Positions 1 through 64,000 of a stretch of 64,000 bases of DNA are shown here, in pieces. Both the position numbers and the translations under genes were made by a program. Source of the stretch: Acidobacteriota bacterium. GTDB taxonomy: Bacteria; Acidobacteriota; UBA4820. Position 1 is the stretch's first letter. Each line of letters opens with the position of its first letter. The notes beneath the pieces are model-generated. The model saw nothing but the letters and a program-made list of their open reading frames with translations, had not been told where the DNA came from and searched no databases. The stretch is from contig JAKQCT010000011.1 of the NCBI GenBank assembly GCA_029559035.1, positions 1,512 to 65,511 of the forward strand, in the 5' to 3' direction.

Positions 1-1263
1 CGTTATGTTGTTGCCGAGGGCTCCGCAGCCGAGCGTCAGCGCGGGTGGAAGGTTGGTCGTGTAGCCTATCGCTCCGAGGGTCGAGGGGGTGTTGACCAGT
101 ATCCTGAATGCGGGTTTCTTCAGGGCGAATTCTCTTACGACGTTCATGTCCTGGGTGTGAAGGGACATCGTGTGGCCGAGGCCGCCGTATTTGAGGATGT
201 CGATGCATCTTCTGCATCCAGCTTCCCAGCCGTCCTCTTCGAAGTAGGTGAGGATGGGGGAGAGCTTTTCGAGGGTGAGAGGGTGGTCCTTTCCCACGCC
301 GTTCTCCGGGACTATCAGCGCTTTCGTCGCCCGCGGGACTTCAAAGCCCGCCATAGAGGCGATGACGAACGGTGATTTCGCGACGATCTTCGGGTTGAGG
401 TTGCCGTTCTTGTCCACAACAAGCTCTTCGAGCAAAGCCTTTTCGGCCGCGCTGACGAAATGACACCCCTCGGCCTTGAACAGCTCTCTGGCTTTTTCCG
501 CCACGGGGAGGTCGACTATCACGGTCTGCTCGCTGGCACAGATGGTCCCCCAGTCGAAGCTCTTCCCGAGGACAACATCCTTGACCGCTTTCCTGATGTC
601 CGCGGTCCTCTCGATGAAGGCCGGGACGTTGCCCGGGCCGACCCCGTAAGCAGGCTTGCCGCTGGAGTAAGCAGCCCTCACGAGGCCGAGGCCTCCAGTG
701 GCGAGGATGACGTTAGTGAGCCTGTGCTTCATCAGTGCCTGAGTGTCCTCTATCTTGGGGTCCGGAATTATCCCGATGATCCCTCTTGGGGCGCCAGCGT
801 CCACGGCTGCGTCGTGAAGGGAGTCCGCCACCGCCTTGATGCAGAGCTTCGCGAATGGATGGGGGGAGAGGACGATCCCGTTCCTCGCCTTGAGCGAGAT
901 CATGATCTTGTAGATGGCCGTGGATGTGGGGTTGGTCGAGGGGATGACCGCGGCGACTATCCCCATCGGCACCGCAACTTCGTAGATGCCCGAGGCGGGG
1001 TTCGACGAGATGAAGCCGGTCGTCCTCATGGTCCTTATGTACTTGTAGACGTCCTCGGCGGCGAAACGGTTCTTGACGGTCTTGTCCTCGGTCTTGCCGT
1101 AGCCGGTCTCCTCGTGGGCCATCCGCGCCCATTTCTCGAGGTTCGGCATGGAGGCGTTGTGTATCGCGTCTATTATCCTGTCGACCTTTTCTTCTGAGAA
1201 TTCGGCGAAAAGTGCCTGCGCCCTGTGGACTTCTTCAAGGATCCTGTCGATGTGACCGCTCAT
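1..1263 (-). CDS. CoA-acylating aldehyde dehydrogenase (EutE/PduP/AdhE-N-terminal family); C-terminus lies beyond the left window edge
   Basis: Absent from ORF track because no stop lies in the window. Hand translation of the minus strand from ATG 1263-1261 stays open to nt 1: [87 protein letters not shown] (catalytic-Cys context of acylating ALDHs)..[13 protein letters not shown]. The ATG overlaps the stop of the upstream BMC-H gene (ATGA). Confidence 0.85.
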
Positions 1264-1559
1264 TTTTTACCCCCGGCACCAGGTTTCCTGGGCAGAATCT
1301 TTTCGATATCGGGATACGGCATCGGTATGACATGCCAGGCGACCAGTTCCGAGATCCGCCTCGCGGCGGCCCTGCCGGCCTCGACCGCGGCGCTTACGGC
1401 TCCGACATCCCCCCTCACCACCACCGAAACGAGGGTTCCGTCGACATTCCTGTAGCCCACGAGCTCGACCCCGGCCGTCTTGACCATCGCGTCGGCGGCT
1501 TCTATCGCCCCGACCAGTCCCTTGGTCTCGATCATGCCCAGCGCTTCGCCGTAAACCAT
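1260..1559 (-). CDS. Bacterial microcompartment shell protein, BMC-H (PduA/EutM/CcmK type)
   Basis: 99 aa. [53 protein letters not shown] is the canonical BMC-H core. AGGAG lies 9 nt upstream of the ATG. It is the first gene of its operon (484 nt of non-coding DNA upstream). Confidence 0.95.
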
Positions 1560-1778
1560 CGTTTCGAACTCCTGTTAAAAAATGATTTTACCAGATATCG
1601 GCCTTAAATGCTCTAATGAGTTCGGGGCACAATTTGGCGCCTTCCGGCATCCTTGCCTTGTGGTCTTGATCCCTATCATTAAAACAGGGCAACAGTTTCA
1701 GGGGGCAATCACTCCGTTTCTTCAGTACAGGGTTACATCTTGGGCGTAATTACCTGAAAATAAAGGATATAATGCCTC

Positions 1779-1807
1779 TTGACAAAGCGCCGTTTCGAAC
1801 CTATATT
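1779..1807 (+). promoter_or_regulatory. Near-consensus sigma70-type promoter
   Basis: TTGACA (1779-1784), 17-nt spacer, TATATT (1802-1807). Faces the small ORF and terminator that follow. Confidence 0.55.
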
Positions 1808-1834
1808 ATTTTAGCTTGGAAGATCGGAGGCTTA

Positions 1835-2002
1835 ATGGCGAAAAAAAGCACTTTTTTGATAACGCCACTCCCCGTGAAACCTAAAAATTTCAGCGAGAAG
1901 TTCTTTATCAAGAAGATGAAGGAAACAGAAAGGCTTGCTGGCTCCTCCTTCAAAGATTCCAAACCTCCGGAGGCCAGGAAGTCGCCCTCCAGGGAACAGT
2001 AA
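1835..2002 (+). CDS. Hypothetical 55-aa lysine-rich small protein (alternatively part of a non-coding RNA)
   Basis: GGAGG (1826-1830) lies 4 nt before ATG 1835. Product: MAKKSTFLITPLPVKPKNFSEKFFIKKMKETERLAGSSFKDSKPPEARKSPSREQ. No family recognised. Track ORF 1772..2002 is the same frame, but its ATG lies upstream of the promoter. Confidence 0.35.
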   Translation: MAKKSTFLITPLPVKPKNFSEKFFIKKMKETERLAGSSFKDSKPPEARKSPSREQ

Positions 2003-2023
2003 CCGGTTTCCGATAGGGTCTGA

Positions 2024-2053
2024 GGCGGCGGGAAACCGCCGCCTTATTTTTTT
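2024..2053 (+). terminator. Rho-independent terminator (GNRA-loop hairpin plus T-run)
   Basis: GGCGGCGG (2024-2031), GAAA loop, CCGCCGCC (2036-2043), then TTATTTTTTT. The T-run overlaps the last codons of the convergent udg gene. Confidence 0.8.
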
Positions 2054-2730
2054 GAAGGGATCGGGATCCCCAGTTTTTTCAGGACTTCCTGTATGTCTTC
2101 CCAGACTTCGGCTTTCGCCGCGGGATTCCTCAGCAGATAACTCGGGTGGAAAGTGGGCATTACCGGGATGTCGTTGTAGGAGGTCCATCGGCCCCTAAGC
2201 TGGCCGATCGGCTCCGCTCTCTGAAGCAGGTAAAGCACCGCGATCTTCCCGAGGCAGATGATGACTTCGGGGTTCACCGCCGCGATCTGCGCCTTCAGGA
2301 ACGGGAGGCATTCGATCGCCTCTGCCGGCTTCGGGTTCCTGTTCTCCGGAGGCCTGCATTTGACTATGTTGGCGATATAGACGTCCTCCCTCCTGAGCCC
2401 CATCCCGCCTGTTATTATCTTCGTGAGGAGCTGTCCGGCCCTTCCCACGAAAGGCTCGCCCTGGTTGTCCTCTTCTTCGCCGGGCCCCTCTCCTACGAAA
2501 AGTATCCTTGCTCCCGGGTCTCCGACGCCGAAGACGATGTTCTTCCTTGTCTCGCACAGTTCGCATCTCTTGCAGTTGCCGATGCGCTTCCTCAGCTTCT
2601 CGAGGGTTTCCGCGGGGTCGCGCTCTTTCTCTTCCGGCTCCGCGGACTCTCTCCTGAAACCGTATCCGGCCCCGAACTGTTTCAGCAGATCTCCTCTTGC
2701 CTTGAGCTGCTTATCGATGGGGTTCTTCAT
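2044..2730 (-). CDS. udg: Uracil-DNA glycosylase, family 4
   Basis: 228 aa. Fe-S Cys cluster CKRCELC; VGEGPGEEEDNQGEPFVGRAG; HPSYLLRNP near the C-terminus. Confidence 0.9.
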   Translation of the reverse strand: MKNPIDKQLKARGDLLKQFGAGYGFRRESAEPEEKERDPAETLEKLRKRIGNCKRCELCETRKNIVFGVGDPGARILFVGEGPGEEEDNQGEPFVGRAGQLLTKIITGGMGLRREDVYIANIVKCRPPENRNPKPAEAIECLPFLKAQIAAVNPEVIICLGKIAVLYLLQRAEPIGQLRGRWTSYNDIPVMPTFHPSYLLRNPAAKAEVWEDIQEVLKKLGIPIPSKK

Positions 2731-3914
2731 TTTCCGCGCTTTTTAAGAACGGCGTCCAGGAGCCTCGCCGCGAGCTCCGATTTGGAGGCTTTTCCGAGCT
2801 TCTCGGCCTTTCCTCCCGCCCAGATCAGGGTGATCTCGTTCTGTTCGGAGGCGAAGCCGGAATCTTCTCCGGACACGTCGTTCAGGGCGATCAGATCGAC
2901 GCCCTTGTCGCCGAGCTTGCGCTTCGCGTTCTGCATGTGGTTCCCGATCTCGGCGGCGAACCCGCAGAACACCTGGCCTTTTTTCTTCTTCGCGGCGACA
3001 TCTTTAAGTATGTCGGCCGTCGGGACGAGTTTGAGGCTGAAGGCGCCCTCTTTCCTCGACCTCTTCCCGGCGGATATCTTTTCCGGAGCGAAATCGGAGG
3101 GAGCCGCGGCCATGAAGAGATAGTCGCATTTCGGGGCGTGCGCCTTCACGGCGCGGGACAGCTCGTCCGTGGTCTCGACCATCACGAGCCTTACCCTGGC
3201 TGGGGGCTCGATCTCCGTCGGGCCGCTGATGAGAGTAACTTCCGCTCCTCTCCTCTGCGCGGCTTCGGCTATGCGGTAACCCATCCTGCCGGTCGAAGGG
3301 TTCGAGATGAACCTCACCTGGTCGAGGTATTCGCGGGTCGGCCCCGCAGTCACGACGACGCTCTTTCCCGTCAGGTCCATCGGCCTGATTAGAGTGAGAG
3401 CCTTTTCGACGATCGCTTCGGGGTCGGCGAGCGCGCCCACATCCTCTTCCCCGCAGGCCAGCGATCCCCTCTTCGGGCCGATGAAAGCGACCCCGCGGTT
3501 CTCGAGTATGGCGACGTTCTCCCTGACCGCGGCGGCGCGCCACATCCTTCCGTTCATCGCGGGGGCTATAAGGCAGGGTGCCGTGCTGGCGAGGTAGTGG
3601 GTCGTTAGGAAATCGTCGGCCACGCCCGAGGTGAACTTGCCAATGACGTTTGCCGTGGCGGGAGCCACCACGAAAAGCTCCTCCCACTTCGCGATCTCGA
3701 TGTGTTCTATCGAGCGGGCGCTCCTCTCGGAGAAAAGTTCCACCGCGACGGGATTGCCGGAGAGGGCTTCGAATACGACGGGCGAAACGAGCCTGGCCGC
3801 GTTACCGGTCATGATCACCCTGACTTCGCAGCCGCGCTCCCTGAACCTCCTGACGATCTCGCAAGCTTTGTAAACCGCAATGCTGGAGGAGACTCCCAGC
3901 GTGACATTGGCCAT
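2727..3914 (-). CDS. coaBC: Bifunctional phosphopantothenoylcysteine decarboxylase / phosphopantothenate-cysteine ligase
   Basis: 395 aa. N-terminal flavoprotein part (GVSSSIAVYKACEIVR). C-terminal synthetase part (VTAGPTREYLDQVRFISNPSTGRMG, AAAPSDF). Start overlaps the udg end by 4 nt. Confidence 0.95.
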   Translation of the reverse strand: MANVTLGVSSSIAVYKACEIVRRFRERGCEVRVIMTGNAARLVSPVVFEALSGNPVAVELFSERSARSIEHIEIAKWEELFVVAPATANVIGKFTSGVADDFLTTHYLASTAPCLIAPAMNGRMWRAAAVRENVAILENRGVAFIGPKRGSLACGEEDVGALADPEAIVEKALTLIRPMDLTGKSVVVTAGPTREYLDQVRFISNPSTGRMGYRIAEAAQRRGAEVTLISGPTEIEPPARVRLVMVETTDELSRAVKAHAPKCDYLFMAAAPSDFAPEKISAGKRSRKEGAFSLKLVPTADILKDVAAKKKKGQVFCGFAAEIGNHMQNAKRKLGDKGVDLIALNDVSGEDSGFASEQNEITLIWAGGKAEKLGKASKSELAARLLDAVLKKRGK

Positions 3915-3917
3915 CCG

Positions 3918-5684
3918 TCACTCCTTCACTGTCTTTATCTTCAGCTCGTCGAGCTGGCGCTCGTCCACCGAGGACGGGGACGAAGTCATCAGGCAGAGCC
4001 CCGAGGTCGTTTTCGGGAAAGGTATGACATCCCTTATCGAATCGCACCCTAGAAGCAGCATGACCAGCCTGTCCAGCCCGAAGGCTATGCCGCCGTGCGG
4101 CGGCGTCCCGTACCTGAAAGCCTGGAGAAGGAAACCGAACCTCTCGTGCGCCTGTTCTTCCGAAAACCCGAGAGCCTTGAAGACCTTCTTCTGGATGTCT
4201 TCCCGGTGGATCCTGATCGAGCCTCCGCCGATCTCGCAGCCGTCCATCACCATGTCGTAGGCGAGCGCCTCGATCTTCGACGCGTCGCCGTCGAGTAGCG
4301 GGATGTCCTCGTCGCGGACCATCGTGAACGGGTGGTGGCAGGCGACATACCTTGTCTCCTCGGGAGACCATTCGAAAGCGGGGAAACGGTGCACCCAGAT
4401 GAGCGCGTGCTTTGAGCTGTCGATCATCCCCAGCTCCCTGCCGTAATGGAGCCTCAGGGCCGAGAGAGAGGCGCACGCCACGGTGTACGGGGCGGCGACG
4501 ATCAGCGCCGTAGAACCTTCCTTCGCTCCGAGGGCGTCGAGTATCTTCAGCGCCGTCTCTTCGCCTATGTGTTTGACGGCGGAGCCCACGGGCTTGCCGT
4601 CGGTCCTGGATATCGCGAGGACCCCTTTAGCGCCGTAAGGTTTCGCTATCTCTTCAAGGTTGGAAAGGTCCTTCCGTGAAACTGCCGTGCCGGGAGGAAG
4701 GGCGAAGCCTCTCACGGCTCCTCCGCTCTCGAGAGCCGATTTGAAGACGCCGAAGCCGGATCCTTTCGCGAGTTCGGTAACGGTGACAAGTTCCAGGCCG
4801 AACCTCACGTCCGGCTTGTCGCAGCCGTACCTCTCCATCGCGTCGCTGTAAGTTATTTTCGGGACGGCCTCCTGCGGTTTTAAAGAGAGTTCCTCGAAAA
4901 GGCTCGCGACGAGCCTTTCGGCGAGCCCCATCACCGCGGCCTCGGTCGGGAAGGACATCTCGATGTCTATCTGCGTGAACTCGGGCTGACGGTCGGCCCT
5001 GAGGTCCTCGTCGCGGAAGCACCTGACGACCTGGAAGTACTTGTCGAACCCGGCGACCATCGAGAGCTGTTTGAAAAGCTGGGGCGACTGCGGAAGCGCG
5101 TAGAAGTTGCCCGGGCGGAGTCTGCTGGGGACGAGGAAATCCCTCGCGCCCTCGGGTGTCGATTTCGTCAGGCAGGGAGTTTCGATCTCGATGAAGCCTT
5201 CCTCGGTCAGCTTCTGCCTCGCCTTCTGCGTGAGCTTGTGGCGCATCTGGATCCTCTGGCTCTGGAGCGGCCTCCTCAGGTCGAGATACCGGTACTGCAG
5301 CCTCAGCTCCTCGCTGACGATCGCCTGGTCCTCGATCGGGAAGGGCGGTGTCTCGGCTTCGGAGAATATCTCCATCCGCGAGACCTCGACTTCTATTTCT
5401 CCCGTCGGCATGTGCGGATTCTTGTCCTTCTCGCCCCTGAAGGCGACCGTTCCCTCGACGCCGATGACGAATTCCGATCTTAGAGTTTTCGCCTGCAGGA
5501 AGCCCTTCGGGTCCCTGTCGTCCGAAAAGACGAGCTGGGTGATGCCGCTCCTGTCGCGAAGGTCCACGAATATCAGGCTCCCCAGGTCGCGCTGTCTCCT
5601 GACCCAGCCGAGCATGATAACCTTTTTCCCGACGTCGCTCCCCCGGAGGTCGCCGCAGTAATGAGTCCTTTCAGTGCAGTTCAT
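3918..5684 (-). CDS. aspS: Aspartyl-tRNA synthetase
   Basis: 588 aa. Class IIb motifs FRDEDLRADRQPEFTQID, GGGSIRIH, GLDRLVMLL. Confidence 0.97.
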   Translation of the reverse strand: MNCTERTHYCGDLRGSDVGKKVIMLGWVRRQRDLGSLIFVDLRDRSGITQLVFSDDRDPKGFLQAKTLRSEFVIGVEGTVAFRGEKDKNPHMPTGEIEVEVSRMEIFSEAETPPFPIEDQAIVSEELRLQYRYLDLRRPLQSQRIQMRHKLTQKARQKLTEEGFIEIETPCLTKSTPEGARDFLVPSRLRPGNFYALPQSPQLFKQLSMVAGFDKYFQVVRCFRDEDLRADRQPEFTQIDIEMSFPTEAAVMGLAERLVASLFEELSLKPQEAVPKITYSDAMERYGCDKPDVRFGLELVTVTELAKGSGFGVFKSALESGGAVRGFALPPGTAVSRKDLSNLEEIAKPYGAKGVLAISRTDGKPVGSAVKHIGEETALKILDALGAKEGSTALIVAAPYTVACASLSALRLHYGRELGMIDSSKHALIWVHRFPAFEWSPEETRYVACHHPFTMVRDEDIPLLDGDASKIEALAYDMVMDGCEIGGGSIRIHREDIQKKVFKALGFSEEQAHERFGFLLQAFRYGTPPHGGIAFGLDRLVMLLLGCDSIRDVIPFPKTTSGLCLMTSSPSSVDERQLDELKIKTVKE

Positions 5685-5702
5685 TTCAAAGCTCCGTTCC
5701 GT

Positions 5703-6947
5703 TCAACTGTTCGACATGAAGAAAGATGCCGCCTCTTCGACGCCGAAGGCGAACTGCTCTCCGCTTTCGAGGTTCTTCACCGTCAGCCTTTCCGCCTTTA
5801 TCTCGTCCTCGCCGACTATGACCGCGAACTTGACGTTCAGCCTGTCGGCCCTTTTCATCGAGTTCTTGACCGATCTCTCTTCTCCGTCGATTATCACGGG
5901 GACGCCTTTTTCCCTCAGCTTCGAGGCGATCCTCAAGGCCGGCTTGTAAAGTTCCCCGCCCATCCACGCGATGTAGACCTCCGGTTCTCTCTTCTCTTCT
6001 CCCGCGGGGGTGATCAATGCAAGCCTTTCCAGTCCGAGCGCCCATCCGAAAGATGGCAGGGCCGGCCCGCCGAGCTGGCCGAGGAGGCCGTCGTACCTGC
6101 CTCCGCCGAGAAGGGCATCCTGCGCGCCGAGAAGAGGGCTTATCATCTCGAAGACGGTCTTCTTGTAGTAGTCGAGGCCCCTGACGAGTCTCGGCCAGGG
6201 GACGAAAGGCACTTCGAACTCCGAAAGGAGGTTTTTCACCTCCTCGAAATGAGCCGCACATTCATCGCAAAGGCATTCGGAGATCTTCGGCGCTTCCGTC
6301 AAGACCGGCTGGCAGGAGGGCACTTTGCAGTCGAGGACCCTCAGAGGGTTCGTTTCGAGCCGTCTCCGGCAGTCCTGGCAGAGTTCGCCGCTCCTTCCGG
6401 CAAGAGCTTCCCTCAGCTTTTCAGTGTACGCCGGGCGGCACCTGGGGCATCCGACGGAATTGATCCTTACCTCCACCTGGGCGATCCCGAGCCTGCGCAT
6501 CAGCTCCCTGCCGATGGTTATGCATTCGAAGTCGCATCCGGGGCTGGCGTCGCCCAGCGCTTCGATGCCGATCTGGTGGAACTGGCGGTACCTTCCCTTT
6601 TGCGGCCTTTCGTACCTGAACTGGGGGCCGATGTAGTAGAGCCGGGAATGCCTCGCCGAATCGTGGAGCCGGTTCTCGACGACCGACCTCATCACGCCGG
6701 CCGTGTATTCCGGCCTTAGGGTGAGCGATCGCCCCTTCTTGTCCTGGAAGGTGTACATCTCCTTGCTGACGATGTCGGTCTCGTCGCCGACGCTTCTCAC
6801 GAAAAGCTCGGTGTGTTCCATGACGGGGGTCCTTATCTCGCTGTATCCGTAAAGCGCGAAAAGCTCCCTCGCCGCGGCCTCGATCCTGTGCCAGGCCTTT
6901 ATTTCCGGAAAATAGAGGTCCTGCGTTCCCTTGACTCCGTTTATCAT
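5703..6947 (-). CDS. hisS: Histidyl-tRNA synthetase
   Basis: 414 aa. MYTFQDKKGRSLTLRPE, YYIGPQFRYERPQKGRYRQFHQ, GGGRYDGL. Confidence 0.97.
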   Translation of the reverse strand: MINGVKGTQDLYFPEIKAWHRIEAAARELFALYGYSEIRTPVMEHTELFVRSVGDETDIVSKEMYTFQDKKGRSLTLRPEYTAGVMRSVVENRLHDSARHSRLYYIGPQFRYERPQKGRYRQFHQIGIEALGDASPGCDFECITIGRELMRRLGIAQVEVRINSVGCPRCRPAYTEKLREALAGRSGELCQDCRRRLETNPLRVLDCKVPSCQPVLTEAPKISECLCDECAAHFEEVKNLLSEFEVPFVPWPRLVRGLDYYKKTVFEMISPLLGAQDALLGGGRYDGLLGQLGGPALPSFGWALGLERLALITPAGEEKREPEVYIAWMGGELYKPALRIASKLREKGVPVIIDGEERSVKNSMKRADRLNVKFAVIVGEDEIKAERLTVKNLESGEQFAFGVEEAASFFMSNS

Positions 6948-7005
6948 CGATAAGCTCCCAAAACAAGAAGAATATCACAAGAGGCGGGCTCATATGAACT
7001 TGGGT

Positions 7006-7034
7006 TTGCGTGAAAGCCGCCCTTCAAATACAAT
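7006..7034 (+). promoter_or_regulatory. Candidate sigma70-type promoter for the FeS/NrfD/kinase/cytochrome operon
   Basis: TTGCGT (7006-7011), 17 nt, TACAAT (7029-7034), about 30 nt upstream of ATG 7066. Confidence 0.4.
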
Positions 7035-7065
7035 TTAATGAGCCCGGGTTCCGGGCGGAAAGGCG

Positions 7066-7818
7066 ATGACCATGGGCTGCGGTTTGCTGTTCGACCAGAC
7101 CCTGTGCCTCGGATGCGGCGCGTGCGAGCTCGCCTGCCAGAAAGAACACGGCCAGCCACCTCACAAGGCGGTGAAGCTTGACGCGGATAGTTTCACTTTC
7201 GTCGGCAGGGTGGAGGGCGGCTATTTCCAGCGCCACCTCTGCATGCACTGCGGAGACCCCGCCTGCGCCTCCGTCTGCCCCGTGTCGGCGCTCCGGATAA
7301 CGAAAGAAGGGGCTGTCGTTTATGACGCCTCCATCTGCCTCGGCTGCAGGTACTGCGTCATGGCGTGTCCTTTTCTCATTCCAAAGTACGAGTGGAACTC
7401 GCCCTTCCCGCGAGTGCGGAAGTGCGACCTGTGCTACGAGGGCAGGGTATCAAAGGGCGAAGAGCCCGCCTGCGCCTCCGTTTGTCCGAACGGCGCAACC
7501 GTTTTCGGAGAGCGGGCGGAACTCCTGCGGATAGCGAAAGGCAGGATCCAGAGGGAGCCGGAGAAGTACATCGACGAGGTTTACGGGGAATATCAGGCCG
7601 GAGGGACATCGGTGATGATGATCCTCGGGAAGACGACAGCCGCATCAGGACTGCGGGAAGGGGTGCTCCTCGATGCTCTCCCTCCTCTGACGGGGAGGAT
7701 GCTGAGGAAGATCCCCGTCGCGGTGCCTGTCGTTGGATTGATGCTGGCGGGGTTCTATTTCCTCACCAAGAGAAAGAACGACATCGCGAAGGAAGAAGAG
7801 GAGGAGAAGAATGGCTAG
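7066..7818 (+). CDS. Four-cluster [4Fe-4S] ferredoxin-type subunit, NrfC/HybA/DmsB family, with C-terminal TM anchor
   Basis: 250 aa. Four Cys groups: CLGCGACELAC, CMHCGDPACASVCP, CLGCRYCVMACP, CDLC..CASVCP. C-terminal helix IPVAVPVVGLMLAGFYFLT. An in-frame stop 27 nt upstream excludes an N-terminal Tat signal. Confidence 0.9.
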   Translation: MTMGCGLLFDQTLCLGCGACELACQKEHGQPPHKAVKLDADSFTFVGRVEGGYFQRHLCMHCGDPACASVCPVSALRITKEGAVVYDASICLGCRYCVMACPFLIPKYEWNSPFPRVRKCDLCYEGRVSKGEEPACASVCPNGATVFGERAELLRIAKGRIQREPEKYIDEVYGEYQAGGTSVMMILGKTTAASGLREGVLLDALPPLTGRMLRKIPVAVPVVGLMLAGFYFLTKRKNDIAKEEEEEKNG

Positions 7819-8971
7819 AGGAAGAAAGCCTTTCCTGCTCGTCCTCGCCGCGATTCCGGCGCTCCCGGCTTACATTCTTTTCATGAGGTTCGTCCACGGC
7901 CTTGGCGCGGTGACCAACCTCACAGACGACATGCCGTGGGGATTATGGAAAGCGTTCAACGTCTTCTCCGGCGTCGCTCTGGCGTCGGGAGGGTTCACTA
8001 TAACCGCGGCCGTCGTGATATTTCATCTCGAGAAGTTCAGGCCCGTAGTCCGCCCCGCGGTCCTTACGGCCTTCATCGGCTACATGATGGTGATCCTCTC
8101 TCTGGTTGTCGATGTCGGCAGGCCGTGGAACCTCTGGCGCCCCCTCTTTTACTGGAACGAACGGTCGGTCCTCTGGGAGGTCGGGCTGTGCGTCATCTTC
8201 TATACGACGGTCCTTTTCCTCGAATTCCTTCCGCTTGTTTGGGAAAAGCTGGGGTTCCGGGGAGGCATCAGGTTCTGGGGTTGGCTGACCCCTGTCTTCG
8301 TGATCGCGGGCGTGACGCTTTCGTTCCTGCACCAGTCGTCGCTGGGCTCCGTTTACCTGATCGTCCCCGGAAAGCTGCATCCGCTCTGGTATTCTCCCGC
8401 TCTTCCGTTGTTCTTCTTCCTTTCCTCCGTCGCCCTGGGGCTCGCCGTCACATCCTGCGGCGCTCACTATTCCTCGAGGGCTTTCGGAAAGAGCTTCGAG
8501 CCTCTCATAACCGAGAGTCTTGGCAGGGCGACCGCCGTCGTCATGATCATCTATCTCGCTGCAAGGACTCTCGATCTCGGGATGAGGGGGAACCTCGACA
8601 AAGCCTTCCGGATGGACACCGCGTCTCTTTTCTTCCAGGCGGAAACTGCCTTGCTGGGGCTTCTTCCCGCAGCGCTTCTCCTTTTCCCCGCTTTCAGGCG
8701 GGATCCGGGTCGGGTCGCGGGGGCGCAGGCGACGGTGGTCCTCGGGATAGTTCTTAACAGGATGAACGTGACGCTAACCGCCTTTCAATTGGGAACCGGG
8801 GCTCGTTACATCCCCCATGTTTTCGAGGTCGCCGTATCGCTTATCATCCTTTGCGCGGGGTCTGCCCTTTTTTACCTGGCCGTGAAACACCTGCCCGTTT
8901 TCGGGGCCGGGGAGAGCATATCAAGCCCCCCTGCACATAAAGCCCCTGAAAAGGTTAGAATGGGAACATGA
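7811..8971 (+). CDS. NrfD/PsrC/HmcC-family polytopic quinone-interacting membrane subunit
   Basis: 386 aa, at least 8 hydrophobic helices. N-terminal WGLWKAFNVFSGVALASGGFTI is typical of the NrfD family. Overlaps the upstream gene by 8 nt. Confidence 0.8.
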   Translation: MARGRKPFLLVLAAIPALPAYILFMRFVHGLGAVTNLTDDMPWGLWKAFNVFSGVALASGGFTITAAVVIFHLEKFRPVVRPAVLTAFIGYMMVILSLVVDVGRPWNLWRPLFYWNERSVLWEVGLCVIFYTTVLFLEFLPLVWEKLGFRGGIRFWGWLTPVFVIAGVTLSFLHQSSLGSVYLIVPGKLHPLWYSPALPLFFFLSSVALGLAVTSCGAHYSSRAFGKSFEPLITESLGRATAVVMIIYLAARTLDLGMRGNLDKAFRMDTASLFFQAETALLGLLPAALLLFPAFRRDPGRVAGAQATVVLGIVLNRMNVTLTAFQLGTGARYIPHVFEVAVSLIILCAGSALFYLAVKHLPVFGAGESISSPPAHKAPEKVRMGT

Positions 8972-10536
8972 GAGACCGGCTAAACGAATCCGTCGCGATC
9001 AAACTGACCGTTATCATAACCGCGGGACTTCTCACGCTCGGCACCGTCGCGATATGGTACAGCTACCGCGTCCAGGAAAAGCAGTTTACCGGGCTTCTCG
9101 AGGCCGGAGGGGAAAAGCTCTCCGCGATGGCAGCGGAAGCGGTCGAACGGGGAATGCTGGATGGAGACAGGAAGTCCATCCGGGAAAAAGTGAAGTTGCT
9201 CGGCGCGCAGCGCGACGTGATACACATCCGGATAACCGGTCCGGATGGAGCGGCGGCTTTCTCGTCCGTTGAAGGGGACACGGGCGCGTCAGCGGGATCG
9301 TCCCCGGCGCCGGGCAGGGAAATATTGAGGATAGAAGCGTCGGGAAAGCTCCCCGCGTACAGGGTGCTGGACATGACGACTCCCATTTCAAGCAGTCCAG
9401 GATGCCTCAATTCTTCGTGCCACTTTCACAAGGCCGGCGGGCAGGCGCTTGGATTCGTCCGGGTTAGGCTCAGTCTCGATGCCTACGATCATATGCGCAG
9501 GCAGAGGTCCCTGAGGCTCATCATCGTGGGGCTGACCGGGATAATCCTGATAGCGCTCCTCGTTTTTTTCGCGGCCCACAAGCTTGTCCACGAGCCCGTG
9601 AGGGAGATCATCAGGGGAGTGAAAGAGGTTTCGATCGGCAACTACTCTTCGCGCGTCATGGAGATGAGCCGGGACGAACTCGGGACGCTGGCAAAGAATT
9701 TCAACAAGATGACGCAGGAGCTTCACAAGGCGAGGGCGGAGCTGATGGATTACGCCAACACCCTCGAATTCAGGGCGAGCCGGAAGGCCGAGGAACTCGA
9801 AAAAGCGCAGATGAGGATGCTCCAGGCGGAAAAAATGGTTTCCCTCGGGAAGCTTGCCGCCGTAGCCGCCGATGAATTGGAAGCGCCCGTCAGGGAAGTC
9901 GCTGAAAACGCGAAACGCCTGGCTGAGGAGATGAACCGCGGGGAAACGGGAGGCGGGGAGCTTGAAGAAAAGAGACGGAACCTGGAGTCGATAATATCCG
10001 GCGCGAAATCATGCATGAAAGCTCTCGAAGAACTTATCGCGTTCTCGAAAGAGGAGAGAGAGAGTCTCGAAAGATGCAGCCTTGCGGGGATCGCCGAAGA
10101 AGCGGCGGCGCTTCTCCGCCAGAGAGCGGGAGAAACAGTCCTCAGGGTAACAGTAGAAAAAAGCGCAGGCCCGATGTTTGTGAAAGCCGACAGGTCCCGC
10201 CTTCTCCAGGCCGTAGTGGCCCTCCTTGTGAACGCCTCGGAGGCCGCGAAAGGGCAGGACGGGGGGAATGTGGCGATCAGCTTCTCACGAGTTCCCGGTT
10301 TCGTGAGAATGGTGGTCGAAGACGACGGGCCGGGGATGGAACATGAAGTCGCGCAGAAGGTTTTCGAGCCGTTCTTTTCCACGAAGGAGACCCTTTCCTC
10401 GTTCGGGCTGGGGCTTTCGGTCGTGAGCGGCATAATCACCAAGCACAACGGTAAGATAGGCCTCGAGACGGCGCCGGGCAAGGGGGCGAAATTCACGATA
10501 GATCTTCCCGCCGCCGACGGGGAGGGCGCGAAGTGA
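8968..10536 (+). CDS. Membrane sensor histidine-kinase-like protein (2 TM, periplasmic loop, HAMP, DHp, HATPase) with degenerate H-box
   Basis: 522 aa. TM1 residues ~12-33, TM2 ~183-204. HAMP region (ELGTLAKNFNKMTQEL). N, G1, F and G2 boxes are intact (LLVNASEA, DDGPGM, FEPFFSTK, GLGLSV). The H-box reads LAAVAADELEAPV, with GAT (Asp) at 9871-9873 where His is expected. CLNSSCH at 9403-9423 lies in the periplasmic loop. Confidence 0.85.
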   Translation: MRDRLNESVAIKLTVIITAGLLTLGTVAIWYSYRVQEKQFTGLLEAGGEKLSAMAAEAVERGMLDGDRKSIREKVKLLGAQRDVIHIRITGPDGAAAFSSVEGDTGASAGSSPAPGREILRIEASGKLPAYRVLDMTTPISSSPGCLNSSCHFHKAGGQALGFVRVRLSLDAYDHMRRQRSLRLIIVGLTGIILIALLVFFAAHKLVHEPVREIIRGVKEVSIGNYSSRVMEMSRDELGTLAKNFNKMTQELHKARAELMDYANTLEFRASRKAEELEKAQMRMLQAEKMVSLGKLAAVAADELEAPVREVAENAKRLAEEMNRGETGGGELEEKRRNLESIISGAKSCMKALEELIAFSKEERESLERCSLAGIAEEAAALLRQRAGETVLRVTVEKSAGPMFVKADRSRLLQAVVALLVNASEAAKGQDGGNVAISFSRVPGFVRMVVEDDGPGMEHEVAQKVFEPFFSTKETLSSFGLGLSVVSGIITKHNGKIGLETAPGKGAKFTIDLPAADGEGAK

Positions 10537-10901
10537 GAAAGATGGCCTTGCCCGCGATCATAGTGGCTTTTTGTCTGATTCTCTTGGCGCAGGCTCGGGG
10601 ACCCTCAGCCCCCGCGAGCCCGATAAAAATAGACAAGCTGTCCTACTGGTTCGACGGCGTCTCTTTCAGCCATCCGAAACATTCCGCAGCGGCATGCGGG
10701 AAATGCCACCACATGGGTTTCGAAGGAGGTTCCGGTTGCTCGTCATGCCACCCGAAGGAGAAGACATCGCCGTCCGAGGTCTCCCTCAAGGACGCCTATC
10801 ACGGCGTTTGCCTTCCGTGTCACACCGCGAAAGGCAAGGATGTAAAAGAAGGCTGCGAGAACTGCCACAAGGCCCGAAAACTGGCTGTGCCGAAAAAATA
10901 A
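10533..10901 (+). CDS. Periplasmic tetrahaem cytochrome c3-type protein
   Basis: 122 aa. Signal peptide MRKMALPAIIVAFCLILLAQA. Four CXXCH motifs (CGKCH, CSSCH, CLPCH, CENCH). Eight His in total, as needed for four bis-His haems. Confidence 0.85.
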   Translation: MRKMALPAIIVAFCLILLAQARGPSAPASPIKIDKLSYWFDGVSFSHPKHSAAACGKCHHMGFEGGSGCSSCHPKEKTSPSEVSLKDAYHGVCLPCHTAKGKDVKEGCENCHKARKLAVPKK

Positions 10902-10997
10902 GTGATCGCGATTTCACCGAAGAAAGCTATGAAAGAACAAATGCTGTTATCTTTTCTTATAGGGCGGGTTTCGAACCCGTCCCTACGGTACCCAACA

Positions 10998-11128
10998 TTC
11001 CCTATCGACATCGACCCTTCAGCCGTCAGCCTTCAGACTTCAGCTCTAGCGACAGCCGTACGGCTGCGCATTAATTGAAAATTGAAAATTGATGGAATCA
11101 ATATCCTTATCGAACTTCAGGCTTCAGC
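10998..11128. repeat. Intergenic composite repeat: IS-end-like element (copy A) with CTTCAG iterations and a 14-nt palindrome
   Basis: 11076-11128 (TGAAAATTGAAAATTGATGGAATCAATATCCTTATCGAACTTCAGGCTTCAGC) aligns at roughly 80% by eye with 59999-60067, next to the IS3 transposase relic. A partial second copy (TTCCCTATCGA..CTTCAGCCGT) sits at 10998-11026. Perfect palindrome CAGCCGTACGGCTG at 11053-11066. Five CTTCAG motifs within about 115 nt. Confidence 0.45.
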
Positions 11129-11187
11129 ATTAAGCCTTCTGCGCCGGCGTCAGCCAAGTAAACGTGTTTCATTTGTTTAACACAAGC

Positions 11188-11216
11188 TTGATTTTTCGAC
11201 GACAAAGCCATATATT
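11188..11216 (+). promoter_or_regulatory. Sigma70-type promoter of the Kelch gene pair
   Basis: TTGATT (11188-11193), 17 nt, TATATT (11211-11216). GGGGG RBS 6 nt before ATG 11239. Confidence 0.5.
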
Positions 11217-11238
11217 GAAATCTTAACGGGGGTTCAAA

Positions 11239-14200
11239 ATGAAAAGAGGCATGGTCTTTCTGTCCGCTCTTTTATTGGGAGCGATCGGCATTAATGTTTC
11301 TTCGCGCGAACCGCTAACTTTTCATGAGCGTGTGAAGGCGCAGGAGGCGATAGAGCGGGTCTATTACAACCACCGCATCTGGCCGAAAGAGAATCCTCAA
11401 CCCAAACCTCCCTTTGAAAAGATGGTCCCGAAGGAAGTGATCGAAGCGAAAGTGACCGATTATCTTAAGAAGTGCTCTGCCCTCGACCAATTCTGGCAGA
11501 GGCCAATAATCGCGAGCCAGCTCCAAGCCGAAATGGACCGCATGGCAAAAGGAACAAAAGCCCCGCAGATCTTAAACGAATTGTTCGCCGCGCTGAATAA
11601 CGACCCGTATTTGATAGCAGAGTGCCTTGCCCGTCCCGTCCTCGCCGACAGGCTGATCCATAACTGGTATGCGAATGATACCCGATTCCATCAAGAAGCG
11701 AGGGAGAAAGCCGAAGAAGCCTTGAAATTGCTGACACCGGAAAACTTCGCGTTCCTGGATATCGGAGAATACTCAACTGTCACTTATAAATTGGAGAAGG
11801 AAAGCGAAGAAACTTTTGCGGAGAATCCCGAAGAGCAAAGTAATGTTATCCGACTTCCGCAGGATGAATGGGAAGAAACGCTGTCAAAGTATCCCCAGCA
11901 GGGAGGAATTTCCTCAGTAATTGAATCTGACCTGGCATTCACCATAACGCACGCTGTCCGGCTGTGTACTGATGAAATGGTTGTCGAGATAAGAAGCTTT
12001 CCAAAGAAGAGCTTCAGCAAATGGTGGGGAGAAGAGGTTGTCGCTCTTGAACAGAGTAATAGTTTGCCGGAAACAGGATCATACTCCTTTATGCTCCCTC
12101 ATCCCGAAGCTGCGTGCGAATCAGAGTGGAGACATTCGAGCCTGAACGCAATTCTTGAAAAAAGATACTGTCACACCGCCATTTGGACCGGCACTGAGAT
12201 GATCATCTGGGGGGGGGTGGTGATGGAACAAGTAAATGACGGCGCAAGATACAATCCCTCTATCGATACATGGACGGCTGTTTCAAGAGGGACAAATTGC
12301 CCCTCGCCGAGAAGTTTTCAAACAGCTATTTGGACCGGAACCGAGATGATAATTTGGGGTGGATACTATTATCTTGGAGGATACACCTATTTGAACACGG
12401 GAGGAAAGTATAATCCTTCAACTGATAGCTGGACGATCACTTCTGCGGGAACAAATTGCCCGTCATCCAGAGCCGGTCACGTAGCTGTCTGGTCAGGTTC
12501 CGAAATGATAATCTGGGGGGGCGAAGGTGGCAGCACGAGCTTCAATACGGGTGGACGCTATAACCCATCGACGGATAATTGGATTCCGACATCTACTACA
12601 ATCAATTGTCCTGGAGCAGCTAGAGGCTATTCGGCCATATGGACAGGAACTGAGATGATTATTTGGGGGGGGTATAGAGCAAGCTATACGAATGAAGGCA
12701 ACCGTTACAACCCAACGACAGATAGTTGGACCCTTACTTCCACGGGTACTAATTGTCCCTCAGAACGTACTGAACACACAGCAGTATGGACCGGAACTGA
12801 AATGATAATCTGGGGTGGTAAATATGCCGGCAGCTACTTAAACACAGGTGGATGCTATAACCCCACAACAGATACATGGACCGCCACTTCAACGGCAACT
12901 GATTGTCCCACCGCCCGCAATATTCACACTGCGGTATGGACAAACAATGAAATGATCATTTGGGGTGGCTACGCTGGAGTTAGGGGGTTAAATTCAGGGA
13001 GTCGATACAATCCCGTTACAAACACGTGGATACCAACCTCCACTGATACTAATTGTCCCTATGGTCGAATAAATCATACTGTTCTTTGGACAGGGAGCGA
13101 GATGATTGTATGGGGTGGTCGTGGATCCTATTCCCTTGATGGATATGATAGTGGGGGAAAGTATGATCCGCTGACCGACAGCTGGGTTCCCACCGCAGTG
13201 CCTGCAGGATCCGAACCGACCTACCGTGGAGGAACTGCTATTTGGACAGGATTAGAAATGATCATTTGGGGAGCGACGGGTGGTCGATATAATCCCTCAA
13301 CAGACAGCTGGACGGCGACATCCACAGGGACGAATTGCCCTTCCGCGCGTTATGGCCACACTGCAATCTGGACGGGAACGGAAATGATAGTATGGGGCGG
13401 ATATGATACATACTATCTTAAGACAGGTGGAAGATACAATCCTGTTTCTGATAGCTGGACAAGCACATCTACTGGAGTAAATTGTCCGACGGTTCGAGAT
13501 TATCATAGCGCTGTCTGGACCGGTACGAAAATGATTATTTGGGGTGGAATAAGCGGAAATTACACGAACACGGGGGGGCAGTATGATTCCCAAGCAGATA
13601 GCTGGACGGCAACCTCGACAGATACTATTTGCCCTTCAGCAAGGCGTTCACATTCCGTTATTTGGACAGGTTCCGAAATGATAGTTTGGGGTGGATACTT
13701 TTATCTTGGAGGATACAAATATTTGAACACGGGAGGAAAGTATAATCCTTCTACAGATATCTGGACCGCCACTTCCACAGGAACGGACTGCCCATCAGCT
13801 CGAAGCTGCAAATCAGTCTGGATAAACGGTGAAATGATCATCTGGGGAGGGTATTCAGGAAGTAACTACCTAAACACTGGAGGCCGTTACAATCCCGTAA
13901 CCGACAATTGGATCCCGACGTCCACCGGAGCATACTGCCCTACTGGACGCGACAATCACACAGCAATCTGGACAGGCTCTGAGATGATTGTTTGGGCAGG
14001 CAATAACTATGATGTTTGTCTCAATACTGGAGGAAGGTACTTACATTCGACCGACACCTGGATCACAACATCAACGGGCACGAACTGCCCGGCGGGACGC
14101 CAGGGCCATGTCGCCGTCTGGACAGGGACAGAGATGATAATCTGGGGAGGAGGTCTTTCCGGCGGAGGAATATACTCGCCTCCGCCTGCTATAACCGGGA

Positions 14201-15210
14201 CCGCTGCTGGTTGTTACGGCGCAAGCGCTGTTACTCTTTCAACAGGAAGCAATCCGGGATACCAATGGTTAAAAGATGGATCCCCTATCGACGGCGCGAC
14301 CGGTCAGAACTGCATTGTCACAGAGGACGGCGATTATTCCGTCAGGATCACAAGACGGGACGGATGCACGGTCGATTCGAGCCCATACACTGTATCTTTC
14401 CTGTCTGCGCCGATGCCGACGGTGACGGGCAATTTCACGGGGTGCGTTGGCGTGGGGGCCGCGCTTTCAACTCAATTATATTCCTCTTACCAATGGATTA
14501 AGGACGGCCTTGATATTTCCGGCGCGACGAACCAGGACTACACTGCGACGGAAGCCGGTTCATACTCGGTGCGCGTGGCGGGAAGCAACGGTTGCAGCAG
14601 AACATCTCCCGCACAGATAGTGACCATCCTGCCCGGCCCCACGCCGGTGATCACAGGCCCCGACAGCGGGTGCGGAAGCGTCAATTTGAGCACGGACCCT
14701 TATTCGACATATCAATGGAAACTTAACGGGATAGACATTTCTAACGCCACATCACAGAGCTATGACGCCAACGTGTCGGGAGACTATTCGGTTGAAGTAA
14801 TTACCTCCGAGGGATGCCAGGGTACATCATCTGAAAAAACGGTTTCCATCACTTTCTGCTCCACTTCCGAAGTCAGCCCGAAAGCAGCCGTCTATCCTTC
14901 CAGGTTCTCAAAAGACTCCGGCTCATCGACGGGCTATTATCTCTACTTCCAGAAGATCGACGGAGTGACAGGCTACAATATTTATGAGGGAACTATGGGC
15001 AGCTGGTACAGCCATTCCGGCCAGCCCGGCAATGTCTGCGCGGCGACCGTCACGGACCTCGGGACCGGCGAGATGAGGGCCGAGATAGCCCCGAGCGCGG
15101 GGGATCACTATTATCTAGTGACGGCGTACGCCGGAAGCTACGAAGGGCCGAGCGGGTATAATTCGGGCAACGTCGAGATCGACCCGCTTCTCAGTTCGTG
15201 CAGTCCGTAA
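11239..15210 (+). CDS. Secreted giant multidomain protein K1: unknown N-domain, 14 Kelch-type blades, 3 Ig-like repeats, unknown C-terminal FN3-like domain
   Basis: 1323 aa. Signal peptide MKRGMVFLSALLLGAIGINVSS. 14 repeats of the type R..HTAVWTGTEMIIWGG..NTGGRYNP.TDSW (GG doublet, Y and W of Kelch). 3 repeats C..LST..YQW.KDG..I.GAT.Q.Y..G.YSV.V..GC. The last ~115 aa are shared with K2. Confidence 0.9.
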   Translation: MKRGMVFLSALLLGAIGINVSSREPLTFHERVKAQEAIERVYYNHRIWPKENPQPKPPFEKMVPKEVIEAKVTDYLKKCSALDQFWQRPIIASQLQAEMDRMAKGTKAPQILNELFAALNNDPYLIAECLARPVLADRLIHNWYANDTRFHQEAREKAEEALKLLTPENFAFLDIGEYSTVTYKLEKESEETFAENPEEQSNVIRLPQDEWEETLSKYPQQGGISSVIESDLAFTITHAVRLCTDEMVVEIRSFPKKSFSKWWGEEVVALEQSNSLPETGSYSFMLPHPEAACESEWRHSSLNAILEKRYCHTAIWTGTEMIIWGGVVMEQVNDGARYNPSIDTWTAVSRGTNCPSPRSFQTAIWTGTEMIIWGGYYYLGGYTYLNTGGKYNPSTDSWTITSAGTNCPSSRAGHVAVWSGSEMIIWGGEGGSTSFNTGGRYNPSTDNWIPTSTTINCPGAARGYSAIWTGTEMIIWGGYRASYTNEGNRYNPTTDSWTLTSTGTNCPSERTEHTAVWTGTEMIIWGGKYAGSYLNTGGCYNPTTDTWTATSTATDCPTARNIHTAVWTNNEMIIWGGYAGVRGLNSGSRYNPVTNTWIPTSTDTNCPYGRINHTVLWTGSEMIVWGGRGSYSLDGYDSGGKYDPLTDSWVPTAVPAGSEPTYRGGTAIWTGLEMIIWGATGGRYNPSTDSWTATSTGTNCPSARYGHTAIWTGTEMIVWGGYDTYYLKTGGRYNPVSDSWTSTSTGVNCPTVRDYHSAVWTGTKMIIWGGISGNYTNTGGQYDSQADSWTATSTDTICPSARRSHSVIWTGSEMIVWGGYFYLGGYKYLNTGGKYNPSTDIWTATSTGTDCPSARSCKSVWINGEMIIWGGYSGSNYLNTGGRYNPVTDNWIPTSTGAYCPTGRDNHTAIWTGSEMIVWAGNNYDVCLNTGGRYLHSTDTWITTSTGTNCPAGRQGHVAVWTGTEMIIWGGGLSGGGIYSPPPAITGTAAGCYGASAVTLSTGSNPGYQWLKDGSPIDGATGQNCIVTEDGDYSVRITRRDGCTVDSSPYTVSFLSAPMPTVTGNFTGCVGVGAALSTQLYSSYQWIKDGLDISGATNQDYTATEAGSYSVRVAGSNGCSRTSPAQIVTILPGPTPVITGPDSGCGSVNLSTDPYSTYQWKLNGIDISNATSQSYDANVSGDYSVEVITSEGCQGTSSEKTVSITFCSTSEVSPKAAVYPSRFSKDSGSSTGYYLYFQKIDGVTGYNIYEGTMGSWYSHSGQPGNVCAATVTDLGTGEMRAEIAPSAGDHYYLVTAYAGSYEGPSGYNSGNVEIDPLLSSCSP

Positions 15211-15223
15211 TAAGGGGGTTAAG

Positions 15224-18200
15224 ATGAAGCGCATTCTGATCGTTGTTCTTGTCCTGTCGGTTTCATTTACGGTAATGGCCCGATCTCCCCTAACCTTCGA
15301 GGAGAGGGTTAAGGCTCAGGAGGCTATAGAGCGGGTCTATTACAGCCACCGCATCTGGCCGAAGGAGAATCCCCAGCCCAAACCTTCCTTCGAGAAGATG
15401 GTTCCCAAAGAGTCCATCGAAGCGAAGGTGACCGATTACCTGAAAAAATGCGCCGCTCTCGACCAGTTCTGGCAGAGGCCGATCATCGCATCCCAGCTCC
15501 AGGCCGAGATGGATCGCATGGCAAAAGGAACAAAAGACCCGCAGATCTTAAACGAATTGTTCGCCGCGCTGAATAACGACCCGTATTTGATAGCAGAGTG
15601 CCTGGCCCGCCCCGTGCTGGCCGACAGGCTTATCCATAACTGGTACGCGAACGACGAGAGGTTCCACGCCGACGGCAGGGCGAAAGCCGAAGAGGCTGCG
15701 AAGGTGCTGACACCAGAGAACTTCTGTTCGTATCCTGAAGGCCAATACAACAAAATGTCCTATAGGCTGGAAATCGAGGAACGGGAAGAACTTGGAGAAG
15801 CGACTCCCCATGGCAATTCCATCAAGCTCGATGAAAAAGAGTTCGCGAAGATGCAGGCGGACATACCCGAAGAGGGGAAGATTTCTGAAATCCAGGAGAA
15901 AAACGATTTTTTCGTTATAACCCATACGATCTCAAAGAATGAAGTAGAGATCGAGGTTGAAAGCCTCTCTTTCCAGAAAACTAGCTTTGACGAGTGGTGG
16001 AAAGAAACTAACACCGCGTTTGAACAGTCTGATTCAGCAGATCAGACTGCAGAAGACATTTATTCGTTACCACCAACAACTGAAGCTGCATGCACAGAAG
16101 GGTGGGTGCGTTCAGGCCTGAATTCGTTTTTAGATAATCGTACCTTACACTCGGCTGTATGGACCGGCAGCGAAATGATCGTTTGGGGTGGAGAAGTAAC
16201 TAATGGGGCTCAAAGAAATGACGGCGCGAGATATAACCCGTCTACAGACACATGGACCATGACATCCACCGGGACAAACTGTCCAACGGCAAGAGCCGGG
16301 CATTCGGCCGTATGGACAGGAAATGAAATGATTATTTGGGGCGGTTACACCTCGAACGGCCCCACTACTTATTACAGAACTGGAGGAAGGTACAACCCCA
16401 ATACGGATTCTTGGACGGCTACTAGGTCTGACGGTACGTCCGCGGCTATTCGAGCTTTTCACACAGCCGTTTGGACAGGAACAGAGATGATAGTATGGGG
16501 AGGATACTATTGGGTATCAGGTTCTGGAGGAGGACAAATAAACACGGGAGGACGTTACACGCCAAGCGGTAACACATGGGTTCTCACATCTACGGGAACG
16601 AACTGCCCAACTATACGTCAAGGCCACTCTGCTGTCTGGAGCGGCTCTGAAATGATCATTTGGGGCGGACATAATGTTAATGGTTTTTTAAATACAGGAA
16701 GCCGGTACACGCCTTCTTCAAATTCATGGCAGGCTGTTTCCACAGGAACAAATTGCCCAACCAAACGCGAAAATCACACTTCTATTTGGACAGGGTCAAT
16801 GATGATCGTATGGGGCGGAAGCAGCACCTATTACGATCAAGCGCCATTAAGTACTGGAGCACAATATGACCCCTTGACAGATACTTGGAGCACTGTGTCC
16901 TCAGAAACGAATTGCCCATCTGCCCGCTCCAGCCACACGGCAGTCTGGACCGGAAGCATGATGATTATTTGGGGGGGGCGGACTTATGTTAACGCCTCAC
17001 CTTTCCCTTTTTACAGTTATTTCAACACCGGGGGGCTTTATGACCCACTAACGGATTCGTGGACAGCAACTTCTTCCGACATTAATTGCCCTTCCGCAAG
17101 ATCGGGACATCGCGCTGTCTGGACTGATTCTGAAATGATAATATGGGGAGGTAACGATAAGAATACGGGGGCGCGTTATAATCCTGGAACCGACACCTGG
17201 GTGCCAACATCTATGGGATATGATTCATCAATTGGGGCAGCCGAAAAAGCCGTTTGGACAGGCAACGAAATGATCGTCTGGGGGGGAGATTCCGGTATCG
17301 GAGGAGGAAGATACAATCTAGTGACAGACTCATGGAGTACTACATCCACGGGAGCAAATGTCCCTTCGCCGCGGAGAAGTTTTTCGACAGTTTGGACGGG
17401 AACAGAGATGATCGTGTGGGGTGGAATCACAGGAAGCTCAACTTGGACAAATACAGGCGGGAGGTATAATGCTATTAAAGATTCGTGGAAATCTACTTCA
17501 ACTGGCATAAATGTTCCTTCCGCGCGATATGAACATTGCAGTGTTTGGACTGGGACAGAGATGATAGTATGGGCGGGAGCCGGTAATGTCGGGAATACCG
17601 GTGGACGATACAACCCTATTGATGATACTTGGACAGCCACTTCAACGGGCGAGAATTGCCCGTCCGCTCGAAGATCCTGGCCTAGTGCTGTATGGACAGG
17701 TTCTGAAATGATTGTATGGGGGGGATCACCAGCCACAAACACCGGCGGAAGATACAATCCTTCAAGCGACAGCTGGATTGCCACTTCCACAGAAGCCAAC
17801 TGTCCATCCATAAGGTTTGGGCATACGGCCGTTTGGACAGGAACGGAAATGATAATTTGGGCCGGATCTACTAACAGCCCGACTACCGCATATTTTAACG
17901 ATGGAGGACGATATAACCCATCAACAGATTCATGGACACCAACTTCATCAACCTCGCTTGGCGTACGTGCTTATCATACAGCAGTCTGGACAGGTACTGA
18001 AATGGTCGTATGGGGTGGAACCTATTATGAAAGTCCCAACTCCTATCGTCTCAACACAGGTGGCAAATACAATCCAACTACAGAGACATGGGTTCCCACA
18101 TCTACCGGCACAGATTGCCCGACGCCGCGATATGGGCACACGGCAGTATGGGCAGGCGATGAAATGATAATATGGGGTGTGACGGGAAGTGGTGGAATAT

Positions 18201-19558
18201 ACTACATCCCATCTTCTCCAATAATTTCGGCCAACAATATTGCAATTGATGCATCATCCTGTAAAGATACAGGAATTTCTATAGAATGGAGCAATCCATC
18301 ATGGGGTGATGGAGGAAGCGGAACGAGGACATTCGACGTACTCAGGGACGGCGGCACGATTGCTACGGGCTTGTCATCGTCAACTCTTTCTTATGTAGAT
18401 ACGACAGGCGACAATGGCGTCTCTTATCTGTACCAGGTCCGAGCCAATAATGGTTGCGGCTCATCAACGACAACCGCGGGAACTTCTGCGGCCGATGTCA
18501 TTGATGTTTATCCCACTCCCTCAATCTCAGGCAACACTGCGGGCTGTTCCATTTCCGGCGTAACAATCAGCACCGGCTCATTCTCGACATATCAATGGAA
18601 TTACGAAGGAGAGGCAATTGTCGGAGCGACAAGCCAGAGCTATCAGGCTTTCGACAGCGGGAATTACTCGGTAACAGTAAGCAACGAAGGGGACTGCTCA
18701 GGCACGTCGAGTACACATAATGTCACCGTCTATTCAACTCCTCCTGTGGTCTCCGGTGATTCTTCCGCCTGCACGGGCTCCATCATCACTCTTTCAACAG
18801 GGGCTTATCCTTCCTACCAGTGGTACAAGGATGGGGTCCTTATAGACGGCGCGACCAGGCAGACACTTGACGTATCTCTGCCGGGCACATACTCGGTGTT
18901 CGTGGATGTTCCGGAAGGAGTCTGTTCCGGGACATCAGGAGGCCATGTTGTTCAGTTCGCAGATCCGCCGGCGAATCCTCCTGTCATATCCGGAGGTTCG
19001 TCCAACACCTGCCCCGCCACTTTCCTGACATTGCAGACGACGGAAGCTTTCGGCAGTTATCAGTGGTATCACAACGGCAACCTTATCCCAGGAGCGACCG
19101 GGCAAACTTTCTCAGCGACATTGTCTGGAAACTATTCGATTTCGGCCGGAGCAGTTTCTGGATGTCAGCTGTCTTCAGCGACACATTCTGTTTCTATAAG
19201 TTTCTGTCCACCCTCAGAAGTGAGCCCGAAAATGGCCGTCTATCCTGCCGCGATGAAAAAGGATACGGGTTCATCTACGGGCTATTATCTCTACTTCCAG
19301 AAGATCGACGGAGTGACAGGCTACAATATTTATGAGGGAACTCTGGGCAGTTGGTACAGTCATTCCGGGCAGCCGGGCAATGTCTGCGCGGCGACCGTCA
19401 CGGACCTCGGGACCGGCGAGACGAGGGCGGAGATAAGCCCGAGCGAAGGGAATCATTATTACCTTGTGACGGCGTATTCCGGCTCGGTTGAAGGGCCGAG
19501 CGGATTCAATTCGGTAAATGCCGAGATTGACCCGCTACTCAGTTCGTGCAGTCCGTAG
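15224..19558 (+). CDS. Secreted giant multidomain protein K2 (paralogue of K1): N-domain, 14 Kelch blades, FN3-like module, 4 Ig-like repeats, shared C-domain
   Basis: 1444 aa. Signal peptide MKRILIVVLVLSVSFTVMA. 14 WGG-type Kelch repeats. FN3-like ISIEWSNP..YLYQVRANNGCG. 4 YQW/GAT.Q Ig-like repeats. Lies 13 nt after the K1 stop with a GGGGG RBS in the spacer. Confidence 0.9.
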   Translation: MKRILIVVLVLSVSFTVMARSPLTFEERVKAQEAIERVYYSHRIWPKENPQPKPSFEKMVPKESIEAKVTDYLKKCAALDQFWQRPIIASQLQAEMDRMAKGTKDPQILNELFAALNNDPYLIAECLARPVLADRLIHNWYANDERFHADGRAKAEEAAKVLTPENFCSYPEGQYNKMSYRLEIEEREELGEATPHGNSIKLDEKEFAKMQADIPEEGKISEIQEKNDFFVITHTISKNEVEIEVESLSFQKTSFDEWWKETNTAFEQSDSADQTAEDIYSLPPTTEAACTEGWVRSGLNSFLDNRTLHSAVWTGSEMIVWGGEVTNGAQRNDGARYNPSTDTWTMTSTGTNCPTARAGHSAVWTGNEMIIWGGYTSNGPTTYYRTGGRYNPNTDSWTATRSDGTSAAIRAFHTAVWTGTEMIVWGGYYWVSGSGGGQINTGGRYTPSGNTWVLTSTGTNCPTIRQGHSAVWSGSEMIIWGGHNVNGFLNTGSRYTPSSNSWQAVSTGTNCPTKRENHTSIWTGSMMIVWGGSSTYYDQAPLSTGAQYDPLTDTWSTVSSETNCPSARSSHTAVWTGSMMIIWGGRTYVNASPFPFYSYFNTGGLYDPLTDSWTATSSDINCPSARSGHRAVWTDSEMIIWGGNDKNTGARYNPGTDTWVPTSMGYDSSIGAAEKAVWTGNEMIVWGGDSGIGGGRYNLVTDSWSTTSTGANVPSPRRSFSTVWTGTEMIVWGGITGSSTWTNTGGRYNAIKDSWKSTSTGINVPSARYEHCSVWTGTEMIVWAGAGNVGNTGGRYNPIDDTWTATSTGENCPSARRSWPSAVWTGSEMIVWGGSPATNTGGRYNPSSDSWIATSTEANCPSIRFGHTAVWTGTEMIIWAGSTNSPTTAYFNDGGRYNPSTDSWTPTSSTSLGVRAYHTAVWTGTEMVVWGGTYYESPNSYRLNTGGKYNPTTETWVPTSTGTDCPTPRYGHTAVWAGDEMIIWGVTGSGGIYYIPSSPIISANNIAIDASSCKDTGISIEWSNPSWGDGGSGTRTFDVLRDGGTIATGLSSSTLSYVDTTGDNGVSYLYQVRANNGCGSSTTTAGTSAADVIDVYPTPSISGNTAGCSISGVTISTGSFSTYQWNYEGEAIVGATSQSYQAFDSGNYSVTVSNEGDCSGTSSTHNVTVYSTPPVVSGDSSACTGSIITLSTGAYPSYQWYKDGVLIDGATRQTLDVSLPGTYSVFVDVPEGVCSGTSGGHVVQFADPPANPPVISGGSSNTCPATFLTLQTTEAFGSYQWYHNGNLIPGATGQTFSATLSGNYSISAGAVSGCQLSSATHSVSISFCPPSEVSPKMAVYPAAMKKDTGSSTGYYLYFQKIDGVTGYNIYEGTLGSWYSHSGQPGNVCAATVTDLGTGETRAEISPSEGNHYYLVTAYSGSVEGPSGFNSVNAEIDPLLSSCSP

Positions 19559-19584
19559 CTATTCCGGGAACGCTTTCTTAAATG

Positions 19585-19621
19585 AAGCCGGGCGCCCTCC
19601 AAAGGCGCCCGGCTTGTTTTT
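19585..19621. terminator. Strong hairpin terminator between convergent genes
   Basis: AAGCCGGGCGCC (19585-19596), CTCCAAA loop, GGCGCCCGGCTT (19604-19615), then GTTTTT. Confidence 0.8.
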
Positions 19622-19640
19622 AACGAATGACAACCCCTAA

Positions 19641-20474
19641 TCATGCCTTCATTTTTTTCCTTATCTTGTAAATTCCCCCGACCACAAGCGCGAAGAGAAG
19701 GAAGAGGGCGGCGAGGGGCCACAGGTAAACCAGGGCGATGCAGAAGTTGACGAAGAAGTTCCAGCCTCCGGAGAAGGCATTTTGTAGCTTCTCGCCGTAG
19801 TGGCTCCTGGCCGTTACGGGCTGGCGGTAGGTTATGGTCAGGGTGCTGAAGGCGACGCTCTTGGAAAGGTAGCGGAGCCTGCCTTCGGACCGCTCGATCT
19901 CTTCCCTGACGCTTGCGATCTGGGCTTCGACGGCGAGGATGTCGCTGATGCTCGCGGTTTTGGCGAGGAGCTGCCTGAAGGTCGCCTCCAGCTCCTTCTT
20001 GTTCCTGATCCTCACCTCGAGGTCCATGTATTCCTCGGTGACGTCCAATGCGTCGATCTTCTTCGAATCGAACTCCCCCGCGTGCTGTTCCAGGAGTGAG
20101 AGGAACCTGTCGAAGTTCTCGGCGGGGATCCTGACCGTGCAGACGGCTTCTATGGAAGAGGCGCCGGCTGTCTGCGTCTCCGTGCCGTAGTACGAGCCGG
20201 TCTCCCGGACTATCTGGTCGATCCTGGTCTTGGTCTCGGAAAGGCTTTTAGTCTTAAAGGATATCGAGCCTTCCCTGATCAGCTTCCGGTCTATCGCGGC
20301 GGCAGACGGGGATGGTCTGTCGGCTCTTGACGACGATTCGTCCGCCTCCGCCGGAGAGGATTTCCTCGCCATCTCGGGAGCGGCGGCCCCGGAGACCATC
20401 TGCTTTGAAGGTTTGGAACAGGACATCGCCGCAAGCATCGCGGCTGCAAGAAGGATAAAGAGCCTGATCTTCAT
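19641..20474 (-). CDS. DUF4349-like lipoprotein with coiled coil and C-terminal TM segments
   Basis: 277 aa. Lipobox LAAMSC. Central DVTEEYMDLEVRIRNKKELE..LAVEAQIASVREEIERSEGRL. C-terminal hydrophobic WNFFVNFCIALVYLWPLAALFLLFALVVGGIY. Confidence 0.65.
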   Translation of the reverse strand: MKIRLFILLAAAMLAAMSCSKPSKQMVSGAAAPEMARKSSPAEADESSSRADRPSPSAAAIDRKLIREGSISFKTKSLSETKTRIDQIVRETGSYYGTETQTAGASSIEAVCTVRIPAENFDRFLSLLEQHAGEFDSKKIDALDVTEEYMDLEVRIRNKKELEATFRQLLAKTASISDILAVEAQIASVREEIERSEGRLRYLSKSVAFSTLTITYRQPVTARSHYGEKLQNAFSGGWNFFVNFCIALVYLWPLAALFLLFALVVGGIYKIRKKMKA

Positions 20475-20565
20475 CTTTTCTCTCCTCTTTGAAAGACCAT
20501 TGTAGGAGCAAGGGGGGAATTGTTCAAGGATTTTTTGCTATAATAGCGGCAGGAGGAAATTTGGA

Positions 20566-21135
20566 ATGAAGAGAAAAACGCTTCTTGTCGTTCTGCTTTT
20601 CTCGGCCGTCATGCTCCTTTCGAAGGAGATCGAAGGCGTCTTCTTCCCCGACACGCTTGAATCCGACGGAAAAAAACTGGTGCTGAACGGCGTCGGGCTC
20701 AGGCTGAAGAAGGTTTTGATGCTTGAGGTGAAGGTCTACGCCGGAGGGCTTTACCTCGAGCAGAAGAACCAGAGCCCGAAGGAGATCCTCGGCGACGACA
20801 AGGCCAAGGCCGTCGTGATGCACTTTCTCTACAAGAAAGTCGAGAGCGAGAAGCTGAGGGAAGCTTTCGTGGAAGGCTTCGAGGCGAACTGCCCCGCGGA
20901 AGCGAAGAAGCTTAAGCCCCAGATAGACAAGTTCCTCGCTTTCTGGCCAGAAATGCTGAAGGACGACCAGGCCAGGCTGATATATGTGCCCGAGGTCGGG
21001 ACGAGGGTGATCATCAAGGGAAGGGAAGCGGGGTTGATTGAAGGGCCGCAGTTCGCTAAACTGCTCTTTTCAATATGGCTGGGCCCGAAGCCCCCGAACC
21101 AGGAACTGAAGACGGGGATGCTCCTGGGGTCGTAA
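20566..21135 (+). CDS. Secreted chalcone-isomerase-like family protein
   Basis: 189 aa. Signal peptide, then LVLNGVGLRLKKVLMLEVKVYAGGLYLE, typical of bacterial CHI-like proteins. An extended -10 (TGCTATAAT) lies about 30 nt upstream. Confidence 0.7.
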   Translation: MKRKTLLVVLLFSAVMLLSKEIEGVFFPDTLESDGKKLVLNGVGLRLKKVLMLEVKVYAGGLYLEQKNQSPKEILGDDKAKAVVMHFLYKKVESEKLREAFVEGFEANCPAEAKKLKPQIDKFLAFWPEMLKDDQARLIYVPEVGTRVIIKGREAGLIEGPQFAKLLFSIWLGPKPPNQELKTGMLLGS

Positions 21136-21173
21136 TCCAAACTTGTTCCTCTGTCATGGGATAGGATCGGAAA

Positions 21174-22907
21174 ATGGGTGAAGACGTTAAAAAGATCGGT
21201 AGGTACGAGATCCTCGACAAGCTCGGGCAGGGCGCGATGGGCATCGTCTACAAGGCGATGGACCCCAACATCGGAAGGATAGTCGCTTTGAAGACCATCT
21301 CGCAATCGGCGACCCTTCCCGAAGCGCAGAAAAAGGAGTACGCCGCCCGTTTCTTCAGGGAAGCCAAAGCGGCGGGTTCCCTCCAGCATCCCAACATCGT
21401 GACCATCTACGACATGGACGAGGACCAGGGTATCCCCTATATCGCGATGGAATACGTCGAGGGCAAGAGCCTTTCGAAGATGATCGAGGAGCAGGGAAGG
21501 ATCCCCTGGAACGACGCTGTCGCGATAATCAAAGCCACGGCCGAAGGGCTGATGTACGCCCACGAGAAGGGGATCGTCCACAGGGACATCAAGCCCGACA
21601 ATATCCTGATAGACAGGAACGGAAGGCCGGTCGTCACCGACTTCGGCATCGCGCACCTGCAGGAGAGCAGCCTCACGAGGACAGGCGAGGTCCTCGGGAC
21701 CCCCTTCTTCATGAGCCCGGAGCAGATCCTCGAAGGGAAGCTGGACGCGAGGAGCGACCTTTTCTCCCTCGGCGTCGTTTTCTACCTTATGCTGACGGGA
21801 CACAGGCCCTTCAGGGGGGAAACGATATCCAGCATCTGCTACCACATAGTACACACTCCTCCGGAACAGCTTCCCACGGACGATTCGATTCCTTCGCACC
21901 TCATGCCGATCCTGAACAAGATGCTGGAAAAGGACCCGGACAGGAGGTACGCGGGAGAAAAACCGCTCATCGCCGACCTTGAAAAAGCCCTCGGCGGACA
22001 CACCGTGATGCAGGCGGAAGTCGAGACCATCAACAGGCCCGTACAGCCGGAAACGCCCAGGCCCCAGCCGGAGAAACAGGCGGCTCAGCCGCCGGCGGCG
22101 CCTAAGGCTAAACCCGCGTCCAAAACTCCCGCGCCTCCGCCCGCCCCATCTGTTCCCGCCGCGCCGAAGAAAAAATCCTCCGCGATGCCCCTCGTCATCA
22201 TCGGTGGCATCGCGTTCGTTGTATTCCTCGCGGCGGTCCTGGGCGGGGGATACTACATGTACAGCAAGGGGTTTTTCGGGGGAAAGGGCGGGGAGAATAT
22301 AGAAGAACCGCCTGCAGTGAGCGAACCGGACACGGGAGGAGACCTGCCCGAAACGCCGCAAGTGGAGCAGAGGATTCCCCCTGACGATTACCAGGAGCCG
22401 AAGCAGGACACTCCCAGGAGCGGCACGCAGCCATCGGGTGAAACGACCCAGCCTCCGCCGGTGAAAAGGCCGGTGAAGCAGCAGGAAGAGCGTCCCGCCG
22501 TCCAGCCGAAAGAGCCGGATACGCCTCCTCCGCCGACCGCGGAAGAGACCAAACCCGTCCAAACCAAGCCGGCCAAGATCGGCCTGGTCTTTGAAACGAG
22601 GATCTCGGAGATCTCCCTCACTTTTTACCTGGATGGTGAAGAGAAACTGCGAGAGGTTTACACGGCGGAGAGCGGGACGCGGTTCACTCAGGAATTCAGA
22701 GTGCCGCCCGGACAGCATTCGATCAGGGTGGTGGTCCAGGCTACCAAGTTCCCTCCGTTCATCAGGGAGGGTTCGTTCAACATCGACCTGTCGGAAGGCG
22801 GGCATCAGGTGATCAAGATAGAGCCGTCCAGGAAGCCCGCGCCCAGGCTGACAATCAAGAAGATCGACGTCATAACGGGGGCGAGCACGACGATAATGGA
22901 AAAATAG
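21174..22907 (+). CDS. Transmembrane Hanks-type Ser/Thr protein kinase
   Basis: 577 aa. GQGAMGIVYKA..VALK, HRDIKPDNIL, DFGIA, GTPFFMSPEQ. Pro-rich linker. One TM (LVIIGGIAFVVFLAAVLGGGYYMY). About 200 aa of extracytoplasmic tail. Confidence 0.9.
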   Translation: MGEDVKKIGRYEILDKLGQGAMGIVYKAMDPNIGRIVALKTISQSATLPEAQKKEYAARFFREAKAAGSLQHPNIVTIYDMDEDQGIPYIAMEYVEGKSLSKMIEEQGRIPWNDAVAIIKATAEGLMYAHEKGIVHRDIKPDNILIDRNGRPVVTDFGIAHLQESSLTRTGEVLGTPFFMSPEQILEGKLDARSDLFSLGVVFYLMLTGHRPFRGETISSICYHIVHTPPEQLPTDDSIPSHLMPILNKMLEKDPDRRYAGEKPLIADLEKALGGHTVMQAEVETINRPVQPETPRPQPEKQAAQPPAAPKAKPASKTPAPPPAPSVPAAPKKKSSAMPLVIIGGIAFVVFLAAVLGGGYYMYSKGFFGGKGGENIEEPPAVSEPDTGGDLPETPQVEQRIPPDDYQEPKQDTPRSGTQPSGETTQPPPVKRPVKQQEERPAVQPKEPDTPPPPTAEETKPVQTKPAKIGLVFETRISEISLTFYLDGEEKLREVYTAESGTRFTQEFRVPPGQHSIRVVVQATKFPPFIREGSFNIDLSEGGHQVIKIEPSRKPAPRLTIKKIDVITGASTTIMEK

Positions 22908-22926
22908 ACGGCTGACACTGAGCAGA

Positions 22927-22960
22927 TAAAAAAGGCAGGCTTCCGGGCCTGCCTTTTTGT
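22927..22960. terminator. Bidirectional hairpin terminator
   Basis: A-run, GGCAGGC (22934-22940), 6-nt loop, GCCTGCC (22947-22953), T-run. Lies between the convergent kinase and nadA genes. Confidence 0.7.
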
Positions 22961-22984
22961 TTCCATAGCAAGCGGCCCGGGGCG

Positions 22985-23929
22985 TCAGGAAATGCTTACC
23001 ATCCGCTCGATGGGCACTATCGCCTTCTTCCGGATATCTTCGGGGACCTTCACTTCGTAAACGCCGTTCTCGAGGCTGTTCAACACCTTTTCGGGAGTGA
23101 TCAGCTTCATGTACCTGCACTCCATCTCGCGGGAAACCGGGTAAAATTCGGATGCGGGCGAAGCCTTCTTGAGCCTGTGGAATATACCGGTCTCCGTCGC
23201 GACGACATATTCCTTTCCCATTTCCTTTTCCACCTCGCGGACCATCCCTTCGGTCGAGAAGATCGTCTTCTCGTCTTCGCCTTTTTCGGCCGCTTCTATC
23301 ATGCAGGAGGTGACGCATCCGCATTCGGGGTGTATCAGGAATCTCGCTCCGGGGTGCGCGGACCTCGCGTTCTCGATGTCGGAAGGGCTGACCGCGGCGT
23401 GGACGTGGCACTCGCCAGCCCAGAGGCGGATGTTCTTCCTCCCCGTCTTCCTCGCGACGAACGCCCCCAGGAACATGTCGGGGCCGAAAAGGACGGGTTT
23501 TTCGGGGGGGATAGAGTCAACCACTTTGACAGCGTTCGAGGACGTCACGCAGTAATCGCTGAGGGATTTCACGGCTGCGCTGGTGTTGACATAGGTGACC
23601 ACGACCGCGTCGGGGTATCTTTCCTTCCACGCCTTGAGCTGGTCGAACTGCAAACTGTCGCTGAGGGAGCATCCCGCCTCCGGGTCGGGGAGGAGGACCT
23701 TCTTGTCGGGGCAGAGGATCGAGGCCGTCTCCGCCATGAAATGGACACCGCAGAAAACGATCAGGCTCTGCTTGACATCCCCGGCCTTCTGCGAAAGGCC
23801 CAGCGAATCTCCCACGAAATCCGCCATGTCCTGGATCTCCGGAAGCTGGTAATTGTGGGCGAGGATGCAGGCATCTTTCTGTTTTTTGAGGGCAAGTATC
23901 TTTTCTGTAAGCTCTCTCTTGTCAGTCAT
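22985..23929 (-). CDS. nadA: Quinolinate synthase
   Basis: MTDKRELTEKILALKKQKDACILAHNYQLPEIQDMADFVGDSLGLSQKA matches the short Thermotoga-type NadA N-terminus. The track ORF extends to a TTG at 23971; I prefer the ATG at 23929. Confidence 0.9.
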   Translation of the reverse strand: MTDKRELTEKILALKKQKDACILAHNYQLPEIQDMADFVGDSLGLSQKAGDVKQSLIVFCGVHFMAETASILCPDKKVLLPDPEAGCSLSDSLQFDQLKAWKERYPDAVVVTYVNTSAAVKSLSDYCVTSSNAVKVVDSIPPEKPVLFGPDMFLGAFVARKTGRKNIRLWAGECHVHAAVSPSDIENARSAHPGARFLIHPECGCVTSCMIEAAEKGEDEKTIFSTEGMVREVEKEMGKEYVVATETGIFHRLKKASPASEFYPVSREMECRYMKLITPEKVLNSLENGVYEVKVPEDIRKKAIVPIERMVSIS

Positions 23930-23971
23930 TCCGTCACCCGCGAAATATTCTGTCCCTTTCCGGAAAAACAA

Positions 23972-25426
23972 TCAAGAAGGCTCTTCGTTCCCCTTGTCCT
24001 CCATGAACGGGAGCAGCGGTATGAGAATCATCGCCGGTACCGTGGCGATGAAAGTGGCGAGAAAAAAAACGGGGAACCCCAGCGTGGAAGCGAGCTTTCC
24101 CGAAAAGAGCCCGACCATCGACGCCGAAAGGTTCATGATACCCGTCGCCGTGGCCATGTTCGCCGCCTTGAACTCGGAGAGCGTCGAGCGCATGATCAGG
24201 ACCATGAAGAAGCTGGTCCCGAGGCCCGCGCCGAAAGCTTCGAAAACCACGAAGCCGGAGACGACGAAGAACTTCACGGGGTCCATGTCGGCCGTGCCGT
24301 CGTAAATGCTGGCGAGCCAGGCGTAGAGAAGGTTGGGGATGTTCTGCATCAGGACAAGGAACCACGCCATCCTCTTGAGGCCGAACTTCGAGATGAGCGC
24401 CCCGCCCGTTATTCCTCCGATTATGGAAGCGGCGACGCCGAAGGTCCCGTAGATTATCCCGTAATCACCCCTCTCCAGGCCGATCGACTTCAGCATCGGG
24501 TAAAGCATGTTGAGGATCATAGATTCGCCAAGCCGGTAAAGCACCAGGAATACGAGGAAAGGAACGATCTTGGGCCTGTCGAGGTAGGCCAGGAAGGCGC
24601 GGCGGTAAAAAGTGTCCTTTCCCGAAAGTTTCCTCTTTATCGCGGGGAAAAAGAACGGGAACAGGATGAGCGCGACGATGATGGCAATGCCCGAAAGGGG
24701 CACGATCGGGTATTCGGGAAGTTTTTTGAGGACCTCCGGGTTCCTTTGAAAGAAAAGGCCTGTCAGTGCCGCGGCGGCGAGCAGGACGATGAATGTCCTC
24801 GAAAAGAACGCGGAGAAAAAGTTCCTGAACGGCTCTTTTTCCGTTTCGAGCGAGGGCAGGAGCTTCGCGTGGGCGAAAAATATTACCGCGAAGAGGGCCG
24901 TCGCGGCGAAGAACCCCCCGCTCCAGCCGAGCTTGGAGGAAAGATATATGACGCCCCCGCCCCCTGTTATGAGGGCCAGCCTGTAGCTCATCGCCTGGTA
25001 CCCGACGAACCTCGACTGCTCCCCTCTTTCGAGCGCTTCGAGGTAGTAGCCGTCCGATGCGATGTCGTTCGTGGCGGAAAGGAACGCCAGCAGCAGGAGG
25101 GCGATCCCGACGGGGACCAGCGGGTTCGAGCTTAGGCAGAGAAGGGAGACGGCAACGAGGAGAGCGGTTATGGCCAGCTGGGTCGAGACCAGCCATTTCC
25201 TTTTCGTCCCGTACCTGTCGGCGAATGGGGACCAGAGGAACTTGAAGACCCAGGGGAGGCCGTAGAGCGAAGTGAAGCCGACCCATTCCAGGCTGGCTCC
25301 CAGGTCCTTGAAGAAAACTGTCGAGATCTGCCTCACCAGGCTGTACGGGAACCCCTCGGCGAAATAGATGGAAAAGACCCAGAACGGCGGGTGTTTCCTT
25401 CCGCCCTCTCCTCCGCGGTCAGCCAT
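23972..25426 (-). CDS. ampG: AmpG-family MFS permease (muropeptide transporter type)
   Basis: 484 aa, about 12-14 TM helices. FAEGFPYSLVRQ..LYGLPWVFKFLWSPFADRYGTKRKWL is the AmpG signature region. Confidence 0.75.
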   Translation of the reverse strand: MADRGGEGGRKHPPFWVFSIYFAEGFPYSLVRQISTVFFKDLGASLEWVGFTSLYGLPWVFKFLWSPFADRYGTKRKWLVSTQLAITALLVAVSLLCLSSNPLVPVGIALLLLAFLSATNDIASDGYYLEALERGEQSRFVGYQAMSYRLALITGGGGVIYLSSKLGWSGGFFAATALFAVIFFAHAKLLPSLETEKEPFRNFFSAFFSRTFIVLLAAAALTGLFFQRNPEVLKKLPEYPIVPLSGIAIIVALILFPFFFPAIKRKLSGKDTFYRRAFLAYLDRPKIVPFLVFLVLYRLGESMILNMLYPMLKSIGLERGDYGIIYGTFGVAASIIGGITGGALISKFGLKRMAWFLVLMQNIPNLLYAWLASIYDGTADMDPVKFFVVSGFVVFEAFGAGLGTSFFMVLIMRSTLSEFKAANMATATGIMNLSASMVGLFSGKLASTLGFPVFFLATFIATVPAMILIPLLPFMEDKGNEEPS

Positions 25427-26327
25427 CGACTATGTCCGTGGCTTCGGCCATGAGGGTCAGGTAGCTCTGGTATTCTTCGGGGTCGAGTCCGCCGTCCTCG
25501 AGGGCCGAGATGACGGAGCAGGCCGGCTCCCGCCTGTGCGTGCAGGTCGAATACTTGCAGGTCGCGGAAAGCGACTCTATCTCGGGGAAGGCGCTCTGGA
25601 TCTGGCTTTGCGTCACGTCGAATAGCGCGAACTCCCTCAGGCCGGCGGTGTCTATCAGGAATCCTCCTCCCCCGAGCCTCACGGCCGTGGAACTCGTGGT
25701 GACGTGTTTTCCCTTGAGGGTCCCTTCGTACACCTCTCCGACGGGAAGCTCCGCTTCGGGAGAAAGTATGTTGGCGATGGAGCTTTTCCCGACGCCCGAA
25801 TGACCGACCAGGAGGACCCACTTGTCCCTGAACCGCTCCGACAGCTCCTCGAACCCAGTATCGTTCAAAACGCTGGTGAAAAAGACCTTTATCCCCATCT
25901 TCAGGTAGGGAGCCGATATCTCTTCCGCCTCCTCGTCCTCGAGCAGGTCGGCCTTGTTGACGACTATCGAAAGGTTGATCCGCTGGGCGTTGCATGCCAC
26001 GAGGAAACGGTCGATGATCCCTCTCTTGAGGACCGGGTTGGGAGCGGCGACGACTGCCGCCTCGTCTATGTTAGCCGCGATCACGTGCTCCTTGCCGGTG
26101 AAAGTGATCCTCCGAGAGAGCTTGTTCTTCCTGGGGCGAAGCTCGGTTATGAGGTGCTCGCCTTTCGCCGATGTCCTTATGTTGACTATGTCGCCTACCG
26201 ACAGGCGGTTCTTCATGTTTTTCGAGGAAAGCTCGAAACGCCCTGCGGGGAATGCCGGAAAGGTCTCCTTCCCGTCCCACACCCAGTGCTTTTTCCCGCA
26301 AAGCCTGACGATCCTGAACTCCGCCAT
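25419..26327 (-). CDS. rsgA: Ribosome small-subunit-dependent GTPase A
   Basis: VNKADL, GHSGVGKSS, DTAGLREF, zinc knuckle CKYSTCTHRREPAC. I start at ATG 26327 (MAEFRIVRL..), not at the track start 26522, which would overlap the divergent STAS gene region. Confidence 0.9.
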   Translation of the reverse strand: MAEFRIVRLCGKKHWVWDGKETFPAFPAGRFELSSKNMKNRLSVGDIVNIRTSAKGEHLITELRPRKNKLSRRITFTGKEHVIAANIDEAAVVAAPNPVLKRGIIDRFLVACNAQRINLSIVVNKADLLEDEEAEEISAPYLKMGIKVFFTSVLNDTGFEELSERFRDKWVLLVGHSGVGKSSIANILSPEAELPVGEVYEGTLKGKHVTTSSTAVRLGGGGFLIDTAGLREFALFDVTQSQIQSAFPEIESLSATCKYSTCTHRREPACSVISALEDGGLDPEEYQSYLTLMAEATDIVDG

Positions 26328-26439
26328 CTCGCCTCCGCTAAGATTCTGACAGACATCCCTGAAAAAAGCCACTTGGTCCGTCGCCCCGGTACGGAACAAA
26401 CTGCTTCGCTCCCTCGTATCAGGAAATGCGGACACGGAA

Positions 26440-26801
26440 TGGAGGCTGAAATGGCAGAACTCAGATTCACCACGGAAAATAGAACGGGTGTCGTTATAGC
26501 GGCTTTCGAAGGCTCGATCCACATGGGAGGAGGAGATGTCGTCCTCAAGGAGTCGGTCAGGAAACTTATCGACGAGGGCATGAAGAAGGTCGTCCTCGAC
26601 CTGTCAAGAGTGACGGCGATCGATTCCGTGGGGATCGGTCAGCTTGTCGGGCTCGCGGCTTCGGCGCGCAGGCAGGGCGGAGAGATAAGGCTCGCCGCGC
26701 TTACGAAGAAGATCCGCGACCTGATGGAGATAGTCAGGCTCAACACCGTCTTCTCGTGCCACGACTCCGTGGATGATGCGGTGAGAGCTTTCCGGGGTTG
26801 A
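26440..26801 (+). CDS. STAS-domain anti-sigma-factor antagonist (SpoIIAA/RsbV-like)
   Basis: About 120 aa: MEAEMAELRFTTENRTGVVIAAFEGSIHMGGGD..VVLDLSRVTAIDSVGIGQLV (conserved Ser in DSVG). It is the C-terminal part of spurious track ORF 25704..26801. ATG 26452 is an alternative start. Confidence 0.8.
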
Positions 26802-27448
26802 CCGGATCTCCCCCGGAAGTGAGGCAAAAGCGGTGGTACAATCCCTTGTCTATGAACGAAAGGAAGAAGATACATCGTTTTTTTCTCAATGACCCCCTCC
26901 TGGGAGAGGCCGCAAGGATTCACGGACTGCCCGACCTCGATATATACGGACAGGGCGGCCCCCTGATGACTCTCGTTGAAGCCGTGATAAGCCAGCAGCT
27001 CGCGGACAGCGCGGCCAGGGCGATCTTCGGAAGGCTCGAAGCTTATGTCGGTTCGATGCTCAAGGATCCGGCCTCTTTATCGGGGGTCCCGAAGGAGAAG
27101 CTCAGGGAACTGGGCATTTCGGGAAACAAAGCCGACACCATAATAACCATCGCCCGGATGACGAAGAGCGGCCTTCTCGATCTTGATGGCCTTGCAGGAG
27201 CTGACGACGGGGCCGTCAGGGAGGAATTGATAAAGATCCGGGGCATAGGCGAATGGACCGTCCAGATGTACCTGATATTCGGGTTGAAGAGGGAGGACGT
27301 GTGGCCCGCGACCGACCTGGGGATAAGAAAAAAGCTTTCCGCCTTGTTGAAAAAAAGGAAATTGATGGATCCTGATAAGGTGGAGGCTTTCGGCCGGAGG
27401 TGGGAACCTTACAGGTCTTACGCCGCCATTCATCTCTGGAGAAGCTAG
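26798..27448 (+). CDS. DNA-3-methyladenine glycosylase II-type HhH-GPD glycosylase (AlkA-like)
   Basis: LVEAVISQQLADSAARAIFGRL..IRGIGEWTVQMYLIFGL..WPATDLGIRK (HhH plus catalytic Asp). TTG start at 26798 overlaps the STAS stop. ATG 26852 is an alternative start. Confidence 0.8.
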   Translation: MTGSPPEVRQKRWYNPLSMNERKKIHRFFLNDPLLGEAARIHGLPDLDIYGQGGPLMTLVEAVISQQLADSAARAIFGRLEAYVGSMLKDPASLSGVPKEKLRELGISGNKADTIITIARMTKSGLLDLDGLAGADDGAVREELIKIRGIGEWTVQMYLIFGLKREDVWPATDLGIRKKLSALLKKRKLMDPDKVEAFGRRWEPYRSYAAIHLWRS

Positions 27449-27476
27449 AACCTGTAACTGTCCGCGAACAGGGTCC

Positions 27477-27794
27477 TCAGTTCGGAAGGCTGCCGCTTAA
27501 AAGAGATAAGGATCTCGGGTTGAGGAAAACGAAACCCCTGCCCTCCTCCCCCGCCACATAGTCTATGGTCACTCCATCCAGGTAGGCGTGCGACGCCGGG
27601 TCCACGTAGATGAAAAGGCCTTCGGATTCGAAGACGAGATCCGCCGGGCTGGGCCCCTCGCAGAAAGCCAGGGTGTATTCGAAGCCGTTCAGCCCTCCTC
27701 CCACTATGGCCGCCCTTAGGCCGTAGCCCAGAAGTTTCTCCCTGTAAATCATCCTCTTCGCAGCTTCTCCCGCGTTCTTGGTAAGGACAACCAT
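27477..27794 (-). CDS. HesB/IscA-fold protein lacking the canonical cluster-binding cysteines
   Basis: MVVLTKNAGEAAKRMI..GLRAAIVGGGLNGFEYTLAF..VDPASHAYLDGVTIDYV..GFVFLNP follows the IscA template. GGGCSGF is GGGLNGF here, and the C-terminal CGCG is absent (the protein ends RSLSLLSGSLPN). I prefer the start at ATG 27794 over the track start 27836. Confidence 0.7.
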   Translation of the reverse strand: MVVLTKNAGEAAKRMIYREKLLGYGLRAAIVGGGLNGFEYTLAFCEGPSPADLVFESEGLFIYVDPASHAYLDGVTIDYVAGEEGRGFVFLNPRSLSLLSGSLPN

Positions 27795-28056
27795 CAACCG
27801 CTCCTTGTCGCCGGCCCTTCTTCCGGGTCCCGCCATCTCAGTAACAAGCGGGGTTTGATTTTATTTCAGGCGGATAGCCTCAGGAAGCCCGTTGACGGAA
27901 GGGCGCAGGTTTTTCCCGTAAGCTTCCGTGCGGTTTGCCCTGAGGCCGATAAAATGTTATAGTTCTTTCTCGATTGGCGTTTCCTCTGCCCGGGTTTTGG
28001 GGAAAATAGATGCCTTATATCTGTTCTGCGAACGTCCTGGTTGAGCCGAAGCAGGT

Positions 28057-29109
28057 TTGCGCCTCGGCCTCTTCCGTCTTCAGGACGGCCGTTCCGGCGG
28101 TGTGCGCGTGGATCTGACCTTCGTTTCGGTCGTCCTTCTGGTCGTCCTGGCGCTTTTCTTCGATTTCCTGAACGGTTTCCACGACGCCGCCAATTCGATC
28201 GCAACGATCGTTGCGACGAGGGTCCTTTCGCCGAAGTTCGCAGTCATCTGGGCCGCTTTCTTCAACTTCATCGCGTTCCTTTTCTTCGGCCTGCATGTCG
28301 CGAAGACCCTGGGCAAGGGGATAGTGGACCTGGACCAGGTGGACAGCGCGATAATCTTCGGTGCTCTCGTGGGCGCCTGTTCCTGGAACATCATCACCTG
28401 GTATTTCGGGATCCCCTCGAGTTCCTCCCACGCTCTCGTGGGGGGGCTGGTGGGAGCGGCCATCGTGAAGGCGGGTCCCGGCGCGCTCGTCATGGACGGC
28501 ATAATAAAAACGGTCGCTTTCATAGTCATCTCGCCCCTTGTCGGGATGCTGCTTGGAGTTATCTTAGGCGTGGTCGTTTACAACCTTTTCTCCCGCTCGA
28601 CCCCCACTAAGGTTGACCATCTCTTCAGGAAGGGGCAGCTCATCTCGGCGGCGGCTTACAGCCTCGGGCACGGAGGCAACGACGCGCAGAAGACCATGGG
28701 CATCATAGCCGGGCTTCTCTTCAGCGCAGGGTACCTGGGGAAGGAGTTCCACGTGCCTTTGTGGATAGTCCTTTCCTGCAACGGCGCGATAGCTCTCGGA
28801 ACCATGTGCGGAGGATGGCGCATAGTCAAGACGATGGGCAACAAGCTGGCGCACCTTAGGCCCGTGGACGGCTTCTGCGCCGAGACAGGGGCGGCGGTCG
28901 TTCTTTTCGGGTCGTCGGCCCTGGGAGTGCCCATAAGCACGACGCACACGATAACCGGGGCTATAATGGGAGTCGGCTCCCTGAAGGGGATGCGCGGAGT
29001 GAAGTGGGGGGTCGCCGGGAGGATAGTCTGGGCGTGGATAATCACCATCCCCGCGGCGGCCGCGATTTCGGCATGCTGTTACGCGCTGACGGCGTTTATA
29101 ATGGGCTGA
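28057..29109 (+). CDS. Inorganic phosphate transporter, PiT family
   Basis: 350 aa. Duplicated PHO4 signatures NGFHDAANSIATIV and GHGGNDAQKTMGII. The true start may be a few codons downstream. Confidence 0.9.
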   Translation: MRLGLFRLQDGRSGGVRVDLTFVSVVLLVVLALFFDFLNGFHDAANSIATIVATRVLSPKFAVIWAAFFNFIAFLFFGLHVAKTLGKGIVDLDQVDSAIIFGALVGACSWNIITWYFGIPSSSSHALVGGLVGAAIVKAGPGALVMDGIIKTVAFIVISPLVGMLLGVILGVVVYNLFSRSTPTKVDHLFRKGQLISAAAYSLGHGGNDAQKTMGIIAGLLFSAGYLGKEFHVPLWIVLSCNGAIALGTMCGGWRIVKTMGNKLAHLRPVDGFCAETGAAVVLFGSSALGVPISTTHTITGAIMGVGSLKGMRGVKWGVAGRIVWAWIITIPAAAAISACCYALTAFIMG

Positions 29110-29169
29110 AAAGGCCAGTTTAAAGATATGTGTTAAAGTTCTTTAAGAGAACTTGGAGAGGCGGATCAA

Positions 29170-30273
29170 ATGGACAAAAAATTGCCGTCGCTGAAAATTG
29201 GCGATCTTGAATCGAAACTCCCGATCATCCAGGGAGGAATGGGCGTGGGGATCTCCATGGCAGGCCTCGCCTCCGCGGTAGCCAACGAGGGCGGGATCGG
29301 CGTGATCGCGTCCGCGGGGATAGCCATGCACGACCCGGATTACGAGAAGAACGTGAGAGCCGCCAACAAGAGGGCGCTGGCCAACGAGGTCCGGAAGGCG
29401 AAAAGCCTGACGAAGGGGCCGATAGGGGTCAACATCCTCGTGGCCCTTTCCGATTACGACGCGCTCTCGGTGGTTTGCCTGGAAGAAGGCGCCGACGTCC
29501 TCTTCCTGGGCGCGGGGCTTCCGCTGAAGATATTCGGCGACCTGCCGAAGAACGAGGTGAAGGACGTCAAGATAAAGGTCGTCCCCATCATCTCCTCCGC
29601 GAGAGCCCTGAACGTGATCTTCCAGTCGTGGCTGAAGAATTACGACCGGGTTCCCGACGCGGTCGTAGTGGAAGGACCGCTGGCGGGAGGGCACCTGGGG
29701 TTCAAGAGAGAACAGATTGAAGATCCTGGCTTCGCGCTCGAAAAGCTTGTTCCGGAGGTCGTCGCCGCCATGCAGGATTTTGAGAAGCGGTTGGGAGTCT
29801 CGATACTCGTGATCGCGGCGGGAGGGATATACACCGGAGGAGACATCCTCAAGTTCCTGAAACTGGGGGCAGGGGGTGTCCAGATGGCTACCAGGTTCAT
29901 AGCGACTGACGAATGCGACGCTTACCCCGAGTTCAAGGAAGCGCTCCTGAAGTGCGGAAAGGACGACATCTGCATCATCGACAGCCCCGTCGGGCTTCCT
30001 GGAAGAGCCATAAGGAACCATTTCCTCGACGAGGTATACGGAGGCAGGAAGATCCCGTTCAAGTGCCCCTGGAAATGCCTCAGGACATGCGATTACACGA
30101 ACGTCCCCTACTGTATAGCCCTCGCGCTCGTGAACGCGAAGAAGGGGCTCATGGGAGAAGGGTTCGCCTTCACGGGAGCCAACGGCTGGCGGGTTGACAA
30201 GATCGTCCCGGTCAAGGAGCTCATCGGGGAGCTCGTGGCGGAATACGAGGCGGCGGCCGGGCTCTCTTCCTGA
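29170..30273 (+). CDS. Nitronate monooxygenase / FabK-like FMN oxidoreductase family protein
   Basis: 367 aa. LPIIQGGMGVGISMAGLASAVANEGGIGVIASAG; AAGGIYTGGD. Confidence 0.85.
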   Translation: MDKKLPSLKIGDLESKLPIIQGGMGVGISMAGLASAVANEGGIGVIASAGIAMHDPDYEKNVRAANKRALANEVRKAKSLTKGPIGVNILVALSDYDALSVVCLEEGADVLFLGAGLPLKIFGDLPKNEVKDVKIKVVPIISSARALNVIFQSWLKNYDRVPDAVVVEGPLAGGHLGFKREQIEDPGFALEKLVPEVVAAMQDFEKRLGVSILVIAAGGIYTGGDILKFLKLGAGGVQMATRFIATDECDAYPEFKEALLKCGKDDICIIDSPVGLPGRAIRNHFLDEVYGGRKIPFKCPWKCLRTCDYTNVPYCIALALVNAKKGLMGEGFAFTGANGWRVDKIVPVKELIGELVAEYEAAAGLSS

Positions 30274-30306
30274 TAATCATCTGCCGAAAAAAGGGCGATG
30301 TTTTGG

Positions 30307-30345
30307 AACCGCCCGCCGCCTCCCGGGAGGCGGCGGGCGGTTTTT
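30307..30345 (+). terminator. Rho-independent terminator
   Basis: 36-nt perfect palindrome AACCGCCCGCCGCCTCCC/GGGAGGCGGCGGGCGGTT (30307-30342) followed by TTT. Confidence 0.85.
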
Positions 30346-30444
30346 GACTGAATCACTTTCATGTGCTAGAGTTAATGCTCGAATGTGGGGCTTTAGAATG
30401 CGCCGTGAAAGCTGCCTCGGAAAAAAGGAAAGAAGAAGGTAGAA

Positions 30445-31320
30445 ATGTTCCAGGGATCCCTCAAAGAACTCCATCTGCCTGATGTGATACAGCTCGTTTC
30501 GGTTTCCGGAAAGACGGGCGCGTTCCACCTTCAGAAGGACGGAGACGAGGGAGTGATCTTCCTGGAAACGGGAAGGATCGTCCACGCGGTCCTGGGAGGC
30601 TCCTTCGGCGAGGAGGCTGTCTACACGATGGCCACTTGGAACGAGGGCTCTTTCCGCTTCGTTCCCGAAGAAGCCCCGCCTCAGCATTCGATCACGAAGA
30701 ACAACACCAATCTCCTGATGGAAGCTGCCCGCAGGCTGGACGAGTGGAAGGTCCTTTCGAAGAAGATACCTTCCCTGGACATGGTCCCCAGGTTCGAGGT
30801 CCCGCAGGGAAAACAGGGCAAGATAAACCTCAACACGCAGGAATGGCTGATCCTCAGCAAGGTCTCCGGGGCGGCATCGATAGCTGAGATCGCCAGTTCA
30901 TCGGGCCTCTCCGCCTTCGACGTTGCAAAGATGCTTTACGGGCTCGTGACGATGGGGCTGGTCCACCTGGATCCTCCCAAGCACAGGGGTACGACCCCTT
31001 CGGTCCCGATCCCTCAGAAACCGCAGGCCCAGGAACAGCAGCAGGAGTCGGACGCGGTGGTTGCCGGTTTGAGGGCCCTTCTCGGGCGCCTCGCGGGGGC
31101 GGCGTCGGAATCTCTGGGCGAATCATCGGCGCTCGGTATAAAGAAGATATACGACCAGGCGCTCGCTGAGCTCAAGAACGGCAAGGGGGCTGAATCGGTC
31201 CAGCTCATGTGCCAGGAGCTCCTCAAGCAGGCGAGCATCCTCAGGGGCGAGGAAGTCCAGAGGGCCCTCGCGGACCGGTTCAGGACGCTGCTTTCTTCAT
31301 GGAACTCCGAACAGGGATGA
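30445..31320 (+). CDS. DUF4388 (PATAN-type) domain protein
   Basis: 291 aa. N-terminus MFQGSLKELHLPDVIQLVSVSGKTGAFHLQKDGDEGVIFLETGRIVHA..GEEAVYTMATWNEGSFRF is the DUF4388/PATAN signature as I remember it. Confidence 0.7.
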   Translation: MFQGSLKELHLPDVIQLVSVSGKTGAFHLQKDGDEGVIFLETGRIVHAVLGGSFGEEAVYTMATWNEGSFRFVPEEAPPQHSITKNNTNLLMEAARRLDEWKVLSKKIPSLDMVPRFEVPQGKQGKINLNTQEWLILSKVSGAASIAEIASSSGLSAFDVAKMLYGLVTMGLVHLDPPKHRGTTPSVPIPQKPQAQEQQQESDAVVAGLRALLGRLAGAASESLGESSALGIKKIYDQALAELKNGKGAESVQLMCQELLKQASILRGEEVQRALADRFRTLLSSWNSEQG

Positions 31321-31333
31321 CAATTGACCCCCG

Positions 31334-31942
31334 ATGAAAAGACTTTACCTTGTCCGTCACGGCGAAACCGAGTGGAACGCTGACAACAGGGTCCAGGGCT
31401 CGATAGACATCCCCCTCTCCCCCAAAGGCAGGCAGCAGGCAGGCTGGCTCGTGAAATGCATGGCGCGCATGCACAGGCCCGACATGACCTTTTCATCCGA
31501 CCTTTGCCGCGCGAAAGAAACTGCCGAGATACTGACATCAGGCCTGGGCGCCGGAAGCCCGGTGCAGGACCCTCTTCTCAGGGAGATCAACTGCGGCCGG
31601 TGGGAGAGCCTCTTCATCCCCGATCTCGAAAAGGATTTTCCGCGGGAGTACGAGGCGTGGCGCCTCGACGCCGGCTTCAAATGCCCCGGCGGGGAATCGG
31701 TGGAAGACGTGAAGAAAAGGATAGAAGCCTTCTTCGCGGGGAAGGCCTCCGAGCTTTCCTCCGCGGAGACCGTGATGATCGTGGCGCACGGCCTCTTCAA
31801 CAGGACGATGCTCGCGCACATAATGAACCTGGGGCTGCAGCAATGCAGGTACTTCGAGCAGGACAACGCGGCCCTCAACGTTTTCGTCTGGGGAAGGCTG
31901 ATGCCGCGGGTCGTCGCCTGGAACTACACGCCGTTTTGCTGA
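31334..31942 (+). CDS. Histidine phosphatase (phosphoglycerate mutase) family protein
   Basis: 202 aa. LYLVRHGETEWN catalytic motif; later VAHG. Confidence 0.85.
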   Translation: MKRLYLVRHGETEWNADNRVQGSIDIPLSPKGRQQAGWLVKCMARMHRPDMTFSSDLCRAKETAEILTSGLGAGSPVQDPLLREINCGRWESLFIPDLEKDFPREYEAWRLDAGFKCPGGESVEDVKKRIEAFFAGKASELSSAETVMIVAHGLFNRTMLAHIMNLGLQQCRYFEQDNAALNVFVWGRLMPRVVAWNYTPFC

Positions 31943-31949
31943 GGGGAAG

Positions 31950-33914
31950 ATGCGGAGACTGATCGGGAGCTGGCGGGAAGCACTTTCCGCCAAAATAGGA
32001 AAAGAGTTCGGAACGGAGATAGGGCCGGGGGACATTTCCATTGATTTTCCGCCGAAGCCGGAGCTCGGCGACGCGACAACGAACGTCGCTTTTACCGTTG
32101 CCAGGAAGTGCGGCATGAATCCCGCGGAGGCGGCTTCCAGGATAAGGGATCTGAGGCTCGAGGCGGTCGAACGGATCGAGGCCAGGGGGCCTTACCTCAA
32201 TTTCTTCCTGGACAGGGCCGAGGCGGTCGGATACCTTCTCGACGGGGTGGCGCCTGCGCCCGAAATGTCAGCGAAAGTGATCGTCGAGCACACCAACATA
32301 AACCCGAACAAGGCCGCGCACATAGGCCACCTGAGGAACGCCGTGCTCGGGGACACACTCGTGAAGGCCCTAAGGTTCCTGGGCCATGAAGTGGAGGTCC
32401 AGAACTACATCGACGATACCGGCGTCCAGGTCGCGGACGTCGTCGTCTGTTTCAGGGAGATCCTCGGCTACGGCTTCGAAGAGGTCAGGAGGGAGGCCGA
32501 AAAGGAGAAGCCCTTCGACATCTTCTGCTGGGAGCTTTACGCGAAGTCCCCGAAGTATTACGAAGCCGACCCTGATAACCTCAATAAAAGGTACGAGACG
32601 CTTCACCTGATCGAGGAGGGGGACAGCGAGACCGCCAGGATAGGCGAGTTCGTTGCTTCAAGCATGGTCAACTGCCATCTCAGGACCATGGACAGGCTCG
32701 GCATAAGGTACGACCTCCTGCCCCATGAGAGCGACATCCTGAAGAACGGCTTCTGGAACAGATGCTTCTCCATGCTGAAAGAGAGCGGGTCGATAGAATA
32801 CATTCCGCCCGATTCCGAAGACAAGATGAGGGGCTGCTGGGTCATGAGGCTCTCCGGAAACAAGGAGTTCGAAGGGCTCTCCGACGCCGACAAGGTTATC
32901 GTGAGGTCGAACGGAACGGTAACCTATCTCGGGAAAGACCTCGCTTACCAGCTCTGGAAGCTCGGGGCGCTGGGGAAGGATTTCGGCTATGTCGAGAGCG
33001 AAGGAGCGCCCTACATGATATGGAGGACCGCTCCCGCTGAAATGGGTCCCGCGGAAAGAAAGTTCGGCGGCGGCCAAAAAGTATTCAACGTGATAGACGT
33101 CAGGCAGAGCTACCTGCAGAAGATCGTGCGGGAAGGCCTGAAAATGCTCGGTCGCGAAAAGGAGGCCGAGTCCTCGGTCCACTTTTCCTACGAGATGGTG
33201 GCTCTTTCGACGAGGTTCATCAGGGAGGAGATCGAAAAAGGGAGACTGCCCGCCGCAGACGAGAAGGACCTTGCGAAGCCCTTCATAGAAATGTCGGGCA
33301 GGAAAGGTCTGGCATACATAGCGGACCACCTGATCGACGCGCTTGTCGAAAGGGCTAAGGCGGAAATTGAAAAGAGGGAGCCGGAGACCCCTGCCGGGGA
33401 GGTCTCCGACAGGGCCGCGGTTCTCGCGCGGGCTGCTCTCAAGTATTACATACTGAAATTCAGCAGGAACCAGGTGGTCGCGTTCGACCTTAACGAGGCT
33501 CTTTCATTCGAGGGCGAGACCGGCCCTTACATACAGTACGCTTCAGTCAGGGCGGGCAACATCCTGAGAAAAGCCGAAGAGAAGGGAGAGATCGTGCCGT
33601 CCGTTGTCGACAAGGAAGCGGTCGCGCGCCTGATCCCGCTCCTGGACAACGACGGGTGGGGGATTCTTAGCCTCTTCCTGAGGATGCCGTTCGTGGTGTC
33701 GAGGGCGGTGGAACTCAGGGAGCTCAACCTGATCGCCAGGAACATGTACGAAATAGCCCAGGCTTTCCACAACTACTACCACAAGGCCCCGGTGCTCCAG
33801 GAGGAGGACGAGGGCAAGAGGAAGGCAAGGCTTCTCTTCATCTCCATCTTCGCCCGCCTTTTCGAGGATCATCTCGGGGACCTGCTGGGCATCGAGACTC
33901 CCCGGAGGATGTGA
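31950..33914 (+). CDS. argS: Arginyl-tRNA synthetase
   Basis: 654 aa. HIGH region NPNKAAHIGHLRNAVLGD. C-terminal DALR-type anticodon-binding region ending ..ETPRRM. Confidence 0.95.
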   Translation: MRRLIGSWREALSAKIGKEFGTEIGPGDISIDFPPKPELGDATTNVAFTVARKCGMNPAEAASRIRDLRLEAVERIEARGPYLNFFLDRAEAVGYLLDGVAPAPEMSAKVIVEHTNINPNKAAHIGHLRNAVLGDTLVKALRFLGHEVEVQNYIDDTGVQVADVVVCFREILGYGFEEVRREAEKEKPFDIFCWELYAKSPKYYEADPDNLNKRYETLHLIEEGDSETARIGEFVASSMVNCHLRTMDRLGIRYDLLPHESDILKNGFWNRCFSMLKESGSIEYIPPDSEDKMRGCWVMRLSGNKEFEGLSDADKVIVRSNGTVTYLGKDLAYQLWKLGALGKDFGYVESEGAPYMIWRTAPAEMGPAERKFGGGQKVFNVIDVRQSYLQKIVREGLKMLGREKEAESSVHFSYEMVALSTRFIREEIEKGRLPAADEKDLAKPFIEMSGRKGLAYIADHLIDALVERAKAEIEKREPETPAGEVSDRAAVLARAALKYYILKFSRNQVVAFDLNEALSFEGETGPYIQYASVRAGNILRKAEEKGEIVPSVVDKEAVARLIPLLDNDGWGILSLFLRMPFVVSRAVELRELNLIARNMYEIAQAFHNYYHKAPVLQEEDEGKRKARLLFISIFARLFEDHLGDLLGIETPRRM

Positions 33915-35083
33915 TGGCCGACTACATCGCCACATCCACCCTGAACGGCGAGGCCATACTCCAGAAAGAGCTTGCGGAACTAGGAATAACCGAGAGCAAG
34001 CCCGCGAGAGGCAAGGTGATCTTCCGCGCCTCCGAGGAGGAGGCTTGCAGGGCCGCCTATTTCTGCAGGACCGCCAGGAAGGTCCTCATGCCGGTGAGGT
34101 CCTTCAGGTTCTCATCGAAGGAGGATTTCTACGAGGGGGCGTCCTCCGTGGAATGGGAAGAGATGATGGACATTTCCAGGACGTTCGCGGTGCGAGTGAA
34201 GGGCGAGGACGCGGTCCTGAGGAATTCCGCCTACTCGGCGCTCCTTCTCAAGGACGCCATAGTCGACAGGTTGAGGGATAAAAAGGGAAGAAGGCCGGAC
34301 GTCGACAAGGAAAAGCCCAACACCATGGTCCAGGCGTTCCTGGAAAAGGGGCGGGTGTCGATAAGCCTCGACCTTGGAGGATCGCTTCATAAGAGGGGTT
34401 ACAGGGCGGAGTCCTCCCCTGGCTCGCTCAACGAAGCCCTTGCCGCATCCATCCTGAAGTTCTGCGGGTACTGCGGGGAGGAGCCGTTCCTCGACCCGAT
34501 GTGCGGGAGCGGAACCATCGGCATAGAAGCGGCCCTGATCGCCGGGGACATTGCCCCGGGGCTCCTGTGGAGGTACGAAAAGGGGTTCTTCTCCCTTCCC
34601 TTCATCCCGGCGGACGTGAAGCGGACCATACCGAAGATGGCAAAGGAGAGAGTAAGAAGGCCGGCGTTCTCCATCGCGGTCTCCGACATCGACGGCAGGG
34701 CCGTCAGGACCTCGATGAACAACGCCAAGAGGGCGGGAGTCGCCGCGTTCATGAAGTTCCGCGAAGAAGACTTCTTCTCCTTGAGACCGGAGGACGGCGG
34801 CGGCCTGATGGTATCGAACTTGCCCTACGGAGACCACGTGGAGTCCGGCACCGACCTGGAAAGTTTTTACCGAAGCGTCGGAGACAAGCTGAAGCGCGAC
34901 TTCATGGGCTTCAGGGCCGGCCTTCTGATGGGGAGCGCCGAACTCCAGAAATCGGTCGGGCTATATGCATTTAGGAAGGTTTCGCTATACAATGGAAGCA
35001 AGGAGGTCAGATTATGTCTTTACGAACTTTACGAAGGTTCACGGAAGGCGGGAAAAGGGGAGTCGCGCCAGCGGTTTTCCTGA
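33911..35083 (+). CDS. THUMP-domain class I SAM-dependent RNA methyltransferase (RlmL/UPF0020-like)
   Basis: 390 aa. LDPMCGSGTIGIEAAL (SAM motif I); VSNLPYGDHV (motif IV). Confidence 0.85.
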   Translation: MMADYIATSTLNGEAILQKELAELGITESKPARGKVIFRASEEEACRAAYFCRTARKVLMPVRSFRFSSKEDFYEGASSVEWEEMMDISRTFAVRVKGEDAVLRNSAYSALLLKDAIVDRLRDKKGRRPDVDKEKPNTMVQAFLEKGRVSISLDLGGSLHKRGYRAESSPGSLNEALAASILKFCGYCGEEPFLDPMCGSGTIGIEAALIAGDIAPGLLWRYEKGFFSLPFIPADVKRTIPKMAKERVRRPAFSIAVSDIDGRAVRTSMNNAKRAGVAAFMKFREEDFFSLRPEDGGGLMVSNLPYGDHVESGTDLESFYRSVGDKLKRDFMGFRAGLLMGSAELQKSVGLYAFRKVSLYNGSKEVRLCLYELYEGSRKAGKGESRQRFS

Positions 35084-35490
35084 TGGCCTTCCTCGCTTTC
35101 GCGGTTACGCCGGCTATCGCTTCGGCCTACGGAGAGTTCAGGGCCGAAGGAAAGAGGGGATGGGTCAAGTTCACCGGACGCGGAGGATCGGTTACCGTCG
35201 AAGGCAAGGGAAAACTTTGGGTCACGGTGACCAGGGACTCCAAAGCTTATGTTGACGGCACTTACAAGACCCACACCAGGGACGGGATGACAGATTACTA
35301 CGAAGGGTTCCAGGGAAAGGCGACTCTGAGCGGCCTGAACTTCAAGGTGGCGCTCCGCGGCGAGAACATCAGGATCGAAGCCCTCGCCAGGGGGAAGGCG
35401 TCTATGAACGGGGCGGGTACATTCTCGACGAAGAAAAACCCCTCCGGCAAGTGGGGCGAGGACTACAAGTGGGTCCACTGCAGCTTCTGA
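35014..35490 (+). CDS. Hypothetical secreted beta-rich protein
   Basis: 158 aa. Signal peptide ..VAPAVFLMAFLAFAVTPAIASA/YG. No family recognised. Overlaps the upstream gene by 70 nt. Alternative start ATG 35083 (TGATG junction). Confidence 0.5.
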   Translation: MSLRTLRRFTEGGKRGVAPAVFLMAFLAFAVTPAIASAYGEFRAEGKRGWVKFTGRGGSVTVEGKGKLWVTVTRDSKAYVDGTYKTHTRDGMTDYYEGFQGKATLSGLNFKVALRGENIRIEALARGKASMNGAGTFSTKKNPSGKWGEDYKWVHCSF

Positions 35491-35497
35491 GAGCAAG

Positions 35498-37156
35498 ATG
35501 AGCGAGAAGAGCATGATGGGTGAGCTCCTCATCGAAGAGGGGCTCTTGACGAAGGAACAGCTGGGGAACGCGCTGAGGGAGCAGAAACAGAAGGGCGGAA
35601 GGCTCGGCTACCACCTCATCAGGCTCGGCTACCTCAACGTTAACAGGCTGAGCCAGTTCCTGAAGGAATCGATGGGGCTGATCCCCTACAACATCTCCGA
35701 GTCGGGAGACGGATCCGAGGCGGCAGCCCTTTTCCCGGCGACGCTGGCCCGGTTCTACAACGTGGTTCCCCTGGAAAGGAAGGGCAACACTCTCACGGTC
35801 GCCCTCGCCGACCTCGACAACCCGAGGCTGATCCCCGCGCTGGAGGAGTACACCGGGCTCAAGATTGACCCGCTGATCTGCCCCCGCGACGCGGTCGTGA
35901 CGGCGCTCGAGAAATTCTACGGCTTCCAGAACGACCCGGGCGTCCAGTACATGCCGACGGGGGACAACCTTTTCATACTGACCAGCAAGGAGAAAAAGAT
36001 CCACTCCCTGCACTGGTCGAAGCTCAATCCGGACTCTTCCGCCGTCGAGTGGCTCAGGACCGCGCTCATCGAGGCGATAAGGATAGGCTGCAGAAGGCTC
36101 GTCATAAGGCCTACCGAGGATTCCCTGAGGATAGCCTTCCAGAACGGAGATGAGCTTGAGGACCGCTTCCTTCTCTACCAGCGGAAGGAAGAGGAGATGG
36201 GGACCCTGATAGAGGAACTCGCCCGGCTGAAGGACAAGAAAAAGAGGGCTGAGCAGGAAGGAAGGATAAGGATACAGATAGAGAACAGATACCTCTCCCT
36301 GCACGTCCACAAGCTCCAGACGCTTCAGGGGCGAAGGTACCGCCTCACGCTTTACGACGAGAAGATATTCGAGAGGGAGTGGGGGAAACTGAAGGAATGC
36401 CTTTCCGGAGCGGAGTCCTCATCCTTCGAATCCGCGCTGAGGGAGCCGAGGGGGATAGTCATCATCTCGGGCCCCATGGGGCCGGCGATTTCCGGCGTCT
36501 ACTACTCGGTCCTGGAACTTGTAAAGGCGGGTACGCGCGCGCCTTTTTCGATAGAGATGCATGCCCTCGTCAACCTTTCGCGGGTCGTCCAGGTCGAGCT
36601 TTCACGGGTCGAGGAGACCACGATGGCGGAACAGATAACCCTCGCGCTCAAGGATGAGGCGGATTTCATCGGAGCGTTCCCGATAAAAGACCGCGCCACG
36701 GCGGAGATATTCTTCCTTGCCGCGGCGAAAGCCTCCCTCCTCGGGGTGATCCACCAGGGAAGCGCGGCGGCGACCCTGAAATGGCTTCTCAGGAACGGCT
36801 TCAAGTCCCCGATACGCGCGGGCCTGCTCAAAGGCATCGTTTCGGTGGTTCCCGTATCGAAGCTTTGCCCACACTGCCAGATTCCGGTCGACGCGCCGGG
36901 CCTGAAGTTCCCCATCTACACGAGACAGGGGTGCGCGAAATGCCTTTCCATGGACACGCTTCCCTACGAGACTTTCCTTGAATGGCACCCGATCACCAAA
37001 GAGATCGCTCCCTCCGAGGAAGGCGAAGTGGAAAAAGCCCTCGACAGGGCGAAGACGCTCTTGAACGATCCTCCCACGATGAAGGAGAAGATACTCGACA
37101 GGGCGCGAAAGGCCGAGATAGACGGCAGCGAGGTCAGGAGGCTGTTCGGTGTCTGA
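35498..37156 (+). CDS. PilB/GspE-family protein with N-terminal MshEN (T2SSE_N) domain and degenerate ATPase motifs (pseudo-ATPase)
   Basis: 552 aa. Tandem MshEN-type motifs (GELLIEEGLLTKEQLGNALREQ; RLGYHLIRLGYLNVNRLSQFLKE). The Walker A position reads GPMGPAIS (36470-36493) instead of GPTGSGKT. GEIRD is FPIKD. The His box is IHQG. The tetracysteine CPHC..CAKC is retained. Confidence 0.8.
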   Translation: MSEKSMMGELLIEEGLLTKEQLGNALREQKQKGGRLGYHLIRLGYLNVNRLSQFLKESMGLIPYNISESGDGSEAAALFPATLARFYNVVPLERKGNTLTVALADLDNPRLIPALEEYTGLKIDPLICPRDAVVTALEKFYGFQNDPGVQYMPTGDNLFILTSKEKKIHSLHWSKLNPDSSAVEWLRTALIEAIRIGCRRLVIRPTEDSLRIAFQNGDELEDRFLLYQRKEEEMGTLIEELARLKDKKKRAEQEGRIRIQIENRYLSLHVHKLQTLQGRRYRLTLYDEKIFEREWGKLKECLSGAESSSFESALREPRGIVIISGPMGPAISGVYYSVLELVKAGTRAPFSIEMHALVNLSRVVQVELSRVEETTMAEQITLALKDEADFIGAFPIKDRATAEIFFLAAAKASLLGVIHQGSAAATLKWLLRNGFKSPIRAGLLKGIVSVVPVSKLCPHCQIPVDAPGLKFPIYTRQGCAKCLSMDTLPYETFLEWHPITKEIAPSEEGEVEKALDRAKTLLNDPPTMKEKILDRARKAEIDGSEVRRLFGV

Positions 37157-37574
37157 CGCGCGGCCCCGGACGTTCTTTCTCGTTCTATGCCTTTTCGCGG
37201 CGGCTTACCTCTTTTCCCAGGAACCTGTATCCGGCGTCGACATGGAGAGGATGAGGTGGGAAAAGGATTTCGAGCTCCTCCTGGAGATCGCGGGCGTTCC
37301 GACGCGCGGCCAGGTGGAGCTTGAACAGAACATCTCGTCCCTTGAAAAGGAGAGGGAATCCCTGCTGAGAAAGAGGGACAGACTGTCCGCGCGGCTCGAC
37401 AGGCTGAACTCCTCCTACACATCCGACCAGCTGTACGACGAGATGCTGGAAGAAGAGACCATGGACCTGTCATCCACTAAAAAAAGCATCTCCTCTAAAC
37501 TGGAAACCGTCGAGGAGAGGCTGGGCGAGATCGAGGACAAGCTGAGGAAGCTCTACCCGGAAAGAACCGGATGA
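37149..37574 (+). CDS. Hypothetical membrane-anchored or secreted coiled-coil protein
   Basis: 141 aa. GTG start overlapping the upstream stop. Hydrophobic N-terminus FFLVLCLFAAAYLF, then heptad-rich LEKERESLLRKRDRLSARLDRL..LETVEERLGEIEDKLRKL. Confidence 0.5.
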   Translation: MSDARPRTFFLVLCLFAAAYLFSQEPVSGVDMERMRWEKDFELLLEIAGVPTRGQVELEQNISSLEKERESLLRKRDRLSARLDRLNSSYTSDQLYDEMLEEETMDLSSTKKSISSKLETVEERLGEIEDKLRKLYPERTG

Positions 37575-38914
37575 AGGAAAAAATGAAGATACTGGTCGTG
37601 GAGGACCGGTCAAGCCTTCTCCGGACATTCACCGAGAACATAGAGAACGCGGGTTACAAAGTTTTGTCCGCCTCTGACGGGTTCGAGGGAAGAAAAGCGG
37701 TCGAAACCGGGGGCTACGATCTGGCGCTTTTCGATTTCAAGATGGCGGGGCCCAACGGTCTCGAACTTCTCAAATTGTCGAAAGAGACCTACCCCACTGT
37801 CCCCATCGTCCTGATCACCGCCTACGGAAGCGTGGAGTCAGCCGTGGAGGCGATGAAGAGCGGGGCGTACGACTACATAACCAAGCCCGTGGAGATGGAG
37901 CACCTCATGCACATCATAGCCAACGCCCTTGAGACGTCCAGGATGTCCAGGATGGAACAGGTCCTCAGGGCCGAGCTTGAACGGCATTCTCCTTTTTTCG
38001 GAATAGTGGGGAAAAGCGGGGCTATATCGAGGGCGCTCGAGGAGGCCCGCAAGGTCGCGCCCCTGGATTCAACGGTCCTGCTTATCGGAGAGACCGGCAC
38101 GGGCAAGGAGCTCTTCGCCAAGGCGATCCACACGCTGAGCCCGAGGAAGGACAATCCTTTCGTGGCCGTGAACTGCGCGGCCATTCCGAGCACGCTTCTC
38201 GAGAACGAGCTGTTCGGGCACGAGAAGGGCGCCTATACCGGAGCCTATGACAGCCGCATCGGAAGGTTCGAGCTGGCTCACAGGGGGACGCTTTTCCTCG
38301 ACGAGGTGGGGGAAATGCACCCAGACCTGCAGTCGAAGCTCCTGAGGGTCATCGAGGAAAAAAAGTTCACGAGGGTCGGCAGCCCCGCGACGGTCAGTGT
38401 TGACGTGAGGCTCATCTGCGCGACGAACAGGAAGCCCGAGGACCTCGCAGGTTCGGGTTCTTTCAGGAAAGACCTTTACTACAGGATCTCCAGCTTCCCG
38501 ATAGTCCTTCCGCCTCTCAGGGACAGGAGGGACGACATACCCCTTCTCGCCGAGCACGCGCTTTCGAGGTGGAGGCGCGAGCTCCATAACAAGGAACTGG
38601 CTTTCGACGCGGAAACGCTGGAGTGGCTTCAGGGCCAGCCGTGGCCGGGGAACGTCAGGGAACTTTTCAACCGGATCGAAAGGGCTGCCATTCTTTCCTC
38701 CGGAAGCCTCGTCGAGCTCGAAGAACTCAAGGGAAGACGGAAAGAGGGCGAGGGTATGCCCGATTTCCTTTCCGAACAGGATCCCGAAAAATGGATAATC
38801 ACGGAAGCACGATGGAGGGCGTCGGAAGTATTGAAAAGGACGGGGGGGGACAAGAAGAAGGCCGCGGCCCTTCTGGGCATGACGGCGCAGAAGCTGGATG
38901 ACATACTCAGGTGA
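37571..38914 (+). CDS. Sigma54-dependent response regulator (NtrC family: REC, AAA+, Fis-type HTH)
   Basis: 447 aa. KILVVEDR..DLALFDFKMAG; GETGTGKELFAKAIH; ELFGHEKGAYTGA (GAFTGA-type loop); C-terminal AAALLGMTAQKL. ATGA overlap with the upstream gene. Confidence 0.92.
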   Translation: MKEKMKILVVEDRSSLLRTFTENIENAGYKVLSASDGFEGRKAVETGGYDLALFDFKMAGPNGLELLKLSKETYPTVPIVLITAYGSVESAVEAMKSGAYDYITKPVEMEHLMHIIANALETSRMSRMEQVLRAELERHSPFFGIVGKSGAISRALEEARKVAPLDSTVLLIGETGTGKELFAKAIHTLSPRKDNPFVAVNCAAIPSTLLENELFGHEKGAYTGAYDSRIGRFELAHRGTLFLDEVGEMHPDLQSKLLRVIEEKKFTRVGSPATVSVDVRLICATNRKPEDLAGSGSFRKDLYYRISSFPIVLPPLRDRRDDIPLLAEHALSRWRRELHNKELAFDAETLEWLQGQPWPGNVRELFNRIERAAILSSGSLVELEELKGRRKEGEGMPDFLSEQDPEKWIITEARWRASEVLKRTGGDKKKAAALLGMTAQKLDDILR

Positions 38915-38982
38915 ACTTTTCCGGCCGATTTCCGTAATTACACCTTTGGAAAATTATTGAGTAAGAGAAAGGAGAATTCAAA

Positions 38983-40761
38983 ATGGACAACGAATACGCG
39001 AGGGAAAAGAAACCGAGAAGGCTGGGGTTGATAATATTCATAGTCGCCGTCGTGGTGTTCCTGCTCGGCGGGATACTTCTCATCGCCGGCATAGCGTCTC
39101 TCACCAAGGGACAGGCGCCCAAGGTGAAGCCGGATTCGACGCTGGTCCTCAACCTGGAGAGGCCCATCCAGGAAATGCCGGCCGACCCGTTCGCAATGCA
39201 GTTCTTCGGGACCAAGGTCTACCAGTTCTCCGAGCTGCATGACGCGATAAAGAGGGCGAAGGAGGACGACCGGATCAAGAGCATGCTGATAGTCACGGGG
39301 ATGAGCGGGATCGGCATCGCAAACGCGCAGGAGCTGAGGGCCGACATCGAGGAGTTCAAGAAGAGCAAGAAGCCAGTCTACGCCTATTTCGACGCGACGG
39401 GCAACAGCGGCTACTACATGGCGTCCTGCGCCGACAAGATCTACGCCCCGCCGTCCACGATAATGGTCATGTCCGGGCTTTACGCCGAGATCCCCTTCTT
39501 CAAGGACACTCTCGAGAAGATCAAGGTCCAGCCGCAGATGTACCACATCGGGGATTACAAGTCCTACTCCGATACCTTCATGAGGAACAGCATGTCCGAC
39601 GCCCAGAAAGAGGCCATGGACGCCATCCTCGACAGCCTTTTCAACAACTTCGTCAACGACATCTGCAAGGGAGGAAGGTTCACTCCCGACCAGCTGAAAG
39701 CGGTCATCGACACGGGTCTCCAGCACGGGCAGTACCTGAAGGACAACAAGCTGGTGGACGACCTCGTCTATCCCGACCAGGTGGACGAGATGCTCAAGAA
39801 GGTCAACGGCAACAAGGAAAAGGTCTCAAAGATCGACGTCTGCGATTACATCAAGGACAAGAGGGTCGTCCTGGACAAGATGGCCAAGAAGAGCGTCGCC
39901 GTCGTGATCGCGAGCGGCGGCATAGTGGACGACGGCGGTTCAAGGGAGAGCAACACGATCACCCCCGGCAGGCTCAACAAGCTCCTCGACCAGGTCGAGA
40001 AGGACAAGAGCGTCTCGGCCGTGGTCCTCAGGGTTGACAGCCCGGGCGGATCGGGTCTGGCCTCCGACATAATCTGGAACAAGATAAACCAGGTCAGGAA
40101 ATCCAAGCCCGTGGTCGTTTCTATGGCCAGCGTGGCGGGTTCCGGAGGGTATTACATCGCCATGGGTTCCGACGGGATCGTCGCCCAGCCCACGACCATC
40201 ACCGGATCGATCGGCGTGGTGACGGGCAAGTTCGTGACAAAGGGCATATACGACTGGGCGGGCGTCGGTATGGGAATGATGAAAAGAGGCAGGAACGCGG
40301 ACCTCTGGTCGGCATACCAGTCCTTCACGCCCGAACAGGAGCAGATCGTCGTGGGACACATGGAACAGTTCTACAAGGATTTCGTGACGAAGGTCGCCGA
40401 AGGCAGGCACATGAGCTACGACGAGGTCCACAAGATCGCCCAGGGCAGGATATGGAGCGGCGAGGACGCCCTGAAGATCGGCCTCGTGGACAGGCTCGGC
40501 GGGCTGGACGAGGCGATCGCCCTCGCGAAGGAAAAAGCCAAGATCGCGGCCGGGGAAAAGGTCACCATCAAGTATTACCCCAGGCAGAAGACGGTCTTCG
40601 AAACGATCATGGAGATGAGCGGCGAGGAGATAGCGATGACGATGCTGAGAACGGTCTCCCCCGAACTTTTCGCGAAGATGGAGAAGGAGGCCCGGTTCGT
40701 CGAAATGCTCAGCAGGGAGCCTTACTCTCTTTACATGCCGGTGAATGTGGTGGTCGAATAG
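38983..40761 (+). CDS. sppA: Signal peptide peptidase SppA, 67K type (tandem S49 domains)
   Basis: 592 aa. N-terminal TM; GNSGYYMA and GSGGYYIAMG in the two halves; DSPGGSGLASD. Confidence 0.9.
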   Translation: MDNEYAREKKPRRLGLIIFIVAVVVFLLGGILLIAGIASLTKGQAPKVKPDSTLVLNLERPIQEMPADPFAMQFFGTKVYQFSELHDAIKRAKEDDRIKSMLIVTGMSGIGIANAQELRADIEEFKKSKKPVYAYFDATGNSGYYMASCADKIYAPPSTIMVMSGLYAEIPFFKDTLEKIKVQPQMYHIGDYKSYSDTFMRNSMSDAQKEAMDAILDSLFNNFVNDICKGGRFTPDQLKAVIDTGLQHGQYLKDNKLVDDLVYPDQVDEMLKKVNGNKEKVSKIDVCDYIKDKRVVLDKMAKKSVAVVIASGGIVDDGGSRESNTITPGRLNKLLDQVEKDKSVSAVVLRVDSPGGSGLASDIIWNKINQVRKSKPVVVSMASVAGSGGYYIAMGSDGIVAQPTTITGSIGVVTGKFVTKGIYDWAGVGMGMMKRGRNADLWSAYQSFTPEQEQIVVGHMEQFYKDFVTKVAEGRHMSYDEVHKIAQGRIWSGEDALKIGLVDRLGGLDEAIALAKEKAKIAAGEKVTIKYYPRQKTVFETIMEMSGEEIAMTMLRTVSPELFAKMEKEARFVEMLSREPYSLYMPVNVVVE

Positions 40762-40791
40762 CAAGTCCCCTTACGCAGTTTTTCCCTTTCA

Positions 40792-40818
40792 GGGCGCGGT
40801 CATCCCGCGCCCTTTTTT
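40792..40818 (+). terminator. Rho-independent terminator after sppA
   Basis: GGGCGCGG (40792-40799), TCATC loop, CCGCGCCC (40805-40812), TTTTTT. Confidence 0.8.
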
Positions 40819-40887
40819 CTTGGTCGCCCCTTTGAAATACCGGGTTGACAACGGGAATAAAAAATGGAAGAATGGCGTCTTTAAAAG

Positions 40888-40904
40888 TGGACCGCTGGGG
40901 TCCA
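40888..40904. promoter_or_regulatory. Inverted repeat TGGACC-N5-GGTCCA, candidate Rrf2 operator
   Basis: A perfect 6-bp inverted repeat 14 nt upstream of the rrf2 start and about 15 nt downstream of a candidate promoter (TTGACA 40845-40850, 17 nt, AAGAAT 40868-40873). Confidence 0.3.
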
Positions 40905-40917
40905 TGTTTAAGGGGAT

Positions 40918-41379
40918 ATGATGCAGGTTTCCAGAAGTCTCGAATACGCCGTCAGGAGCCTTGTCTGCCTGGCCTCTTCGAGGAGGCCGATGGACCTCGG
41001 AGCGATCGCGGAGAAGGAGCGTATCCCCCGGGCATATCTCGCAAAGATAATGAGGACCCTGGTGCGGGGAGGGCTGGTATCTTCCACTCAGGGGAGAACA
41101 GGCGGATACAGGCTCAGGAAGCCCGCTGGGAGGATAAGGCTCCTGGAGATCTACATGCTGACCGAAGGGCCGTCCAAGCTTCTGCCGTGCATAGGCGACG
41201 GCGGATCCTGCTCCGCGAGCGCGTCGTGCTCACAGAAGCCGGTATGGATAAAGGTCGAACAGGCCGTCAACGAGGCTTTCAGGAACGTCACGCTGAAGGA
41301 GATGCTTCCGAAAAAAACGAACGGAGGAAAAGGTGCCGGAAAACGCTTTGAAGATCCGCTCTCTCAAGAGCGCGGTTGA
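40918..41379 (+). CDS. Rrf2-family transcriptional regulator (IscR/SufR-like, Cys-containing)
   Basis: 153 aa. SLEYAVRSLVCLA..IPRAYLAKIMRTLVRGGLVSSTQGRTGGYRL; Cys cluster PCIGDGGSCSASASC. Confidence 0.85.
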   Translation: MMQVSRSLEYAVRSLVCLASSRRPMDLGAIAEKERIPRAYLAKIMRTLVRGGLVSSTQGRTGGYRLRKPAGRIRLLEIYMLTEGPSKLLPCIGDGGSCSASASCSQKPVWIKVEQAVNEAFRNVTLKEMLPKKTNGGKGAGKRFEDPLSQERG

Positions 41380-42103
41380 AGGGAAGGAAATACTTGCGGG
41401 AGTGGACCTGGACCTCCCGGCCGGGCAGATCCACGTGATCATGGGACCCAACGGCAGCGGCAAGAGCACTCTCGCGAACACCCTCATGGGCCATCCGAGG
41501 TACGAGGTCCTGGGAGGAGAGGCGAAGCTTTTCGGAGAGGACGTCCTTTCCATGAAAGTCTACGAAAGGGCGCGGAAAGGGCTGTTCCTCGCTTTCCAGT
41601 ACCCTGTCGAGATAGAAGGCGTCTCCTTCGCCCATTTTCTCTGGAACGCTTCCCAGTCCCACAGGGGGGAGGTCGGAAGATCCGACCCGAAGGAGGTCGT
41701 GGCGTTCAGGAAGAAGCTGAACGAATCCCTGGAATCTCTCTCCCTGTCGAAGGACTTCTCGAACAGGTCGCTCAACGTGGGGGCTTCGGGAGGAGAGAAG
41801 AAAAGGCTCGAGATCGCCCAGATAATGGCGCTGAAACCTAGAGTGATCCTTCTGGACGAGATAGATTCCGGCCTTGACATCGACTCGTCGAAGCTCGTCG
41901 CGAAGGCGATCCAGGGCATGAGAAAGGACGGAGTCAGCGCGATCATCATCACGCACTATCCCAGGATCCTCGAATACCTGGAACCGGAAAGGGTCCACAT
42001 AATGGCCCAGGGAAAGATCATCTGTTCCAGGGGGATCGAGCTCGCCCACGAACTGGAGAAGCGGGGCTACGACTGGGTCCTGAAGGAGTACAGCCTCAAC
42101 TAG
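41333..42103 (+). CDS. sufC: Fe-S cluster assembly ATPase SufC
   Basis: 256 aa. [10 protein letters not shown]; [12 protein letters not shown]; [14 protein letters not shown] start; a TTG 15 nt downstream is an alternative start. Confidence 0.95.
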
Positions 42104-42116
42104 GCGGAAGGCGACC

Positions 42117-43523
42117 ATGACTGAGAACAGGACTCCCGAAATAGAATTCGATTTCAAGAAATACGACTTCAGGGATCCCGAGAGCTTCGTCTTCAAGAGC
42201 GCCAAGGGCCTGAGCGCCGGGACGGTGACGGAGATATCCAGGCAGAAGGGCGAGCCGGAATGGATGCTCGCGATCCGGCTCAAGGCGCTCGATGTGTTCC
42301 TGAAGAAGCCCACCCCGGTCTGGGGAGGGGACCTGTCGCCCCTCGATTACGACGCTTACACCTATTACCTTAAGCCGTCGAAGGAGAAGAGCGAGTCCTG
42401 GGACGACATCCCGGAGAATATCAAGAAGACCTTCGACAGGCTCGGCGTTCCCGAGGCCGAAAGGAAGTTCCTTGCCGGGCTGGGGGCGCAGTACGAGTCG
42501 GAGATGGTCTATCATTCGATAAGGGAGGACCTCGCGAAGAAGGGCGTCATCTTCCTTGATACCGAATCGGGGCTAAGGGAGCACCCGGACCTTTTCAGGA
42601 AGTATTTCGCGAAACTGGTCCCGATTGAGGACAACAAGTTCGCCGCCCTCAACACCGCCTGCTGGTCGGGCGGGAGCTTCATCTACGTCCCGAAGGGGGT
42701 GGAGATCGACATCCCCCTGCAGGCATATTTCAGGATCAACTCCGCGAACATGGGGCAGTTCGAAAGGACGATCATAGTCGCCGACGAAGGGGCGAAACTC
42801 CACTACATCGAAGGCTGCACCGCCCCGGCCTACACGACCAACTCCCTCCACACGGGAGTCATCGAGATATTCGTCCACAAGGGGGCCAGCGTCAGGTACA
42901 CGACGATACAGAACTGGGCTCACAACATCTACAACCTGGTGACGCAGAGGTCGATGGTCGAAGAAGGCGGAAGCATGGAGTGGGTGGACGGCAACCTCGG
43001 CTCGAGGCTGACCATGAAATACCCATCGATATACCTGATGGGGGACGGCGCGAAAGGAAAGATCCTTTCGATAACTTTCGCCGCGGAGGGACAGCACCAG
43101 GACGCAGGCGGAAAGATCATACACAAGGGGAAGAACACCACTTCAACGATAATCAGCAAGTCGATCAGCAGGAAGAACGGCAGATGCTCCTACCGCGGGC
43201 TCGTGAAGGTCGCGAAGGGCGCCACCGGCGTAAAATCCAGCGTGAAGTGCGACGCCCTGATGCTGGACGAACAGAGCCGCTCGGACACCTATCCGACGAT
43301 GCAGGTCGACGAGGAGGACGCGGTAGTTGCCCACGAAGCGACGGTCGGGAAAATATCCGACGACGTCATCCATTACCTTATGTCGAGGGGTCTGAAGGAT
43401 TCCGACGCCCAGGCGATGGTTGTGATGGGGTTCATACAGGCGTTCTCCAGGGAACTTCCCATGGAATACGCGGTCGAACTCAACAGGCTTGTCCAGTTGG
43501 AGATGGAAGGGAGCGTGGGATGA
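42117..43523 (+). CDS. sufB: Fe-S cluster assembly scaffold SufB
   Basis: 468 aa. [21 protein letters not shown]; [28 protein letters not shown]; [11 protein letters not shown]. Confidence 0.95.
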
Positions 43524-44656
43524 GCGCTCTTGACATCAGGGATTCGGGTTTCTTTTCCGGAAGGCTCGACAGGATCATCAACATTGAGAACTGCCCGGCG
43601 CTCGGCGGTATCCGGAGGAACGGTTTCGGGGTATTCTCCTCCATGCCCTTCGTGGACGGCGGCGAGGTGCGTTTCGACGCCAGCCTGAAGGATTTTCCCG
43701 TATCGGGTTTCAGCGCGGACGGACGGCCTTTCGTCGAGGGTTACATCCCGGCGGAAAAGATATTCGGGGTAGGATCGCTCAGGGATTTTTCGAAGAGCCT
43801 GAATGGCGAGCTGATCACTCCCCGGACGGGATTCGGAGGATACTGCCTCTCCTTTTTCGAGAGCGGATTGTTCGTCGAGTGCGCCGACTCCGCGGAAAAG
43901 GGCTTCATGAAGCTCTCTTCCGGCCCCGGCCTGTCGCTCGAACCGGTTTACCTGAAAGTGCCTCCCGGCGCCTCCTCGACCCTTTTCCTGGGGCTCGAAG
44001 CGGGCGGGGGGGCTCTCGCCCTTAACCTCATCAGGGCTGAGGTGGGCGAAGGCTCCAGCCTGAGGCTCTTCGTTAATCCGGCAGGGCCTGGGAGCAGGTT
44101 CATCGACTTCTCCGCTTTCCTGGACAAGGGTTCGCGCGTCGAGGTGTTCCTGATGAGGGTGGAAGGGAAGGAACTCGTTTACCGCTCGTGCGTCGAGATG
44201 AAAAAAGAGAACGCGGGTTTCTTCGAAAACTCCCTTTTCTCCCTCAGGGGCGACGAAAAGTGCGACGCGTGCAGCACGGTGATCGAGGAAGCCGGAGGAG
44301 GCGAGGCGCGGGTCGAAGTGAGGGCCATAAACAGGGACAGATCGAGGGCCAGGCTCACAGGGCTTCTGAAAGTGGAAAAAAGCGCCGTGAAAAGCAGGTC
44401 CCGCTATTCGGGCCACTGCCTCAAGCTGTCGCGGGAGTCCCGCGCCCGCGTCGAACCGAACCTCGAGATCGAAGCCCTCGACATAGAAGCTTCCCACGCC
44501 GCGAGCGTAGCCCCGATCGACGAGGAGAAGCTCTTCTACCTGGAAGCGAGGGGCATGTCGCGGGGCGAGGCCGAGAAGGAGATAGCGCTGGGATTCCTGT
44601 CCTCGCTTCTGAAGGATGCCCCGGAAACCGCCCCGCTGGTCGAAAAACATGTCTGA
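43520..44656 (+). CDS. sufD: Fe-S cluster assembly protein SufD
   Basis: About 378 aa from ATG 43520 (ATGA overlap with the sufB stop): [14 protein letters not shown]... C-terminal [38 protein letters not shown]. The track ORF start 42980 is an out-of-gene extension inside sufB. Confidence 0.9.
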
Positions 44657-44668
44657 CAGGGAGATCCC

Positions 44669-45094
44669 ATGAACGATAATTTCAAGAACAAGCTGGATGA
44701 CGTCGACCCGCTCATGATGGACATCCTGCTCCAGCATTACCGGCACCCGCACAACTTCGGCGAGCTGTCGCCCTGCGACATCGACCACGAGGAGGGGAAC
44801 CCTTCGTGCGGAGACCAGATCAGGATGTTCATCAGGACGAAGGGGGGCAGGATAACCGATATAGCTTTCAGCGGGAAAGGGTGCATAATATCGCAGGCTT
44901 CGGCATCCATACTGACCGACCTGGTGAAAGGAAAAACCGTCGACGAGGTCAAATCCATGACGAAAGATGACATGATCGACAACCTGGGCATTCCCATAGG
45001 TCCGATGAGGCTGAAATGCGCCCTGCTGGCTCTCAAGGTTATCAAGCGGGGCCTCTACGGCAACGCCGAATGGAACGAGGAAGACGATGAGTAA
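44669..45094 (+). CDS. sufU: SufU/IscU-type sulfur acceptor / scaffold
   Basis: 141 aa. HYRHPHNFG; NPSCGDQI; GKGCIISQASAS; RLKCALLA (three conserved Cys). Confidence 0.85.
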   Translation: MNDNFKNKLDDVDPLMMDILLQHYRHPHNFGELSPCDIDHEEGNPSCGDQIRMFIRTKGGRITDIAFSGKGCIISQASASILTDLVKGKTVDEVKSMTKDDMIDNLGIPIGPMRLKCALLALKVIKRGLYGNAEWNEEDDE

Positions 45095-45395
45095 ATGGGT
45101 GAAGGTCGTCAAGGTCGCGGATATAGGAGGCGAGGGCCTGGGAATTGCCTTCTCCGGTGAACAGGTGCTCCTGGTAAGGAAGGGAGAAGAGGTGTTCGCC
45201 CTCTCGGGCGTCTGCAGCCACCAGGAGATGGAATTGTGCGGCGGAGAGATAGAGGACGAGGCGTGGATCTGCCCCCACCACGGGGCGAGGTTCGGCCTGA
45301 GGGACGGAAAAGCGCTCTCCATGCCCGCGGTGGAGGACATCAGGACCTGGGCGGTCAAATGCGAGGACGGATGGGTCCTCCTGGAGGAAGAATGA
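45087..45395 (+). CDS. Small Rieske [2Fe-2S] ferredoxin-like protein
   Basis: 102 aa. CSHQ..(17 aa)..CPHHGARF Rieske ligands. Overlaps both neighbours. Confidence 0.85.
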   Translation: MSKWVKVVKVADIGGEGLGIAFSGEQVLLVRKGEEVFALSGVCSHQEMELCGGEIEDEAWICPHHGARFGLRDGKALSMPAVEDIRTWAVKCEDGWVLLEEE

Positions 45396-46663
45396 TGGAC
45401 GGGCGAGGGGCTTTCACCGCCGAAGAGCTCGAAAGGATACGCGCCGACTTCCCCATCCTGAAGAGAGAGGTCAACGGGGAGAAGCTTGTCTACCTGGACA
45501 ACGCGGCCAGCACTCAGAAACCCTCTTCCGTCATAGATTCGATGGCGGATTTTTTCAGGACCTCGAACGCGAACATTCACCGTGCGATCCACACCCTCGG
45601 GTACGAATCCACGGTAGCCTACGAGAACGCCCACAAGGCCGTCGCGAAATTCATCGGGGCGAAAAGCTGGAGAGAGGTGATCTTCGTCAGGAACGCGACG
45701 GAAGCCCTCAACCTCGTAGCATATTCCTGGGCTTCGAAGTTCCTCTCCCCGGGCGACGAGGTCGTGGTCACCATGATGGAGCACCACAGCAACATCGTCC
45801 CCTGGCTCATGGCGAAGGAGCGGCTGGGCATCGACCTGAAGTTCATCCGGGTCAAGGACAGCGGCGTCCTCGACATGGAGCACGCGGAAGAGTCGATAAC
45901 CGACAGGACCAGGCTCGTGGGGGCGATCCACGCGAGCAACGTACTCGGGGCGGTGAACGACCTTCACAAGCTCCGAGACCTGGCCCGGGCGAGAGGCGCG
46001 AAATTCCTCGTGGACGGCGCTCAGTCCATCCCCCACATGCCGGTCGATGTCGGAAGCCTCGGCTGCGACTTCTTCGCGGCGTCGGGACACAAGATGCTGG
46101 GGCCGACGGGAATAGGGATCCTCTACGCGAAAAGAGAGATCCTCGAGGAAACTCCTCCGTTCCTGACGGGAGGCGACATGATCTCGATGGTGACCGTCAG
46201 GGGCGCAACATGGAACGACCTGCCGTTCAAGTTCGAGGCTGGCACGCCCGCAGTCTGCGAAGCTGTGGGCCTCGGCGAGGCCGTAAAGTACCTTTCGGCC
46301 CTGGGAATGGAAAGGATATATTCCTACGAGAAAGAGCTGGGGGCCTATTTCCTTGAGGAATTAAAAAAACTGCCGTTCGTAGATATTTACGGGCACAAGG
46401 AGGGCGAATGCCTCGCGGTCTTCTCCTTCAACGTCAAGGGAGTCCATCCTCACGACGCGGCCTCGATGCTCGACAAGTTCGGCATAGCCGTCCGTTCCGG
46501 AAACCACTGCGCCCAGCCACTGATGGAGAGCCTGGGAATGGACAACACCCTGAGGGCTTCCTTCTATTTCTACAACACCCGGGAGGACGCGGACAGGCTC
46601 ATACACGCACTGAAAGAGGTTGACTCTCTCTTTAATAAAACTGCTTCCGGAGGAAAAAAATAA
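45392..46663 (+). CDS. sufS: Cysteine desulfurase SufS (class V aminotransferase)
   Basis: MMDGRGAFTAEELERIRADFPILKREVNGEKLVYLDNAASTQKP..; SGHKMLGPTGIGILY (PLP Lys); RSGNHCAQP (active-site Cys). The track ORF start 45236 lies in the Rieske gene. Confidence 0.93.
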   Translation: MMDGRGAFTAEELERIRADFPILKREVNGEKLVYLDNAASTQKPSSVIDSMADFFRTSNANIHRAIHTLGYESTVAYENAHKAVAKFIGAKSWREVIFVRNATEALNLVAYSWASKFLSPGDEVVVTMMEHHSNIVPWLMAKERLGIDLKFIRVKDSGVLDMEHAEESITDRTRLVGAIHASNVLGAVNDLHKLRDLARARGAKFLVDGAQSIPHMPVDVGSLGCDFFAASGHKMLGPTGIGILYAKREILEETPPFLTGGDMISMVTVRGATWNDLPFKFEAGTPAVCEAVGLGEAVKYLSALGMERIYSYEKELGAYFLEELKKLPFVDIYGHKEGECLAVFSFNVKGVHPHDAASMLDKFGIAVRSGNHCAQPLMESLGMDNTLRASFYFYNTREDADRLIHALKEVDSLFNKTASGGKK

Positions 46664-47682
46664 TGAAAAAAGCAGCTTTCATTTTAATGGTGTCGTTCTG
46701 TCTGGCCGCCTTCCCAACGCAGGCCGAAAAAAAGGTCCGTTTCTTCGTGCCGGACGGCGGATGGGCCATAGAAATACCGTTCGAAGGCTTCACGATAACC
46801 GATGCGAGGAGTTCCGCCACGGGCGACTTCAAGGCAACGGCATTCCACGAGAAGGACAGCGTTTACCTGGAGATATATTTTGAAAGAGGGGCCCCGGGTC
46901 AGGACCACCGAAAGGTCCGGAGCTTCTACGAGTCGAATCAGGAGCTCTCGAAATTTGAAAAGGCTGACGTCTCCAGGTGGGAAACCGATTCGGCCGCTTT
47001 CCTTGTCTACTGTGCAAAAAACGTTCTGGTCGGTCCGGAAGGGGACGAATTGAACGGGAACATGTACTTCTGCAAGGGATCGGCCTGGGTCGACGTGAGA
47101 TTAAGAAAGCCATATCCGAAAAAGGGCGACAGGAAACGTGCCGAGGACTTTCTGAAATCGTTGAAGATCGAGGATCAATTCGTACCTACCCCGGAAGACA
47201 ATGTGTTCATGGGGAACCTTTACTGTTATTCGGGGTTCGAAGATGGCTGTTTCCGTTGTCTTCAACAGGCCTATCAGGCAGAGAAACAGAATCGGAAGCT
47301 CCCGCGAGAGGTGAAGATCTCTATGATCGAGAATTACTCCAATATTCTGAGGATCAGGGGTGAAAGGGACATGGCGGCAGCGGTCCTGGATTACGGGCTT
47401 GCCTGCGACCCGGAATACCCCATGTACTATTGGAACAAAGCCAGGGTTTTCGCCGAGGAGGGCGACGAGGAGAAGACCGTAGAAATGATTGCCCTGGCGG
47501 TAAAGTTCAGAAAAAACATTCTTCCCGGGAACTTGCTGCCGGACCCCAGGCAGGATGATTCATTCAAAGTGCTCGGCATGAAGGAATCTTTCAGGGAAAA
47601 GCTGACGACTATATTCTTTCCGGAAAAGAGGCCGCCAGAAGAGCGGGGGAAGGATGCAAACGCCCCCAAAGAGGTAAAATGA
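46663..47682 (+). CDS. Hypothetical secreted protein with C-terminal TPR-like helices
   Basis: 339 aa. Signal peptide MKKAAFILMVSFCLAAFPTQA. No family recognised. Its ATG shares one nt with the sufS stop (TAATG). Confidence 0.6.
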   Translation: MKKAAFILMVSFCLAAFPTQAEKKVRFFVPDGGWAIEIPFEGFTITDARSSATGDFKATAFHEKDSVYLEIYFERGAPGQDHRKVRSFYESNQELSKFEKADVSRWETDSAAFLVYCAKNVLVGPEGDELNGNMYFCKGSAWVDVRLRKPYPKKGDRKRAEDFLKSLKIEDQFVPTPEDNVFMGNLYCYSGFEDGCFRCLQQAYQAEKQNRKLPREVKISMIENYSNILRIRGERDMAAAVLDYGLACDPEYPMYYWNKARVFAEEGDEEKTVEMIALAVKFRKNILPGNLLPDPRQDDSFKVLGMKESFREKLTTIFFPEKRPPEERGKDANAPKEVK

Positions 47683-48608
47683 CCGGGTTCGATCCGTCCC
47701 CGGACGCCCCTATCAACACTTTATCCGGATTTTTCAGGGATCATTTCGGCGGGAGAGTGAGAAAGGTCTCTCTCGATGCGGGATTTTCCTGTCCCAACAG
47801 GGAAGGTGCCGACAGAAGGGGCGGCTGCCATTGGTGCGACCCTTCCGGCTCGGGCCCGGCAAAAAGCGAGAGCGGCTGGGAGGAGGTTCTGCGGGCCGGG
47901 GCGGCGAAACTGAGTGGAAAAGGCTTCAAGGGAGCCATAGCTTATTTCCAGGCTTTCACCAATACTCTGGGTGGAACTTCCCGCCTTGAGGAGGTCTACG
48001 AGAAAGCTCTCTCGGTCGAAGGCGTTCTCGGACTTGCCGTCGGCACGAGGCCGGACTGTCTTTCGATGGAAACGATGGAAATCCTCGAGAGACTGAACCG
48101 GAAGACCTTTTTATGGGTCGAAATAGGGATGCAGACCATGCACGATCCCACTCTGGCGCTCTGCAACAGGGGACACGGCCATGCGGCGACAGTCTCCGCT
48201 TTCGGAGAGCTGCACCGCAGGGGAATGAGAACGGTCCTGCACCTTATCGCCGGGCTTCCCGGGGAGACGGGGGATATGATCCGGGAAAGCTTCGAAGAGG
48301 CGGCGAGGCTGGATCCCTGGGGAATAAAACTGCACCCTCTTCACGTGGTGAGGGGCTCCGAGTTCGAGAAGTGGCATACGCAAGGCAAGCTCAGGGTGCT
48401 CGGGTTGTCCGAATACGCGGAGCTCGCCGTCAGGCTTATCGAGGTAGCGGCCCCCCGGACCGTGTTCCACAGGATCACCGGTGAGCGGCCGGAGGGAATG
48501 CTTGTGGCTCCCGCGTGGTGCCTTGAAAAAGACAGGGTGAGGAACGAGATATACCGGCTCCTTCATGAAACAGGAGGATTCCAGGGCAGGCTGAACAGGA
48601 AAAACTGA
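47679..48608 (+). CDS. Radical SAM protein, TIGR01212 (YhcC-like) family
   Basis: 309 aa. FSCPNREGADRRGGCHWCDPSGSG. ATGA overlap with the upstream gene. Confidence 0.85.
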   Translation: MTGFDPSPDAPINTLSGFFRDHFGGRVRKVSLDAGFSCPNREGADRRGGCHWCDPSGSGPAKSESGWEEVLRAGAAKLSGKGFKGAIAYFQAFTNTLGGTSRLEEVYEKALSVEGVLGLAVGTRPDCLSMETMEILERLNRKTFLWVEIGMQTMHDPTLALCNRGHGHAATVSAFGELHRRGMRTVLHLIAGLPGETGDMIRESFEEAARLDPWGIKLHPLHVVRGSEFEKWHTQGKLRVLGLSEYAELAVRLIEVAAPRTVFHRITGERPEGMLVAPAWCLEKDRVRNEIYRLLHETGGFQGRLNRKN

Positions 48609-48648
48609 AAGGGGTTTTTCTCATGGCTGCCGCCCCCTCCCGCGGAAT

Positions 48649-48677
48649 TTGACGGTTGCCTGCAGGCGTGGTAATTT
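48649..48677 (+). promoter_or_regulatory. Candidate sigma70-type promoter of the signalling operon
   Basis: TTGACG (48649-48654), 17 nt, TAATTT (48672-48677). GGAGG-like RBS before TTG start 48696. Confidence 0.4.
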
Positions 48678-48695
48678 TAAGGGTGTGGAGGCAAC

Positions 48696-51629
48696 TTGCC
48701 TGAGATCATTCCGGATGAGCTGATAGCTTTTTTCAAGGGAGATTACAAGAAGGCTGGAGACATCTACAGGCGCAAGGGAAAGCTCGACAAGGCCCTGAAG
48801 ATGTATCTTCTCTGCGAGGATTACATAGCCGCCTCGGAAGTCGAGGCGGCTCTCGGCAACCCGGACAAGGCCGTCGAGCACCTTCTCCGGGCGGGAGAGG
48901 TCGAGGCCGCCGCGCGCCTTCTCATGAACAGAAAGAACTACAAGAAAGCCGCTCAGGTCCTGGCTGACGCCAACATGGTCAAAGAAGCCGCCCAGATAGC
49001 CGAAGAGGGAGGAGCGTTTCCGCTCGCGGCCCATTATTACGAGCAGAACGGCAGGTACCTCGAAGCCGGGTTCGCGGCTTACAGGGGGGGGATGAAGGAG
49101 AAAGCCGTAATCCTCCTCGTCAAGGCGATGCGGGATTTTCCTCTTGAAGAAAACATCCCCAAGCACGAGGTCATTGGCTGGCGCGACAAGAAAAAGGAAA
49201 TGGCCAGAATATTCGAGGAGAGCAGCGTCTACGACAAGGCCGGCGCCCTTTACGAAAGCCTCGGGCTCGTGGAGGCTGCGGCGAGGTGCAGGGAGCTTGC
49301 CGGGGAGACGGAGCAGGCGGCTTCGCTATACAAGAAGCTGGGTTTCCTCGAAAAAGCGACAGAGCTCCTGGGAAAAGAGGAGAACAGGAACCTCGCCGTT
49401 GAAGCCGGGAAACTGGAGGCGGACGGCAAGATCGGAGAAGCTCTCGAGCTGTACCTCAAGGTAGGCTCCAAGAAAGATGCCGCGCGCTGCAAGGAACGCC
49501 TGGGGAGCTACGCCGAGGCCGCACAGCTTTTCAAGGAAAGCCGGGAACTGGACAAGGCCGCGCACCTTTTCTACAAGGCGGGGGAATACCAGGAGGCAGG
49601 AACGGCACTCGCGCAGATAGGAGAGTACCAGATGGCCATGCAGGCCTTCAGGGAAGGCGGGTTCTTCTATGAGGCGTCGGCCATGGCTTTCGAAGCCAAG
49701 AAGTGGGAGGAATCGGTCAGCCTGATCCTGGCGCGGAGGGAAATGATCGACGGGATCATCAGCAAGTTCGAGACCCTATCCGAGGAAACGAAGAAAGATC
49801 CGCGCGTCAAGGTCGCCCTCGCGAGGCTCAGGCTGGAGACCGGAAGCATTGACGGAGTGACGGAGCTCCTCAAGAACGTGGGCCCGGACCCTCTGTTCCA
49901 GCAGGATCCGTGGCCGGAGTACCTTCAGGGAAGGGTGTTCGAAGTCCTGGGCAAGATGAAGGACGCGGTAGCGTGCTACAACAAGGTCCTAAGGAAGAAC
50001 TACGCCTTCCAGGACGCTCAGAAACGCCTCACCGCCCTGGCCGAGAGGTCGCCCAGGTCGGTCTCGCGATACGAAACGGAGAAGGCCCTTTGCGAGGGAG
50101 TGAGCGGAAGCTGGATCTCGGGATTTGACAAGGTGCTGAACATACCTCTGCTTCTCTTCAGGGCGAGGAAGGAGCTATTCTCCGAGAGCGAACTGAAGGA
50201 TTCCACCAACGCGCTAAAGACCATACTCAGCCTTTCGCATCCTCATGTGCTGACTTTGAGGGACATCATATATGTCGAAAAGGAGCTACTGCTCGTTTAC
50301 GAGCCTTTCGAGGGCACGCCTCTGCAGAATCTCATGAACGCGGGTTTTTCCCCGTCGCTGTTCAGCTCCGTCGACCTCCTGAGGCAGATCGTCGAGGCCC
50401 TTTACGAGGCGCACAGGAAGGGGATACTCCACGGACAGCTCACACACGAGTCGATACTTCTCGAGAGCGAAAGGCGCGCTAAGGTATCCGGGTTCGGGAT
50501 GCCGGTCCCGTCTGAAGCCAACCTAGCCGAAAGGAAGCGGCTGATGCCCTTCCTGTCACCTGAAGCGCGCAGGGGAGCGTCGCTCTCCCCCTCGTCCGAC
50601 CTATACTCGGCCGGGGCGCTGTTCGCTTTGTTCCTCTTTGGGGAAGAACCTCCCATAGAAGGGTTCGAAGGACTTTCCCCCAGGTCCGTTGAAAAGCTGA
50701 AGACTTTTCCGGCCCAGGTGGAGAGGCTCCTCAAGGGGCTGTTCTCGTTCTCGACGGTGAACCGTTTCCGCGACGCCAGCGAAGTCTTGCAGGAGATAAA
50801 GCCGCTCGAGTTCCTTCCCGGGGCTATCCTTGCGGAACGGTACGAGCTTCTGGACCAGCTCGGGAAGGGCGGCATGGGAGAGGTTTACCGTGTCAGGGAC
50901 CTCGAGCTGGAGGAGACCGTCGCCCTGAAGATGCTGAGAGTGAAAAGCGGGATGTCGGAGATCGCACGCGCGAGGTTCCTCAGGGAGATAAAGGTTGCGA
51001 GGAAAATATCCCATCCGAACGTGATACGGGTCTTCGACCTCGGCAGCTACAAGGACATCACTTTCCTCACGATGGAATACATCGAGGGACCGACGCTAGC
51101 CGACTGGGTGAAGGACGGGGACGCCCGGAGGGCCCAGGTTTCCGAAAAAGTGTCGATACTTCAGCAGGTCGCCAAGGGACTGGAGGCGGCGCATCTGCTG
51201 GGAGTGATCCACAGGGACCTGAAGCCGCAGAACGTGCTTCTCACGAGGGCCATGTCTCCGAAAATAGTGGATTTCGGCATAGCGTTCACCGAGGAAGGCG
51301 CCGACCTCACCCTGGAAGGGCGCTTTGTCGGAAGCCCCAAGTACGTTTCGCCGGAGCAGATCCAGGGAAAGCCGCTCGACGCTAAAAGCGACATCTACTC
51401 GTTCGGACTTCTGGCCTACTTCGTCCTGACCGGCCGCGAAGTCTTCACAGGCAGGTCTTCCGAGGAGATCATAAAGGCGCACCTGGAGAACGAACCTCCC
51501 GGGTTCGAGCCCGGAGCGGAGGTCCCTGAGAAGCTCCAGAAGCTCGTACACATATGCCTTTCAAAAACACCCGAGAAGAGGCCGCCGTCGATGAGGGCCG
51601 TCGCAAGGGTACTGGAGGAGATCGCATGA
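48696..51629 (+). CDS. Cytoplasmic multidomain Ser/Thr kinase: ~450-aa alpha-helical repeat region, pseudokinase domain, active Hanks kinase domain
   Basis: 977 aa, TTG start. About 20-aa helical repeats (G.Y..AA.LY..LG). Middle kinase-like domain with HGQL (50430-50441) in place of HRDL and GFG in place of DFG. C-terminal domain with GKGGMGEVY, VALK, HRDLKPQN (51210-51233), DFGIA, GSPKYVSPEQ. Confidence 0.85.
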   Translation: MPEIIPDELIAFFKGDYKKAGDIYRRKGKLDKALKMYLLCEDYIAASEVEAALGNPDKAVEHLLRAGEVEAAARLLMNRKNYKKAAQVLADANMVKEAAQIAEEGGAFPLAAHYYEQNGRYLEAGFAAYRGGMKEKAVILLVKAMRDFPLEENIPKHEVIGWRDKKKEMARIFEESSVYDKAGALYESLGLVEAAARCRELAGETEQAASLYKKLGFLEKATELLGKEENRNLAVEAGKLEADGKIGEALELYLKVGSKKDAARCKERLGSYAEAAQLFKESRELDKAAHLFYKAGEYQEAGTALAQIGEYQMAMQAFREGGFFYEASAMAFEAKKWEESVSLILARREMIDGIISKFETLSEETKKDPRVKVALARLRLETGSIDGVTELLKNVGPDPLFQQDPWPEYLQGRVFEVLGKMKDAVACYNKVLRKNYAFQDAQKRLTALAERSPRSVSRYETEKALCEGVSGSWISGFDKVLNIPLLLFRARKELFSESELKDSTNALKTILSLSHPHVLTLRDIIYVEKELLLVYEPFEGTPLQNLMNAGFSPSLFSSVDLLRQIVEALYEAHRKGILHGQLTHESILLESERRAKVSGFGMPVPSEANLAERKRLMPFLSPEARRGASLSPSSDLYSAGALFALFLFGEEPPIEGFEGLSPRSVEKLKTFPAQVERLLKGLFSFSTVNRFRDASEVLQEIKPLEFLPGAILAERYELLDQLGKGGMGEVYRVRDLELEETVALKMLRVKSGMSEIARARFLREIKVARKISHPNVIRVFDLGSYKDITFLTMEYIEGPTLADWVKDGDARRAQVSEKVSILQQVAKGLEAAHLLGVIHRDLKPQNVLLTRAMSPKIVDFGIAFTEEGADLTLEGRFVGSPKYVSPEQIQGKPLDAKSDIYSFGLLAYFVLTGREVFTGRSSEEIIKAHLENEPPGFEPGAEVPEKLQKLVHICLSKTPEKRPPSMRAVARVLEEIA

Positions 51630-52936
51630 AGAAAACCTTCGTCCTGGACACCAATGTCCTGCTGCATGACCCGGAAGCCCTATTCAGGTTCGAAGAGAAC
51701 GAAGTAGTGATACCGATATGGGTCGTCGAAGAGATAGACCATTTCAAGAGGGACGTCACCGAGATCGGCAGGAACGCCAGGAGGGCTTCGAGGGAACTGG
51801 ACAACCTCAGGCTCAAGGGCCCGATCGCCGAAGGCGTCGCGCTTGAGACGGGAGGAAAGCTCTCCATCTCGATGGAGCGGGTGGAGAACAACCTTCCGCC
51901 GACCCTGATGGACAACAAGGGCGACAACCTGATCCTGGGCGTGGCGATAGCGCTCAAGAACAAGAAGAAGAACGTCGTCCTCGTATCCAAGGACACCAAC
52001 CTCAGGATCAAGGCCAACGCGCTGGGCGTCGAGGCGCAGGACTACGAAAGGGGCAAGATCCATTTCGACGAACTGTATGCCGGGTGGACATCTATAAAAG
52101 TAGACAGCGCGTCCCTCGACAGGCTTTACAAGGAAAGGCGCATCCCCGTGCCGCAGGCCGCCCCGCCGGACTCGTTCCACGTCAACGAGATGCTCCACCT
52201 GGAGGCGGACGACGGCACCTCGAAAAGCGCGCTCGCCAGGTTCGACAAGGACGACGGGATAGTGCTGATGGACGACCAGAAGCCCATCTGGGGGATCACC
52301 CCCAGGAACAAGGAACAGCGCTTCGCGATGGACCTTCTCCTGAACGACAGGATCTCGCTCATCACGCTGGTCGGAAAAGCCGGCACCGGGAAAACATTGC
52401 TTGCGATCGCCGCCGGGCTTTTCAAGGTCGCTGACACCCAGGTCTACAAGAAGATGCTCGTCACCAGGCCGATCTTTCCTCTGGGAAAGGACATCGGGTT
52501 CCTGCCCGGAGAACTCGAGGAGAAGCTCAAGCCGTGGATGCAGCCGATATTCGACAACCTGGAGCTCCTTCTGCATCTTACGGAGGGAGGAAAGGGCAAG
52601 TCCCCTTACAGGGAACTGGTCGAGCACGGCATCCTCCAGATAGAAGCCCTGACGTACATCAGGGGAAGGTCCATCCCGTGCCAGTACATGGTGGTGGACG
52701 AGGCTCAGAACCTGACGCCCCACGAAGTGAAAACCATACTCACGAGGGCCGGCGAGAAGACCAAGGTGGTCCTGACCGGGGATCCCTACCAGATCGACAA
52801 CCCTTACGTGGACGCTTCATCGAACGGCCTCACTTACGTCGCCGAGAAGTTCAAGGATCATCCGCTTGCCGGGCACATAACGCTGACAAAGGGCGAAAGG
52901 TCCGGACTGGCGGAAGCCGCAGCGAACATGTTATGA
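51626..52936 (+). CDS. PhoH2/YlaK-type protein: N-terminal PIN domain fused to PhoH ATPase
   Basis: About 436 aa from ATG 51626 (ATGA with the kinase stop). FVLDTNVLLHDPEALF..VVIPIWVVEEIDHFK (PIN); GKAGTGKTLLA Walker A; YMVVDEAQN Walker B. Confidence 0.9.
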   Translation: MKKTFVLDTNVLLHDPEALFRFEENEVVIPIWVVEEIDHFKRDVTEIGRNARRASRELDNLRLKGPIAEGVALETGGKLSISMERVENNLPPTLMDNKGDNLILGVAIALKNKKKNVVLVSKDTNLRIKANALGVEAQDYERGKIHFDELYAGWTSIKVDSASLDRLYKERRIPVPQAAPPDSFHVNEMLHLEADDGTSKSALARFDKDDGIVLMDDQKPIWGITPRNKEQRFAMDLLLNDRISLITLVGKAGTGKTLLAIAAGLFKVADTQVYKKMLVTRPIFPLGKDIGFLPGELEEKLKPWMQPIFDNLELLLHLTEGGKGKSPYRELVEHGILQIEALTYIRGRSIPCQYMVVDEAQNLTPHEVKTILTRAGEKTKVVLTGDPYQIDNPYVDASSNGLTYVAEKFKDHPLAGHITLTKGERSGLAEAAANML

Positions 52937-53469
52937 GGCGTTCCCTCGCGATCCTGCTGCTGGTGGCAGCTTTCACCGTTCAGGCCAAAGGCCCGAAGGT
53001 CGGAAAGATCTCCTGCGGTTTCGACAACCTGCACCTGTTCGTGACGTTTTCGCTCTCCGACGGGTTCCTTTCACAGGATGTCCTTGACGCGATCAATTCG
53101 ACGAAGCCTACAACCTTCACCTACGAGGTCGAGGTCGCGAAGAAAAGGACCGGCTGGTTCGACAAGACAATCGGCAGGAGGGTGGTGGAGAAGACCGTCA
53201 CCTACGACAACCTGACGAGGCAGTACGACCTGGTCACGGCTGTCGACGGCGAGGAGAAGGAGAAGATAAGCCTCATCTCCGTCGAGGAGGTCGAAGAGTC
53301 GCTGAAGGGAATGACCGCCCTCGACATGGGTTCGGTCGTGGACCTCAGCCCGGGAGAAAGGGCTTATTACATAAGGGTCAGGGTAACCCTCCTGAAGAAC
53401 TTTGTTTTGTGGATAATCCCATCGGACGAAGACACGGGATGGACGGAAAAAGAACTGAAAACGCCATAA
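52933..53469 (+). CDS. Secreted DUF4390-like protein
   Basis: About 178 aa from ATG 52933 (ATGA with the phoH2 stop). Signal peptide MRRSLAILLLVAAFTVQA. Its position directly upstream of an NtrY/NtrX-type pair matches the usual DUF4390 synteny. The family call is from memory only. Confidence 0.55.
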   Translation: MRRSLAILLLVAAFTVQAKGPKVGKISCGFDNLHLFVTFSLSDGFLSQDVLDAINSTKPTTFTYEVEVAKKRTGWFDKTIGRRVVEKTVTYDNLTRQYDLVTAVDGEEKEKISLISVEEVEESLKGMTALDMGSVVDLSPGERAYYIRVRVTLLKNFVLWIIPSDEDTGWTEKELKTP

Positions 53470-55565
53470 AGGACAGAGGTAAACGGTGGATAAGGCTCGC
53501 CCTGCCTGCCCTGCTTCTTGTGGCGGGGATCGGCTTCATCTATCACGTCATCAGGTCCAAGGAAGGCCATCCGTTCAAGAACCCGCTCATAGTGCTCGCG
53601 GTCATAGACATCTTTCTGCTTGTGACCCTGTTCTACCTTCTTTTCAGGCAGCTCATAAAGGGATACCTCCAGTGGAGAAGGGTTAAGGAGGGCGCACGGA
53701 TAAGGACCCGCCTGCTGACGGCGTTCGTCCTTCTCGGACTGATCCCCTCGACGCTGCTTTTGATAAGCGCGGTGCTGATGATCGAGTCCGCCGTGGACAA
53801 GTGGTTCACGCTCCCGGTCCACACGGTCAACGAGGCCGGGCAGAGGCTGGTCGACGCTTCTCTGGACCTCTTGAGGACCGGCAGCGCGCGAAGGGCCGAC
53901 TCCGTGGCAAAACAGCTCGAAGCGGTCCCGGAGGATCTTCAGCCCTCTTTCGTCTCCCATATCGTGAAGGGGGGCGACATCGACGCGGTGTGGTTATTCG
54001 GCTCGGACGGCGCGACGATAAAGGAATGGCCGTCGGGAGTCATGCAGGTCGACGCGTTCAAGAAAAGAAAATGCTTTTCCGAGGACGGGCTGAGGGGCTA
54101 CATCGTTCTCGGCGACAAGAGTTATGTGCTGAGCGGGAGCAGGGTCGGAAGCTCCCGGGCCGTCATCGTCGGCTACTTGCTTCCCGAAAAGATGCTCACG
54201 GAAGCGAGGTTCATTGCGGAGAACCAGAAACTCTACCTCCAGGCAAAAGCCGAACGGCAATTCTTCAAGATAAGCATGGTCTCCTCCTTCCTGGCGCTCA
54301 CTCTGGCGGTAATATTCGCCGCGGTCTGGATCGGTATGAAGCTGACCAGGGAGATCAGCAAACCTCTCCAGCTCCTGCTCGAAGGGACGGAAGAGGTTTC
54401 GAGGGGGAACCTGGACCTGGCCATACCTTACGAGGCCAAGGATGAAATAGGCACCGTCGTATCCAGCTTCAACAAGATGGTGGACGATCTGAAAGAGAGC
54501 AAGAGGGAGATAGTCAAGTCCAACCAGGAGCTCCGTGAAGCTTCGGAAGCCGCCGAAAGGAGGCGCCACTATATCGAAACCCTGGTCGAATCCCTGAATG
54601 TGGGGATAGTCTCGATCGGAAGGGATGGCGAGCTGCTGACCGCGAACAACAGGGCCAGGGAATTCCTCGGACTTTCCAAAAAGGACCTGCCCGCGAAGAT
54701 CGTGACGCTCCCCGTCTGGCAGGTCATCAAGGACAGCCTCAGGGACCTGAGCCGTCATCCCGAAGGGAGGAAAGAGGTAACAATTTCGCAACGAGAAGAG
54801 ACAAGGGTCCTGATCGCCTCGCTGGTCCCGATATCGGACGCGGAAGGCGAGGTCTCCAGGAGCATCCTGATACTCGAGGATGTTACCGATCTCAGCAGGA
54901 CGCAGAGAATAGCCGCATGGCAGGAGGTGGCGCGGAGGCTAGCCCACGAGATAAAGAATCCTCTGACGCCGATAAGGCTCAGCGCCCAGCGCATAAGAAA
55001 AAAGGCGAGGGAAGGAGCCGAAGACCTGCATGAAGCGATACTCGAGGGTACGACGACCATCGAGAAAGAAGTCGAGAGCATGATGCTGATGGTCAACGAG
55101 TTCTCGAGATTCGCCAGGCTCCCGGAAGTGAAACTCAGGTGGGGCAGCCTTAGCGAACTCGTCCTTACATCCGCGGCGCCTTACCAGAACGCGTACCCCA
55201 AGGTCAGGTTCTCGTTCGACCTGCCGGAAGCTTTCCCGCAGGTGATGTTCGATCATGAACAGCTCGAAAGGGTGGTGAAGAACCTTTTCGAGAACTCGAT
55301 AGAAGCCATGAAAATGGCCGGCGAGATACAGGTGAGCCTCTCGATGACGGACAAGTGGGCATGCGTTTCCATACGCGACACCGGTCCGGGGATTCCCCAC
55401 GAGATCCGGGAAAAGATGTTCCTGCCCTATTTTTCCACGAAGAAAAAGGGGATGGGGCTCGGCATGGCGATAGTCGCGAGGATACTCGAAGAGCACGGCG
55501 GCAGGATTGAAGTTGACGGAAGCTACGCCGGAGGGGCCGGGATGACGATCTTTCTTCCGAGGTGA
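53409..55565 (+). CDS. NtrY-like membrane sensor histidine kinase (multi-TM, HAMP, PAS, HisKA, HATPase)
   Basis: 718 aa. Normal H-box RRLAHEIKNPLTPI. N, G1, F and G2 boxes present (NLFENSIEA, DTGPGI, FLPYFSTK, GLGMAI). The start may be ATG 53439. Confidence 0.9.
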   Translation: MDNPIGRRHGMDGKRTENAIKDRGKRWIRLALPALLLVAGIGFIYHVIRSKEGHPFKNPLIVLAVIDIFLLVTLFYLLFRQLIKGYLQWRRVKEGARIRTRLLTAFVLLGLIPSTLLLISAVLMIESAVDKWFTLPVHTVNEAGQRLVDASLDLLRTGSARRADSVAKQLEAVPEDLQPSFVSHIVKGGDIDAVWLFGSDGATIKEWPSGVMQVDAFKKRKCFSEDGLRGYIVLGDKSYVLSGSRVGSSRAVIVGYLLPEKMLTEARFIAENQKLYLQAKAERQFFKISMVSSFLALTLAVIFAAVWIGMKLTREISKPLQLLLEGTEEVSRGNLDLAIPYEAKDEIGTVVSSFNKMVDDLKESKREIVKSNQELREASEAAERRRHYIETLVESLNVGIVSIGRDGELLTANNRAREFLGLSKKDLPAKIVTLPVWQVIKDSLRDLSRHPEGRKEVTISQREETRVLIASLVPISDAEGEVSRSILILEDVTDLSRTQRIAAWQEVARRLAHEIKNPLTPIRLSAQRIRKKAREGAEDLHEAILEGTTTIEKEVESMMLMVNEFSRFARLPEVKLRWGSLSELVLTSAAPYQNAYPKVRFSFDLPEAFPQVMFDHEQLERVVKNLFENSIEAMKMAGEIQVSLSMTDKWACVSIRDTGPGIPHEIREKMFLPYFSTKKKGMGLGMAIVARILEEHGGRIEVDGSYAGGAGMTIFLPR

Positions 55566-56932
55566 CGACGATGGGACGAGCGAAGGTTCTGATAGTGGAC
55601 GACGAGGAGAGCATCCAGAACAGCCTTTCAGGCATCCTGGCGGACGAGGGTTACGGGGTCAGGTGCTGCTCGGACGCGGAGACCGCGCTGAGGCTATTCG
55701 AGAGGGAGGAGTTCGACGTGGTCCTGCTGGACATCTGGCTGCCGCAGATGGACGGCCTGAAGCTTTTCGAGCAGATGAAGTCCGAGGGCAGGGAGGAGGA
55801 AGTCATCCTGATCTCCGGCCACGGCACTATCGAGCAGGCCGTCAGGGCGACCAAGATAGGCGCTTTCGATTTCCTGGAAAAACCTCTTTCGCTGGAACGC
55901 GTCGTAGTGGCGGTGGCCAACGCGAGGAAAAAGAAGGAACTTCTCCAGAGGGAAACCTTTTACAAGGACGAGCTCAAGGGCGACGTGGACCTGATAGGGG
56001 AAAGCTCCGTCATGCTGAGGCTCAAGGAACAGGTCGCACTCGCTGCTCCGAGCGACGGAAGGGTCCTTATATGCGGCGAGAACGGAACCGGGAAGGAACT
56101 TGTCGCGAGAAGCATACACCAGCAGAGCGGCAGGGCCTCAGAGACGTTCGTGGAGCTGAACTGCGCGGCCATACCGCAGGAGCTGATAGAGTCGGAGCTG
56201 TTCGGCCACAAGAAAGGTTCGTTCACGGGCGCTCTCGAGAACAAGAAAGGCAAGTTCATACTCGCTGACGGGGGCACTCTTTTCCTGGACGAAGTAGGCG
56301 ACATGAGCCTGATGACGCAGGCCAAGGTGCTTCGGGCGATAGAAGAACAGACGATCGAGCCGGTGGGGGGAAGCGAGTCCGTTCAGGTCGATGTTCGGGT
56401 CATAGCCGCGACGAACAAGGACCTCGAGCAGGAGATACGGGAGGGGAGGTTCAGGGAGGACCTCTACTACAGGCTGAACGTTATCAGGATAACCCTGCCG
56501 GCACTCAGGGACAGGGAGGATGACGTCGCTCTCCTGTTCTCATATTACCTCGATTATTTCTCGGCGAAGTACAGGAAACCGTCGAAGACAGTGTCGGAAC
56601 AGGCGTTCAGGGCGCTCCGGGACTACCGGTGGCCGGGCAACATCAGGGAGCTCAAAAACATAGCGGAAAGAGTCATCATCATGCACCGTGGGAGGGAGAT
56701 ACTGCCGGAAGACCTTTTCCTGCCGGAATTTCGGGCGAGCAATGCCAAGAATGGTCAGGCGAGGGCGGGTTCGCTGAGGGAAGCCAAGGAGGAATTCGAG
56801 CGGGAGTTCATTATTGGTGTATTGAGACAAAACGGTTATAATATCTCGAGGGCCGCCGAGGTCCTGGAGATAGAGAGGAGGCATCTGTACCGGAAAATGG
56901 CCTCCCTCAAGATCGATAAGGAGGAGTCCTGA
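55562..56932 (+). CDS. Sigma54-dependent response regulator (NtrX/NtrC family)
   Basis: 456 aa. VLIVDDE..DVVLLDIWLPQMDG; GENGTGKELVARSIH; ELFGHKKGSFTGA; C-terminal HTH NISRAAEVLEIERRHLYRK. GTG 55562 overlaps the kinase stop; ATG 55571 is an alternative start. Confidence 0.93.
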   Translation: MTTMGRAKVLIVDDEESIQNSLSGILADEGYGVRCCSDAETALRLFEREEFDVVLLDIWLPQMDGLKLFEQMKSEGREEEVILISGHGTIEQAVRATKIGAFDFLEKPLSLERVVVAVANARKKKELLQRETFYKDELKGDVDLIGESSVMLRLKEQVALAAPSDGRVLICGENGTGKELVARSIHQQSGRASETFVELNCAAIPQELIESELFGHKKGSFTGALENKKGKFILADGGTLFLDEVGDMSLMTQAKVLRAIEEQTIEPVGGSESVQVDVRVIAATNKDLEQEIREGRFREDLYYRLNVIRITLPALRDREDDVALLFSYYLDYFSAKYRKPSKTVSEQAFRALRDYRWPGNIRELKNIAERVIIMHRGREILPEDLFLPEFRASNAKNGQARAGSLREAKEEFEREFIIGVLRQNGYNISRAAEVLEIERRHLYRKMASLKIDKEES

Positions 56933-57951
56933 TGGTCATGGTCAACCACGCCACCCGAGAGATGACGATGAAGATCGTCTATTACGGCCCAGGACTGTGC
57001 GGGAAGACTACCAACCTCGAATACATATACCAGACGGCGACTCCCGAGAAGAAAGGAAAGCTTCTCACCGTGGCGACCGAGACCGACAGGACGCTTTTCT
57101 TCGATTTCCTGCCGATGGAGCTGGGCACCGTCAAAGGGATGAAGCTAAGGGTTCAGCTTTATACGGTCCCCGGACAGGTTTTCTACGACGCGACCAGGAG
57201 GATCGTCCTGAGAGGTTCCGACGGACTTGTCTTCGTGGCTGACTCCCAGGGCCTCATGATGGACGCCAACATGGAGAGCCTCGAAAACCTGCTCACGAAC
57301 CTCAAGATCAACAACATCGACCCCGAGGCCGTACCGCTGGTTTTCCAGTACAACAAGCGCGACCTTCCCGGTGCTTCGGATCCCGCGGAAATGGACAAGG
57401 TGCTGAACTGGAGGAGTGTTCCCTCGTTCACGGCGGTGGCGACAAAAGGCACCGGCGTCAACGAGACCCTGAAGAAGATAATCGAGCTTGTCATCAGGAA
57501 GATCCATGAACAGGACGCTACCCTGAAACCGGGAAAGCCCGCCGAGAAAAAGGCCGAAGAACCGGCGCCCCCCCCAGTCCCGCCTGCCGTCAAAAAAGTT
57601 GCCGAGGAACCTCCTCCGCCTGAACCCGAACCGATTCAAGCGGACGAAGCCGAAGAGGAACAGATCGAGATGGAGGTGATCGAGGACGAACCGATCGCGG
57701 AAAGGACTGCGACCGGGGGAGACCCGCCGATGCCGGAAGCTGATCCGGAGCAGGAGGAAGAGCCCGAGATCGCCGGCAGCGGTTCCTTCGAGCTTGCCGA
57801 TCCTCAGCCGGCGGCCGAGGGCCGAGCCGGGCTTGCAGAGCTTGAAGAACTGACCGCCGCGACCGCTCAACTGCAGGAAAAACTCCTTTCGGTCCTCGAT
57901 GAGGTGGACAGGCTCAAGGCCAGGATCATCCAACTGAAGGATGGAAGATAA
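56932..57951 (+). CDS. mglA: MglA-family Ras-like GTPase with ~145-aa acidic/Pro-rich plus coiled-coil C-terminal extension
   Basis: 339 aa. MVMVNHATREMTMKIVYYGPGLCGKTTNLEYIY..TETDRTLFFDFLP..LYTVPGQVFYDA (Thr-for-Asp G3 signature of MglA)..QYNKRDL. The N-terminus aligns residue for residue with M. xanthus MglA as I recall it. Extension from about nt 57517. Confidence 0.9.
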   Translation: MVMVNHATREMTMKIVYYGPGLCGKTTNLEYIYQTATPEKKGKLLTVATETDRTLFFDFLPMELGTVKGMKLRVQLYTVPGQVFYDATRRIVLRGSDGLVFVADSQGLMMDANMESLENLLTNLKINNIDPEAVPLVFQYNKRDLPGASDPAEMDKVLNWRSVPSFTAVATKGTGVNETLKKIIELVIRKIHEQDATLKPGKPAEKKAEEPAPPPVPPAVKKVAEEPPPPEPEPIQADEAEEEQIEMEVIEDEPIAERTATGGDPPMPEADPEQEEEPEIAGSGSFELADPQPAAEGRAGLAELEELTAATAQLQEKLLSVLDEVDRLKARIIQLKDGR

Positions 57952-57971
57952 CACAATATATTGAAGCTTTC

Positions 57972-58000
57972 TTGACAACCGCCCTTTTATGATGTATAAA
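57972..58000 (+). promoter_or_regulatory. Sigma70-type promoter of the OMP gene
   Basis: TTGACA (57972-57977), 17 nt, TATAAA (57995-58000). GGAGGTG RBS before ATG 58030. Confidence 0.5.
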
Positions 58001-58029
58001 AACCTTGAAATGTTTATGGAGGTGATTGA

Positions 58030-58554
58030 ATGAAAAGATATTTCCTGATCGCTTTGACCGTGGCATTCCTGGCCATCCCGGCCCTCGCGCAGGGCGGGAC
58101 CGGCTATTTCGCCATCCTTCCGGGTTACCAGTTCAGTTCCAGCGAGGTCGAGAGCTGCTTCGTGGGAAGCCTTGACGGCGGGTATTTCTACAACGACAAC
58201 TGGGGGCTCCACATGGGCCTCAACTACAACTCGGGCGAGTTCGATTTCGGAGACCTCGGATTCGGCCATCTCCCCTATTCGTGGGTCGACGATGTTTACA
58301 AGGATTCTTTCTACATCTTAGAGATCGGCCCGGAGATCGCCGGCAACGTGGGGCCGGGACAGCTTTACGGACAGCTGAACATCGGCCACACTTTCGGAGC
58401 CAGGGAGAACGAGTGGACCTACGGCGTGGCTTGCGGCTACCGCTTTCCGATCAACGACAGGGTGGGGATCAACGTCCAGGGAACCTATCACAGGGTCAAC
58501 GATTGGGACACCGACCACCTGGACCTCAGGCTCGGCGTCATATTCAGGTTCTGA
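58030..58554 (+). CDS. Small outer-membrane beta-barrel protein (OmpA-N/OmpW-like 8-strand type)
   Basis: 174 aa. Signal peptide ..AIPALA/QG. Alternating aromatic/Gly strands. C-terminal LRLGVIFRF with terminal Phe. Confidence 0.75.
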   Translation: MKRYFLIALTVAFLAIPALAQGGTGYFAILPGYQFSSSEVESCFVGSLDGGYFYNDNWGLHMGLNYNSGEFDFGDLGFGHLPYSWVDDVYKDSFYILEIGPEIAGNVGPGQLYGQLNIGHTFGARENEWTYGVACGYRFPINDRVGINVQGTYHRVNDWDTDHLDLRLGVIFRF

Positions 58555-58579
58555 CAAAGAGGAAGGTTATGCGGGAAGG

Positions 58580-58614
58580 AAAAGGGGAGGCGATCGCCTC
58601 CCCTTTTCTTTTTT
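58580..58614. terminator. Bidirectional terminator
   Basis: 20-nt perfect palindrome GGGGAGGCGATCGCCTCCCC (58584-58603) flanked by AAAA and TTTTCTTTTTT, between convergent genes. Confidence 0.85.
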
Positions 58615-58632
58615 AAAAGGTGTAAAAGATAT

Positions 58633-59871
58633 TCACTTTATCTCTTCCACCGTTTCAAGGATGTTGATGTTCCTCTTCTTGAGCTCCTCGTTGAAAAGCT
58701 TCCAGTTCTCGCCGTAGATGGCGTCTTCCGGAGGGACTATGCCCTTTTCCTTTATCAGTCCCTTTCCCATGAATACCGCGCTTATCGCGGCGGGGAAGCC
58801 GGTGACCCTGCCCATGGACGAGATGTTGACCTTCGGGTCGGGAGTGTCCCACATGTGATGCTTGATGCAGACCTTCTTGCCGCCCAGAACTCCGTATGTG
58901 GTGTTGTACATAACGCATACGTCCGCGTCGCCTTCTTTCGCCCTCAGCTTCGGTTCGATGCAGGCGAGCAGGAGCTCCCTGGGGACGACGTTCTGCCCGT
59001 TCACCTTGACGGGGTCGATGCTCAGGACGCCGCACTCCTTGAGAGTGTCTACCCCGCTGTAATGGCCCGGCCAGCGTATCGTCTTCTCGGCGAAATAGCT
59101 GAGCTCGGGGCGGGTGTAGATGAAGCTGGGCATGCCGGGGGTGACCGCGCACTGCAGTTCCTCGTTCACGCCGTGCTTGTCGAAGAGGAAGGTCTCCCTG
59201 TCGCAGAGAGCCGGCACTTCCACTTTCTTGCCGTCCTTCAGGATGAACAGCTTGACGTTGTACTCCCTGAGGACGTGGGAGAATGCCCAGGTGATCATGT
59301 ATTTCAGGGGGCGTCCCTCCGCGCTCTTCTTGCAGGGTATTCCGCCCACCCTGGCCACGGCCCACTCGGCCTTGTCCAGTTTCCTGAGCGCGTCTCCCGT
59401 CGTCAGGTTGCTGAGGCCGGGAGCGAACCCGATGCCGTCCAGGAATGTCGAACCGTTCTTCTTCGCCGTTTCGTGCAGCCAGTCCCCGTACTCGTCCAGC
59501 GTCGTGTTCGGAGGCAGCTTGAGGCCTTCGAGTTCGTAAAGGTCGGGCCTCCTGTGATACTCCTCCAGCATGTCCACGTAATTGAACCCGGCCTCGACGG
59601 CCGCGTGGGCTAGGGAGTAGCTCGTGTGCCTGTCGGGAAGCGTGCAGACGCCGACGTCGTAACCCTTCATCGCGTCCTGGAGGGCTTTCTTGTCGTCGGT
59701 GTCGGCGACATGGATCACTGTCTTGGGGGAATTGAGCCATTTCGCGGCTTCTTCGAGTGCATCCCTCCTTCTTCCGAGAAGTCCGATCTTCTCTACTTCG
59801 TCCACTTTCGCGAGGTCGTACGCGACGGCCCTCCCCATCTTTCCGTTTGCGCCGAAAACGAGAATCTTCAT
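58633..59871 (-). CDS. Saccharopine dehydrogenase family NAD(P)-dependent oxidoreductase
   Basis: MKILVFGANGKMGRAVAYDL Rossmann start with a GGGGGA RBS. The track ORF adds 6 codons upstream (to 59889). Confidence 0.85.
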   Translation of the reverse strand: MKILVFGANGKMGRAVAYDLAKVDEVEKIGLLGRRRDALEEAAKWLNSPKTVIHVADTDDKKALQDAMKGYDVGVCTLPDRHTSYSLAHAAVEAGFNYVDMLEEYHRRPDLYELEGLKLPPNTTLDEYGDWLHETAKKNGSTFLDGIGFAPGLSNLTTGDALRKLDKAEWAVARVGGIPCKKSAEGRPLKYMITWAFSHVLREYNVKLFILKDGKKVEVPALCDRETFLFDKHGVNEELQCAVTPGMPSFIYTRPELSYFAEKTIRWPGHYSGVDTLKECGVLSIDPVKVNGQNVVPRELLLACIEPKLRAKEGDADVCVMYNTTYGVLGGKKVCIKHHMWDTPDPKVNISSMGRVTGFPAAISAVFMGKGLIKEKGIVPPEDAIYGENWKLFNEELKKRNINILETVEEIK

Positions 59872-59998
59872 CTGCGTTCCCCCTTTCAATTTTCTATACG
59901 AACAAAATGATTCTTTCAGAAAGAACGCTGGAAGTCAAATAGCCCTTCTAATACAAAGGAAATCCGACTGCCCGGTAGGTCCCGCCGGCATTGAAAAA

Positions 59999-60067
59999 TG
60001 AAGATTAAAAAGTGAAAAGTGAAAAATTGAGGAATCTATTTCCCTATTGATCTTCAGCCGTGAAGGC
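59999..60067. repeat. IS-end-like element (copy B), probable terminal repeat region of the decayed IS3-family element
   Basis: TGAAGATTAAAAAGTGAAAAGTGAAAAATTGAGGAATCTATTTCCCTATTGATCTTCAGCCGTGAAGGC. Starts with the TGA typical of IS3-family ends. Lies 42 nt beyond the transposase stop. Homologous to 11076-11128. Confidence 0.45.
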
Positions 60068-60108
60068 TGCCCGGAGGGACCGTGACTCCTCCCCATTTTA
60101 TGTGCCAC

Positions 60109-60381
60109 CTACAATGAGAGGATACCATTTGCATTTATGGGCGGCAAGGGAGCGGAGGCATTGGGCCGAAGCGAGCTTGCCGCCGTCGCCGCAAACATTG
60201 CAAGGGATTTTCCTCCAAATCGCTCCTTAGGTCTGAACTCGTTGTATTCAAGCCTCCATTCCTCAACGATCTCCTGTGCCTCCCGTCCATCCATGAATAC
60301 GTGCATGTTAAGGCACTCCGTCCTTAGTTTTCCGTTGAAGCTTTCTATGTGGGGATTCTCCCAAGAGCTTCCGGGGGTGAA
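60109..60381 (-). pseudogene. 5'-truncated IS3-family transposase (OrfB C-terminal fragment)
   Basis: The open frame reads FTPGSSWENPHIESFNGKLRTECLNMHVFMDGREAQEIVEEWRLEYNEFRPKERFGG.., which corresponds to the P.(W/Q)(E/D)N..IESFNG(K/R)LRDECLN...F....EA...IE.WR..YN..RPHSSLG C-terminus of rve-type IS3 transposases. An in-frame stop sits at 60382-60384 and there is no catalytic core upstream. RPHSSLG has decayed to RPKERFG. Confidence 0.8.
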
Positions 60382-60828
60382 TCAGTGAGCGAGCTTGCGA
60401 GTGAAACGTCTAAGGAGGGAGCGTAGCGCCCCCTTCTTTGGAAGTTCCCCTTATCCCCGAAATACAATGCGCCCATTTTTCACCTCAACTATATTATACT
60501 CCCTCCCCCATACCATTAGGAGCGACAGGTGCAAATAGTAACGTGGATGACGTCCTAAACCATAACCTTGCTTTTCCCGTCTTATCCTTGGGTCATGGGA
60601 CCGAGCTGTGATCTGCTGCGGGGCTGTTTTTTCGCGGCGGCTTCGGGCATAGTGCCCGGCAAACGGTTCTCAAGCAGTGTGCCCGGGTTCCCCTGCCGAC
60701 CCGCCCTGATGAACCTATTATCCGGGGTTCATTCCCTCCGCCCCGTTGCCTCCCATAGCCGGGCGGGGGCCTTCCGCCCTTATCCCGAACGATGACGCCA
60801 GGCCGCCTTTTTTCTACCCCCCGTGTTC

Positions 60829-60857
60829 TTGACAAGAATGGAGCGCAGGCGGATAAT
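60829..60857 (+). promoter_or_regulatory. Sigma70-type promoter of the metalloprotease gene
   Basis: TTGACA (60829-60834), 17 nt, GATAAT (60852-60857). GGAGGG RBS 6 nt before ATG 60887. Confidence 0.5.
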
Positions 60858-60886
60858 GAACCCTAAACGAAATAATGGAGGGCAAG

Positions 60887-63800
60887 ATGAAAAAGAAGAG
60901 TGCCGGGATCGTTTTCATGGTGTGGTTCGTCGTCATGGCGTGCTGCTTCCAGGTTTTCGGGTTCGGGATCAAGAAGGAGAAGGGTGCACTGGAGTCCCTC
61001 GCCTTCGTGGCCCCGGAACTGAGAGTGGTCGAAACGTCAGCAGATTTCAGGGGGATAACCGGGGAGTTCGCGTCCTCGAGAGGAATATCTGCTTTCCTGA
61101 CCGAGAACGGAGACCCGTGGTCCGTCACGGTGGACCTGAGAAGAGGGATCCCGTCTCTTCTCGACGGAGGAGCGATACCGTTCCTGCCGGGCGCGGCGAA
61201 CAGCCTTGCGTGGAGTTCCTTCGCTCCCGGATGCGGGTCGATACAGTGTCTGCCGGCCGAACGCGTCGAAGCGATAGCCAGAGAATTCCTTGACAGGTAT
61301 CCCGGGCTGTTCCCTGTAACACCGGGCCAGCTGGTCCTCGACCGGGAAGGCACGATAGCGATAGGCGAATCGCTTTATTTCCTAAGGTTCCAATGGATAG
61401 TGGATGGCATACCTGTCGAGAAGGGGTCCATCTACTTCAGGATCAACAACGGAAATCTTGTCCAGGTCGCTTCCACCAGGATAGCTCCTGTAGCGCTGGA
61501 CACAACGCCAAGTTTCACCCCCGAAACCGCGTGGCAGATACTGAACGGGTACCTTGGCGATGCTGGCATTACCGAAAAGGACAGCATCCTGGACCGTGGA
61601 AGGCTCGTGATAATTCCCACTACGAGAAAAGGCCTGAACGCGAACGTCTACTCCGGCAACATGGGGGAAATGGCCACTTTCAATCTTGCCTACAGGCTCG
61701 TTTTCAGACGCCCGGGCGTTACGGGCACCTGGGAGGCCATTATAGACGCCCATACGGGAGAGATCCTCAGGTTCGTCGACACCAACCGCTACGGAAGCGT
61801 GCACGGCGGAGTGTACACGACAGACGGGTTCCCCCCGGAAGCGGACCGTCCGTTCCCGTTCGCCGACATAGGCGGCGGGCTTTATTCCAATGAGGGCGGA
61901 ACTTTTTCAGGGAACAACGCGACGGTAACGCTTGTCGGGAAATACACCCACATTGAGGACGATTGCGGAAGCATCAGCAACGCCACGACCACTGGCGATG
62001 TAGATTTCGGCATGAGCTCGGGAACCGACTGCACGACTCCGACTCCCAACAACGGCGGGCCCGGTAACACACATTCCGCGAGGACTCTCTTTTACATGGC
62101 CACGCAGGTCAACATGAAGGCCAGGACGTATCTTCCGACCAACACATGGCTCAACACCGACTACATTACATGCATAGTGAACCAGCCGGCGTGGTGCAAC
62201 GCCACATCAGGCGGCGGGACGATAAACTTTTACCAGTCGACTTACGATTGCAACAATCTCGGCGAGATCCCCGGCGTAGCCCTTCACGAGTGGGGCCACT
62301 CGATGGATGATTTCGACGGCTCGGGCGGGGACAGCCCGCCGGTCGAGACACGCGCCGACTGGACCGCGACTCTCCAGACCCACGATTCCTGTACGGGGAG
62401 GGGCGCTTTTATCGGCGCATACTGCAACGGTTACGGCGATCCCTGCACGGATTGCAGCGGTATCAGGGATGCCGACAGGACCAAGCACACCGACACTTCT
62501 CCGTGGACGGCCGCGAACGGCGCCGGGGATGTCTATGACTGCGGCGGAGCAGGTTCTTACAACGGGCCGTGCGGGTGGGAGGACCATTGCGAATCGGGCA
62601 TCTCGACCCAGGCCCTCTGGGAACTGGTCATGACCGACCTTCCCGCGCTGAGCTCGATGGATGTCACCTCCGCATGGATGCTCGTCGACCGCCTGTTCTA
62701 CAGTTCCATGCCCACTCTGGGAGACATGTACACCTGCACGCCGCCGACTTCCAACGGGTGCGGCGGCACCAGCATATATACCACTTTCAGGGCGATAGAC
62801 GACACCGGCGACGGGACGGCCAACGGGACTCCCAACGCCGCGGCTATTTTCTCGGCTCTCAACCGCCACAACATCGCCTGCGGCGCCTCCGGAGACGCCA
62901 CGAACCAGAACCAGACCAGCTGTCCGAGCCTCGCTCAGGTCATCGCGTCGGGCAGCGCCGGGAGCAACTCGTCCATTCTCTCCTGGAGTGCCGTGACCGA
63001 TGCCACGCGTTATTTCGTTTTCAGGAACGACACCGGCTGCGACGCAGGCTTCACCAGGATAGCAACAGTCACCGCACCCACGGTCACATATACGGACCTC
63101 AACGGAACGAACGGGCTCACATCCTATTACAGGGTCCAGGCAGTGACAGGCAACGACTCGTGCGTCGGACCGATGAGCGACTGCGTTTCAGTGACACCCC
63201 AGCCGTGCGCCGGTACAGTTACCCTCGACAGCGCCATCTATAACTGCGCGTCGACGGTCAATGTCACCGTTCTCGATTCGACCGCCCCCGCCTCGCCTTT
63301 CACTGTCTCAGCCTGGTCCACGACCGATTCTACGGTCAAGACGATCCAGGTCGCCGGAAGCCCCTCGACCTATACAGGATCTTTTACCCTGACAACAGGC
63401 GCTGCCGGTCCGACCCAGGTGCAGGTGGCTGACGGAGCCACTGTGACTGTCCGTTACGTTGACGCGGATTACTGCGGCACGCCCAACGTCGATGTGGACA
63501 TGACGGCCGTCGTCGACTGCGCCGGTCCGGTGATCAGCAACGTTCTGGCGACGAACGTGACCGGGAACAGCGCGACGATCACATGGACCACCAGCGAGAA
63601 CGCCAACAGCACGGTGAACTACGGGACCGCGACACCGCCCGGAAGCACGGTCAACGACCTTACGAATTACGTAACGAGCCACAGCGTCCTCGTGACGGGG
63701 CTCCTTCCCTGCACGACCTATTATTTCTCTGTCGCTTCCGTTGATTTGGCCGGGAACGGCACGACAGAGGACAACGGAGGGGCGTATTACACCTTCACGA

Positions 63801-64000
63801 CCGGCGTCAACGTCAACCCAACCTACGCTTCGACCGATGTTCCGAAAGCCATTCCCGACAACACGACGGTGACATCCACTATCGCGGTAGCGGACGATAA
63901 AGTGATACAAGACTTAAACGTTACGATCACGAACATCACACACACCTACGACGGGGACCTCGACATCTTCATCATAGCTCCCGATGCAGCCGAAGTTGAA
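60887..64000 (+). CDS. Secreted HEXXH zinc metalloprotease with thermolysin/fungalysin-type propeptide, FN3 modules and proprotein-convertase P-domain; 3' end beyond the window
   Basis: Absent from the track (no stop in the window). Hand translation of frame 2 is open from ATG 60887 to 64000. Contents: MKKKSAGIVFMVWFVVMACCFQVFG (signal); FLDRYPGLF..YFLRFQWIVDGIPVEKGSIYFRINNGNLVQV and WEAIIDAHTGEILRF (FTP/PepSY-like propeptide); GVALHEWGHSMDD (zinc site, about 62290-62320); two FN3-like modules (YYRVQAV; ITWTTSENANSTVNYG..YYFSV); KAIPDNTTVTSTIAVADDKVIQDLNVTITNITHTYDGDLDIFIIAPD (P-domain). Confidence 0.85.
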   Translation, partial: MKKKSAGIVFMVWFVVMACCFQVFGFGIKKEKGALESLAFVAPELRVVETSADFRGITGEFASSRGISAFLTENGDPWSVTVDLRRGIPSLLDGGAIPFLPGAANSLAWSSFAPGCGSIQCLPAERVEAIAREFLDRYPGLFPVTPGQLVLDREGTIAIGESLYFLRFQWIVDGIPVEKGSIYFRINNGNLVQVASTRIAPVALDTTPSFTPETAWQILNGYLGDAGITEKDSILDRGRLVIIPTTRKGLNANVYSGNMGEMATFNLAYRLVFRRPGVTGTWEAIIDAHTGEILRFVDTNRYGSVHGGVYTTDGFPPEADRPFPFADIGGGLYSNEGGTFSGNNATVTLVGKYTHIEDDCGSISNATTTGDVDFGMSSGTDCTTPTPNNGGPGNTHSARTLFYMATQVNMKARTYLPTNTWLNTDYITCIVNQPAWCNATSGGGTINFYQSTYDCNNLGEIPGVALHEWGHSMDDFDGSGGDSPPVETRADWTATLQTHDSCTGRGAFIGAYCNGYGDPCTDCSGIRDADRTKHTDTSPWTAANGAGDVYDCGGAGSYNGPCGWEDHCESGISTQALWELVMTDLPALSSMDVTSAWMLVDRLFYSSMPTLGDMYTCTPPTSNGCGGTSIYTTFRAIDDTGDGTANGTPNAAAIFSALNRHNIACGASGDATNQNQTSCPSLAQVIASGSAGSNSSILSWSAVTDATRYFVFRNDTGCDAGFTRIATVTAPTVTYTDLNGTNGLTSYYRVQAVTGNDSCVGPMSDCVSVTPQPCAGTVTLDSAIYNCASTVNVTVLDSTAPASPFTVSAWSTTDSTVKTIQVAGSPSTYTGSFTLTTGAAGPTQVQVADGATVTVRYVDADYCGTPNVDVDMTAVVDCAGPVISNVLATNVTGNSATITWTTSENANSTVNYGTATPPGSTVNDLTNYVTSHSVLVTGLLPCTTYYFSVASVDLAGNGTTEDNGGAYYTFTTGVNVNPTYASTDVPKAIPDNTTVTSTIAVADDKVIQDLNVTITNITHTYDGDLDIFIIAPDAAEVE

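Follow-up and report, generated by a model that had tools for sequence, protein, structure and literature searches.

Two adjacent genes, K1 and K2, in the 64,000-nucleotide stretch of Acidobacteriota DNA analysed here (the window) encode giant exported proteins made up of Kelch repeats, flanked by a first and a last domain that match nothing described. What kind of proteins are these, are they peculiar to this genome, and what would the cell use them for?

Organisation and composition of the locus

An earlier inspection of the DNA (hereafter the sequence-only reading) had described two open reading frames 13 nt apart followed by one strong terminator, and this layout was confirmed. GGGGG Shine-Dalgarno sites lie 7-11 nt 5' of both ATG codons. 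The features are as follows (all on the + strand).

11188..11216, +, promoter-like site TTGATT-17-TATATT, 9/12 match (sequence; weak)
11228..11232, +, K1 ribosome-binding site GGGGG (sequence)
11239..15210, +, K1 coding sequence, 1323 aa (ORF, Kelch matches, motif count)
11239..11304, +, K1 Sec signal peptide, aa 1-22, MKRGMVFLSALLLGAIGINVSS followed by REP (sequence, hydrophobicity)
11305..11733, +, K1 N1 domain, aa 23-165, predicted six/seven-helix bundle (model, family alignment)
11734..12123, +, K1 N2 domain, aa 166-295, predicted beta-beta-alpha-beta-beta-alpha with acidic loop (model, family comparison)
12124..13209, +, K1 Kelch propeller 1, blades 1-7, aa 296-657 (Pfam, motifs, model, Foldseek)
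13210..14193, +, K1 Kelch propeller 2, blades 8-14, aa 658-985 (Pfam, motifs, model, Foldseek)
14188..14862, +, K1 three Cys-pair Ig-like repeats, aa 984-1208 (sequence; weak PKD_3/Ig_2 matches)
14854..15207, +, K1 C-terminal domain, aa 1206-1323, ends SSCSP (family profile comparison)
15214..15219, +, K2 ribosome-binding site AGGGGG, within the 13-nt gap (sequence)
15224..19558, +, K2 coding sequence, 1444 aa (ORF, Kelch matches, motif count)
15224..15280, +, K2 Sec signal peptide, aa 1-19, MKRILIVVLVLSVSFTVMA followed by RSP (sequence, hydrophobicity)
15281..16099, +, K2 N1 (aa 20-162) and N2 (aa 163-292) (family comparison)
16100..17227, +, K2 Kelch propeller 1, blades 1-7, aa 293-668 (Pfam, motifs)
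17228..18238, +, K2 Kelch propeller 2, blades 8-14, aa 669-1005 (Pfam, motifs)
18251..18508, +, K2 putative FN3-like module, aa ~1010-1095 (read from sequence)
18521..19213, +, K2 three Cys-pair Ig-like repeats, aa 1100-1330 (Ig_2 E 2e-7, Ig_7 E 2e-5)
19202..19555, +, K2 C-terminal domain, aa 1327-1444, ends SSCSP (family comparison)
19585..19621, +, intrinsic terminator, 12-bp stem (10 G-C pairs), 7-nt loop, T-run (sequence)

The promoter, which had been called near-consensus, did not deserve that name. The site matches at only 9 of 12 positions and is weak evidence, because 19 equally good sites are found in the same 10-kb stretch (9.9 ± 3.0 in shuffled sequences).

The third codon positions of the pair are indeed A/T-rich with respect to the flanking genes: GC3 is 0.52 in K1 and 0.50 in K2, as compared to 0.67-0.86 in the 15 other genes of the window, and the offset of 0.22 below the neighbours is the largest among the 46 family loci compared. 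This atypical composition is the part of the proposed horizontal acquisition that stood. However, the pair lies in the core chromosome and is accompanied neither by mobility or integrase genes nor by a tRNA or an IS end, and where an IS-end relic had been suspected just upstream only a hairpin (10962-10983) and short CTTCAG repeats are present. Moreover, GC3 varies along each gene, from 0.41-0.46 over the propellers to 0.61-0.73 over the N1 and C-terminal domains. The ends of K1 and K2 are 82-91% identical in nucleotide sequence, and the fraction of identical residues that use the same codon is 0.6-0.85 at the ends vs. 0.15-0.5 in the middle, a pattern showing that the N1 and C-domain ends have been homogenised between the two genes. 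Uneven GC3 and homogenised ends imply that a single, simple horizontal transfer does not explain everything.

Domain architecture of K1 and K2

Both proteins begin with a canonical, cleavable Sec signal peptide, as had been noticed, with K/R, 14-16 hydrophobic residues and small residues at positions -3 and -1 (VSS before R in K1, VMA before R in K2); no lipobox could be read in either signal peptide. The region that follows was rightly described as not assignable. In fact, the N region of K1 and K2 gave no Pfam match at E<=10 and no NCBIfam match at E<=0.01, and relatives of N1-N2 were found neither in PDB sequences nor by Foldseek at E<=1e-3. The fold is nevertheless predicted with confidence (pLDDT 91). 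What had been taken for a variable acidic linker (aa ~165-295) is instead a conserved alpha/beta domain, N2, predicted with pLDDT >90, and the uncertain part of its model is confined to an acidic loop of 15-25 aa. N1 retains about 60% identity across phyla and carries the invariant motifs WPKE-P-PKP, QLQAEMDRM and IAECLARP; its invariant charged residues, one Cys and one His would suit a catalytic or a precise docking site. The SurA_N model touched one of 82 family members (E 0.016).

The W-x-G-x-E-M-I-x-W-G-G motif occurs exactly 14 times in K1 and 14 times in K2, well above chance, and the Pfam Kelch matches (E 1e-116 and 1e-119) agree with the repeat number given by the sequence-only reading. 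An AF2 model of aa 23-1000, which covers N1-N2 and the propellers, was obtained with pLDDT 90.9 and pTM 0.69. Its sole internal dip in confidence is at residues 631-640, the junction between blades 7 and 8; a D-type strand precedes blade 1 and none follows blade 14; and a minority form of the family has 7 blades. The model thus fits the two tandem seven-bladed propellers that had been suggested, each being a ring closed by an N-terminal 'velcro' strand, with closure and domain packing read from the confidence values and the strand inventory. The same junction had been singled out as the only one without Cys, which is correct for K1, whereas in K2 blades 2, 8, 9 and 12 also lack it. The blades are about 50% identical in K1/K2 and there are no DNA-level repeats. 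Against a near-consensus framework, the B-C loops vary from 4 to 12 aa and are rich in aromatic residues, Tyr being enriched 2.3x and Phe 4.4x.

After the propellers, both proteins have three Cys-pair Ig-like repeats. The count was right for K1, as probably was the additional FN3-like module of K2, which in the profile search gave only a weak match to an RGI_lyase beta-sheet, but K2 has three repeats and not four. The shared C-terminal domain, 118 aa long, was also confirmed as having no Pfam (E<=10) or NCBIfam (E<=0.01) match over the last ~120 aa of either protein.

A cross-phylum family with a promiscuous C-terminal domain

The pair is no orphan or isolated novelty, and belongs to a very large family that crosses phyla. 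The N region was matched by 1694 proteins, and the architecture of N1, N2 and 14 blades was found in at least 502 loci of GTDB genomes, plus thousands of metagenome proteins; the identical K1 protein is also encoded, in the same gene surroundings, by 10 metagenome contigs. Hosts of N-region loci include Acidobacteriota, Verrucomicrobiota, Brocadia, Fischerbacteria and Eisenbacteria. The full-length relatives align over 97-100% of aa 23-1000. The 14-blade array is old and has been conserved in different phyla. In 78 loci N1 never occurs without N2 and Kelch blades behind it. A genome often carries several copies, and these are often arranged in tandem; about 10 of the 78 loci hold tandem pairs, whose two members are usually most closely related to each other. 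No neighbouring gene indicating a pathway is conserved across these loci, the commonest neighbour cluster being found in 8.

The C-terminal domain has a different distribution. It matched 196 cluster representatives; of 122 representatives, 117 carry it at the very C-terminal end, and 93 end in C-x-P. Its carriers include Sortilin/Vps10-type, Rax2-type, Laminin_G_3, FG-GAP, metallo-beta-lactamase plus LTD and MAM proteins, and when co-occurrence was surveyed N1 was present in only 7 of 46 long carriers. It is a separate, promiscuous C-terminal module, not specific to proteins of the K1/K2 type. Its position and promiscuity suggest that its most likely role is to hold the protein in the envelope or at the cell surface, or to sort it there.

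This recalls the C-terminal sorting domains of the T9SS (Por_Secre_tail, CHU_C), which likewise are globular domains of some 100 aa that always come last, occur in many unrelated secreted proteins and often stand behind Ig-like repeats; the K2 repeats weakly match Ig_7, 'CHU_C associated'. However, none of the known sorting-domain models, including every T9SS C-terminal domain, matched it, its hosts are Acidobacteriota-like rather than Bacteroidota, and the invariant Cys pair and terminal C-x-P are its own.

As for the propellers, Keap1 and KLHL12/17/20 share the blade fold and motif (Foldseek E ~1e-18, target-normalised TM ~0.75), and the propeller model also matched a tandem-Kelch axonemal protein (1e-25). 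Ligands of Keap1/KLHL Kelch domains bind the face made by the B-C and D-A loops, and the B-C loops are the variable part of K1/K2. Those proteins are, on the other hand, cytosolic, BTB-linked and have a single six-bladed propeller, whereas K1/K2 are Sec-exported, with two predicted seven-bladed ones and other flanking domains. Fourteen blades in one chain, arranged as two seven-bladed propellers, are known from WRAP (Nostoc Npun_R6612), and a Verrucomicrobia bacterium has a repetitive Kelch-like propeller with seven blades (Pereira & Lupas 2022, PMC9218822). WRAP, however, is a WD40-type, near-identical and recently amplified array on a STAND ATPase, unlike the diverged and old array described here.

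Proposed role and alternatives

Since the front and tail domains match nothing described, we regard K1 and K2 as probably envelope binding proteins; the full proposal, in which the two arose by tandem duplication within a large uncharacterised family whose members are exported, bind rather than catalyse, and reside in the envelope or at the surface, has in our judgement about an even chance of being right.

It is rather unlikely, but worth weighing, that they are periplasmic scaffolds or chaperones anchored in the inner membrane. N1-N2 would then serve, close to the membrane, for docking or as a chaperone (with a PpiD/SurA-like logic), and the propellers would hold polymers or proteins of the envelope within the periplasm. 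In favour of this, no more than a few residues ever separate N1 from the signal peptide or anchor, and in several relatives (P0067, P0109) a long N-terminal tail on the cytoplasmic side is joined to a transmembrane segment where no cleavage site is obvious. The N-terminal anchor of many relatives seems uncleaved, which would place them in the periplasm and not at the surface. The best Foldseek match of the N-region, non-significant, is a periplasmic PPIase (8hm3_B, E 0.017, probability 0.30), and the single SurA_N match points the same way. Yet the PPIase match disappeared with an N-only profile, and its TM-score is 0.19. The K1/K2 signal peptides are cleavable, a periplasm would hardly accommodate proteins that reach 3000 aa, and the C-terminal extensions of relatives are of the beta-sandwich or adhesion type that is found extracellularly (P-domain, TIG, fn3, Ig, PKD, Big_13), presumably with dockerin and TSP_3 among the Pfam accessions precomputed for the full-length relatives. 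These large proteins, with their repetitive beta-rich modules and Ig/FN3-like stalks, of which one genome can hold many (Holophagales UBA2201 has at least 6), might instead build an extracellular lattice as biofilm or S-layer-like matrix proteins with no specific ligand. This we consider improbable: variable loops concentrated on one face of an invariant scaffold, together with a highly conserved N1, look like recognition and not bulk structure.

An enzymatic role is very doubtful, even though in the automatic annotation of JGI many full-length relatives bear the name 'N-acetylneuraminic acid mutarotase' and Pfam describes Kelch_3 and Kelch_4 as 'Galactose oxidase, central domain', which would suggest a NanM-like mutarotase or a galactose/glyoxal-oxidase-like copper radical oxidase. 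NanM/YjhT is a bacterial, periplasmic Kelch propeller, but a single six-bladed one of ~390 aa encoded in a sialic-acid operon, while K1/K2 have 14 blades and five other modules, no sugar-metabolism genes nearby and no match to the NANM model PF24996 at E<=0.01. Glyoxal-oxidase N-terminal and GO-like E-set domains were not found in the profile searches, and the conserved blade residues are those of the generic Kelch framework. More generally, no catalytic domain was detected in K1 or K2 with Pfam, NCBIfam or PADLOC. Giant secreted tandem paralogues with variable regions and atypical composition may also bring to mind effectors of contact-dependent competition, polymorphic toxins or predation factors, and to this we attach hardly any probability: the C-domain is conserved rather than polymorphic and is common to unrelated carriers, and toxin domain, downstream immunity-like small ORF, adjacent secretion-system gene and PADLOC match are all absent.

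In the binding-protein reading that we favour, each protein would be exported by Sec, with the conserved module (helical N1 and alpha/beta N2) directly behind the signal peptide or membrane anchor, followed by the two predicted seven-bladed propellers. By analogy with Kelch substrate receptors, ligands may bind the top face, where the 14 variable, aromatic-rich B-C loops would provide two binding platforms per protein. The three Ig-like modules, with the additional FN3-like module in K2, would then form a stalk, and the last domain with its C-x-P end would retain the protein in the envelope or at the cell surface, or sort it there. Given their near-identical N1 and C-terminal domains and their divergent propellers and stalks, K1 and K2 may dock the same envelope partners and recognise different ligands.

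Locus layout and neighbouring genes

The genes of the tandem giant exported Kelch proteins K1 and K2 are separated by 13 nt, as ORF calls bore out, and a G-rich ribosome-binding site precedes the ATG of both. The features of the locus, in window coordinates, are the following:

11188, + strand: promoter-like site TTGATT-17-TATATT, 9/12 positions matched
11239-15210, + strand: K1 ORF, 1323 aa
12124-14193, + strand: Kelch blades of K1
15224-19558, + strand: K2 ORF, 1444 aa
16100-18238, + strand: Kelch blades of K2
19585-19621, + strand: terminator hairpin and T-run 3' of K2, 12-bp stem with 10 G-C pairs
19641-20474, - strand: DUF4349 gene (E = 2e-52), convergent with K2

The hairpin 3' of K2 is the strongest terminator-like site of the region, in agreement with the strong terminator noticed in the sequence-only reading. 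The near-consensus promoter of the same reading is present as a site, but it matches only 9 of 12 positions and is weak evidence, because 19 equally good sites occur in the same 10 kb (9.9 ± 3.0 in shuffles). Both proteins begin with a typical Sec signal peptide, as previously proposed and as seen from sequence reading and hydrophobicity: MKRGMVFLSALLLGAIGINVSS followed by REP in K1, and MKRILIVVLVLSVSFTVMA followed by RSP in K2. A lipobox is absent from both on sequence reading. The identical K1 protein was found on 10 contigs, which derive from at least three metagenomes and show the same gene context every time, so the locus is a stable feature of an uncultured organism; samples with the exact locus include JGI 3300025856, ERZ27257442 and ERZ773361.

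The neighbours of the pair encode a histidine kinase, cytochrome c3, DUF4349, a chalcone-isomerase-like protein and a Ser/Thr kinase. Upstream of K1 and co-directional with it, positions 7066-10901 encode a 4Fe-4S dicluster protein, an NrfD-like membrane protein, a HAMP histidine kinase and a class III (c3-type) multihaem cytochrome, in adjoining reading frames that overlap by a few bases; this redox module with its sensor kinase suggests an anaerobic host. The 337-nt gap before K1 contains an imperfect palindrome, GGGCGGGTTTCGAACCCGTCCC, at 10962-10983, which occurs nowhere else in the window, and, at 10999-11139, short CTTCAG-type direct repeats; palindrome and repeats are not IS-like. Downstream, the DUF4349 gene ends 82 nt past K2, across the terminator hairpin, and such a gene was not seen beside family genes in the other surveyed loci. 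Ser/Thr protein kinases at 21174-22907 (577 aa) and 48696-51629 (977 aa), two sigma-54 response regulators and a PIN-PhoH protein make this a signalling-rich chromosomal region.

Domain anatomy of K1 and K2

A motif scan confirmed exactly 14 Kelch blades in each protein. PF24681 matched K1 and K2 with E-values of 3e-116 and 5e-119, respectively, and Kelch_1/2/3/6 matched too; Kelch models and weak Ig/PKD-type matches are the sole Pfam families in the two proteins, whose propellers are ordinary members of the Kelch superfamily. NCBIfam (E ≤ 0.01) and PADLOC defence models gave zero matches, and no catalytic domain was found. The blades are ~50-54% identical among themselves, blades of the same index resemble each other between K1 and K2 scarcely more than blades at differing positions do, and the arrays contain no tandem repeats at the DNA level. 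These observations rule out a recent blade amplification and indicate that the array is old. In the N-x-P of the D-A loop, the residue before Pro hardly varies among the blades of one protein but changes from protein to protein (alignment A3): K1, K2 and the relatives closer to them have Cys, and most of the remaining proteins have Ala or Val. The pattern reflects either a concerted evolution of blades or selection on a buried position throughout the lineage.

The region comprising aa 23-1000 of K1 was modelled with AF2 using 77 relatives (mean pLDDT 90.9, pTM 0.69). The sole confidence dip within the blades, at model residues 631-640 (K1 aa 653-662), falls on the junction of blades 7 and 8. 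In the model, a D-type strand precedes blade 1 and none follows blade 14. This list of strands suggests two rings, each built of an N-terminal velcro strand, seven A-B-C triplets and six D strands, and the inventory is compatible with two sets of 28 strands. Foldseek retrieved the Kelch propellers of Keap1 and KLHL proteins (~1e-18) and a tandem-Kelch axonemal protein (1e-25). Several relatives (e.g. L004, L027, L033 and L036) combine the two pre-blade domains, N1 and N2, with merely six or seven counted blades, which gives independent support to the same arrangement. The folding of a 14-blade array as two seven-bladed propellers has been described (PMC9218822). The confidence dip, the strands and the Foldseek matches thus agree with the two tandem propellers of the sequence-only reading, and the 14 blades probably form two closed rings of seven.

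The region before the blades had been read as a domain of ~150 aa followed by a variable acidic linker. In the structure model, it is instead predicted to consist of two folded domains (mean pLDDT 91.4, pTM 0.80), the sole uncertain part being an acidic loop of 15-25 residues:

K1 aa 23-165: N1, six or seven helices
K1 aa 166-295: N2, beta-beta-alpha-beta-beta-alpha

The statement that the N-terminal region cannot be assigned held in a separate profile search, with no Pfam (E ≤ 10) or NCBIfam (E ≤ 0.01) match. N1-N2 gave no significant match in the PDB by sequence or profile, and Foldseek found nothing for the model at E ≤ 1e-3 in the PDB and BFVD (viral structures). A chaperone of the SurA/PpiD/PrsA type was considered on the leads of a PDB profile match (E = 0.16) and of the Foldseek match 8hm3_B (E = 0.017). 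It was rejected: the periplasmic PPIase 8hm3 was lost with an N-only profile and had a TM-score of 0.19, and in Pfam scans SurA_N was matched by only 1 of 82 members (E = 0.016). Conservation within the family is highest in N1, where W26, P27, K34, P35, E76, R79, E106, R110 and D125 are among the invariant residues and C107 and H129 are near-invariant (K1 numbering from aa 23); N1 always directly follows the signal peptide or anchor. Conservation and position together suggest that N1, at the end nearest the membrane, may engage in a precise and conserved interaction or activity.

Beyond the blades, K1 carries the three Ig-like repeats previously counted, each with a Cys pair, and K2 has three such repeats, not four, together with the FN3-like module. 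A 118-aa domain (C-domain), shared by both proteins as proposed, closes them with ...EIDPLLSSCSP, without a hydrophobic segment. It likewise resisted assignment, since the isolated domain had no Pfam match at E ≤ 10; a profile search of the PDB gave nothing at E ≤ 10, known sorting-domain models did not match, and it contains no transmembrane segment. An exhaustive phmmer search found matches in 196 cluster representatives at E ≤ 1e-3, 99 of them at E ≤ 1e-10. The near-complete domain lies within five residues of the C-terminus in 117 of 122 representatives, 93 of those 117 terminal domains have a C-x-P ending, and Y46, G48, H56, C64 and C118 are invariant. N1 is present in only 7 of 46 long carriers; other carriers have Sortilin/Vps10-type, Rax2-type, Laminin_G_3, FG-GAP, metallo-beta-lactamase with LTD, MAM or other Kelch domains.

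Promiscuous terminal domains with a fixed position typically serve as tags for sorting or anchoring, the T9SS C-terminal domains being one example. The C-domain resembles these in its terminal position on diverse carriers bearing signal peptides. However, the T9SS profiles TIGR04183, TIGR04131, Por_Secre_tail and CHU_C had no match in K1 or K2 (NCBIfam on whole proteins at E ≤ 0.01; Pfam on the isolated C-domain at E ≤ 10), so that the resemblance speaks for a domain that may work like a T9SS tag, and not for membership of that class. Exosortase and sortase signals (PEP-CTERM, LPXTG) combine a motif, a TM helix and a basic tail; K1 and K2 have no such hydrophobic end, and the NCBIfam models for signals of this type gave zero matches in them.

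Family distribution, composition and recombination

The N region alone matches 1694 proteins. At least 502 family loci were found by scanning one genome per species, and the best 78 of these were examined. The best 78 belong to Acidobacteriota (Holophagales, Aminicenantes, Terriglobia, Thermoanaerobaculia, Blastocatellia, Polarisedimenticolia), Verrucomicrobiota (Chthoniobacterales, Udaeobacter) and other groups (Brocadia, Fischerbacteria, Eisenbacteria). Purpose-built HMMs found the order N1, N2, Kelch blades in every one of the 78; the dominant form has 14 blades and ~1050-1450 aa, and seven blades occur less often. K1 and K2 have the N1 motifs WPKE-P-PKP, QLQAEMDRM and IAECLARP directly after the signal peptide or anchor, then N2 and 14 near-consensus blades, and are thus members of the family. 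Full-length relatives are 40-60% identical to K1 over 97-100% of aa 23-1000, and have varied C-terminal extensions of adhesion or beta-sandwich type. In databases they are labelled 'hypothetical', 'Kelch repeat-containing' or, at JGI, 'N-acetylneuraminic acid mutarotase', and no paper describing the N1-N2-Kelch family was found in the literature.

Several genomes contain many copies (at least six in Holophagales UBA2201), and tandem pairs occur in about 10 of the 78 loci. Tandem partners are usually mutual nearest relatives; therefore, the pairs are local duplications, and an ancient A/B heterodimer pair is ruled out. All-against-all clustering of the neighbours revealed no conserved neighbour gene, the top cluster being present in 8 of 78 loci. 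A recurrent Kelch paralogue, S8 subtilase, DegP, DEAD helicase and ABC-F were considered as conserved operon partners and rejected, since they resemble lineage synteny. Giant S8 subtilases lie near family genes in seven loci. Members reach ~3000 aa in L018 (7830-13634) and L019 (13028-18736), where three proprotein-convertase P-domains follow the 14 blades, with a TIG domain also in L018. In seven loci (L038, L039, L047, L060, L063, L071 and L075), all from long-read MAGs of Verrucomicrobiota and others, the family genes are split into several short ORFs in different frames, owing either to pseudogenisation or to homopolymer errors in the sequencing of these repeat-rich genes.

The sequence-only reading had interpreted the pair as a horizontally acquired island. 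Its A/T-rich third codon positions are real: GC3 is 0.52 in K1 and 0.50 in K2 vs. 0.67-0.86 in 15 window genes. Hallmarks of mobility did not emerge, there being no tRNA, Rfam match, integrase, IS end or flanking repeat in the window; the supposed IS-end relic upstream is a hairpin that occurs once in the window and has no terminal inverted repeats. The neighbours are core genes (AspRS, HisRS, ArgRS, Suf, SppA). A homologue search with the upstream histidine kinase, aimed at the synteny of the insertion, returned only one 2.2-kb metagenome contig. Across 46 family loci the GC3 offset has a median of -0.02, which shows that low GC3 does not characterise the family as a whole, and a range from -0.22 to +0.22, with the window at the negative extreme. 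In L056 (5480-8350), from a Candidatus Brocadia MAG, the family gene has a GC3 of 0.57 vs. 0.37 in its neighbours, and is clearly compositionally foreign in the direction opposite to the window. The range of offsets indicates that family genes are often compositionally foreign, and would fit repeated horizontal transfer.

Within K1 and K2, GC3 rises from 0.41-0.46 in the propellers to 0.61-0.73 in N1 and the C-domain. The following segments of the two genes were compared (+ strand):

11359-11718 (K1) and 15335-15700 (K2): N1
14854-15207 (K1) and 19202-19555 (K2): C-domain

They show 82-91% DNA identity, and identical residues use the same codon at a frequency of 0.6-0.85 as compared to 0.15-0.5 elsewhere. 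The simplest explanation would be that gene conversion has acted on both ends of the two paralogues. In the metagenome relative P0001 (324 aa), the signal peptide and N1 nearly match those of K1, and the N2 that follows resembles that of K2 (FCSYPEGQY..., KNEVEIE...). This mixture also points to recombination, P0001 being apparently the product of an exchange between K1 and K2 in a related strain.

Possible functions and significance

Large exported bacterial binding proteins built on beta-propellers and Ig-like modules are an already known kind, to which K1 and K2 would belong. New with respect to all libraries searched are N1-N2, its fixed union with a double seven-bladed Kelch unit, and the C-domain with its C-x-P ending. 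The top face of Keap1/KLHL-type Kelch proteins is a binding platform, and in K1 and K2 the B-C loops are variable (4-12 aa) and enriched in Tyr and Phe on a conserved blade framework. By analogy, the top faces of the propellers may be binding platforms. The Ig-like modules may form a stalk, the C-domain may serve envelope retention or sorting, and N1-N2 may dock near the membrane to a partner that is itself conserved; the docking ends would be common to K1 and K2, and their ligands would differ. We give an even chance to K1 and K2 being envelope or surface binding proteins of this description.

Other roles appear less probable. A periplasmic tethered scaffold is an unlikely candidate, and a bulk matrix protein slightly more unlikely still. 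That K1 and K2 are Kelch enzymes, of the NanM mutarotase or galactose/glyoxal oxidase type, is very improbable, both labels failing on domain content and architecture. The NanM profile PF24996 had no match in either protein at E ≤ 0.01, and NanM is a single six-bladed propeller of ~390 aa with a sialic-acid context, whereas K1 and K2 have 14 blades, 1323 and 1444 aa, and the neighbours named above, from the histidine kinase to the Ser/Thr kinase. Galactose and glyoxal oxidases have a seven-bladed Kelch domain with a Cys-Tyr cross-link and His/Tyr copper ligands. Their flanking domains (Glyoxal_oxid_N, GO-like E-set) are absent from K1 and K2 in Pfam, and the uniform Ala or Val replacing the per-blade Cys in most relatives argues against a role in a copper-oxidase cofactor. 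Least credible of all is a toxin or competition effector, since the C-domain is conserved and common to other carriers, unlike a variable toxin domain, and the downstream gene is the convergent DUF4349 gene rather than an adjacent immunity gene.

Returning to surface binding, a broader reading is possible, which we hold only tentatively as a whole. N1-N2 would be a new domain pair founding a multi-copy, phylum-spanning family of receptors in soil and sediment Acidobacteriota and Verrucomicrobiota, in which a fixed double Kelch scaffold with 14 diversifying, aromatic-rich loops provides a repertoire of binders, in a logic like that of other variable-loop receptor families; the C-x-P-ended C-domain would at the same time be the tag of an unrecognised pathway, marking a secretion or surface-anchoring route of Acidobacteriota-like bacteria.

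The K1/K2 family is a good lead for the definition of a domain family and of a possible sorting tag, with limited significance for now. Its members, large exported proteins that number in the thousands and often occur several to a genome, are currently annotated as 'hypothetical' or, wrongly, as 'sialic acid mutarotase', and N1-N2 as a defined domain family would correct this widespread misannotation. Defined as a position-specific terminal module, the C-domain would likewise offer a way into what may be a new sorting route, with the tag present in ~200 protein clusters. Acidobacteriota and Verrucomicrobiota (e.g. Udaeobacter) dominate many soils, and their dealings with their surroundings are poorly known; with its variable loops, the double seven-bladed propeller qualifies as a candidate module for environmental recognition.
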